From the NCBI RefSeq assembly GCF_019464535.1, contig NZ_CP080507.1:1050001-1082000 (forward strand): 32,000 nt of DNA, given 5' to 3'. Positions 1 through 32,000 of this stretch are shown in pieces. The notes under the pieces were generated by a model, which was given only the letters and a program-made list of their open reading frames with translations, had not been told where the DNA came from and searched no databases. The translations under genes and the position numbers were made by a program. Every line of letters starts with the position of its first letter. The stretch's first letter is position 1. This DNA comes from Horticoccus luteus (GTDB lineage: Bacteria > Verrucomicrobiota > Verrucomicrobiia > Opitutales > Opitutaceae).

Positions 1-398
1 CCGTGTTCATCCGAGTAAGTGACGCTGATCCGGTCCGGGCGCTTCACATCGCCCCGAATCTCCGGAAACGAGAGGCATCCCTCTTCGTAAATATCTTCGC
101 CGGCCAAGGGCGAGACGGTCACCTGCGGATTCACCAGCGTCATCGGCATGATCAATTCCAAGGGCGGGCGCGCGCCGTCGAGCCGCCAGTCGAAATCGGG
201 ATCCACTGCTCGCAGATCGATCACGCAAAGTTGCAAGGGTTCGCCGATTTGTTGAGCGGCGAGGCCGATGCCGTGGGCGTCGTGCATGCTGGCCGTCATC
301 TCGGTCGCCAAACGGCGCAGCGAAGGATCGAAGGTGGTGACGAGCGCACCCTTGCGGCGGAGGACGGCGTGGTCGAAGTGAACAATCTGCAGCGGCAT
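1..398 (-). CDS. def: Peptide deformylase, N-terminal ~132 codons; the 3' end runs off the left edge
   Basis: Manual translation of the minus strand from ATG at 398-396 gives MPLQIVHFDHAVLRRKGALV...HGIGLAAQQIGEPLQLCVID...EGCLSFPEIRGDVKRP. It contains PDF motif 1 (GIGLAAxQ) and motif 2 (EGCLS). The frame is open to position 1, so it is absent from the ORF track. The listed ORFs 3..413(+) and 7..441(-) are off-frame shadows. Confidence 0.9.
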   Translation of the reverse strand, partial: MPLQIVHFDHAVLRRKGALVTTFDPSLRRLATEMTASMHDAHGIGLAAQQIGEPLQLCVIDLRAVDPDFDWRLDGARPPLELIMPMTLVNPQVTVSPLAGEDIYEEGCLSFPEIRGDVKRPDRISVTYSDEH

Positions 399-513
399 GG
401 GCGTGGCTTTTGAGCGTCGGTTTGAGGTCGGTGGCCCGCAAACAAATTGTGTTTTGAACGCGTGCTCCGGGCGACGTCTGAGCGGCACTCGGTTCGCACG
501 CTGGCTGGCGCGT

Positions 514-1158
514 TCAGACGCGTGACCAGACATCGCTGCGCAAAAGCCCGGCCTGCCATTCGTCATGCGCGATGTGGTGCCAGCCGCGGTCAATCATCAT
601 AGCGGGAATTTCAGGCAACGCCCGCGCCGAGATTCGGGTGACGCGGCGAAAGAAGAAATACAACACGTCCAACCAGAGTCGCGCTCGCCAGCGACGCCAT
701 CCTTCCGCGGGCAACGCGAAATCAGCATACAGCCAAAGGCAGTCTCGCCGAGCGGCCAGCGAAAGCTTCGCGAGCAAACCACCCGCTTCCGCGGCGGTAA
801 AGCAGTCGAGAAAGAAGAGCGTGACGATCGCGTCGAATTCATCCGTGGGCAACGCCAGTTGGCGCGCATCGGCTTGCGTGAATTGCACCGCGGCGGGGTG
901 AACGTTCCCGCGGAGGCGCTGTGCGGCGGTGGCGAGCATCGCGGCACTGGCATCGACGCATTGGATGCGCGCGTGCGGTGCGAGGTGCACGAGCCGGGCG
1001 AGGCAGCGGCCGTCGCCTTCGCCCAAGACGAGAATATTTTTCCGGTCACGGAGTTCGTCCAAAAAACGAAACCGGGCGCGTTCGAGCGCGCCGCCGAATG
1101 CGAGCCGTTCCAGGGCGGCGTAAATGCGCGCGAGTCGATCGAAGTTGGCGGCGGTCAT
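514..1158 (-). CDS. Class I SAM-dependent methyltransferase
   Basis: 214-aa ORF with a Rossmann SAM motif I (ILVLGEGDGRCL) and an acidic residue after beta-2 (IQCVDAS). Its ATG overlaps the upstream gene's TGA by 4 bp (ATGA at 1155-1158). Confidence 0.75.
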   Translation of the reverse strand: MTAANFDRLARIYAALERLAFGGALERARFRFLDELRDRKNILVLGEGDGRCLARLVHLAPHARIQCVDASAAMLATAAQRLRGNVHPAAVQFTQADARQLALPTDEFDAIVTLFFLDCFTAAEAGGLLAKLSLAARRDCLWLYADFALPAEGWRRWRARLWLDVLYFFFRRVTRISARALPEIPAMMIDRGWHHIAHDEWQAGLLRSDVWSRV

Positions 1159-2021
1159 CGTCTGAGGTGCGCCGCGAGCCAGAGCACCGCGGGCGTGAGT
1201 AACACCGCATCCGCCAAGACGCGCGCGAGCCGTCCGTTGATGTCCTTACGGTGGTGGGCGAGATCGACGCCCGCGAGTAGCAGCGCGCTGACCGCGGTGC
1301 ACGCGAGCACGGGGGCCAGGCCCGACGGCACTGTGACCCACGCGAGGCCGGCTCCGGCGGCCACGCCCCACGGAAGCGCGCGACTGGCGCGCAGCGCCCG
1401 CCGGAACTGAAGCGCGAGGGAAGTTTGCCCGTGCGCGGCATCGACATCGATCTCCCACGCGGAGATCAACACGAGGTTGGTGAAGAAGAGCAGAGCAACA
1501 CAGCCGATCGCGCTGCCCAGCACGCCGTCGCGCACGAAGGGATCGGCCACGGGAAACAGGCCGACGCCGCCGGCGAGCAGCAACGTGACAATGATTTCCT
1601 TGGGCGCGCGCCAGCGGTGATGCCGGTGCACGAATTGGTGGGAAAGCAGGTAGAGCGCCACGGCGCCGAGGAGGATGAAGCCGGCGCTCAGCTCGCGCGG
1701 CGTGAGCCAGTGGAGCGCGATGGCCACATCCGCGGCAAACACCAAGGGCCACACGACGGCAATGGCGCGGCGTTGGGTTTGGTAAAAGCGATGGCGCGGG
1801 GTCTGGACGACATCGGGGGCGAGCCGCCAGCCTTCGATCCAGCGGTCGGCCGAATAGGCGAGCCACGTCGAGGTGCCAAGGACGATGACATGCTGGGATG
1901 ACAGCGGGAAAAGCGCGGCGCGCGCGACGAGCCATTGCCACGCGAGGGCGACCGCCGGGGCGTCCAAGGAAAGGACGGTCGGCCACTGCCACCAGCGCGG
2001 GCGCGTTGTCGAAGCGGTCAT
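1155..2021 (-). CDS. Polytopic membrane protein, possibly UbiA-superfamily prenyltransferase-like
   Basis: About 8 hydrophobic segments. A second UbiA-like Asp-rich motif is present (SAWEIDVDAAHGQTSLA), and the first motif looks degenerate (YSADRWIEG). ATG at 2021 is preferred over the TTG at 2057 used by the ORF track. The stop overlaps the methyltransferase start. Confidence 0.55.
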   Translation of the reverse strand: MTASTTRPRWWQWPTVLSLDAPAVALAWQWLVARAALFPLSSQHVIVLGTSTWLAYSADRWIEGWRLAPDVVQTPRHRFYQTQRRAIAVVWPLVFAADVAIALHWLTPRELSAGFILLGAVALYLLSHQFVHRHHRWRAPKEIIVTLLLAGGVGLFPVADPFVRDGVLGSAIGCVALLFFTNLVLISAWEIDVDAAHGQTSLALQFRRALRASRALPWGVAAGAGLAWVTVPSGLAPVLACTAVSALLLAGVDLAHHRKDINGRLARVLADAVLLTPAVLWLAAHLRR

Positions 2022-2102
2022 GGGCGGGGAGCGAATACCGTTTGGGGCGGCTGGCAACGCCGGGCGTTTCCCCGCGAATGGATTGAGGGGGGCACATTTT
2101 GA

Positions 2103-3389
2103 GTGGCGCCCGGCGCGCGCTCGCCAACGTTAGGTGTCGTGCAGCCCGAATCAAAACAGCCTTCAGGTCCGTCATCCGCGAACAAAGCGGTGCCCGAATA
2201 TGACCGCGCAACGTGGCCGAAGCCGTGGGCGCAGTTGAAATATTTCACGTTTCAACCGGCGATTTTTCCGCGGTTGCTGGGGCACGTGTCGTCCGACGCG
2301 CGTCCGGGCGACTGGGTGAATGTCTACGACAAGAATGGGCGGCTGGCGGGAGCCGGGTTGTTCAACCCCCGGGCGAAAATTCCGCTGCGCGTGGTGGCGC
2401 ATGGCACGGAGCCGGTGAGCGAAGCGTATTTTGAGCTGGCGATCCGGCGGGCGGTGGCGCTGCGGCGCGAGGTGTTCAAGCTCGATGAACACACGGATGC
2501 GTATCGGCTGATCAACTCCGATGGAGATGGGTTGAGCGGACTGACGATCGATCGTTACGCGGATGTGCTGTTCTGCGAAGTTTACAGCCTCGGGATCGCG
2601 CTGCGGCTGCCTGCGTGGCTGCCATTGTTGCATGAACTGGCGGGGACGAAATTTGCGCGGGTCAGTGTGGATCACGATTTGGGCAGCCTCGAAGGGATCC
2701 GTCCGTCGACGTTTAACGAGACCAACGCGGCGGCGCCGCGCACGGTGAAAATCCGCGAGCACGGCGTGCGTTACGAGGTCGATTTCGCGGAAGGGCACAA
2801 GACTGGTTTCTTCTGTGACCAGCGGGAGAACCGGCGCGCAATTGCGCGTTTCACGCCGGGTGCGCGCGTGCTGGATCTGTGCTGTTACACCGGCGGCTTT
2901 TCGTTGTGTGCGAAAGTGCTGGGCGGCGCCGCCGACGTGACGAGCGTGGATCTCGACGAGGTGGCGATCGCCCAGGCGAAGCGCAACGCGAACCTGAATC
3001 AGGCGCGGTTGAAATTCGTGCACGCGGACGCGTTCGCCTACGTGCGGCAGATGCAGCAGAACGGGGAGTCGTGGGACGTCGTGGTGCTTGACCCGCCGAA
3101 GTTTATTTTCACGCGCGATGAGCACGGAAACTGGGAAGGTCGCCAGAAATACGAGGATTTGAACCAGCTCGCGATTTCCTTGGTGAGACCGGGCGGGATT
3201 TTCGTGACGTGCTCGTGCTCCGGTCTGCTCAGCCTGGAGGATTTCGAGGAGCACGTCATCCGCGGGGCGCATCGGTTGAACCGGCGGTTGCAGTTTTTCG
3301 ACCGCACGGGGCCGGGGCCCGATCATCCCGTCTATTCCAATTGTTTGGAAAGCCGTTATCTCAAGGTGCTCTGGGCGCGAGTCGTGTAG
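2103..3389 (+). CDS. rlmI: Class I SAM-dependent rRNA (cytosine-C5) methyltransferase, RlmI-like
   Basis: Contains TGFFCDQRENR (RlmI-family signature), SAM motif I (VLDLCCYTGGFS) and motif IV (LDPPKF). The start is uncertain: GTG at 2103, 2139 or 2190 are all in frame, and 2190 would give a typical ~399 aa. Confidence 0.8.
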   Translation: MAPGARSPTLGVVQPESKQPSGPSSANKAVPEYDRATWPKPWAQLKYFTFQPAIFPRLLGHVSSDARPGDWVNVYDKNGRLAGAGLFNPRAKIPLRVVAHGTEPVSEAYFELAIRRAVALRREVFKLDEHTDAYRLINSDGDGLSGLTIDRYADVLFCEVYSLGIALRLPAWLPLLHELAGTKFARVSVDHDLGSLEGIRPSTFNETNAAAPRTVKIREHGVRYEVDFAEGHKTGFFCDQRENRRAIARFTPGARVLDLCCYTGGFSLCAKVLGGAADVTSVDLDEVAIAQAKRNANLNQARLKFVHADAFAYVRQMQQNGESWDVVVLDPPKFIFTRDEHGNWEGRQKYEDLNQLAISLVRPGGIFVTCSCSGLLSLEDFEEHVIRGAHRLNRRLQFFDRTGPGPDHPVYSNCLESRYLKVLWARVV

Positions 3390-3401
3390 CGCGCCGAGGC
3401 G

Positions 3402-5051
3402 TTACGGCGTTGCGAGGTAAACGTATTTGTAGGGATGGTGATCGAGCAGGGTGGGATGCCAGCCGTGCACCGATGGTCGAATGACGAAGACGTGCGTGTA
3501 GTGGTAAATCGGAATCAGCGGCGCAGCGTCGAGGAGAACACCTTCGGCTTTTTGGAGGAGCGCGAAACGGGCGGTGCGGTCGGCCGTGCGGTCGGCGGCA
3601 AAGAGGAGTGAATCGTAGCCGGAGTCTGCCCAGCCGGTGTAATTGTTGCCGCTGCTGCCGGTCCAGATGGCGAGGAAGGAATTCGGATCGAGATAATCGG
3701 CGGTCCAGACGGAGCGCAGAATCTGGAAATTTCCGGTCCGGCGGGCGTCGAGGGTGCTGTTGAGGTCTTGGTTGACGAGACGCACGTCGACGCCGAGCTC
3801 GCGCCGCCACGTCGCCTGCACGGCTTCGGCGATGAGCCGGTGTGTTTCGGAGCTGTTGAACAATAATTCGAGCGGGGGAATGCCCTTGCCGCCGGGATAG
3901 CCGGCGTCGGCGAGGAGCTGCCGTGCCGCGTCGAAATCCGTGACCACTTGCGCGCGCGAAGTGTAGCCGGCGATGCCGGGAGGCGTGAAGGCGTGCGCGG
4001 GCAGCTGGCCGCCTCCGAGGATTTTTTCGACGATGGCGGAGCGATCCACGGCGAGGGAAAGCGCGCGGCGGATGCGGACGTCGTTCAGAAACGGGCGCCG
4101 GACGTTGAGGCGGTAAAAGTAGGTGCCAACGAGCGGGTCGATGCGCAGCAGCGCGGGGTCATCGCGCCGGTAGGCGGCGATTTTCGAAGGGGGCAGTGCT
4201 TCGGTGAGATGAAGCTGGCCGGCGCGAAAGGCGCGCTCTTCGGCATCGATGCTGTCGTAAGCGTGGAAATGAATGGCGGTGAGGCGCACGTGCGCGGCGT
4301 CCCAGTAGGTGGGCGACTTTACGACGACGATTTCCTGCCCGGCGTGCCACGCTTTGAGGTTGAAGGGGCCATTGCCGACGAAGCGGCCCGGGCGGGCCCA
4401 GGCGTTGCCGCGCTCGGTGGTGGAACCATATTTTTCGATCACGCGGAGCGGGACGGGAAACCACGCGGTGTGGTTGAGCAGCGAGAGAAAATAGGGGACG
4501 GCGTGATCGAGCGTCACCCGCAACGTGCGGGCGTCCGGGGCGACCACGCCAACGGTCGAAAAATCGGCCTGGCCGTGGTGAAACGCTTCCGCGCCTTGGA
4601 TCACGTAGAGCATCGGCGCGTAATCGGCGGCGAGCGAGGGCGTGAGCATGCGCCGGAATGAAGCGACGAAATCCTGCGCGGTCACGGGTTCGCCGTCGGA
4701 CCAACGCGCATCAGCCCGAAGGTGGAAGGTGTAGGTGAGGCCGTCGGGGGAGATGTCCCAGCGTTCAGCGACGCCGGGGACGGGGTGCAGGTCGACGGGA
4801 TCTTCGCTGACCAAGCCTTCGAGGAGTGCGGAGAGGACGTTGTAGTCGCCTGCTTGCGTGGCGAGGTGCGGATCGAGATCGGCGAGGTCGGCGCCGATGC
4901 CGCGGTGGAGCACTTGGTCGCGGTCGCCGCGCTGGACCACGGTTTCGCGGGGGCCGCAGGCGGCGAGGCCGAATGCGCAGGCGGCGAGCAGGCAGGAGAC
5001 GAAAAGAGGTCGCGGGCGCACGCGCCGCGAGAGATGGCGGAAGAAACTCAC
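3402..5051 (-). CDS. ABC-transporter substrate-binding lipoprotein, family 5 (peptide/nickel, OppA/DppA-like)
   Basis: 549 aa with a lipoprotein-type signal (LLAACAFGLAAC/G) and overall family-5 SBP character. Its GTG start overlaps the ispF stop (GTGA at 5048-5051). No permease or ATPase genes are adjacent. Confidence 0.85.
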   Translation of the reverse strand: MSFFRHLSRRVRPRPLFVSCLLAACAFGLAACGPRETVVQRGDRDQVLHRGIGADLADLDPHLATQAGDYNVLSALLEGLVSEDPVDLHPVPGVAERWDISPDGLTYTFHLRADARWSDGEPVTAQDFVASFRRMLTPSLAADYAPMLYVIQGAEAFHHGQADFSTVGVVAPDARTLRVTLDHAVPYFLSLLNHTAWFPVPLRVIEKYGSTTERGNAWARPGRFVGNGPFNLKAWHAGQEIVVVKSPTYWDAAHVRLTAIHFHAYDSIDAEERAFRAGQLHLTEALPPSKIAAYRRDDPALLRIDPLVGTYFYRLNVRRPFLNDVRIRRALSLAVDRSAIVEKILGGGQLPAHAFTPPGIAGYTSRAQVVTDFDAARQLLADAGYPGGKGIPPLELLFNSSETHRLIAEAVQATWRRELGVDVRLVNQDLNSTLDARRTGNFQILRSVWTADYLDPNSFLAIWTGSSGNNYTGWADSGYDSLLFAADRTADRTARFALLQKAEGVLLDAAPLIPIYHYTHVFVIRPSVHGWHPTLLDHHPYKYVYLATP

Positions 5052-5527
5052 GCCTTGACGATGAGAGCAACCGCGTGCGCCGCAATCGCGAGCGCGCGAC
5101 CGAGATCGCCGACGCCTTCGTTGGTCGTCGCCTTCAGACCGATATTGGCGACGGGGAGATGGGTGGATTTGGCGAGCGCAGCCTTCATCTCATCCAGCCG
5201 CGGATAGATTTTCGGCTTCTCCGCGACGACCGTGGCATCGAGGTTGGAGATCGCAAAACCGCGGCGGGAAAGTTCGCCGCACACACGAGTGAGCAGGACC
5301 TGTGAGTCGATGTTTTTGTAGGCCGGATCGGTGTTGGGGAAGAAATGGCCGATGTCGGGCAGGCCGGCGGCGCCGAGGAGGGCATCGCAGATCGCGTGGG
5401 TGAGGCAGTCGGCGTCGCTGTGCCCGTCGAGGCCGTAATCGGTGTCAAACCTCACGCCGCCGAGCACGAGCGGGCGACCGGAAACGAGGCGGTGAATGTC
5501 GTAGCCATGACCGATGCGAAAGTTCAC
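5048..5527 (-). CDS. ispF: 2-C-methyl-D-erythritol 2,4-cyclodiphosphate synthase
   Basis: Motifs IGHGYDIHRL and GHSDADCLTHAICDALLGA. The ORF-track start at 5686 overlaps ispD, so I prefer GTG at 5527 (TTG at 5539 is also possible), which gives ~159 aa. Confidence 0.9.
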   Translation of the reverse strand: MNFRIGHGYDIHRLVSGRPLVLGGVRFDTDYGLDGHSDADCLTHAICDALLGAAGLPDIGHFFPNTDPAYKNIDSQVLLTRVCGELSRRGFAISNLDATVVAEKPKIYPRLDEMKAALAKSTHLPVANIGLKATTNEGVGDLGRALAIAAHAVALIVKA

Positions 5528-5552
5528 GGGAGAACCCAAAACGAACGCTCGC

Positions 5553-6239
5553 TCAAATGCCCGCTGATTCGTGCGTGAGCAGAAATTCGAGATACGCCAA
5601 ATCCTGCGGCGAAGTGAGCTTGGGATTGGGATAGGCGTTTTCCAGCAGGGCGATGGGGTGCCCGAGGAGCTCGACGGCGGAAGCATCGTCGGTGATGCTG
5701 CGGCCGCGGTCGATGACTTTGGCGTAGGCGCGTGCGATCAGATCCGTGGCGAAAACCTGCGGCGTTTCCATGGCCCAGAGGCGGGAGCGGTCGAGCGTGC
5801 GTAAGCGGGCGTCATCGCGATGCTCCTTGATGGTGTCGGTCACGCGATGTGCGAGCACGACCGCGTCTTCGCGGCGCACGATTTTGTGCAGGGCGACGAG
5901 TTGCTCGGGGCGGACGAGTGGACGGGCGCAGTCGTGGATGTAAACGTATTCGACATCGCCGGGGAGCGCTTCGAGGGCGTTGGCAACAGAGTGCTGCCGC
6001 TCGCGGCCGCCGCGGACGAAAACGGCGGGCGTAGGAACGTAGCACATCAGGGCGCGCTGCTGGGCGAGGTCGCGGCAGACGACGACGTAAAAATCGGCCA
6101 CACCGCTGGCGACGAAAGCGCCGGCGGAGTGGGCGATGACGGGTTTCCCGGCCAGCGGGGCGAGAATCTTGTCTTCGACTTTGCCGAGCATGCGGCGGCT
6201 GGCGCCGGCGGCGAGGAGGATGGCGGCGGTGCGGCTCAT
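5553..6239 (-). CDS. ispD: 2-C-methyl-D-erythritol 4-phosphate cytidylyltransferase
   Basis: Begins MSRTAAILLAAGASRRM (the AAGxGxRM nucleotide-binding motif) and later has ETPQVF. ATG at 6239-6237 overlaps the pyrF TGA (6238-6236). The 305-aa track ORF is an upstream over-extension into pyrF. Confidence 0.9.
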   Translation of the reverse strand: MSRTAAILLAAGASRRMLGKVEDKILAPLAGKPVIAHSAGAFVASGVADFYVVVCRDLAQQRALMCYVPTPAVFVRGGRERQHSVANALEALPGDVEYVYIHDCARPLVRPEQLVALHKIVRREDAVVLAHRVTDTIKEHRDDARLRTLDRSRLWAMETPQVFATDLIARAYAKVIDRGRSITDDASAVELLGHPIALLENAYPNPKLTSPQDLAYLEFLLTHESAGI

Positions 6240-6931
6240 GCGGTGGAAAGTTCGGCGAGGATCGCGCGCGCCGCCGCGGCGGGATCCGGGGCTTGGAAAA
6301 TAGGACGGCCGACGACGATGAACGTCGCACCGGTGCGGGCGGCATCGCCCGGCGTCATGATGCGGGTCTGATCGTCGCCGCGGGCATCGCGCGGGCGAAT
6401 GCCGGGCGTGACCAAGGCAATGTCGGGTGGCAAGGCGGAGCGGAGCGGCGCGATCTCGAGCGGCGAACACACGAGGCCGCGGAGGCCGGAGTCGGTCGCG
6501 AGGCGGCCGAGGCGGACGACTTGCTGTTCGGGCGATGCGGCGACGCCGGTTTCGGCGAGGCCGGCGGCGCTCATCGAGGTGAGCACGGTGACGCCGAGGA
6601 GGAGGAGATGGGGCGCGTGCTCATGAGCGGATTTGGCGGCCCACTGCATCATTTCGCGACCGCCCGAGGTGTGCACCGTGAGCATGCCGATGGGCAGGCG
6701 GGCGGCGGAGGCCACGGCTTTCGCCACGGTGTTGGGAATGTCGTGGAGCTTGAGGTCGAGAAAGACGTTGAAGCCGTAATCGGCGATTTCACGCACGGCA
6801 TCGGGGCCGCACGCGGTGAACATTTCCAATCCAACCTTCACCCAGCGCACGGTTCCTTGCAGTTGCCGGAGCACGGGCGCGAGGTCGCGGGGAGAAGGGG
6901 CGTCGAGAACGAGGATCAAGTCACAGGCCAT
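6236..6931 (-). CDS. pyrF: Orotidine 5'-phosphate decarboxylase
   Basis: 231 aa, with LDLKLHDIPNTV (catalytic Lys/Asp motif) and a typical N-terminal ILVLD. Confidence 0.9.
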   Translation of the reverse strand: MACDLILVLDAPSPRDLAPVLRQLQGTVRWVKVGLEMFTACGPDAVREIADYGFNVFLDLKLHDIPNTVAKAVASAARLPIGMLTVHTSGGREMMQWAAKSAHEHAPHLLLLGVTVLTSMSAAGLAETGVAASPEQQVVRLGRLATDSGLRGLVCSPLEIAPLRSALPPDIALVTPGIRPRDARGDDQTRIMTPGDAARTGATFIVVGRPIFQAPDPAAAARAILAELSTA

Positions 6932-7030
6932 GGCTCGGTCGGGCAGAGGTTGGACAGAGGTGGAGGGGAAGGCCAGCGCGGGTTTTGGCTTTTAGCGAGC
7001 CTGTGCTTCGTGTCGATTGGGTGAACTTCG
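6932..7030. promoter_or_regulatory. Divergent intergenic region expected to carry the promoters for pyrF-ispDF-SBP and ispE
   Basis: A 99-bp gap lies between divergently oriented start codons. No consensus -35/-10 was recognised, so this is called from gene arrangement only. Confidence 0.35.
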
Positions 7031-7951
7031 ATGCAGGTCAGCCTCTTTAGTCCGGCCAAGCTCAATCTCTCGCTCGCGATCACGGGACGGCGCGCGGATG
7101 GGTTTCACGACCTCGTGTCGGTGGTCGCGCCGCTGACGTGGGGCGACACGTTGCATGCGGAGGGGACGGAAACGCGTGGGGAGACGCTGCTAACCTGCGA
7201 CGATCCGGCGCTCGCGACGGACGAGACGAACCTCGTGCGGAAGGCGGCCGGGTTGTTTCGCGCGACGACCGGCTGGCAGGGCGGCGTGCGTTTCCGGCTC
7301 GAGAAACGCATCCCCACGGGGGCGGGCTTGGGCGGCGGCAGCAGTAACGCGGTGGCGGCGTTGCGGGCGTTGCAGCGAGTGTCGGGCTGCGTGGTGGCGC
7401 CGGAAACGATGCTGCGAATGGCGGCGGCGGCGGGGTCGGATTGCCCGCTGTTTCTGGCGGATGGTCCGGTGATCATGCGCGGGCGGGGCGAACGGGTGGA
7501 GGCGTTGCCGGAGTCGGGCGCACGGCGCTTGGTCGGGCGGCGGGTGCTCGTCTGCAAACCGGCGTTTGGCATCGCGACGGCGTGGGCGTATGGCCGATTG
7601 GCGGATGGGGTGGCGCGCGGCGTGGCGGCGTATGCGGCGGGAGAGAAAGTCGAGGACGGGCTTCAGCGCTGGCTGCAAAGCGAAAATGCGCCGGCGGAGG
7701 CGTTGTTGAACAATACATTCGAGCAAGTGGCGTTCGCGAAATTTGTGGCGTTGCCGACGCTGGCGGCGTGGGTCGAGGCGCGGTGCGGGGTGACGTTGCA
7801 TCTGAGTGGCAGCGGGAGCGCGTGCTTCGCGTTATTGGGCCCGGAAGTGGATGCGACGCACGTGGCGGTGTGCGTGCGCGAGGCTTGGGGCGCGTCGGCG
7901 TTGGTCGTCGAATCTGCGCTGGCGGGAAACGGCGCGCCGGTGCGATTTTAA
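7031..7951 (+). CDS. ispE: 4-diphosphocytidyl-2-C-methyl-D-erythritol kinase
   Basis: N-terminal SPAKLNLSLAITGRRADGFHDL and the GHMP-kinase motif PTGAGLGGGSSNAVAAL. Confidence 0.9.
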   Translation: MQVSLFSPAKLNLSLAITGRRADGFHDLVSVVAPLTWGDTLHAEGTETRGETLLTCDDPALATDETNLVRKAAGLFRATTGWQGGVRFRLEKRIPTGAGLGGGSSNAVAALRALQRVSGCVVAPETMLRMAAAAGSDCPLFLADGPVIMRGRGERVEALPESGARRLVGRRVLVCKPAFGIATAWAYGRLADGVARGVAAYAAGEKVEDGLQRWLQSENAPAEALLNNTFEQVAFAKFVALPTLAAWVEARCGVTLHLSGSGSACFALLGPEVDATHVAVCVREAWGASALVVESALAGNGAPVRF

Positions 7952-8019
7952 TTCCCGATTGACCCATGCGCGACGGACGGCGTTAACCTCCGCGGCGGCA
8001 TTGCCGCTTTCCCCTCCGA

Positions 8020-9798
8020 ATGTCCGCCGCCAGCCCTACAGACGAAACCACGGTCCAAGGCATCGCCGCTTCGCCCGGCATCGCCTACGGTCAGGCGTTT
8101 CTGTATCTGCAAAGCGACGTGGAGGTGCCGAATTATCAGGTCGATGCGGCGAAACGGCTCGAGGAAGTGGGGCGGTTTGAACGAGGCTTGCTGACGACGC
8201 GCCAGCAGATCGCGAAGATCCAGGCGGAGGTGGCGAAAAATCTCGGTCCAGAGGAGGCGTTGATCTTCGACGCGCACCTGCTCGTGCTCGAGGATCAGGC
8301 GTTGATCGCCGAAACGATCCGCGAGTTCGAGAGCACGCACCTGAACATTGAGACGTGTTTCAACAAAGTTTCGCAGCGTTACGTGCAGGCGTTTTCGGAG
8401 ATCGACGACGAATACCTGCGGGAGCGCGCGGGGGACATCCGCGATGTCGCGCAACGCGTGCTGCAAAACCTGCTCGGCCAGGCGGAGAACAGCCTGAGCC
8501 GGCTCGTCGATCAGCGGATCGTGGTGGCGAATGACATCTCGCCGTCCGATTCAGCGAGCATCGATCGCAGCGCGGCGCTCGCGATCGTGACCGATTCCGG
8601 CAGCCGCACGAGCCATGCGGTGATCGTGGCGCGTTCGATGAAAGTGCCGGCGGTCGTGGGCGTGCGCGATCTCACCACGCGGCTGAAGGCCAACGATTGG
8701 GTGCTCGTGGATGGCTACGACGGGCTCGTGATCCTTAATCCGTCGGAGTCCACGCTGTTTCGTTACGGCAAAATTCAGGCGGCGAAAAAGTCGTTGGAGT
8801 CGCGTTTGCTTGAGGCGAACCGGGAGCCCGCGATCACGCTCGATGGCGAGAAAGTCGCGATCATGGCGAACATCGAGAAGGTGGACGAGATTCGTCTGGT
8901 GCAGGACTACAGCGCGGAAGGCGTGGGCCTGTTTCGCACCGAATATCTCTATTTGAACTCGGCGCGGATGCCGTCGGAGGGCGAACAGTTCGTGGCGTAT
9001 AAAACGGTGGCGGAAGCGCTGGCGCCTCATCCGGTGGTCATTCGCACGCTCGACCTCGGCGGCGACAAGCCGATGGCGAGCAACCCGGCGTTGTTTCCGA
9101 AGGAGAGCAATCCGTTCATGGGGTTTCGGGCGATCCGGTTCTGTCTCGAGAATCCGGGGATTTTCAAGGATCAGCTCCGCGCGATCCTGCTTGCGAGTGC
9201 TTTCGGCAACGTGAAGCTGATGTATCCGATGATCAGCGGCCGCGAGGAACTGGCCCGGGCCAACGCCGTGCTGGCGGAGTGCAAGGCGGAGTTGCGGGCC
9301 AAGGGGCAGGCGTTTGACGAACACATGGCGGTCGGCGCGATGATTGAGATTCCCAGCGCAGCGGTCACGGCCGACGTGCTGGCGCAGGACTGCGATTTTT
9401 TCAGCGTCGGGACGAACGATTTGATTCAATACCTGCTGGCCATCGATCGCGTGAACGACCGCATTGCGCATCTTTACGAGCCCGCGCATCCGGCCGTGAT
9501 TCGCACGCTGAAGCAAATCGTGGACGAGGCGCGCAAACAGAAGATTTCCGTGAGCGTCTGCGGCGAGATGGCGGCGGATCCGGTGTTTGTGCCGTTGTTG
9601 CTCGGGCTCGGGGTCGACTGCCTGAGTATGACGCCGCCCCAAATCCCGGCCGTGAAATACGCGATTCGGTCGATGGCGATGGGTGACGCGCGGCGACTGG
9701 CCGCGGAGGCGTTGCGGATGACCTCGCCGAAGGCGATTTTGGCGATGTGCGAGGATTTCTACCGGTCGCGCACGAACGCCGATCCGGAAGCCGGGTAA
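8020..9798 (+). CDS. ptsI: Phosphoenolpyruvate-protein phosphotransferase (PTS Enzyme I)
   Basis: 592 aa, with the active-site His region TDSGSRTSHAVIVARSMKVPAVVG and a C-terminal PEP-utilising TIM-barrel region (FFSVGTNDLIQY). Confidence 0.92.
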   Translation: MSAASPTDETTVQGIAASPGIAYGQAFLYLQSDVEVPNYQVDAAKRLEEVGRFERGLLTTRQQIAKIQAEVAKNLGPEEALIFDAHLLVLEDQALIAETIREFESTHLNIETCFNKVSQRYVQAFSEIDDEYLRERAGDIRDVAQRVLQNLLGQAENSLSRLVDQRIVVANDISPSDSASIDRSAALAIVTDSGSRTSHAVIVARSMKVPAVVGVRDLTTRLKANDWVLVDGYDGLVILNPSESTLFRYGKIQAAKKSLESRLLEANREPAITLDGEKVAIMANIEKVDEIRLVQDYSAEGVGLFRTEYLYLNSARMPSEGEQFVAYKTVAEALAPHPVVIRTLDLGGDKPMASNPALFPKESNPFMGFRAIRFCLENPGIFKDQLRAILLASAFGNVKLMYPMISGREELARANAVLAECKAELRAKGQAFDEHMAVGAMIEIPSAAVTADVLAQDCDFFSVGTNDLIQYLLAIDRVNDRIAHLYEPAHPAVIRTLKQIVDEARKQKISVSVCGEMAADPVFVPLLLGLGVDCLSMTPPQIPAVKYAIRSMAMGDARRLAAEALRMTSPKAILAMCEDFYRSRTNADPEAG

Positions 9799-9906
9799 AC
9801 ACTCCAAGCCGCAGGCGCCGCCCGCCCGCGCGGGTGAGGCGTCCTTCGGAACAGAGCCGACCTCGCGGGGGTTTGGGCGGGGTGGCGGGCTGGCTCGCGG
9901 GTGCGG

Positions 9907-11130
9907 TTACTTCAACGCGGCGGCGATGCGGGCGAGGGCGGTCTCGACGTTTTCGCGCGAGTTGAAGGCGCTGATGCGCACGTGGCCTTCGCCGCACTTG
10001 CCGAAACCGGCGCCGGGCGTGCAGACGACCTGTGCTTCGTTGAGCAAGCGATCGAAAAATTCCCAAGAGTCGCGGCCGGTGTTGATCCAGATGTAAGGCG
10101 CGTTGTCGCCGCCGATGCAGGCGAAGCCGAGCTTCGTCATCGCGCTGCGGATCAGCTTCGCGTTCTCGAGGTAGAAATTGATGAGGGCGGTGGTCTGCTG
10201 TTGGCCGGCGGCGGTGTAGATGGCGGCGGCGGCTTTTTGGATGGGATAGGCCACGCCATTGAATTTCGTGGTGTGGCGGCGGTTCCAGAGCGCGTGGACG
10301 GAGTGTTCGGCGCCGGCGGCGTCAAAGGCTTTCAGGGCCTTCGGCACGACGGTGTAGGCGCAACGCGTGCCGGTGAAGCCGGCGGTTTTGGAGAAGCTGC
10401 GAAACTCGATGGCTACTTCGTGCGCACCCTCGATTTCGTAGATGCTGTGCGGAATTTCGGGATCGCGAATGTAGGCTTCGTAAGCGGAGTCGAAGAGGAT
10501 GACGGCTTTGTGCTGCTTCGCGTAGGCGACCCAGGCGGCGAGTTGGGCGCGCGTGGCGACAGCGCCGGTGGGATTATTGGGGAAGCACAGGTAGATCAGA
10601 TCCGCCGCACCCGCCGGCACGCTCGGCACGTAGCCGTTGGCGGGCGTGCTTTCGAGATAGGTGATGCCTTGGTAGCGACCGTCGACGTTGGCACCGGTGC
10701 GGCCCGCCATGACGTTGGTATCGACGTAAACGGGGTAAACCGGATCAGGAATCGCGAGACGGAGGTCGGTGGAAAAAATTTCCTGAATGTTGCCGCAGTC
10801 GCATTTGGAGCCGTCGCTCACGAAGATTTCGTCAGCGGCGATGGCGCAGCCGCGGGCGGCGTAATCGTGCTGCGCGATGGCTTCGCGGAGGAACGCGTAG
10901 CCTTGCTCGGGACCGTAGCCCTTGAAGGTGGCGCGCTGGCTCATCTCGTCCGTGGCGGCGTGCAGCGCTTCAATGCAGACGGGCGGCAAGGGCTCGGTCA
11001 CGTCGCCGATGCCGAGCCGGATGACCGGCTTCGACGGATGGGCCGCGACGTAAGTATTCACGCGGCGGGCGATGTCGGCGAAAAGATAGGAAGCCTTCAG
11101 CTTCGTGTAATTCTCGTTGATGCGAATCAT
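9907..11130 (-). CDS. dapL: LL-diaminopimelate aminotransferase
   Basis: The N-terminus [24 protein letters not shown]...[13 protein letters not shown] is characteristic of DapL. The protein looks like a PLP fold-type I aminotransferase ([10 protein letters not shown] Lys motif). ATG at 11130 is preferred over the track's 11214, giving 407 aa. Confidence 0.88.
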
Positions 11131-11226
11131 GGCGGGCGGAGAAAGGGAGGAACGGATGGAGGGAAACCTTGAAGTGAGCCGGGCGGCTCTGCTTTGTTCA
11201 AGCCCGGCGTTCAAACCCCGCGGCCT
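11131..11226. promoter_or_regulatory. Divergent intergenic region between dapL and panC (promoters inferred)
   Basis: A 96-bp gap lies between divergent start codons. It is called from arrangement only; no motif was recognised. Confidence 0.3.
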
Positions 11227-12072
11227 ATGCAGAAAACCGAAACAGTGGTGCAGTTACGCGACTGCCTCGCTCCTTTTCACACCGCACATAAAATCGTGGC
11301 ACTCGTGCCGACGATGGGCGCGATTCACGGTGGCCACCGGGCGTTGATCGCCGCCGCCCGGGAGCGCGCCGACATCGTGGTGGTGTCGATTTTCGTCAAT
11401 CCGCTGCAGTTTGGGCTCAATGAATTGCCGGCGGCTTATCCGCGTGATCCGGAGGGCGATGAGCGGGCCTGTGCGGAGGCGGGGGTGGACGTGGTGTTCA
11501 CCCCGTCGGTGGCGGAAATTTATCCGCGCGGATTTTCGAGCTACGTGACGGAGGAGGTGGTAAGCCGACCGCTGTGCGGCGTGGCGCGGCCGGCGTATTT
11601 TCGCGGAGTCACCACGGTGACGACAAAATTGTTCAACGTCGTGCAGCCTGCGCTCGCGTTTTACGGGCAGAAAGATCTGCAGCAGGCGGCGGTCGTGCGG
11701 AAGCTGGTCGCGGATCTGGCGTTTGCGGTGGAGATTGTGGTGGTGCCGACTTGGCGAGAACCGGACGGGCTCGCGGCGGGCGTCCGCAATCCGCTGCTCA
11801 CTGCCACCCAACGGCAGGAGGCGCGGGCGATCTACGGTGCTTTGGAAGAGGCGAAGGCGATGGTCGCCAAAGGCGTGCGCAGCCCTGACCGCGTGGTCGC
11901 GGAAGCGACGCATATCCTGAGTCAACATCGGCGAGTGCGCGTGATTTATGTGGCGATCGTCGATCAGGTGACGATGGAAGCAGCGAGGGGTGAAATCATT
12001 CCGGGACGCTCGGTGCTGACGATTGCCGTCTGGATCGATGAGATCCGATTCATCGACAACGTGCTCCTGTGA
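11227..12072 (+). CDS. panC: Pantoate--beta-alanine ligase
   Basis: [15 protein letters not shown] (the PTMGxLHxGH HIGH-type motif) and [11 protein letters not shown] at 11227 is preferred over the upstream alternative start at 11194. Confidence 0.9.
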
Positions 12073-12179
12073 ACAGGCCGCCGGGTGAGGTGCAAACGCC
12101 CCGACATTTTCGTGGTGCTGGTGATAGATTTTGACAGATTTTGGTCGATAATGCGCGAAATGTGACGAGGAATATCGGC

Positions 12180-12953
12180 ATGGCCGCCAATCTTTCTGCT
12201 CCTGAAACGCTTCCGCGTTTGCTTTCGCTTTCCCACCAGCTCGGTCGTGAAGAGCGGCAGCTGGCCATCCTCGGGGAGGGCAACACTTCGGCGCGGCTGA
12301 CGGCCGGCACGTTTCTGGTCAAGGCGAGCGGTTCGAATCTTGGCACGCTCGCAGAGGCTGGAGTGACGGAGTGCCGGTTCGCGGATATCCTTGAGTTGAT
12401 CGATCAGACGGGACTCGGCGACGGAGCGGTCGATGCGGCCTTGCTGGCGGCGCGGGTGAATCCGGACGCGCGCAAGCCCTCGGTCGAAGCGATGTTTCAC
12501 GCGTGGCTGCTCACGTTGCCCGGGGTGAATTTTGTGGGGCACACGCATCCCGTGGCCGTTAACCGCATCCTCTGCACGTCACACGCGCGGGCGTTCGCCG
12601 AGCAGCGGTCGTGTCCGGACGAAATCGTGTGTTGCGGAGCGGCGTCGGTGCTCGTGCCGTATGTCGATCCGGGGCTGAAGCTCGCGGTCGCGATTCGCGC
12701 GGCGGTGCGGGCGTTTGTGGAGCGTTCGGGGCGGGCGCCGCGCGTGGTCTTACTGGAAAATCATGGGCTCATTGCGTTGGGCGGCACGCCGGAAGCGGTC
12801 ATGGCGGCGACACTCATGACGGTGAAGGCGGCCGAGGTTTATTTGGGTGCGGCATTGCTCGGGGGGCCGAACTTCCTATCGTCCGAAACGGTGGAGCGCA
12901 TCGCGGGTCGCCCCGACGAACATTATCGCGAGCAGGCGCTCGGTCTGCGTTAA
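12180..12953 (+). CDS. Class II aldolase/adducin-family protein (stand-alone)
   Basis: GEGNTSARL and FVGHTHPVAVN (metal-binding His cluster). ATG at 12180 is preceded by GAGGA at 12166-12170. The track's TTG at 12141 is a less likely start. Confidence 0.75.
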   Translation: MAANLSAPETLPRLLSLSHQLGREERQLAILGEGNTSARLTAGTFLVKASGSNLGTLAEAGVTECRFADILELIDQTGLGDGAVDAALLAARVNPDARKPSVEAMFHAWLLTLPGVNFVGHTHPVAVNRILCTSHARAFAEQRSCPDEIVCCGAASVLVPYVDPGLKLAVAIRAAVRAFVERSGRAPRVVLLENHGLIALGGTPEAVMAATLMTVKAAEVYLGAALLGGPNFLSSETVERIAGRPDEHYREQALGLR

Positions 12954-12976
12954 TTTATTCTCTCACTTTTCCCCTC

Positions 12977-15169
12977 ATGAAATCGTATCGCTTCGTAAAC
13001 TATCTGTGGGATGACGCCCAAGCGGCGTCGCTCGATCCCGTCGGCCGCCTGGTCTATCGCTCCAACCTGCTGGGCAGCGATCAGCGCATCACCAACACCG
13101 GCGGCGGCAACACGTCGTCGAAGCTCACCGAGAAAGATCCGCTGAGCGGTCAACCGGTCGAAGTGCTGTGGGTGAAGGGCTCCGGGGGCGATCTGCGCAC
13201 GAGCAAGCGCGAGAACTTTTCCTCATTGTATCAACAAAAGCTGATCGACCTGCAGAGTCTCTATGCGGCGCGGGCCGACAAAGGACTGAAGGCTCCGGCG
13301 GAGGACGACATGGTCGGCATGTATACGCATGCGACGTTCAACCTGAACCCGCGCGCCTCGTCGATCGACACGCCGCTGCACAGCTTCATTCCGGCGAAAT
13401 TCGTCGATCACATGCATCCGAATGCGATCATCGCGATCGCGGCGTCGAAGCATTGCGAGAAACTCGCGCAGGAGATTTTCGGCGGCGAGATGGCGTATGT
13501 GAAATGGATGCGGCCGGGCTTCGAACTCGGTCTCGCGATGCAGGAAATCTGCCGGCAAAATCCGAAGGTGAAATCGATCATGATGGGGCAGCACGGCTTC
13601 ATTTCGTGGGCCGATGACGAGAAGGCGTGCTACACCTACACGCTCGACTGCATCGACAAGGCGGCGGCGTTCATCGAGGGAAAATACGAGCAGAAGGGTG
13701 GCGACGCGAAGGCGTTTGGCGGCGCGAAATATCAGACGTTGGAAGAGACGCAGCGGCGCGCGACGCTGGCGGCGATCCTGCCGTGGCTGCGCGGACAGGT
13801 GTCGCAGCAGAAGCGGTTCATCGGCACGATCCAGGACGATGCGAAGATTCTGCGTTTCGTGAATTCGAAGGACGCGGCGCGCCTGGCCGAACTCGGCACG
13901 AGCTGCCCGGATCATTTTCTCCGCACGAAAATCAAGCCGCTCTACGTGGACTGGAATCCGCAGGCGGAGGATCTCGCGGCGCTGAAGAGCAAGCTCGCGA
14001 AGGCGATCGAAGAATATCGGAAGGACTACGCGTCGTATTACAACACGTGCAAACACGCGAACTCGCCCGCGATGCGCGACCCGAATCCGACCGTGGTGCT
14101 CATTCCCGGGCTCGGCATGATCGCGTGGGGCAAAGACAAATCCGAATCGCGGGTGACGGCGGAATTCTACAATTGCGCGGTCGAAGTGATGCGCGGCGCT
14201 GAGGCGATCGATACCTACATCGCGCTGCCGCAGCAGGAGGCGTTCGACATCGAATACTGGCTGCTCGAAGAGGCGAAATTGAAACGCATGCCGGCGGAGA
14301 AGGAACTCGCGCGGCAGGTCGTCGTCGTCGTCGGAGCCGGCTCGGGCATCGGCAAGGAAACGGCGCACCGCATCGCAAAAGACGGCGCGCAAATCGTGAG
14401 CGTCGACATGAAAGCGGACGCGGCGGAAGCGACCGCCAAGGAAATCACCGACAAACTCGGTCAGGGCATCGGCGTGGCCGGCAGCGGCATTTCGGGCTGC
14501 GGTCCGGCGGTGGGTCTCGCGTGCAACGTCACCGATCGCGCGAGTGTGCGCGCCATGCTGGACCAGGTGGCGCTCGCCTATGGCGGCTTCGACTCGATCA
14601 TCGTGACCGCAGGCGTGTTCTGGCCGAGCGATACCACGGGCCACATTCCCGACGACAAGTGGGCGTTTACGTTCAACGTGAACGTGACCGGCAGTTACAT
14701 CGTCGGCGATGAGGCGTTCAAGACGTGGAAAGAGCAGGGGTTGAAGGGGCAGCTCGTTCTCACCACCTCGGCCAATGCGGCGGTGGCGAAGAAGGGGTCG
14801 GTGGCCTACGACACGTCGAAAGCCGCGGCGAATCACCTCGTGCGGGAACTCGCGATCGAACTCGCGCCTCTCGTGCGCGTGAACGGTGTGGCGCCGGCGA
14901 CGGTGGTGCAGGGTTCGGCCATGTTTCCCCGCGACCGCGTGGTCGGTTCGCTCGCGAAATACAACATCGCGTTCACGGAGGACGAGGCGACGGAATCGCT
15001 GGTGAAGAAACTCGCGCAGTTTTACGCGGATCGCACGTTGACGAAGGCCCCGATCACGCCGGCGGATCAGGCGGAGGCGTATTTTCTGCTCGTGAGCCAG
15101 CGCCTGAGCAAGACGACCGGCCAGATCCTCACGGTGGACGGCGGCTTGCACGAAGCGTTTCTGCGCTGA
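12977..15169 (+). CDS. Bifunctional class II aldolase / short-chain dehydrogenase (rhamnulose-1-phosphate aldolase/alcohol dehydrogenase-like)
   Basis: Starts MKSYRFVNYLWDD, typical of this family. The N-terminal aldolase half has NTGGGNTSSK and VDHMHPNA. The C-terminal SDR half has VVVGAGSGIGKETA (Rossmann) and YDTSKAAANHL (catalytic YxxxK). The track ORF from 12611 is an in-frame over-extension into the preceding gene. Confidence 0.88.
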   Translation: MKSYRFVNYLWDDAQAASLDPVGRLVYRSNLLGSDQRITNTGGGNTSSKLTEKDPLSGQPVEVLWVKGSGGDLRTSKRENFSSLYQQKLIDLQSLYAARADKGLKAPAEDDMVGMYTHATFNLNPRASSIDTPLHSFIPAKFVDHMHPNAIIAIAASKHCEKLAQEIFGGEMAYVKWMRPGFELGLAMQEICRQNPKVKSIMMGQHGFISWADDEKACYTYTLDCIDKAAAFIEGKYEQKGGDAKAFGGAKYQTLEETQRRATLAAILPWLRGQVSQQKRFIGTIQDDAKILRFVNSKDAARLAELGTSCPDHFLRTKIKPLYVDWNPQAEDLAALKSKLAKAIEEYRKDYASYYNTCKHANSPAMRDPNPTVVLIPGLGMIAWGKDKSESRVTAEFYNCAVEVMRGAEAIDTYIALPQQEAFDIEYWLLEEAKLKRMPAEKELARQVVVVVGAGSGIGKETAHRIAKDGAQIVSVDMKADAAEATAKEITDKLGQGIGVAGSGISGCGPAVGLACNVTDRASVRAMLDQVALAYGGFDSIIVTAGVFWPSDTTGHIPDDKWAFTFNVNVTGSYIVGDEAFKTWKEQGLKGQLVLTTSANAAVAKKGSVAYDTSKAAANHLVRELAIELAPLVRVNGVAPATVVQGSAMFPRDRVVGSLAKYNIAFTEDEATESLVKKLAQFYADRTLTKAPITPADQAEAYFLLVSQRLSKTTGQILTVDGGLHEAFLR

Positions 15170-15203
15170 GGGCGGGCGGGTTGAAGCACAGCGATAGGAG
15201 CCG

Positions 15204-15246
15204 GGACACGGAGGCATTGCCGGACGGCGTTTCTCTGTGTCCTTTG
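15204..15246 (+). terminator. Possible stem-loop terminator after the aldolase/SDR gene
   Basis: GGACACGGAG (15204-15213) pairs with CTCTGTGTCC (15233-15242), including one G:U, around a 19-nt loop. It is followed only by a short TTTG. The loop is long and the T-tract weak. Confidence 0.3.
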
Positions 15247-15253
15247 TGTCACT

Positions 15254-16174
15254 GTGGTTAACATTTCCTCCATCGGGATCGTCGGCGCGGGAGCGATCGG
15301 CGCTTATTTTGGCGCTAAGCTCGCGCGTGCGGGAGCGGACGTGCGCTTCCTCATGCGCAGCGATCTGGCGGCGGTGCGCGAGCGCGGTTTGAGGATCGAG
15401 GAACCCGCCGGCGCGTTCACGCTTTCGCCGGTGGCCGCGTTTGGCACGACGGCGGAAATGGGGGCGTGCGACCTCGTGATCATCGCGCTGAAGGCGACAG
15501 CGAACGGCGCGCTCGGGGAATTGCTGCCGCCGTTGTTGCATGAGCGGACAACGCTGCTGCCGTTGCAGAATGGGTTGGGGCCGGACGAAGCCATCGCGGC
15601 GCAGTTTGGGCCTCGACGCGTCGTGGGCGGACTTTGTTACGCGGGCATCAATCGCACGGCACCGGGGGTGATCGTTTGCGCCTCTTACGGCACGACGACG
15701 CTGGGGGAGTTTAGCGGCGCGGCAACCGAGCGCACGCGGGCGATCGCCGCGTGGTTTGAGCGAGCGGATTTGAAGCCGAGCGTGGTGGACGATCTGGCCG
15801 AGGCACGGTGGCGGAAGCTCGTTTGGAACGTGCCGTTCAACGGCCTTGCGGTGGTGGCGGACGGAGGCATCACCACCGACTTGATTCTCGCCGATCCGGA
15901 CCTCGTCGCGCGGGCCCGGCGGCTGATGGAGGAAGTGGTCGCAGTGGCCGCGGCGTTGGGCCATGCGATTCCGACAAGTTATATTGACCGGCAGTTTGTG
16001 ACGACCGCGCGGATCGGAGCTTATGCGCCGTCGAGTTTGGTGGATTACCGCGCTGGACGCGCCATCGAGATCGAGGCGATCTGGGGCGAACCGTTGCGGC
16101 GGGCGCGGGCGGCGGGTGTGGCGACACCGGAATTGGCGCAGCTTTACGAGGAGTTGAAACAGTGCGCGGGATGA
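15254..16174 (+). CDS. panE: 2-dehydropantoate 2-reductase family (ketopantoate reductase/ApbA-like) oxidoreductase
   Basis: N-terminal Rossmann IGIVGAGAIGAYFGAKLARAG and a C-terminal ApbA-type helix region (RWRKLVWNVPFN). GTG start. Substrate assignment is uncertain because this family is promiscuous. Confidence 0.7.
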   Translation: MVNISSIGIVGAGAIGAYFGAKLARAGADVRFLMRSDLAAVRERGLRIEEPAGAFTLSPVAAFGTTAEMGACDLVIIALKATANGALGELLPPLLHERTTLLPLQNGLGPDEAIAAQFGPRRVVGGLCYAGINRTAPGVIVCASYGTTTLGEFSGAATERTRAIAAWFERADLKPSVVDDLAEARWRKLVWNVPFNGLAVVADGGITTDLILADPDLVARARRLMEEVVAVAAALGHAIPTSYIDRQFVTTARIGAYAPSSLVDYRAGRAIEIEAIWGEPLRRARAAGVATPELAQLYEELKQCAG

Positions 16175-16250
16175 ACGGCGGAGCGGAGCGCGTGGCCGTT
16201 GCCGGCTCGACAGGGGATGCCCGGTCGTCTGCGCTCGCGTGGGCAACGCG

Positions 16251-17105
16251 ATGAAATACGGAGCGCACATTTATTTGTGGATCGAGCGATGGTCCGACGC
16301 GGAGGTCGGGTTGCTCGCGCGCGCGAAGAGTCTCGGGCTCGACGTGCTGGAGATCGCGGTGGGGTTGGACGTTTCGTTTTCCTCCGATTTGACGCGGCGC
16401 GCGGCGGCGGAGGCAGGGATGCGTTTGATCACGAGTCCGGGCGGCGAGTGGCCGGCGGCGGCGGATTTGTCGGCGGACGATCCGGCGCAGCGGCGGGCGG
16501 CAGTCGAGTTTCACCGGCGGGCGATCGATCAGGCGGCGGAGCTGGGCGCGCTGGCATATGCGGGGGCGATTTACGGACGGCCGGGCACGGTGTTGAAACG
16601 GCGTCCGCCGGCGGACGAATTGCCGCGCACGGCGGAAGGGCTGCGGGTGCTGGCGGATTTCGCGAAGGAGCGCGGCGTGGGGCTCGTGATCGAGCCGATG
16701 AGCCGGTTTCGCACGCATCTGATCAACACGCCGGCGCAGGCGTTGCAGTTGATCGAGCTGGCGGGCGCGCCGGGCAACGTGGGGGTGATGTTCGACACGT
16801 ATCACATGGTGACGGAGCTCCGCGATCCGGCGGCGGCGGTGCGGGCGCTGGGCGACACATTGTGGGGGCTGCACGCGTGCGAGAACGATCGTGGCGTGCC
16901 GGGCGGCGGGCTGATTCCGTGGGCGCCGCTGCTGGCGGCGGTGGGCGAGACGGCGTGCGATTACATCGGCTTAGAAGGCTACAACACGGCGCGCGGCGAT
17001 TTCGGCTGGCGGCGCGGGATGTTTCAGGACGTATGCCCGGACGGCGACGCGTTTGTGCGGGAGGGGCTGGCTTGCTTGCAAACGCAGGTGGTTGACCGGC
17101 AGTAA
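16251..17105 (+). CDS. Sugar phosphate isomerase/epimerase (xylose-isomerase-like TIM barrel; ketose 3-epimerase-like)
   Basis: MKYGAHIYLW..., LVIEPMSRF and MFDTYHM resemble the metal-ligand strands of this fold. ATG at 16251 is preferred over GTG at 16239. Confidence 0.72.
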   Translation: MKYGAHIYLWIERWSDAEVGLLARAKSLGLDVLEIAVGLDVSFSSDLTRRAAAEAGMRLITSPGGEWPAAADLSADDPAQRRAAVEFHRRAIDQAAELGALAYAGAIYGRPGTVLKRRPPADELPRTAEGLRVLADFAKERGVGLVIEPMSRFRTHLINTPAQALQLIELAGAPGNVGVMFDTYHMVTELRDPAAAVRALGDTLWGLHACENDRGVPGGGLIPWAPLLAAVGETACDYIGLEGYNTARGDFGWRRGMFQDVCPDGDAFVREGLACLQTQVVDRQ

Positions 17106-17147
17106 ACCTCGCCTTGCCTGGGAAGGCGGCGTGGCTATGCATGGGCC

Positions 17148-19154
17148 ATGCAAATTCCTCGCTGGGCGGTCGCTTCGGCCGCGTTGGTTTGCTCGGTGGC
17201 GGCGTTCGCGGCCATCGACCCGAAGAACTTCGACCCTGCGGTCAAACCGCAGGACGACTTTTACCAGTTCGCCAATGGCGGCTGGCTAAAAAACAATCCG
17301 GTCCCGCCGGCCTACAGCCGTTGGGGGGCGTTTTACGAAGTCAACGAGACCAATCTGGCCGCGTTGCACACGGTGCTTGAGCAGGCGTCCCGCGCGGAAC
17401 ATCCCAACGCGATCGAGAAGCTGGTCGGCGATTTCTACGCGAGCGGCATGGACGAGGCCGCCATCGACGCGGCGGGCCTCCAGCCGTTGCAACCGGAACT
17501 CGATCGCATCGATGCCATCAAGACGGTCGAGGACGTGCAGGCGGAGATCGCGCATCTGCACGGGCGCGCGGTGCGGGTCGGATTCTTTTTCACGTCGGAG
17601 CAGGATCCCAAGGATACGAAGATGATGATCGCGGCGGGCGGCCAGGGCGGGCTCGGGCTGCCGGACCGCGATTACTATTTCCGCGACGACGAGAAGTCGA
17701 AAACGCTGCGGATGGAATACACCGCGCACGTGGCGCGCATGCTGGAGTTGTCGGGTTGGTCGCCGGATGACGCCAAGCAGGGCGCGGACGACGTGCTCCA
17801 ACTGGAGACGGCGCTGGCGGCGGTCTCGAAGAAGCGGGTCGATCTGCGCGACCCGGTGGCGAATTATCACAAAATGTCGGCCGCCGAGCTGGCGAAGCTC
17901 GCGCCGGAGTTCGATTGGAACCGCTACTTCACGGCGCTCGACATCAAGGACGTGGGTCCGATCGACATCGGGCAGCCGGAGTTTTTCACGGGGTTCAGCA
18001 AGCAGATCAAGGACACGCCGGTCGCAGCGTGGAAGACGTATCTGCGCTGGCATTTGCTGCACGCGGCGGCGCCTTACCTGAGCAGCGCGCTGGTGAATGA
18101 GAATTTCCAGTTCTTCGACAAAACCCTCTCAGGCACGCAGGAACTGCGCGAGCGATGGAAGCGGGTGCTGGGGACGATCGACACGTACACCGGCGAGGCG
18201 CTGGGCCAGCTTTACGTGAAGGAGTTTTTTCCGCCGGAGTCGAAAGCGCGGATGTTGCAGCTCGTGGAAAACCTCCGCGCGGCGTTGCGCGATCGCTTGC
18301 ACACGCTCGAATGGATGGACGACGCGACGAAGGCCCGCGCGTTGGACAAGCTCAACGCGTTTGGCGTGAAGATCGGTTATCCCGACAAGTGGATCGACTA
18401 CAGCTCGGTGAAGATAGACCGGAAGGCCTATTGGCAGAACGTGATGAACGCGCGCGCGTTTGATCACCATCGCAGCATCGCGAAAATCGGCCAGCCGGTG
18501 GATCGCACCGAGTGGGACATGACGCCGCCGACGGTGAACGCGTATTACAACCCCACGATGAACGAGATCGTGTTTCCCGCCGGCATCCTGCAGCCGCCGT
18601 TCTTCGACGCGAAGGCGGATGATGCGGTGAACTACGGCGGCATCGGCGCGGTGATCGGCCACGAGATGACGCATGGTTTCGACGACGAAGGCCGGCAGTT
18701 CGCCGCCGACGGCAGTCTGACGGACTGGTGGACGCCAGAGAGCGCGGCGAAATTCAAGGAGCGTTCCGCGGCGATCGTGAAGCAGTTCAACGGCTATGTG
18801 GCGATCGACGATCTGCACGTGAATGGGGCGTTGACGCAGGGCGAGAACATCGCGGACCTCGGCGGATTGAAGATCGCTTATGCCGCGCTGCAAAAAGCGC
18901 TCGGCGGCAAAGAGCCGGCGAAGATCGGCGGCTTCACTGCGGCGCAGCGGTTCTTCCTGAGCTGGGCGACGGTGTGGCATACGAACATCCGCGACCAGCA
19001 ACTGCGTTTGCAGGTGAACACTGATCCGCACTCGCCGGCGCGTTTCCGCGTGAACGGGCCCGTCTCGAATTTGGAGGATTTCTACAAGGCGTTTGATGTG
19101 CCCGCAGGTGCGCCGATGCGCCGCCCGGACAACGAGCGCGTCGAGATCTGGTAA
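17148..19154 (+). CDS. pepO: M13-family zinc metallopeptidase (PepO/endothelin-converting-enzyme-like), secreted or lipid-anchored
   Basis: N-terminal signal peptide (MQIPRWAVASAALVCSVAAFAA), NAYY, the zinc motif VIGHEMTHGFDD and the third ligand motif GENIADLGG. Confidence 0.9.
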   Translation: MQIPRWAVASAALVCSVAAFAAIDPKNFDPAVKPQDDFYQFANGGWLKNNPVPPAYSRWGAFYEVNETNLAALHTVLEQASRAEHPNAIEKLVGDFYASGMDEAAIDAAGLQPLQPELDRIDAIKTVEDVQAEIAHLHGRAVRVGFFFTSEQDPKDTKMMIAAGGQGGLGLPDRDYYFRDDEKSKTLRMEYTAHVARMLELSGWSPDDAKQGADDVLQLETALAAVSKKRVDLRDPVANYHKMSAAELAKLAPEFDWNRYFTALDIKDVGPIDIGQPEFFTGFSKQIKDTPVAAWKTYLRWHLLHAAAPYLSSALVNENFQFFDKTLSGTQELRERWKRVLGTIDTYTGEALGQLYVKEFFPPESKARMLQLVENLRAALRDRLHTLEWMDDATKARALDKLNAFGVKIGYPDKWIDYSSVKIDRKAYWQNVMNARAFDHHRSIAKIGQPVDRTEWDMTPPTVNAYYNPTMNEIVFPAGILQPPFFDAKADDAVNYGGIGAVIGHEMTHGFDDEGRQFAADGSLTDWWTPESAAKFKERSAAIVKQFNGYVAIDDLHVNGALTQGENIADLGGLKIAYAALQKALGGKEPAKIGGFTAAQRFFLSWATVWHTNIRDQQLRLQVNTDPHSPARFRVNGPVSNLEDFYKAFDVPAGAPMRRPDNERVEIW

Positions 19155-19201
19155 CGTAAAACGCACCGCGTGGCCGAAAAATCGGTCGCGAAAAGAGTTA
19201 C

Positions 19202-19233
19202 AAGCGCCGTCCGGGAAAGGACGGCGCTTTTTG
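19202..19233 (+). terminator. Rho-independent terminator downstream of the M13 peptidase gene
   Basis: AAGCGCCGTCC (19202-19212) pairs perfectly with GGACGGCGCTT (19219-19229) around the loop GGGAAA, giving an 11-bp stem whose last two pairs (A19202/A19203 with T19229/T19228) use the first two T of the TTTTT run at 19228-19232. It sits 48 nt after the stop codon. Confidence 0.8.
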
Positions 19234-19429
19234 TCGGTCGCGCGGTGCAGGCGATGAAAGTAGGTCGGCGCGCTCCCACGAGAGGTTGCGGACGGCGGTG
19301 GTTGAGCGGGGGGAGCGGCGGCTGGATGAGATCTGCGGGCGTGGCGTCGGCGTCGCAAAAGGTTTGCGCCCCATGCGGCCTCGGGCAATTTCCGGGCCTT
19401 CCCGTGGAACTCGTTTCCGATAACTTTCC

Positions 19430-19507
19430 GTGAGGCGCGGCACCCTAGCTTTCGTCGGGGCGCTGGTGGTCGTTCTGCTGTTGGGCGGCGTTCGTCTGTA
19501 TCGCATC
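19430..19507 (+). other. N-terminal signal peptide or signal-anchor of the giant protein
   Basis: MRRGTLAFVGALVVVLLLGGVRLYRI has a basic n-region followed by a ~15-residue hydrophobic core. There is no obvious AxA cleavage site or lipobox. Confidence 0.6.
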
Positions 19508-22500
19508 CGGGCGGCGGAAACGGAAAGGGACAAGACACAGGCCGCATTCGCGGGCGCACCGGAAAGCGAGGCGGCGGAACCTCGCTTGGCGACGGCAGGA
19601 GACGAGGTCAAAACGCCGCGAGCGCAGGCGGAGGGGGCGGGTGCCGGCGGGGGCGCGGGGCAACGGATTTCAGCGGCGGAGGAGTTATGGCAGGAGATTC
19701 CGGCGGGGGCGTTGCGCGAGAGTTTGCTGCGGCTGGACGCGGCCGCGCGGCGGCGGGCGTTGGAGAAACTGGCGCGCTTGCACGTGCCCAAGGAAGACTA
19801 TGCAAGCCTGCGGGCGGCGGCGAATGGCGGGTTGTTTTACGCGTGTGTGTTTCCGCGTCCGCCGGACGAGACGGGCACGCGCAACGCGATGGGGCAGGGA
19901 TCGGGCGGGGCGCTCGCGGGGGCGGCGGGAGCGAGCGTGCCCATCGCGACGCCGCCGGTGTTTCACTCGAAGCCGGGATCGGCCAACGTGCTCTACCTCG
20001 ACTTCAACGGGCACACGATCACGGGCACGGCGTGGAATACGAGCAATGGCGCCGCGGCGGTTTACCAGGCGTTGCCCTACGACACGGATGGCGACGCGAC
20101 GTCGTTCAGCGATGCGGAGCAGGCGGTGATCGCGCAAGTGTGGCAGCGCGTGGCGGAGGATTATGCGCCGTTTGACGTGGACGTGACAACGGAGGAGCCG
20201 GCGGTGTTTACCTCCACGACCGGGCGTGCGGTGATCACGAAGAATGTCGATGCGAACGGCGTGGGCATGCCGTCGGGCACGGCGGGCGGCGTGGCGTGGC
20301 TGGATGTCTTTGGCGAGGCGGATTACGCGACGGCGTCATCGCCCGTGCTCATTTACTATAACAATCTGGGCAACACGCGGGCGGATTATATTGCGGAGGC
20401 GACGGCGCACGAGTTTGGGCACAATCTGAGTTTGTCGCACGACGGACAGACCAACGGCAACGAATACTACGGCGGTCATGGCAGCGGCGAAACGTCGTGG
20501 GGGCCGATCATGGGCACGGGCTACAATCGCAACGTCTCGCAGTGGTCGAAGGGCGAATATTATCTGGCGAACAACACCGAGGACGATCTGGCGATCATCT
20601 CCGGGCATCTGGGCTACCGGGCGGACGAAGCCGGCGGCACCGTCGCGACGGCCGCGGTGGCGGCGGTGAACGGCACGGTGGTCAGTGCGAGCGGCATTCT
20701 CAGCAGCGCGAGCGACAGCGACACGTTTGCGGTCTCGACGGGCGCGGGGACGCTCACGTTGAGCGCCTCGCCGTATCGCGCCGCGAGCAACACCTACGGC
20801 GGCGATGCGGACTTGAAACTGGAAGTGCTCAATGCGGCGGGGACGGTGGTCGCCTCCGCCGACCCGAGCGCCACGACGACGGTTTCGCTCAGCTATGCGG
20901 CGGCGGCGGGGACGTATTTTGTGCGGTTGACGCCGTCGAGCACGGGCACGCCGCTGGCATCGACGCCGACGGGTTATACAAGTTATGCGAGCATCGGCCA
21001 CTACACGCTGACGGGGACGATCGTCCCGGCGGCGCCGCAAATATTGGGGCCGCTGACGGCCAGCACGCCCGCGGGGGCGAATTTTAGCTATGCGATTGCA
21101 GCGACCAACTCGCCCACGAGTTATACGGCGGCGGGCCTGCCGACGGGATTAACGTGCGATGCAGGGTCGGGAGTGATCAGCGGCCGGGCGGCGGTAGCGG
21201 GCGTGTTCGCGGTCGCGCTGACGGCGACGAACGGCGTGGGCTCGGCCCAGGCGACGCTTACTCTGACGATCACGGACGCGGCGCCGGCGATCACGAGCCA
21301 GACGGGCGGCCGCACGACGGTGCCCGCAGGCGGGGTGTTGACGTTGCAAGTGGCGGCGATCAGCGCGAACGGCGCCGCGAGTTATCAGTGGAAACACAAT
21401 GGCCTCGCGGTGGCGGGCGGGACAAACAGCACGCTCACGGTTCCCAGCGCGAGCGTCGCGGGCAGCGGTTATTTTCAAGCAGTCGTCACCAACGCGATCG
21501 GCAGCACGACGAGCGCGGCGATGTTTGTGCGCGTGGCTCCGGCGGTGGCGGAGGTGCTGACGTGGGGGAAAAACGATCACGGGCAGTTGAATGAGCCGGT
21601 CGCGCTGGAAGATGCGACGGAGGTGGTCGCGGGCACTTACCACGTGCTGGCGCTCAAGTCCGACGGGACGGTCGCGGCTTGGGGCGACGACAGCAAGGGG
21701 CAGACGGACGTGCCGGCGGATCTGAGCGACGTGGTGGAAGTCGCGGCGGGGAAATATCATTCGCTCGCGTTGCTCGCCAACGGCACGGTGCGCGGCTGGG
21801 GGCTCGGCACATCCGGGCAGACGACCGCGCCGGATGGGTTGTCGGATGTCGTCGAGATTTCGGCGGGCGATTACTATTCGGTGGCGTTGAAAGCGGACGG
21901 GAGCGTGGTGGCATGGGGCGACAACGCTTATGGCCAGCGGAACGTGCCGGGCGGTTTGAGCGGGGTGATCGGCGTCGCGGCGGGCGCAGCGCATGTGCTC
22001 GCGTTGAAAGGCGACGGCACGGTGACGGCGTGGGGTTGGAACGCGAACGGACAGGCGAGCGTGCCGGGCTCGCTCGCGGGCGTCGTGGCCGTGGCGGCGG
22101 GGACGAATCATTCCGTGGCGTTGAACAGCAATGGGACGGTGACGGCGTGGGGTGCGAGCACGTTCACGAGCGGCGCGAGCGCCCTGACGGGTGTGACCGC
22201 GATCGCTGCGGGCAACAATCACTCGCTGGCGTTAAAAGCCGATGGGACGGTGAGCGGTTGGGGCACGGATACGGATGGGCAGATTGCGGGCGGCGCCGGC
22301 GTGACGACGGTGGTGGGCGTGGATGCGGGGTTGTCGTTTTCCGTGGCGTTGCGCGATGCGACGGGGGACGTGGCGCCGACGTTCACCGCGCAGCCGGTTG
22401 ACCGGGCGATTATCTCTGGCGGGAGCGCGACCTTCTCTGTGGCGACGAACGCTTCGACGGCGAGTTATGGGTGGGAGGTCGATTCCGGGAGCGGCTGGGA

Positions 22501-25500
22501 GGTGGTGGCGGAAGGGGCGCCGTTCAGCGGCGCGGCGACGACGACGTTGAGCATAGCGGACGTGACCACAGTGATGAACGGGTGGCAGTTTCGCTGTGTG
22601 GCGACGAACGCGGCGGGCAGCACGACGTCGTCGGTCGCGACACTGACCGTCGCGAAGGCAGCGCAGACGATCGCGTTCGAAGCGGTGAGCGCGAAGACGT
22701 TTGGCGATGCGGCGTTTGCGGTGAAGGCGACGGCGACGAGCGGGTTGCCGGTGGATGTGAGCGTCGTGAGCGGACCGGCGACGATGGCGAACGGGGTGGT
22801 GACGTTGACGGGCGCGGGCACGGTGACATTGCGCGCGAGCCAGGCAGGCGACGCGCGTTACGCGGCGGCGACGGATGTGAACGTGAGTTTCACGGTGGAA
22901 AAGGCGGTGCCGCTGCTGACTTGGGCCGCGCCGGCGGGGATCGTTTACGGCACGGCTTTGTCGGAAACGCAGCTCAACGCGACGGCGAGCGTGCCGGGCG
23001 TTTTCGTCTATTCGCCGGCGGCCGGAACAGTCTTGGACGCGGGGAGCGGTGCGGTGTTGAGCGTAACGTTTACGCCGGCGGAAACGGAAAATTATACGCG
23101 CGCGACGGCGACGACGACGATCGCGGTGGCGGCGGCGACGCAGACGATTTCTTACGCACCGGTCGGTGCGAAGACATTTGGCGATGCGCCGTTCATTGTG
23201 GCGGCGAGTGCGAGCAGCGGCCTGCCGGTGACGATCGTGGTCGCGGCGGGGCCGGCGAGCGTGGCGAATGGCGCGGTGACGTTGAGCGGGGCGGGCGCGG
23301 TGACGTTGGTCTTACGTCAGGCAGGCAATGCCAACTTTGCCGCGGCGCCGGACGTGCCGGTGATGTTTAGCGTGGCGAAAGACCAGCCTCTGCTCGCGTG
23401 GGAGGCGCCGGCGGCGATTGCGTATGGCACGGTGCTTTCGAGCGCGCAGCTCAATGCGACGGCGGATGTGGCGGGCACGTTTGTTTACGATCCGCCCGCG
23501 GGCACGGTGTTGGCGGCCGGCGAGGCGCAGGTGTTGAGCGTGACGTTCACGCCGGACGATGCGGCGGATTTTACGAAGGCGACGGCGACGACGACGATTA
23601 CCGTGGCGCCGGCGGCGCAGACGATCGCGGTCGACCCGATCACGGCGAAGACGTTTGGCGATGCGGCGTTTGCGGTGACTGCGACGGCGACGAGCGGGTT
23701 GCCGGTGGATGTGAGCGTCGTGAGCGGACCGGCGACGATGGCGAACGGAGTGGTAACGTTGACGGGCGCGGGCGCGGTGTCGTTGCGCGCGAGTCAGGCG
23801 GGCGATCCGAATTTCAAGGCGGCGGATGACGTGGTCGTGAGCTTCACGGTGGCGAAGGCGGGGCCTGTGCTGACGTGGAGCGCGCCGGCGGCGATTGCGT
23901 ATGGCACGGTGTTTTCGAGCGCGCAGCTCAACGCGACGGCGGATGTGGCGGGCACGTTTGTTTACGATCCGCCCGCGGGCACGGTGTTGGCGGCCGGCGA
24001 GGCGCAGGTGTTGAGCGTGACGTTCACACCGGACGATGCGGCGAATTTTACGGAGGCGACGGCGACTACGACGATTACCGTGGCGCCGGCGGCGCAGACA
24101 ATCGCGATCGACCCGATCACGGCGAAGACGTTTGGCGATGCGGCGTTTGCGGTGACTGCGACGGCGACGAGCGGGTTGCCGGTGAGCGTGAGTGTCGTGA
24201 GCGGACCAGCGACGATGGCGAACGGAGTGGTGACGTTGACGGGCGCGGGCGCGGTGTCGTTGCGCGCGAGTCAGGTGGGCGATGCGAATTTCACGGCGGC
24301 GGATGACGTGGTCGTGAGCTTCACGGTGGCGAAGGCGGGGCCGGTGCTGATGTGGAGCGCGCCGGCGGCGATTGCGTATGGCACGGCGTTGTCCACGGCG
24401 CAGCTCAACGCGACGGCGGATGTGGCGGGCACGTTTGTTTACGATCCGCCCGCGGGCACGGTGTTGGCGGCCGGCGAGGCACAAGTGTTGCGCGCGACGT
24501 TCACGCCGGACGATGCGGCGAATTTTGCGGAGGCGACGGCGACGACGACGATTACCGTGGCGCCGGCGGCGCAGACGATCGAGGTTGAGCCGATCGCGGC
24601 GAAGACGTTTGGCGATGCGGCGTTTGCGGTGACTGCGACGGCGACGAGCGGGTTGCCGGTGAGCGTGAGTGTCGTGAGCGGACCGGCGACGATGGCGAAC
24701 GGAGTGGTGACGTTGACGGGCGCGGGCACGGTGACGTTGCGCGCGAGCCAGGCAGGCGACGCGCGTTACGTGGCGGCGACGGATGTGGACGTGAGCTTCA
24801 CGGTGGCGAAGGCGGTGCCGGTGCTGACGTGGAGCGCGCCGGCGGCGATTGCGTATGGCGAAGCGTTGTCCGCGACGCAGCTCAACGCGACGGCGAGCGT
24901 GCCGGGTGCGTTTGCTTACGTTCCGGCGCTCGGGACGACACTTGGGGCAGGAGACGGGCAGGTGTTGAGCGTGACGTTCACACCGGACGATGCGGCGGAT
25001 TTTACGGAGGCGACGGCGACGACGACGATTACCGTGGCGCCGGCGGCGCAGACAATCGCGGTCGACCCGATCACGGCGAAGACGTTTGGCGATGCGGCGT
25101 TTGCGGTGACTGCGACGGCGACGAGCGGGTTGCCGGTAAGCGTGAGTGTCGTGAGCGGACCGGCGACGATGGCGAACGGAGTGGTAACGTTGACGGGCGC
25201 GGGCGCGGTGTCGTTGCGCGCGAGTCAGGCGGGCGATGCGCGTTACGTGGCGGCGACGGATGTGGACGTGAGCTTCACGGTGGCGAAGGCGGTGCCGGTG
25301 CTGACGTGGAGCGCGCCGGCGGCGATTGCGTATGGCGAAGCGTTGTCCGCGACGCAGCTCAACGCGACGGCGAGCGTGCCGGGTGCGTTTGCTTACGTTC
25401 CGGCGCTCGGGACGACACTTGGGGCAGGAGACGGGCAGGTGTTGAGCGTGACGTTCACACCGGACGATGCGGCGGATTTTACGGAGGCGACGGCGACGAC

Positions 25501-28500
25501 GACGATTACCGTGGCGCCGGCGGCGCAGACAATCGCGATCGACCCGATCACGGCGAAGACGTTTGGCGATGCGGCGTTTGCGGTGACTGCGACGGCGACG
25601 AGCGGGTTGCCGGTGGATGTGAGTGTCGTGAGCGGACCGGCGACGATGGCGAACGGAGTGGTGACGTTGACGGGCGCGGGCACGGTGACGTTGCGCGCGA
25701 GTCAGGGGGGCGATGCGAATTTCACGGCGGCGGAAGACGTGGTCGTGAGCTTCACGGTGGCGAAGGCGGTGCCGGTGCTGACGTGGAGCGCGCCGGCGGC
25801 GATTGCTTACGGCACGGCGTTGTCCTCGACGCAGCTCAACGCGACGGCGAGCGTGCCGGGGACGTTTGTTTACGATCCGGCGGCGGGCACAAAACTTGAG
25901 GCGGGGGACGCACAAGTGTTGCGCGCGATGTTTACGCCGGAAGACAGCGCGAATTACGTCTCGGCTTCGCTCACGCGTGAGATCGACGTGAAGCTCATCG
26001 CGACGCAAATCATCACACAGCCGGTTTCCGTGGTCGTGGTGGAAGGGGAGAATGCGATTTTCCGGGTCGTGGCCACGGGCGCGCCCGAGCCAACGTTTCA
26101 ATGGCAGAAAGATGGAACGCCTCTCACCGGCGCGACATCGGCGACGTTGGTGCTCGCAGCGGTGAGCGCAGATGATGCGGGGGCATTTACGGTAACGGTG
26201 GCGAATTCTGCACGCACGGTGGTGAGTCAGGAGGCAACGTTGACGGTGAATCCGATCGCGCCGGTTATTTCGGCCACGGATTTGTCGGCGGTGCAGGGCC
26301 AATCATTTGACTTCCAAATCAACGCCAACACGACGTCCGCGACGTATGGCGCGAGCGGGTTGCCGGCGGGGCTGACGGTGAACACCGCGACGGGCGCGAT
26401 CAGCGGCACACCGACGACGACGGGCAGCTTCACGGTGACGTTGAGCGCCTCCAACGCGACCAGCAGCGACAGCAAACAGATCACGCTGACGGTCCAGCCA
26501 CCGGCGCCGGTCATCACGAGCCCCGGCGCAACCGGCGGCCGCGTGGGCAGCGCGTTCACCTACACGATTGTGGCGTCCAACGGCGCCACCACTTACAGCG
26601 CGCCGTATCTGCCGGACGGGCTCACACTCAATGCGGCGACGGGCGAGATCACGGGTACGCCGACGACCGCGGGGACTTACCTCGTCGTCATCACCGCGAG
26701 CAACGTGACCGGCTCCGCGACGACGCAGCTCCAGATCACCGTGGAATCCGCCGCCAACGCGCCGCTCTACGCGGGCGCCACGTCGTTCAGCGCGGTGCAA
26801 AACACCGGCTTCGCACTGGTGCCGGCGTTCACGAACAGCCCCACCGGTTTCGCGCTCGCGAAGCTCGCCGACGGCACCGATTCGGTGCTGCCGACGGGCC
26901 TCACGTTCAACGCCACCACCGGCGTGCTCACGGGCACGCCGACGCAGGTGGGCGTCTTCACGTTTGCGCTCCGCGCCACCAACGCCGGCGGCAGTTCGAC
27001 GGTCACGTTGACGCTCACGGTCAACCCCGCGCCGGCGGCGCCGAAGATCACCAGCGCGTCGAGCGCGATGGCGACGGTCGGCGTGGCGTTCAGCTTCCAA
27101 CTCACCGCGAGCGCCACGCCCGCCGCGACGAGCTTCACGCTCGTGTCCGGCACGCTGCCCGCGGGCCTCACGCTCAACCCCGCGAGCGGCCTCATCTCCG
27201 GCACGCCGGGCGCACCGGCGCTCACGACGGTGTCGGTCGCGGCGACCAACACCGTGGGCACGGGCGCCGCGGCGCAACTGGTGTTCTCCGTGTCGCCGTC
27301 ACCGACGGCACCGGCGATCACGTCGGCGCTCGTGGCCACGGGCCAGGTCGGCACCGCGCTCAGTTATCAACTCACGGCGTCGAACACGCCCACGTCGTTC
27401 ACCCTTGTGTCCGGCACGCTGCCGGCGGGTCTCGCGTTTGACGGGGCGACAGGCGCGATCTCGGGCACGCCCACGACCGTGGGCCAGCGCCGCGTTTACT
27501 TCGCCGCGAGCAACGCCTCCGGCCGCGGCCTCGCGCTCGAAGTGCTCTTCAGCATCACCGCCGCGCCGACCGTGCCGGTGGTGACGAGCAACCCGACCGC
27601 GGAAGGGCAGGTCGGCCAGGCGTTCCTCTATATTGTCACGGGCACGAACACGCCGATCAGCTACGGCGTGACGGGCACGCTGCCCGCCGGCCTCGTGGCC
27701 GAGGAAGGCGTGATCTACGGTGTGCCCGCGCAATCGGGCACGGCGATCCTCACGCTGACCGCGACCAACGCCGACGGCACCGGCGCGGCGAAGACGCTGA
27801 CGATCACGATCCGCCCCGCGCCTGCGACGCCGGTCATCACGAGCGCGCTCAACGCCTCGGGCCGCGTGGGCACGGCGTTCGCGTATCAAGCGACCGCGAC
27901 GGAGAACGCGACCTCGTTCGTCGCGCTCGGGCTGCCCTCGGGCCTCACGATGAACAGCGCCGGCCAGATCAGCGGCACGCCGACCGCGGCGGGCACGTTC
28001 GGCGTGACGCTCCGCGCCACGAACGCCGCGGGCGCGGGCACGCCAGCGATCCTCTCGCTCGCGATCAACGCCGCCGCGCAAGCGCCGAAGCTCACGAGCG
28101 CCGCCGCGCAGGCCGGCAAAGTGCGCGTGCCCTTCACGTATCAAGCGAGCGCCGCGCCCGGTCCGATCACGAGCTACGGGTTGACCGGCACGCTGCCGCT
28201 CGGCCTCGCGTTCAACACCTCCACCGGCCTGCTCTCCGGCACGCCCGCCGAGTCGGGGGTGTTTGTCGTGACGCTGACCGCGACGGCCGACGCCGGCACG
28301 AGCCTCGGCCAGGACGTGGCGTTGTTCATCTCGCCCGCCGACGATGTGCCGGTGATCAACAGCTCCACGCGCGCCGACGGCACGGTGGACGCTGCGTTCA
28401 GCTTCACCGTCACCGCGACGAATCTGCCGGCCGCGCCGTTCCCGCCGTATGCGACGATCGACGCGATCGGGTTGCCCGACGGCCTCGCGATCAATCCCTC

Positions 28501-29161
28501 GACGGGCTTGATCCAAGGCACGCCGACGAGCGCGGGGACGTTCACCGTTTACCTCGCCGCGACGAATCTCAACGGCACCGGGCCGGTGCGCACGTTGACC
28601 CTCGTGATCAAACCCTCGCCGTCGGCGCCGATCATCAACAGTTCGCCGCAAGCCGCCGCGCAAGCGGGCGTGGCGTTCAGTTACCAGATCGGCGCGCTCA
28701 ACGGCGCGACGGCCTACGAAGTGATCGGGGCGCCCGCGTGGCTCGGCGTCAACGCGACGACCGGCGCGCTCACGGGCACGCCGACGCTGCCGGGCACGGT
28801 GACGGTGCAACTGCTCGCGAGCAACGCGACCGGCACCTCGAGCCCGCAGACGCTCACGCTCACGATCGCGCCGGCGGCGAACACGCCGGTGATCACCAGC
28901 GGCCAGGCGGCCACGGGTGCGATCGGCGCGGCGTTCAGTTACCAGATTGCCGCGACGAATACGCCGACGAGTTACATCGCGACGGGTCTGCCGGAAGGTC
29001 TGGTCTTCGACGGTGCGACCGGCCAGATCACGGGCACGCCGCAAGCCTCGGGCGAGTTCCGCGTGACGCTCACAGCCGTCAACGCCCAAGGCCCGGGCGC
29101 CGGCGCCGCTCTCGTTCTCACCATTGTTTCCAGCGTGCAGTTCATCGACGCGGGCGGATGA
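19430..29161 (+). CDS. Giant (3,243 aa) multidomain surface/secreted protein: signal-anchor, reprolysin-like metzincin protease, PPC domain, Ig/He_PIG modules, 7-bladed RCC1 propeller, 7x159-aa tandem repeats, 11x He_PIG repeats
   Basis: One uninterrupted ORF starting at GTG 19430. Domain calls come from sequence motifs and are listed as the separate features below. Confidence 0.9.
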   Translation: MRRGTLAFVGALVVVLLLGGVRLYRIRAAETERDKTQAAFAGAPESEAAEPRLATAGDEVKTPRAQAEGAGAGGGAGQRISAAEELWQEIPAGALRESLLRLDAAARRRALEKLARLHVPKEDYASLRAAANGGLFYACVFPRPPDETGTRNAMGQGSGGALAGAAGASVPIATPPVFHSKPGSANVLYLDFNGHTITGTAWNTSNGAAAVYQALPYDTDGDATSFSDAEQAVIAQVWQRVAEDYAPFDVDVTTEEPAVFTSTTGRAVITKNVDANGVGMPSGTAGGVAWLDVFGEADYATASSPVLIYYNNLGNTRADYIAEATAHEFGHNLSLSHDGQTNGNEYYGGHGSGETSWGPIMGTGYNRNVSQWSKGEYYLANNTEDDLAIISGHLGYRADEAGGTVATAAVAAVNGTVVSASGILSSASDSDTFAVSTGAGTLTLSASPYRAASNTYGGDADLKLEVLNAAGTVVASADPSATTTVSLSYAAAAGTYFVRLTPSSTGTPLASTPTGYTSYASIGHYTLTGTIVPAAPQILGPLTASTPAGANFSYAIAATNSPTSYTAAGLPTGLTCDAGSGVISGRAAVAGVFAVALTATNGVGSAQATLTLTITDAAPAITSQTGGRTTVPAGGVLTLQVAAISANGAASYQWKHNGLAVAGGTNSTLTVPSASVAGSGYFQAVVTNAIGSTTSAAMFVRVAPAVAEVLTWGKNDHGQLNEPVALEDATEVVAGTYHVLALKSDGTVAAWGDDSKGQTDVPADLSDVVEVAAGKYHSLALLANGTVRGWGLGTSGQTTAPDGLSDVVEISAGDYYSVALKADGSVVAWGDNAYGQRNVPGGLSGVIGVAAGAAHVLALKGDGTVTAWGWNANGQASVPGSLAGVVAVAAGTNHSVALNSNGTVTAWGASTFTSGASALTGVTAIAAGNNHSLALKADGTVSGWGTDTDGQIAGGAGVTTVVGVDAGLSFSVALRDATGDVAPTFTAQPVDRAIISGGSATFSVATNASTASYGWEVDSGSGWEVVAEGAPFSGAATTTLSIADVTTVMNGWQFRCVATNAAGSTTSSVATLTVAKAAQTIAFEAVSAKTFGDAAFAVKATATSGLPVDVSVVSGPATMANGVVTLTGAGTVTLRASQAGDARYAAATDVNVSFTVEKAVPLLTWAAPAGIVYGTALSETQLNATASVPGVFVYSPAAGTVLDAGSGAVLSVTFTPAETENYTRATATTTIAVAAATQTISYAPVGAKTFGDAPFIVAASASSGLPVTIVVAAGPASVANGAVTLSGAGAVTLVLRQAGNANFAAAPDVPVMFSVAKDQPLLAWEAPAAIAYGTVLSSAQLNATADVAGTFVYDPPAGTVLAAGEAQVLSVTFTPDDAADFTKATATTTITVAPAAQTIAVDPITAKTFGDAAFAVTATATSGLPVDVSVVSGPATMANGVVTLTGAGAVSLRASQAGDPNFKAADDVVVSFTVAKAGPVLTWSAPAAIAYGTVFSSAQLNATADVAGTFVYDPPAGTVLAAGEAQVLSVTFTPDDAANFTEATATTTITVAPAAQTIAIDPITAKTFGDAAFAVTATATSGLPVSVSVVSGPATMANGVVTLTGAGAVSLRASQVGDANFTAADDVVVSFTVAKAGPVLMWSAPAAIAYGTALSTAQLNATADVAGTFVYDPPAGTVLAAGEAQVLRATFTPDDAANFAEATATTTITVAPAAQTIEVEPIAAKTFGDAAFAVTATATSGLPVSVSVVSGPATMANGVVTLTGAGTVTLRASQAGDARYVAATDVDVSFTVAKAVPVLTWSAPAAIAYGEALSATQLNATASVPGAFAYVPALGTTLGAGDGQVLSVTFTPDDAADFTEATATTTITVAPAAQTIAVDPITAKTFGDAAFAVTATATSGLPVSVSVVSGPATMANGVVTLTGAGAVSLRASQAGDARYVAATDVDVSFTVAKAVPVLTWSAPAAIAYGEALSATQLNATASVPGAFAYVPALGTTLGAGDGQVLSVTFTPDDAADFTEATATTTITVAPAAQTIAIDPITAKTFGDAAFAVTATATSGLPVDVSVVSGPATMANGVVTLTGAGTVTLRASQGGDANFTAAEDVVVSFTVAKAVPVLTWSAPAAIAYGTALSSTQLNATASVPGTFVYDPAAGTKLEAGDAQVLRAMFTPEDSANYVSASLTREIDVKLIATQIITQPVSVVVVEGENAIFRVVATGAPEPTFQWQKDGTPLTGATSATLVLAAVSADDAGAFTVTVANSARTVVSQEATLTVNPIAPVISATDLSAVQGQSFDFQINANTTSATYGASGLPAGLTVNTATGAISGTPTTTGSFTVTLSASNATSSDSKQITLTVQPPAPVITSPGATGGRVGSAFTYTIVASNGATTYSAPYLPDGLTLNAATGEITGTPTTAGTYLVVITASNVTGSATTQLQITVESAANAPLYAGATSFSAVQNTGFALVPAFTNSPTGFALAKLADGTDSVLPTGLTFNATTGVLTGTPTQVGVFTFALRATNAGGSSTVTLTLTVNPAPAAPKITSASSAMATVGVAFSFQLTASATPAATSFTLVSGTLPAGLTLNPASGLISGTPGAPALTTVSVAATNTVGTGAAAQLVFSVSPSPTAPAITSALVATGQVGTALSYQLTASNTPTSFTLVSGTLPAGLAFDGATGAISGTPTTVGQRRVYFAASNASGRGLALEVLFSITAAPTVPVVTSNPTAEGQVGQAFLYIVTGTNTPISYGVTGTLPAGLVAEEGVIYGVPAQSGTAILTLTATNADGTGAAKTLTITIRPAPATPVITSALNASGRVGTAFAYQATATENATSFVALGLPSGLTMNSAGQISGTPTAAGTFGVTLRATNAAGAGTPAILSLAINAAAQAPKLTSAAAQAGKVRVPFTYQASAAPGPITSYGLTGTLPLGLAFNTSTGLLSGTPAESGVFVVTLTATADAGTSLGQDVALFISPADDVPVINSSTRADGTVDAAFSFTVTATNLPAAPFPPYATIDAIGLPDGLAINPSTGLIQGTPTSAGTFTVYLAATNLNGTGPVRTLTLVIKPSPSAPIINSSPQAAAQAGVAFSYQIGALNGATAYEVIGAPAWLGVNATTGALTGTPTLPGTVTVQLLASNATGTSSPQTLTLTIAPAANTPVITSGQAATGAIGAAFSYQIAATNTPTSYIATGLPEGLVFDGATGQITGTPQASGEFRVTLTAVNAQGPGAGAALVLTIVSSVQFIDAGG
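19951..20620 (+). other. Reprolysin/ADAM-like (M12B-type) metzincin catalytic domain
   Basis: The zinc motif HEFGHNLSLSHD lies at 20408-20443 (aa 327-338). Flanking blocks VLYLDFNGHTITGTAWN, VAEDYAPFDVDVTT and SWGPIMGTGY...WSKGEYY are typical of bacterial Reprolysin_4-like proteins. Confidence 0.75.
20621..21025 (+). other. Bacterial pre-peptidase C-terminal (PPC)-like beta-sandwich domain
   Basis: The sequence SDSDTFAVSTGAGTLTLSASPY...GDADLKLEVLNAAGTVVASAD...GTYFVRLTP...IGHYTLTGTI follows the PPC pattern (DxDxF..., D.dL.l.d..G, G.Y.v.V). Confidence 0.6.
21026..21275 (+). other. He_PIG (putative Ig, dystroglycan/cadherin-like) domain, isolated copy
   Basis: PAGANFSYAIAATNSPTSYTAAGLPTGLTCDAGSGVISGRAAVAGVFAVALTATN matches the Y-x-A...GLPxGL...tGxisGtP..xGxf core. 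Confidence 0.6.
21276..21550 (+). other. Ig-like (I-set-type) domain
   Basis: GGVLTLQVAAISANGAASYQWKHNGLAVAGGTNSTLTVPSASVAGSGYFQAVVTNAIGSTTS shows the classic YQW-x-NG ... L.i......G.Y.c.v.N pattern. Confidence 0.55.
21551..22357 (+). repeat. Seven RCC1-like repeats (a complete beta-propeller), about 38 aa per blade
   Basis: The unit [V/I]AAG..H[S/V]LAL...GTV.[A/G]WG....GQ...P occurs seven times: WGKNDHGQLN, AAWGDDSKGQTD, RGWGLGTSGQTT, VAWGDNAYGQRN, TAWGWNANGQAS, TAWGASTFTSGAS, SGWGTDTDGQIA. Confidence 0.8.
22358..22657 (+). other. Ig-like domain
   Basis: FTAQPVDRAIISGGSATFSVATNASTASYGWEVD...LSIADVTTVMNGWQFRCVATNAAGSTTS. Confidence 0.5.
22658..25996 (+). repeat. Seven in-frame tandem repeats of exactly 477 bp (159 aa); each unit consists of two ~80-aa beta-sandwich modules
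   Basis: Units start at 22658, 23135, 23612, 24089, 24566, 25043 and 25520. Module A reads AAQTIa.dPi.AKTFGDAAFAVTATATSGLPV.VSVVSGPATMANGVVTLTGAG.V.LRASQAGD. Module B reads P.LTWsAPAAIAYGtaLS..QLNATA.V.GtFvYdP.aGTvL.AG..QVLsVTFTPdDaanf, resembling the YG-containing MBG (YGX-type) domain. Positions 24761-25060 are 100% identical to 25238-25537. Confidence 0.92.
25997..26251 (+). other. Ig-like (I-set-type) domain
   Basis: ITQPVSVVVVEGENAIFRVVATGAPEPTFQWQKDGTPLTGATSATLVLAAVSADDAGAFTVTVANSA. Confidence 0.6.
26252..29158 (+). repeat. Array of eleven diverged He_PIG (putative Ig) domains, about 88 aa each, extending to the C-terminus
   Basis: The recurrent pattern is P.APvITS....G.vG.aFsYqi.AtN.PTSy...GLPaGL.fn..TG.isGTPt..G.f.vtl.AtN..G.g...L.ltI. 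The copies are diverged at both DNA and protein level, unlike the 477-bp units. Confidence 0.75.
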
Positions 29162-29432
29162 AGGTGAAATTCCTCCGGAGCGTCGATTTTGTGAAATGGG
29201 CAAGCAGGGTGACGCGTGGGGCGCACGCTGACGCGCGTGGGCTTGATGTTAACGACGAGCTTCAAACCACCGCGCGGCGGAGCGCACGGTCCACCTGCGC
29301 GGCGTCAGGGCGATGCGCGGACGAGCAGCGGAGGTGGTGCGGACGTGGCGGAGTGAAATGCGCGACGGGAAAGGCGCGGCGCAGAAATGCGATTGCGGCG
29401 CAGTGGGAGGGTGACTTGATGCGGGTTTCCCC

Positions 29433-30863
29433 ATGATTGAACCGCCGGGCCGGATTCGAGAATTTGTGGCTTCGTTCACTGACACGCTGCGGCTGCCGCG
29501 GGCGTTTTGGTTCGTGATCGGCGCGTTCGTGGTCGATTCGATGGCTTACTTCGGCGTGCTGACGCTGATGTCGAGCTACCTGTCGAGCGAGCTCGGCTGG
29601 GGCGACGTGGCGGCGGGAATCATGGTGAGTCTTTTCACCATGAGCATGACGTTGTTCATGCTGGGCTTGGGGAGTTTTGCCGAAGGCTTCGGCTTGCGGC
29701 GGGCGATTCTTGCGGCGCTGGCGTTGTGCACAGTGGGGCGGCTGGTTTATAGCGGAATGGGGATGGTGCACGGCGGCGTGGCCGTGACGGCGGCGGTGAT
29801 CGCGGCGATTTTCGTGACGGCGGTGGGCGAGGCGATTTTGCAGCCCGTGTGCTACTCGGGCGTGAAACAATACACGGACGAGAAGACGAGCGTGATGGGT
29901 TACGCGTTGATCTATGCGATCATGAACGCGCTGATCGTGGCGGCGGGCACATTGTCGGCGTGGATCCGGCCGGCGGTGCAGGACGTGAAGGATGGCCACG
30001 CGACGACGGGCGGATTCGTGGGCTGGCTGGCGGGCGTGACGCCGAGCGGCATCGACGCGGTGAACTGGGTGTTCACAGGCGTGACGGCGCTGACTTTTGT
30101 GGGGTTCTTCGTCGTGTTCACGCGGAAGGCGGAGGCGGAGAAGTTGCGGCCGGACCCCGCGGAGGAGCAACGTCTCGGGGCGACGAAGCCGCGGCTCGCG
30201 CGGTTGAAGGAGTATTTCACGGAGGGACCGTTTCGGAATCCGAGATTCCTGTTTTTCATTTTCATGCTGCTGCCGGTGCGGACGTTGTTCGCGCACCAGT
30301 GGCTGACGTTTCCGCAATATATTCTGCGGGCCTACGACAAGGACGTGGCGGATCACATGGAGTGGCTGGTGAACTGGATCAACCCGGGTGTGATCTTCAT
30401 CGGCGTGCCGCTGACGGCGGCGCTGACGAAGCGGATCAACGTTTATACGATGATGATCGTCGGTTCGCTGGTGAGCGCGCTGCCGACGTTTCTGCTGGTG
30501 GGCGGTCCGGATTTGACGCGGTTGATCACGTATTTCGTGGTGTTCTCCATCGGCGAAGCGCTGTGGTCGGCGCGATTTTTGGAATACGCGTCGGAACTCG
30601 CGCCGCCGGGACGCGTGGCGCAATACATGGGCCTCGCGAACATCCCGTGGCTGCTGGCGAAGGGCACGACGGGCTTTTACTCCGGCTACATGCTCTCGCG
30701 CTATTGTGCGGAAGGCGTGCCGCCGGCGCAGCAGCACACGGGCACGATGTTTTTGATCTACGGCTGCATCGCGATGTTGTCGCCGATCGGACTTTTCGCC
30801 GCGCGGAAGTGGGTGATGGCGGGATTGCACACGGCGCGGGCACCCGCGCGCGCGGCAAATTGA
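29433..30863 (+). CDS. MFS transporter (weak resemblance to the POT/peptide-transporter branch)
   Basis: 476 aa with about 12-14 hydrophobic segments. The N-terminal FWFVIGAFVVDSMAYFGVLTLMSSYLSSELGW resembles the ERFxYYG region of POT carriers, but without the conserved ExxER. Confidence 0.75.
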   Translation: MIEPPGRIREFVASFTDTLRLPRAFWFVIGAFVVDSMAYFGVLTLMSSYLSSELGWGDVAAGIMVSLFTMSMTLFMLGLGSFAEGFGLRRAILAALALCTVGRLVYSGMGMVHGGVAVTAAVIAAIFVTAVGEAILQPVCYSGVKQYTDEKTSVMGYALIYAIMNALIVAAGTLSAWIRPAVQDVKDGHATTGGFVGWLAGVTPSGIDAVNWVFTGVTALTFVGFFVVFTRKAEAEKLRPDPAEEQRLGATKPRLARLKEYFTEGPFRNPRFLFFIFMLLPVRTLFAHQWLTFPQYILRAYDKDVADHMEWLVNWINPGVIFIGVPLTAALTKRINVYTMMIVGSLVSALPTFLLVGGPDLTRLITYFVVFSIGEALWSARFLEYASELAPPGRVAQYMGLANIPWLLAKGTTGFYSGYMLSRYCAEGVPPAQQHTGTMFLIYGCIAMLSPIGLFAARKWVMAGLHTARAPARAAN

Positions 30864-30970
30864 AGTCGGGTTGACGCGCGCTTGGGCCGGGAACCAAGCG
30901 GTCCGGGGCGGTTCTAGCACGACGAAGCACCGTTGGCGCAAGGACCTTGCGCAAGCGGTTTTCGTGCGCC

Positions 30971-31882
30971 ATGCAGCCAAACCTTTCGATCATCGTTCCT
31001 CACAAAAACGACCCGGTGCGACTCGAGTCGTGCCTGGCCGGCCTGTCAGCGCAGGTGGAAAGCGGCGATGAGATCATCGTCGTCGATAATGGCTCGGGCG
31101 ACCATGCGCGGGCCGCGGCGGAGGGCGCGTGTTGGCGGATGGGTGCGCGATTTTTTTCGTGCGATCGCGGTGGCTCTTATGCGGCGCGGAACGTCGGGAT
31201 AGAACAGGCGAAGAACGACGTGTTCGTGTTCACGGACGCGGATTGCCGGCCGGCGGCGGAGTTTCTGCCGAGTTATCGGGCGTGGTTCGCGACGAAGCGC
31301 GCGCCGGCGATCGCGGCGGGTCCCGTGGCACTTGTGCCGAGGCGCGGCGGGCGGTTCAACGCGTGGGAGTGCATCGATCGCGTTTACGGCTTTCCGCAGG
31401 CGGAGATGGTGCAGCGCTCCGGCACCGCGATGACGGCCAATCTGGCGGTCTCGCGTGCGGCGGTCGAGCAATGGGGCGCGTTTGACGCGCGGCTGTTCTC
31501 CGGGGGCGACGTGGAGTTTTCGCGGCGGGTATCCAGCCGTGTGCCCGGCGGGATGGGCTGGGTGCCGGGCGCGACGATTTTGCATCCGACGCGTGCCACG
31601 CGCGGGGAGCACCTGCGCCGGATGATGCGCACCCACGAGGGGTTGGAGCGACTGGCACGGCAGGCAGGTGCAGTCGGCGCCACGAAAGGCACGGTGTGGC
31701 GGGCGGCGATCGGGCGCCCGAGCGCCCGCTGGAAGCAGATTTTGCACCTCGCGGACGCTAGTTTGCCGGCGAAGGCGTGGGCGCTCGTGTGCCTCGCGGA
31801 TTTGCGTCTGGCGAGGATGCGCTACAAAGCGCGTTTACGGCGCGAACTTGATCTGGGTCGGCTGGCGCGGGAGGTGAACTGA
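30971..31882 (+). CDS. Family 2 glycosyltransferase (GT-A fold)
   Basis: LSIIVPHKNDPVRLESCLAGLSAQ...IIVVDNGSGD...YAARNVGIEQAKNDVFVFTDADC contains the DxD (TDAD). ATG at 30971 is preferred over the track's TTG at 30947. Confidence 0.8.
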   Translation: MQPNLSIIVPHKNDPVRLESCLAGLSAQVESGDEIIVVDNGSGDHARAAAEGACWRMGARFFSCDRGGSYAARNVGIEQAKNDVFVFTDADCRPAAEFLPSYRAWFATKRAPAIAAGPVALVPRRGGRFNAWECIDRVYGFPQAEMVQRSGTAMTANLAVSRAAVEQWGAFDARLFSGGDVEFSRRVSSRVPGGMGWVPGATILHPTRATRGEHLRRMMRTHEGLERLARQAGAVGATKGTVWRAAIGRPSARWKQILHLADASLPAKAWALVCLADLRLARMRYKARLRRELDLGRLAREVN

Positions 31883-32000
31883 CGCTGCAGGTAGCAGCGA
31901 AAACGGCCGCGCCGCTACCGCCGGTGGTGGCGGAAAACGCACGCCCACCGTGATCGATTGAGGCGCACGCCGTGGGCGCGGCCGCGGCGGCGCTAACCTC

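Follow-up and report, generated by a model that had tools for sequence, protein, structure and literature searches.

The T1SS RTX adhesins LapA, SiiE and MpIBP have N-terminal attachment, a long Ig-like stalk and distal ligand-binding modules. Variation in stalk length by repeat amplification is typical of adhesins. In the clostridial collagenases ColG and ColH (M9 + PKD + PPC-type collagen-binding modules), a secreted zinc protease is followed by beta-sandwich spacer or binding domains. BLIP-II is a secreted, high-affinity protein binder from soil bacteria (PMC9218822). In the metzincin families, Cys and Asp switches alternate within a family (PMC6949598). The soil bacterium Horticoccus luteus (Opitutaceae) has a giant gene whose predicted product joins a metzincin-type protease, a BLIP-II-type propeller and a long stalk in one chain. 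A preliminary description recognised no characterised protein with this combination, and none came up in literature searches or in the source annotation. The protein is a member of an uncharacterised but recurrent family in its bacterial order.

The giant gene and its tandem repeats

The window, which is the whole stretch of DNA analysed, is 32,000 nucleotides long; all features given here are on its + strand. The giant gene (19430..29161; 3,243 codons + stop) runs from a GTG start at 19430 to a stop at 29159-29161. It is confirmed as a real, single, uninterrupted coding ORF, as first described: the product is 100% identical across 3,243 aa to QYM79845.1/WP_220164228.1 (P0123) of H. luteus, and the GC3 of the ORF, 0.85, is typical for coding DNA here. 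WP_220164228.1 is annotated in the source only as "putative Ig domain-containing protein". A hairpin with a T-run (AGCGCCGTCC-GGGAAA-GGACGGCGCT-TTTTG; 19201..19236) follows the upstream M13 peptidase gene and sets the giant gene apart as a transcription unit of its own. The position of the gene is not conserved across related loci, and in the loci compared no head+RCC1 homologue has a neighbour from the window beside it, which agrees with the accessory character first ascribed to this locus. The only neighbour matches among the related loci are PanE in one whose protein carries an NHL arm (L006), and PanE with a weak aminotransferase match in a head-only locus (L057).

The order of domains first read from the letters is upheld by Pfam, AF2/Foldseek and direct reading. 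There are 30 beta-sandwich modules (1 PPC, 12 He_PIG, 3 Ig and 14 repeat modules), and 27 of these are stalk-type domains. The repeat modules form seven tandem units (aa 1073-2185; 22646..25984), each of exactly 477 nt or 159 aa and made up of module A (~84 aa) and module B (~75 aa); the seven two-module repeats originally counted are thus all present. Identity between units is 63-97% for protein and 68-97% for DNA. Tandem repeats which are up to 97% identical could point to an assembly artefact, be it a chimeric ORF or a mis-counted array. This is extremely improbable, because the gene is on a single contig of 4,320,198 bp (the genome is 4.32 Mb), all seven units are mutually distinct with the reading frame kept exactly, and L001, an independent relative of 3,241 aa, runs collinear with the protein from the prosegment as far as the first module A. 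A different copy number, if true, would change the length of the protein but not its interpretation.

Both modules are unclassified Ig-like domains, with weak HYDIN/CFAP65/VesB-like Ig matches at best. They had been called MBG-like; this label is rejected, as Pfam gives no MBG_2 match at E<=1, and no link to a relative's genuine MBG_2 copies is seen with hmmsearch or hhalign. The relative L001 has eight copies of module A, whereas module B has no counterpart there.

The protease head

The protein begins with a hydrophobic segment (aa 4-21, GTLAFVGALVVVLLLGGV; 19439..19492), preceded by RR and followed by RLYRIR, with no AXA site. An uncharged hydrophobic run is present in each of the 16 full-length giant relatives examined; it spans 13-22 aa (median 17), is followed by W, R, K, H or Q, and lacks an AXA site. 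In many short family members of other lineages the run ends in AXA|Q. The N-terminus of the giant protein therefore looks like an anchor, as first proposed, rather than a cleaved signal peptide. The hydrophobic run is directly followed by three Arg residues, which is unusual in a signal peptide and in a type II anchor alike.

The segment of ~150 aa that follows had been described as an Ala/Gly/Arg-rich linker or propeptide. Its first part is indeed a low-complexity, Ala/Gly/Glu-rich linker (aa 22-87; 19493..19690) whose sequence is not kept across the family, but the remainder consists of a conserved prosegment (aa 88-142, IPAGALRESLLRL...GGLFYACVF; 19691..19855) and a second linker (aa 143-167; 19856..19930). 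The prosegment was delimited by family alignment. AF2 models it with a pLDDT of 87-96, as helices with a strand at aa 135-139, and the whole-head model matches the zymogens pro-meprin and pro-astacin. Of 54 family sequences, 27 have C in column 139 of the prosegment, 25 have D and one has E; Cys139, a putative zinc-blocking switch, is the only Cys within aa 1-575, which span the head. Since this column holds only Cys, Asp or Glu and the head has no other Cys, the protease looks like a Cys/Asp-switch zymogen and is probably latent. The second linker is flexible (pLDDT 53-57) and variable in the alignment. It is a candidate region for activation cleavage.

The metzincin catalytic domain (aa 168-400; 19931..20629) is defined by Reprolysin_3/5 matches, AF2 and Foldseek. 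It contains the zinc-binding motif HEFGHNLSLSHD (aa 327-338; 20408..20443) and a Met-turn, M361 within SWGPIMG (20510..20512), and the reprolysin-like zinc protease of the preliminary description is thereby substantiated. Matches to Reprolysin_4/5 had been expected. With the N-terminus scanned alone, it is Reprolysin_3 that passes its cut-off (23.9 bits against 22.4), while Reprolysin_5 scores 25.0 bits, under a cut-off of 27. The AF2 models are confident, with pLDDT 86.9/pTM 0.88 and, for the catalytic domain, pLDDT 84.3/pTM 0.85. The best 50 Foldseek matches of the catalytic domain in the PDB are all metzincins (serralysins, ADAMs, fragilysin and MMPs); TM-scores against every solved metzincin family are modest (0.35-0.45). 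Compared with the PDB, the family profile hits the active-site helix of adamalysin.

Where the HEXXHXXGXXH motif has Gly, the giant protein has Ser. This substitution, the marginal Pfam scores, and low confidence at aa 339-356 in the catalytic-only AF2 model would fit a catalytically dead or vestigial domain, in which case the protein would be a structural or binding scaffold. Such a reading is very improbable. H327, E328, H331, H337, D338 and M361, which comprise the zinc ligands, the catalytic Glu, the Asp that follows the third His and the methionine of the Met-turn, are all intact here and invariant in the 54 family sequences. At position 334, 46 of these have G, six have S (including the giant protein) and two have D, so that Ser occurs in other members which are otherwise conserved. 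The stretch from the zinc motif to the Met-turn holds an invariant YYxGHG insert. The catalytic domain is also the best-conserved region, with 64-73% identity to giant relatives where the propeller reaches 47-53%, which argues for a working enzyme.

The head ends in the PPC beta-sandwich first noted there (aa 405-530; 20642..21019). PF04151 scores 25.9 bits, exactly at the cut-off, and Foldseek confirms the fold, matching it to PPC domains and to the collagen-binding domains of collagenases (target TM-scores 0.55-0.75).

The propeller, the arm and the relatives

The arm begins with He_PIG domain 1 (aa 535-613; 21032..21268), identified by its Pfam profile, and Ig-like domain 1 (aa 618-700; 21281..21529). 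The latter scores 26.7 bits for Ig_2 and 26.8 for Ig_3, slightly under the cut-offs, and is 41-56% identical to the equivalent domain in relatives. Ig-like domain 2 (aa 982-1072; 22373..22645) follows the propeller; its I-set score of 21.5 bits is likewise under the cut-off, and it is kept in relatives. Ig domain 3 (aa 2193-2273; 26006..26248), beyond the tandem units, has an I-set score of 60.4 bits. It is the best-scoring stretch for both I-set and Ig_3, the latter giving 77 bits in total from two stretches of the chain. Eleven He_PIG domains with a period of 83-93 aa complete the arm (aa 2275-3232; 26252..29125). Pfam finds He_PIG in 12 stretches of the whole protein (310.8 bits), so one early and 11 C-terminal copies are present, as are all three Ig-like domains originally listed. 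The C-terminal copies are 31-56% identical to one another and are taken to be old repeats. After them comes a short tail, VSSVQFIDAGG + stop (29126..29161), with no recognisable sorting domain.

The propeller (aa 701-976; 21530..22357) has seven blades of ~38-40 aa, legible directly as 'AG..H/Y/F..AL' repeats, and RCC1_2 matches six stretches with 176.9 bits. The complete seven-blade RCC1 propeller of the preliminary description is therefore present, but it is specifically of the BLIP-II type. BLIP-II (1jtd_B), not eukaryotic RCC1, is its closest solved relative and best PDB sequence match (E=2e-48), with two overlapping alignments which jointly cover nearly the whole 273-residue chain.

The head is shared by a family of over 2,000 Verrucomicrobiota proteins. 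Most of these are 500-715 aa long and have no stalk. Among the best 150 representatives, at least 23 clusters at 50% identity have the head followed by 1 to ~13 RCC1 propellers; they reach lengths of up to 6,732 aa, and full-length examples are present in Opitutia MAGs. The architecture is thus uncharacterised yet not unique, and the protein is no one-off. In Nibricoccus MAGs the head is joined to an NHL propeller in place of RCC1, and the terminal domains of relatives vary, including FG-GAP-like and EF-hand/dockerin-like ones. These comparisons show the predicted head (prosegment, catalytic domain and PPC) to be the conserved core of a large, modular Verrucomicrobiota family, and the arm to be an interchangeable add-on to it.

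The type and number of propellers vary among relatives, as would be expected for specificity modules, and the propeller of the giant protein is far closer to BLIP-II, itself a tight binder from soil, than to other solved RCC1-like proteins. The protein might then be a targeted degrader used in competition. The propeller would grip one foreign protein (a secreted hydrolase such as beta-lactamase, or a competitor's cell-wall enzyme) and present it in cis to the protease of its own chain; relatives carrying as many as ~13 propellers would be polyvalent traps. This reading is distinctly unlikely. RCC1/BLIP-II-type propellers are extremely common in bacteria (118,124 matches), mostly without a protease, so homology to BLIP-II does not imply a similar ligand.

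A possible, though rather doubtful, alternative is that attachment is the main role of the protein, as a fibrillar adhesin or surface fibre; stalk and propeller would attach to surfaces, plant roots or cells, and the protease would serve self-processing or release. Stalk-type beta-sandwich repeats make up ~2,700 of the 3,243 residues, their predominance among the modules fits an adhesin equally well, the A/B units have been amplified recently (up to 97% identical DNA), and the varied terminal domains of relatives are as expected for surface or adhesive proteins. However, it is the protease head and not the arm that the family conserves, most members have no stalk at all, and no adhesin anchor or secretion signal (LPXTG, RTX/T1SS, autotransporter or PEP-CTERM) is recognised in the giant protein. 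A C-terminal sorting signal was also looked for, and none was found.

The best explanation, which we give about an even chance of being right, is a zinc endopeptidase of many domains, associated with the envelope and synthesised as a latent zymogen. We infer both function and export route. An uncleaved N-terminal signal-anchor would direct Sec export of the chain and hold the zymogen at the cytoplasmic membrane. Cys139 would cap the catalytic zinc as a cysteine switch, with Asp acting as an aspartate switch in about half of the family. Activation would occur when the prosegment is displaced or is cut off in the aa 143-167 linker; a cut there, where we infer cleavage, would free a mature protein of ~3,080 aa from the anchor. 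The propeller, as a protein-binding module, and the beta-sandwich array may bring the protease together with substrates or surfaces, probably in order to scavenge protein or to attack one particular foreign protein or cell-surface target in soil. A tethered protease with a capturing arm had been suggested. The anchor-like N-terminus and the binding-type arm agree with this, but loss of the prosegment on activation would release the tether, so a permanently tethered protease is not the sole reading. Opitutaceae are diderm; with an inner-membrane anchor, more than 100 nm of chain would stay in the periplasm if there were no further export step.

Comparison with known systems

The Verrucomicrobiota 'M12 family metallo-peptidase' + PPC proteins (such as Nibricoccus aquaticus CMV30_09570, P0013) have the prosegment, catalytic domain and PPC in common with the giant protein. 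Identity is 53-67% in the catalytic domain and 42-58% from prosegment to PPC; the invariant residues are shared, and Opitutia members also have an anchor-like N-terminus. Typical members, at 500-715 aa, carry one C-terminal InlB B-repeat, Ig or 'FYRL' domain, whereas the giant protein adds an arm of ~2,700 aa of propeller and beta-sandwich domains. The Opitutia giants (L001/P0164, 3,241 aa; L002, 1,968; L005, 1,597; P0121, 6,732; P0122, 6,538) are uncharacterised. They have a common order of prosegment, catalytic domain, PPC, (He_PIG), Ig, RCC1 propeller and Ig, and a catalytic identity of up to 73% to the Horticoccus protein. Their tails differ: L001 shares module A and alternates it with MBG_2/MBG_3, L002 has Cadherin_5/Big_9, and P0121 and P0122 have up to ~13 propellers. 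Among these giants, module B and the 11-copy He_PIG array are found only in the Horticoccus protein.

Adamalysin/reprolysin (M12B), serralysin, fragilysin, MMP and astacin share with the giant protein the HEXXHXX(G)XXHD motif, the Met-turn, the fold and an N-terminal latency prosegment. Sequence likeness is restricted to the active-site helix, and ADAMs are structurally no closer than serralysins within the TM-score range of 0.35-0.45. The catalytic domain of the giant protein differs in having no disulfides, Ser for the motif Gly, and the YYxGHG insert. ColG and ColH have a common design with it, and their collagen-binding domains match its PPC structurally; they are M9 gluzincins rather than metzincins, lack both a propeller and an anchor, and have far fewer modules. 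BLIP-II of Streptomyces exfoliatus (1jtd_B, 3qhy_B) likewise has seven short blades of ~40 aa. Both proteins come from soil bacteria and are extracytoplasmic, as predicted for the giant protein, but BLIP-II is free-standing (~28 kDa) whereas the propeller here is a single module within 3,243 aa.

The order of the giant protein had been thought unusual, the reverse of fibrillar adhesins. This does not hold, as N-terminal attachment with an outward stalk is nothing unusual in Gram-negative giant adhesins. The T1SS RTX adhesins resemble it in N-terminal attachment, here a putative one, long stalk and distal binding modules; the giant protein differs from them in lacking RTX repeats and a C-terminal T1SS signal, and in having a Sec-type hydrophobic N-terminus and a protease head.

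The giant gene and its surroundings

The giant gene of Horticoccus luteus begins with a GTG codon at window position 19430 and runs to the stop at 29159-29161 (+ strand); it lies on a 4,320,198-bp contig. It comprises 3,243 codons without interruption, as the preliminary description had it. Its third-position GC content is 0.85, as in the other real genes of the window (GC 61-72%). The Met-initiated product matches QYM79845.1/WP_220164228.1 from H. luteus (Opitutaceae, Opitutales, Verrucomicrobiota), annotated as "putative Ig domain-containing protein", from end to end at 100% identity. The explanation that the gene is an assembly artefact is scarcely credible. Two long ORFs lie antisense within the gene, at 23312-26302 (-; 996 aa) and 27299-29203 (-; 634 aa). 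The coding GC3 pattern is absent from the long antisense ORFs inside the gene, which arise merely from the high GC content and the repeats. Between 26001 and 29000 the GC skew flips from about +0.23 to values of -0.02 to -0.07, and GC content reaches 0.71-0.72. This region overlaps most of the 11-copy He_PIG array (26252-29125), and the flip is probably due to Thr/Pro/Ala-rich codon composition and not to foreign origin.

The flanking genes are those of ordinary metabolism and transport. Upstream are genes for PtsI, an aminotransferase, PanC, an aldolase-SDR fusion, PanE, a TIM-barrel isomerase and an M13 peptidase; downstream are genes for an MFS transporter and a GT2 glycosyltransferase. The fusion protein (12611-15169, +; 852 aa) joins a class II aldolase domain to a short-chain dehydrogenase. 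The M13 (neprilysin/PepO-like) zinc peptidase gene (17148-19154, +; 668 aa) lies immediately 5' of the giant gene. It is followed at 19201-19236 by a clean, GC-rich, 10-bp hairpin with a TTTTT tail. This hairpin is missing from the output of the terminator scan, and the promoter scan gave a signal at shuffle level only. Because the hairpin and T-run terminate the M13 peptidase gene, the giant gene forms its own transcription unit. A functional link between the two was rejected: the upstream gene ends at a terminator of its own, and related loci do not preserve the pairing. Among 80 related loci, no neighbour from the window adjoins any homologue combining the protease head with RCC1 repeats. 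Matches to the neighbours are limited to two loci: L006, whose protein carries an NHL arm, has PanE, and the head-only locus L057 has PanE together with a weak aminotransferase match. A mobile-element or island context was also rejected; no tRNA gene is present in the window, and no integrase-like domain occurs in the flanking genes scanned (8020-19154 and 29433-31882).

Domain organisation and the binding arm

The encoded protein is best described as a predicted protease-adhesin of many domains, secreted or at the surface, whose core belongs to an uncharacterised metzincin family. A hydrophobic N-terminal segment (aa 4-21) and a low-complexity linker (aa 22-87) precede the head, which consists of a conserved prosegment (aa 88-142), a flexible linker (aa 143-167), a metzincin catalytic domain (aa 168-400) and a PPC domain (aa 405-530). 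The arm then continues with one He_PIG domain (aa 535-613), an Ig-like domain (aa 618-700), a seven-blade propeller (aa 701-976), a second Ig-like domain (aa 982-1072), seven A+B repeat units (aa 1073-2185), a third Ig domain of the I-set type (aa 2193-2273) and eleven further He_PIG domains (aa 2275-3232). The beta-sandwich modules number 30, in line with the earlier estimate. Three cysteines occur in the 3,243 residues (C139, C576 and C1056), and Ala, Thr, Gly and Val together account for 53% of the protein.

Most of the domain calls made from the sequence stand. A Pfam scan of the whole protein matched He_PIG (PF05345, E=1.8e-94) over 12 stretches, as well as WD40_RLD and Ig_3/I-set. The PPC domain scored 25.9 bits against PF04151, exactly its cut-off, when the segment was scanned alone, and Foldseek supports its beta-sandwich fold, with matches to the collagen-binding domains of ColG/ColH and to a B. 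anthracis PPC domain (probability 1.0, target TM-scores 0.55-0.75). The same part of the head model superposes on collagenase collagen-binding and PPC domains.

The tandem array (22646-25984) is built from seven units, each exactly 477 nt (159 aa) long, with protein identities of 63-97%; each unit is made up of an A module of ~84 aa and a B module of ~75 aa. The eleven C-terminal He_PIG copies share only 31-56% pairwise identity and are therefore old repeats. The seven two-module units had been described as MBG-like; this label fell, whereas the observation as a whole, a protease and an RCC1 propeller joined to about thirty beta-sandwich modules on one chain, was confirmed. No MBG model in Pfam matches the units at E<=1, an HMM of module B finds no match in the L001 protein (a homologue carrying 10 MBG_2 stretches), and hhalign gives the modules a probability below 1% against MBG_2. 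Homologues of the A-B unit were found as short fragments only, annotated as HYDIN/CFAP65/ASH-type and Big_3_5 Ig domains. Given these Ig-type annotations and the negative MBG tests, both modules are best classed as unclassified Ig-like domains.

The propeller is a complete RCC1 propeller, as proposed: RCC1_2 matches six stretches with 176.9 bits, and seven blade motifs, of ~38-40 aa each, lie in aa 701-976. Its closest solved relative by sequence is BLIP-II (E=2e-48), with two overlapping alignments which jointly cover nearly all of the 273-residue chain; UVR8 (5e-16) and eukaryotic RCC1 (5e-8) are far behind. BLIP-II is a secreted protein binder from soil bacteria (PMC9218822). The likeness supports an extracytoplasmic protein-binding role for the propeller, as judged from sequence, and does not indicate a ligand. 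A propeller of this kind would suit a targeted degrader or trap of specific foreign proteins; as the main function of the giant protein this is improbable, the likeness being silent on what is bound.

Family members, interchangeable arms and export

A search with aa 151-560 as query yielded 2,190 proteins; identity reaches 60-61%, and most are only 500-715 aa long. Almost all come from Verrucomicrobiota and PVC-group relatives (Kiritimatiellota), and the small number with a name carry the label "M12 family metallo-peptidase". The head family is thus common and uncharacterised. The best related locus in the genome contig search is likewise 60% identical. A full HMMER search with aa 151-1075 over 1.84 billion representatives found 118,124 matches, the majority of them RCC1/Ig proteins. 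When the top 150 representatives were scanned locally with HMMs, at least 23 distinct 50%-identity clusters emerged in which an N-terminal prosegment-catalytic-PPC head is followed by one to about thirteen RCC1 propellers. Examples are P0121 (6,732 aa), P0122 (6,538 aa) and P0125 (3,710 aa), and full-length genomic examples come from Opitutia/Opitutaceae MAGs.

The arms of these proteins vary. The protein of locus L001 (3,241 aa) is collinear with the giant protein through the first A module and then continues with MBG_2/MBG_3; that of L002 (1,968 aa) has a Cadherin_5/Big_9 tail, and that of L005 (1,597 aa) has two propellers. In two Nibricoccus MAGs (L006, 9497-13900; L007, 9419-13879), the same head is followed by five Ig domains and an NHL beta-propeller, with no RCC1. 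A He_PIG domain is also found in the L006 protein, and its gene is followed by a GH28 gene. In an Opitutia MAG (L003, JACPIT010000013) giant genes lie in tandem: an ORF of more than 3,130 aa (1-9393, +) is directly upstream, on the same strand, of P0121, whose head is followed by 13 propellers. The Horticoccus head is about as similar to short members as to giant ones (57-61% identity), so arms have been gained, lost and swapped repeatedly.

The combination had been put forward as undescribed. Literature searches for reprolysin with RCC1, or RCC1 with He_PIG, in bacteria found nothing relevant, and the database annotation is simply "Ig domain-containing"; however, the protein belongs to a recurrent modular family and is not a unique chimera. 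The architecture is thus uncharacterised, recurrent and modular.

The N-terminus resembles an anchor. The 16 full-length giant relatives and the short Opitutia members carry an uncharged hydrophobic stretch (13-22 aa). The residue right after it is Trp, Arg, Lys, His or Gln, and an AXA site is lacking; in the giant protein three Arg residues follow. Many short members from other Verrucomicrobiota lineages have a classic signal-peptidase site (AXA, with cleavage before Gln). The anchor-like N-terminus is shared by giant and short Opitutia members, and so is a feature of the clade and not a correlate of gigantism. We favour, with some reserve, a signal-anchor as the predicted nature of this segment. 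The notion of a tethered protease is borne out to that extent; however, the prosegment lies between anchor and enzyme, so proteolytic activation would also free the mature protein, and the tether would be lost if activation cuts after the prosegment.

The chain, of 330 kDa, thus combines an anchor-like N-terminus with no recognised C-terminal signal, and it ends in VSSVQFIDAGG. Pfam and NCBIfam scans of the whole protein found no T1SS-RTX, T9SS CTD, PEP-CTERM, LPXTG or autotransporter signals. A T9SS C-terminal domain was rejected: the sole Por_Secre_tail match (21.6 bits, cut-off 23) sits within the PPC domain, at aa 456-501. At least four types of C-terminal domain occur in the family, none of them on the Horticoccus protein. 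One, '...ETWRA.YP....FFRLxVT', is present in P0121, P0122, P0142, P0196, P0207 and P0264 and in the short members P0005, P0013 and P0027; it is thus found on short and giant proteins alike, and may be a sorting or secretion domain. Three others are 'YTAQVSGV..GVGLVEI.LMP', FG-GAP-like and EF-hand/dockerin-like.

The metzincin head and its putative latency switch

The zinc motif HEFGHNLSLSHD (aa 327-338) matches the HEXXHXXGXXH pattern with Ser in place of Gly. In an alignment of 54 family sequences, H327, E328, H331, H337, D338 (directly after the third zinc-binding His) and the Met-turn M361 in SWGPIMG are identical in all. The family consensus is HExGHNLGLSHDG; the Gly position is Gly in 46 of the 54, and Ser in the giant protein and five others. 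The stretch that separates the third zinc His from the Met-turn (20444-20509, aa 339-360) holds a YYxGHG segment (Y346, Y347, G349 and H350), also identical in 54/54. We know of no counterpart in solved metzincins, and in the model that leaves out the prosegment and PPC domain the confidence for this segment is low.

Identity to the giant relatives is 64-73% in the catalytic domain, 47-68% in the PPC domain, 47-53% in the propeller and 34-56% in the Ig domains. The catalytic domain is the best-conserved part, which argues for a working enzyme, a predicted zinc endopeptidase. This pattern bears on two alternatives. That the protein is a dead protease with a scaffold role is very unlikely, every zinc-binding residue being invariant. 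That it is primarily a fibrillar adhesin, with the protease auxiliary, draws on the long arm and has to accommodate arms that vary more than the enzyme; we regard it as rather unlikely, though as the strongest of the rivals.

The prosegment, ~55 aa that come after the low-complexity linker and ahead of the catalytic domain, is conserved in the family. Its model, with a pLDDT of 87-96, shows three helices plus a pair of short strands, and the linker at aa 143-167 appears flexible (pLDDT 53-57). At alignment column 139, 27 of the 54 sequences have Cys, 25 Asp and one Glu, all zinc-ligand residues; all giant relatives whose prosegment could be read have Cys. Cys139 is the sole cysteine among the first 575 residues. 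Cys and Asp switches alternate within metzincin families, as in karilysin versus mammalian MMPs and myroilysin versus astacin (PMC6949598). The whole-head model also matches the pro-meprin and pro-astacin zymogens in Foldseek. Residues 335-384 gain ~20 pLDDT points in the model that includes the prosegment and PPC domain, an indirect hint, from modelling, of a latency switch. Cys139 is therefore a putative zinc-masking latency switch, a well-founded and probable assignment.

The best explanation, which we hold with about even confidence, is that the giant protein is a Sec-exported, membrane-tethered metzincin zymogen with a Cys139 switch and a recruiting arm. The zymogen would be held at the membrane with Cys139 masking the catalytic zinc; activation within the aa 143-167 linker would unmask the enzyme and may release it, and the PPC domain, propeller and beta-sandwich arm would recruit substrates or surfaces. 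The interpretation offered by the preliminary description, a tethered protease with a capturing arm, is thus partly supported. A bolder reading, for which we see only a slender chance, makes the head-plus-propeller proteins of Opitutales a new class of extracytoplasmic 'receptor-guided' proteases. Each would be a membrane-tethered zymogen with a Cys/Asp switch that gains substrate specificity in cis from interchangeable propellers of BLIP-II or NHL type. The propellers would capture particular foreign proteins, for example the secreted enzymes of competitors, and activation would unmask the zinc and also free the enzyme from the cell.

Verrucomicrobiota are abundant in soil and the rhizosphere and are little studied; for nearly all of their giant surface proteins the annotation says no more than "Ig domain-containing". 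The giant protein and at least 23 related clusters share a conserved, probably latent metzincin core, whose family numbers more than 2,000 uncharacterised proteins, with binding arms that have been swapped (RCC1/BLIP-II-type versus NHL propellers). Of the new points, the Cys/Asp-switch column and the interchangeable propeller arms lend themselves best to testing. Confirmation of the mechanism would define a new metzincin family whose switch position alternates between Cys and Asp, would place BLIP-II-like propellers in a physiological context, and would offer a tractable model (a cultured strain with a complete genome) for the export and use of proteins of >300 kDa by diderm Verrucomicrobiota.

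The label of reprolysin-like Zn protease holds in part. The metzincin motif, Met-turn and fold are in place, and Reprolysin_3 exceeds its cut-off of 22.4 bits with aa 1-557 alone (23.9 bits; 21.6 in the whole protein), but Reprolysin_5 (22.6-25.0 bits, cut-off 27) and Reprolysin_4 (15.6, cut-off 22) fall below theirs. When PDB sequences were searched with a profile of the head, the alignments covered about 16-56 of its positions, and snake-venom adamalysins matched at the active-site helix only. The AlphaFold model of aa 85-560 has a pLDDT of 86.9 and a pTM of 0.88. Because PPC matches dominated the Foldseek results for this model, the catalytic domain was remodelled alone (aa 165-402, pLDDT 84.3). 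Its best 50 matches in the PDB are all metzincins (serralysins, ADAMs, fragilysin and MMPs; probability 0.82-1.00), with TM-scores of only 0.3-0.45 and serralysins ranked above ADAMs. As all of these matches are metzincins and adamalysins are not preferred, the head is placed in the metzincin clan. No Cys occurs in aa 168-400, so the conserved disulfides of adamalysins are absent; with this, the serralysin ranking and TM-scores no higher than 0.45, a closest relationship to adamalysins was rejected. The head shares with the reprolysin/adamalysin family (MEROPS M12B) the zinc motif, including the Asp after the third His, but shows no structural preference for that family and has no catalytic-domain Cys. 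On the modelled structure it looks like a metzincin family of its own, reprolysin-like in motif only.

Follow-up and report, generated by a model that had tools for sequence, protein, structure and literature searches.

A mosaic array of seven 477-bp coding repeats, probably maintained by intragenic recombination, in a giant verrucomicrobial protein gene

SasG of Staphylococcus aureus and Aap of S. epidermidis, which are built from two-domain E-G5 units, are Periscope Proteins, as are Rib/Alpha C, Sgo_0707 (SHIRT domains), and the BIg-repeat inverse autotransporters of Gram-negative bacteria (PMC8201768, PMC9704523). In SasG and Aap, a single chain carries a stalk of tandem two-domain units and a functional domain at one end; at the DNA level the stalk consists of long repeats of high similarity, and this identity is thought to permit intragenic recombination and the gain or loss of repeats (PMC8201768, PMC9704523). 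We have analyzed a 32-kb stretch of DNA (hereafter, the window) that contains a comparable arrangement, a tandem array of seven two-domain units (U1 to U7, each comprising domains A and B) within one gene. However, the domains of SasG and Aap have E and G5 folds, whereas A and B are predicted Ig-like beta-sandwiches. SasG and Aap are also Gram-positive, LPXTG-anchored, host-associated proteins with a documented variation of 3 to 17 repeats (PMC8201768, PMC9704523), whereas the protein described here comes from an environmental verrucomicrobium and has a lower unit identity at the array edges (62 to 79% at the amino acid level).

Rib, Sgo_0707, and the BIg proteins resemble this array in that folded domains joined by short linkers form rods, and Ig-like folds dominate the class; unlike the A+B super-repeat, which is present seven times and grades from a homogenized interior to diverged edges, their units are usually single domains, often more than 90% identical throughout (PMC8201768, PMC9704523). 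The repeat similarity that characterizes Periscope Proteins is clearly present in the interior units and is absent at the U1/U2 edge. Fibrillar adhesins and other giant repetitive surface proteins likewise combine a beta-sandwich repeat stalk, which evolves rapidly, with a functional head (PMC9210967); here, however, the head is a predicted metalloprotease followed by an RCC1 propeller rather than a known adhesive domain. The array is a familiar feature among long repetitive bacterial surface proteins, and it reveals no new mechanism; its value is as a clean case, well backed by statistics, of concerted evolution inside coding tandem repeats, in a phylum whose proteins of this kind are essentially unstudied.

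Organization of the gene and the array

The array spans 3.34 kb of a gene that encodes a 3,243-aa protein (Table 1). The product is identical over its full length (100%) to the database protein P0328; its start and stop therefore agree with those of the public annotation. The host is an Opitutaceae-like verrucomicrobium, and the chromosomal neighbors of the gene have housekeeping functions. From the N terminus, the protein comprises a hydrophobic segment, an M12 metallopeptidase domain, a PPC-like (pre-peptidase C-terminal) region, a He_PIG domain, an Ig domain, the RCC1 propeller, a further Ig domain, (A-B)x7, an I-set Ig domain, and the He_PIG run. The hydrophobic segment, LAFVGALVVVLLLGGV, reads as a Sec signal or, alternatively, as a signal-anchor; were it an uncleaved anchor, the head would be membrane proximal. 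No sorting signal or anchor was recognizable at the C terminus, either in the translation or in the Pfam scan, and a weak T9SS-tail match (aa 456 to 501) falls within the PPC-like region rather than at the C terminus.

Membership of the head in the M12 (reprolysin-like) zinc metallopeptidases is indicated by the HExxHxxxxxH motif and by family homology. Pfam Reprolysin_5 and Reprolysin_3 scored below threshold on the ORF itself (22.6 against a cutoff of 27 and 21.6 against 22.4, respectively). The N-terminal 640 aa have 2,407 homologues at an E value of ≤1e-10, several of them named M12 family metallo-peptidase by their source, and head homologues with E values down to 1e-185 bear PF13582 and PF13688.

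Table 1. Positions of the gene, its domains, and the repeat features within the window
Feature	Position	Strand	Basis
Giant ORF, 3,243 aa, GTG start	19430..29161	+	ORF list, translation, Pfam scan
N-terminal hydrophobic segment, after MRRGT	19445..19495	+	Read from translation
Zinc-binding motif HEFGHNLSLSH (HExxHxxxxxH), aa 327-337, M12/reprolysin-like metallopeptidase domain	20408..20440	+	Translation
RCC1-repeat beta-propeller, aa ~653-960	21386..22309	+	Pfam RCC1_2, 6 stretches, E = 2.8e-53; WD40_RLD
Ig domain 5' of array, resembling the 3' one	~22354-22657		Local alignment of both flanking Ig domains
Array of seven 477-bp (159-aa) units; U1 to U7 start at 22658, 23135, 23612, 24089, 24566, 25043, 25520	22658..25996	+	TRF, identity matrix, MAFFT, self-blastn, HMM, AF2
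U2 B half, 92.8% identical to U3 B half	23375..23611	+	Half-unit identity matrices
300-bp perfect duplicate, copy 1 (U5 nt 196-477 + U6 nt 1-18)	24761..25060	+	Exact string comparison, mismatch-bounded extension
300-bp perfect duplicate, copy 2 (U6 nt 196-477 + U7 nt 1-18)	25238..25537	+	Exact string comparison, mismatch-bounded extension
U7 A half, 96.7% identical to U4 A half	25520..25759	+	Half-unit identity matrices
I-set/Ig_3 domain directly 3' of array, aa 2193-2273	26006..26248	+	Pfam Ig_3, I-set
Twelve diverged He_PIG (putative Ig) domains, to C terminus	26264..29149	+	Pfam, 12 stretches, E = 1.8e-94

A preliminary description of this DNA had proposed seven units phased at exactly 477 bp, and the analysis bears this out. 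Tandem Repeats Finder (TRF) returned a single array (22646-25890; period, 477; 6.8 copies; 86% matches; score, 4303), MAFFT aligned the seven units without a single gap, every unit having a length of exactly 477 bp and being read in frame 0 of the ORF, and self-blastn of the window showed six clean diagonals, with lags of 1 to 6 times 477 (77 to 86.5% identity; E = 0). HMM matches covered profile positions 1 to 159 in all seven units. Domain A occupies nt 1 to 240 of each unit, and domain B occupies nt 241 to 477. Mean column identity across the seven 159-aa units is 86%, and the amino acid identities of neighboring units, from U1/U2 to U6/U7, are 63, 75, 92, 80, 97, and 78%. The other repeats of the gene (RCC1 and He_PIG) are only 64 to 73% identical by self-blastn, the He_PIG copies among themselves sharing 66 to 73% of their nucleotides, and homogenization is therefore confined to the (AB)7 array.

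The AF2 model of one unit, computed from a 100-sequence alignment, has two all-beta domains (pLDDT, 97.4; pTM, 0.82), and its Foldseek matches are tandem Ig-like pairs of InlK, CEACAM5, the Sap S-layer protein, cadherins, GhpA, and Bap. By prediction, then, A and B would be independently folding Ig-like beta-sandwich domains, and the model and matches suggest the folded domains expected of a Periscope Protein. A and B are widespread and serve as standard components of giant proteins, matching 31,096 representative proteins at an E value of ≤1e-3, many of them 2,000 to 7,000 aa long with 10 to 62 copies, and 28 of 163 A/B-type arrays include two domains that share 95% identity or more. Neither A nor B has a curated family, that is, a dedicated Pfam or NCBIfam model, or a solved structure detectable by sequence, and we flag both as very common Ig-like families that lack such models. 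Domain B was compared with two established groups. MBG domains (PF18676 MBG_2 and PF18887 MBG_3) gave no match, either to single units at an E value of ≤1 or to the whole protein. Against the HYDIN/CFAP65/VesB-like Ig models (PF22544 and PF24507), single units scored 13.8 to 21.3 bits, with cutoffs of 25.5 to 27; the whole-protein score passes only by the summing of partial matches, none of which passes individually, and the relationship is one of resemblance, not membership.

Mosaic similarity among the units

Several segments had been reported as shared by particular sets of units, and all of them were recovered in the translated units: TVTLRASQAGDARY is common to U1 and U5, AVSLRASQ to U3, U4, and U6, the ADVAGTFVYDPPAGTVLAAGEAQVL block to U2 through U4, and ASVPGAFAYVPALGTTLGAGDGQVL to U5 and U6, while VDVSVV occurs in U1, U3, and U7 and VSVSVV in U4, U5, and U6. 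The greatest divergence had been placed in U2 and at the edges of U1 and U7, a statement that can now be refined: in U2 it is the first half that stands apart, and in U1 and U7 it is the second. The A half of U2 (23135-23374) has an identity of about 68% to each of the other A halves, in contrast to its B half (Table 1), and no mosaic junction is clearer than the U2 A/B boundary. At the diverged array edge, the B half of U7 (25760-25996) is 68 to 78% identical to the other B halves, and that of U1 is 69 to 73% identical.

The half-unit identity matrices for A and B are discordant, as are the half trees, and segment trees switch topology along the unit. The PHI statistic was 0.288, compared with 0.364 ± 0.012 after permutation (0 of 5,000 permutations as low; z = -6.3; P < 2e-4). 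Within unit pairs, synonymous divergence differs 5- to 9-fold between the A and B halves (Fisher P values of 5e-7 to 5e-4): pS is 0.417 in A and 0.089 in B for U2-U3 (P = 3.4e-5), whereas it is 0.047 in A and 0.413 in B for U3-U7 (P = 4.9e-7), and U4-U7 follows the pattern of U3-U7, with the higher value in B (P = 1.3e-5). Because the contrast lies at synonymous sites, protein-level selection is ruled out as the cause of the mosaic. A GENECONV-style test detected significant concordant tracts for 16 of the 21 unit pairs; the U5-U6 tract was globally significant (permutation P < 2e-4). Some of the concordant runs at unit nt 20 to 95 may partly reflect constraint common to all interior units. 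The Hudson-Kaplan minimum number of recombination events (Rm) was at least 18, a count that recurrent mutation makes too high when units are this diverged.

The most conspicuous tract is the duplicate shared by U5 and U6, which was confirmed by string comparison to be identical at 300 of 300 bases. It is bounded by a mismatch at each end, the right one being the previously reported G/A difference at 25061/25538, after which a further 76 bases are identical. Even at 97.5% identity, the chance of a 300-bp perfect run from a given start is about 5e-4. U5 and U6 have 0 differences over 282 bp and 12 in the 195 bp just before; since the left 195 bp of U6 are of the U3/U4/U7 type and the right 282 bp are identical to U5, U6 is a hybrid. 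Other perfect runs, which like this one are substrates for recombination, are shorter: 95 and 88 bp, besides the 300 bp, at a lag of 477; 83 and 76 bp at 954; 117 and 90 bp at 1431; and 85 bp at 1908. The incongruence along the unit thus holds at synonymous sites and across the PHI, Fisher, and tract tests, as in concerted evolution. These tests, the discordant halves, and the U5/U6 tract support the core of the earlier view, namely, that the units are related as a mosaic and not as a tree and that this reflects unequal crossover or gene conversion.

The mosaic history of the units is shown by these results, and from it we infer homologous recombination within the gene and a founding A-B pair. 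We put the probability that this is a rod-forming (AB)7 array whose similarity is maintained through intragenic homologous recombination, in the manner of Periscope Proteins, at roughly 0.8. Three other explanations were weighed. One is that some diverged segments, such as U2-A, U1-B, or U7-B, were converted from A- or B-domain genes elsewhere in the genome. A/B modules are common, related genomes hold several giant proteins that use them, a single metagenome-assembled genome (MAG), that of "Verrucomicrobia bacterium SZAS-20," encodes both L002 and L003, two paralogues that carry the head, and U2-A is equidistant from all other A halves. However, an HMM search found no further copy of A or B in the window, and edge divergence is also expected from purely intra-array unequal exchange; we regard ectopic donors as unlikely.

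Assembly or polishing error, by which the true unit number would differ or the duplicate and some tracts would stem from collapse, misjoining, or short-read polishing, seems a still slimmer prospect. A 300-bp perfect repeat does form a loop, X-R-(Y-R)n-Z, that short reads cannot count, and the failure of short reads to resolve such arrays is stressed in work on Periscope Proteins (PMC8201768, PMC9704523). Against this, the 477-bp length and the reading frame are kept without exception in the seven units, each of which has private substitutions; a perfect repeat of more than 120 bp occurs only once; the mosaic tracts are 5 to 30% diverged, and no assembler would invent them; the contig that carries the gene is 4,320,198 bp long, a size suggestive of long-read or finished assembly; and the public annotation gives the same 3,243-aa product. 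For annotation and assembly, this is nevertheless a locus whose unit count merits checking with long reads. Finally, a simple duplication tree, made to look mosaic by uneven selective constraint and recurrent mutation, can be dismissed: the units are constrained (dN/dS, 0.26 to 0.74), unit nt 20 to 95 are conserved across all interior units, and a dS of up to 0.75 allows multiple hits, which inflate four-gamete incompatibilities, but such a tree predicts equal synonymous divergence in both halves of every pair, site-specific constraint cannot produce contrasts that run in opposite directions in U2-U3 and in U3-U7 and U4-U7, the PHI test, a method robust to rate heterogeneity, speaks against a history free of recombination by rejecting it, and the abrupt change between U5 and U6 is also contrary to such a tree.

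Proposed origin, function, and relatives

Under intragenic recombination, it can be envisaged that an ancestral A-B pair was amplified into seven units, which then misaligned and recombined homologously through unequal crossover, gene conversion, and possibly replication slippage, so that the array was reshaped repeatedly. Each exchange would have copied tens to hundreds of bases from unit to unit, keeping the interior similar, with a nearest relative that varies by stretch, and leaving the outer U1-B, U2-A, and U7-B diverged; the newest exchange would have generated the U6 hybrid. Because perfect-identity tracts are present at every register, whole 477-bp units could be gained or lost, and by analogy with Periscope Proteins, the length of the protein could vary.

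The domains are joined by short, proline-containing linkers (KAVPVLTW and VAPAAQTI), which, on the model, are consistent with a Periscope-like rod. Fourteen consecutive predicted beta-sandwich domains with such linkers would make up an extended rod or spacer, with the head of M12 metalloprotease and RCC1 propeller on its N-terminal side and the He_PIG run on its C-terminal side, and the term "protein stalk" previously applied to the array is a reasonable reading of the model. More tentatively, the protein may be a length-variable Periscope-type stalk of a free-living Gram-negative verrucomicrobium, with an A/B hetero-pair super-repeat and an M12 and RCC1 head in place of an adhesin. If the copy number varies, the Periscope Protein concept would reach beyond pathogens; if the stalk is of this type, recombination-tuned surface projection would no longer be limited to host-associated pathogens but would include environmental bacteria and the display of enzymes.

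The giant protein is the sole member of its 90% cluster, the nearest homologues that genome and metagenome collections contain do not exceed 67% identity, and the neighboring housekeeping proteins are themselves singletons or have relatives only as short fragments. The best homologue, L002 of the SZAS-20 MAG, is of nearly equal total length (3,241 aa), and its locus is not syntenic with the window. The two proteins share the head through the M12 peptidase, PPC, He_PIG, Ig, RCC1, Ig, and first A domains (55% identity over ~1,190 aa). The L002 stalk then differs, with A domains mixed with 10 MBG_2 and 4 MBG_3 domains (MBG_2, 663 bits); it has neither the 477-bp array nor the He_PIG tail, and its only repeats are short ones of 216 and 240 bp. 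Given a common head followed by such a different stalk, sequence comparison points to the (AB)7 array as a lineage-specific expansion. L002 nonetheless has seven A domains, the same number as the protein described here.

Phasing and mosaic similarity of the repeat units

In this analysis, we have confirmed that the repeat array described in Horticoccus luteus is real. Exact 477-bp phasing had been claimed in the preliminary description, and cutting the sequence at 22658 + 477k gave seven units (U1 to U7; 22658 to 25996), each of exactly 477 bp, which aligned with zero gaps (MAFFT) and were all in frame 0 of a + strand open reading frame (ORF) at 19430-29161 that encodes a giant protein of 3,243 amino acids. 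Tandem Repeats Finder reported a single array at 22646-25890, with a period of 477, 6.8 copies, and 86% matches, and self-blastn of the window resolved six clean diagonals, spaced at successive multiples (1 to 6) of 477 bp, at 77 to 86.5% identity; the RCC1 blades and He_PIG domains, which are the other repeats inside the giant gene, were just 64 to 73% identical. Ungapped nucleotide identity between units was lowest for U2 and U7 (68%) and highest for U5 and U6 (97.5%). The 300-bp perfect duplicate reported earlier was recovered at 300 of 300 bases (24761-25060 and 25238-25537) and is flanked on the left and right by mismatches; the right-hand one is the G/A difference at 25061/25538 that had also been claimed, and near-identity goes on beyond it for 76 further matching bases. 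The earlier statements on which peptides are shared between which units were all correct when compared with the translated units, and dN/dS between units ranged from 0.26 to 0.74.

The unit alignment contains 210 variable sites, 80 of them parsimony informative, and in the site patterns the partner units visibly change along the unit. That similarity among the units is mosaic, as had been proposed, was borne out by four agreeing tests, based on the PHI statistic, half-unit identities, synonymous sites, and segment trees and tracts. PHI was 0.288 compared to 0.364 ± 0.012 in permuted alignments, and none of 5,000 permutations gave a value as low (z = -6.3). When the units were split at nucleotide (nt) 240 into a first half (A, nt 1 to 240) and a second half (B, nt 241 to 477), the two identity matrices contradicted each other: the first half of U2 was approximately 68% identical to every other unit, whereas its second half was 92.8% identical to U3; conversely, the first half of U7 was 96.7% identical to U4, but its second half was only 68 to 78% identical to all units. 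Between U5 and U6, identity rose from 95% in the first half to 100% in the second.

The same contrast was seen at synonymous sites. Between U2 and U3, the proportion of synonymous differences (pS) fell from 0.417 (first half) to 0.089 (second half; Fisher P = 3.4e-5), whereas for U3 and U7 it rose from 0.047 to 0.413 (P = 4.9e-7); the halves also differed for U4-U7 (P = 1.3e-5) and U1-U5 (P = 4.8e-4). Uneven constraint at the protein level cannot account for this contrast, because its direction is opposite in different unit pairs. Average-linkage trees of four unit segments differed in topology, a GENECONV-style permutation found clustered concordant sites in 16 of the 21 unit pairs (P < 0.01), and in the latter analysis the U5-U6 tract at unit nt 196 to 477 was globally significant. 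The Hudson-Kaplan estimate of at least 18 recombination events (Rm) is an overestimate at these divergences, since recurrent mutation too yields incompatible site pairs. Taken together, we have shown that the parts of a unit differ in history.

Probable exchange between misaligned units

Homologous recombination between misaligned units would be the simplest cause of this mosaic, and we consider this reading to be well supported. Exchange of this kind could take the form of unequal sister-chromatid exchange together with gene conversion among misaligned units. RecA-type recombination requires a few tens of bases, and the perfect-identity tracts in the array, which span 65 to 300 bp at lags of 477, 954, 1431, and 1908 bp, are far longer; therefore, recombination substrates exist. 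U6 is a hybrid that joins 195 bp of the U3/U4/U7 type on the left to 282 bp on the right matching U5 at every base, and this is precisely the type of product that unequal crossover makes. Furthermore, the interior of the array is homogenized and its edges (U1-B, U2-A, and U7-B) are diverged, a pattern classically left when tandem arrays undergo exchange of this kind. The remaining risks are that an error of assembly or polishing between U5 and U7 has gone unnoticed, and that length variation and function are predictions.

Of the described classes, the Periscope Proteins come nearest to the array. They are single-chain surface proteins, and their stalks consist of folded domains repeated in tandem at high identity; the underlying DNA repeats are long and closely similar, which permits recombination within the gene and changes in repeat number (PMC8201768, PMC9704523). 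Screens for this class used repeats of more than 50 residues with at least 80% identity (PMC8201768, PMC9704523); the array, with a mean column identity of 86%, lies within these limits, most clearly in its interior units (80 to 97% amino acid identity). The nearest architectural analogy is with SasG and Aap, where the repeat is likewise a two-domain unit (E-G5). However, the defining property of the class is that the repeat number varies from strain to strain (PMC8201768, PMC9704523), and the array, known here from one sequence, may be called Periscope-like, short of proven membership. The phenomenon itself is well known, and the array is one example of it from a phylum that has been little studied; its modest novelties are a hetero-pair super-repeat, two uncurated domain families, and a predicted protease-bearing head.

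The encoded unit and the giant protein

With an alignment of the seven units only, the AlphaFold prediction of the unit was poor (pLDDT, 54.6); with a 100-sequence alignment, two all-beta domains were predicted (pLDDT, 97.4; pTM, 0.82). Foldseek comparison with the PDB returned tandem Ig-like pairs, including those of InlK, CEACAM5, the Sap S-layer protein, cadherins, NCAM, GhpA (grappling-hook), and Bap, with a best E value of 4e-5; the TM-scores were low (0.3 to 0.43) because of interdomain geometry. Domain A (residues 1 to approximately 80) had no sequence match in Pfam, NCBIfam, or the PDB, and searches of NCBIfam and of PDB sequences with the whole unit likewise returned no match. Domain B (residues approximately 80 to 159) gave only sub-threshold Pfam matches, to HYDIN/CFAP65-type Ig families; an initial guess that it was an MBG domain had no Pfam support. 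Arrays of B pass the Pfam whole-protein thresholds solely through summed partial matches to eukaryotic ciliary Ig families.

Thus, A and B have no dedicated Pfam or NCBIfam model or PDB sequence match, yet the unit profile matched 31,096 representative proteins at an E value of ≤1e-3 (19,943 at ≤1e-10 and 6,497 at ≤1e-30), many of them 2,000 to 7,000 residues long with 10 to 62 copies. Domain B alone is a tandem repeat of approximately 80 residues in many other proteins. Among the best 150 matches, the giant protein alone had A and B in strict alternation over a long (AB)n array, the others having stretches of repeated A or of repeated B. Near-identical copies are common in the arrays of these proteins, and 28 of 163 arrays include two domains that share 95% identity or more. 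The unit amplified here is therefore a two-domain super-repeat of two common, uncurated Ig-like modules. At approximately 4 nm per Ig-like domain, we infer a rod of roughly 50 to 60 nm for the 14 domains together, which, depending on its orientation, might project the protease and propeller head from the cell.

Domain organization of the giant protein, from the N terminus to the C terminus
Feature	Location	Strand
N-terminal hydrophobic segment, then low-complexity linker	Start of giant protein	+
M12/reprolysin-like metallopeptidase, intact HEFGHNLSLSH motif	After linker	+
PPC-like region, then He_PIG, then Ig domain	Between M12 domain and RCC1	+
RCC1 region, six blades, then Ig domain	Directly before array	+
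(AB)7 array, then I-set Ig domain	Array at 22658-25996	+
He_PIG x12, diverged	Up to C terminus	+

No C-terminal sorting signal was found in the translation or by an NCBIfam scan. The region 26001-29000, which coincides with the twelve He_PIG domains, has a GC content of 0.71 to 0.72 and a GC skew of about -0.02 to -0.07, compared to 0.61 to 0.69 and +0.06 to +0.27 in the rest of the window; this shift could reflect amino acid composition or a separate origin of this part of the gene. An antisense ORF of 996 residues (23312-26302, - strand) covers most of the array and probably arises incidentally from the repetitive, GC-rich sequence, since the domain and homology evidence there is all on the + strand.

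Relatives and gene neighborhood

A database protein (P0328) that is 100% identical to the giant protein is an NCBI entry in a singleton cluster, on a contig of 4,320,198 bp. Exact look-ups found neither the giant protein nor its neighbors on other contigs, their clusters were singletons or contained short Logan fragments only, and searches of 185,579 species genomes and of the metagenome collection gave no homologue above 67% identity. When the 1,076-residue head (the N-terminal part carrying the M12 metallopeptidase and RCC1) was scanned, the best identity was 57% in genomes and 67% in a short metagenome fragment, with the best matches in Opitutus, Nibricoccus, and Lacunisphaera genomes and in metagenome-assembled genomes (MAGs). 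The homologue listings contained proteins of up to approximately 1.75 times the query length (1,114 residues for a query of 640, 279 for 159, and 147 for 84); hence, giant relatives were out of sight there and unit matches resembled fragments. Full-length giant relatives came from a profile search of representative proteins.

The module was carried by only three (L002, L007, and L068) of 161 fetched loci. The closest full-length homologue, L002, is encoded at 9995-19720 of its locus, from the MAG "Verrucomicrobia bacterium SZAS-20"; its head is 55% identical to the giant protein through the first A domain, and its stalk has seven A domains mixed with MBG_2 and MBG_3 and lacks the He_PIG tail. 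That MAG also encodes a paralogue (L003; 1,968 residues) with a Cadherin_5/Big_9 stalk. The head is therefore conserved, whereas stalks have been exchanged or enlarged from one lineage to the next, and the 477-bp array is specific to the lineage of the giant protein. The first A domain of L002 has 42 residues identical with U1, versus 34 to 39 with the other units, which weakly suggests that U1 is the positional founder. L002 and the giant protein are of similar size (3,241 versus 3,243 residues) and have seven A domains each, with otherwise different stalk content; like total length with an unlike stalk hints at selection on overall length.

Most neighboring ORFs match housekeeping families in Pfam (ptsI-like, panC, panE, ispD, ispF, a GHMP kinase, and an M13 peptidase directly upstream of the giant gene; downstream, an MFS transporter and also a GT2 glycosyltransferase), and a few are without a Pfam family match. 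The M13 (neprilysin/PepO-type) metallopeptidase gene (17148-19154) is on the same strand, 276 bp upstream of the M12 gene, and is absent beside the L002 homologue. The Pfam-scanned neighbors gave no hint of programmed variation by a diversity-generating retroelement or invertase, and promoter and terminator scans found sites no more numerous than in shuffled sequence. Elsewhere in the window, the + strand ORFs 12141-12953 and 12611-15169 overlap in different frames; both match class II aldolase, and the second, which additionally has a short-chain dehydrogenase domain, is overlapped by an antisense ORF of 1,015 residues with no Pfam match; the true start of ORF 12611-15169 probably lies further downstream.
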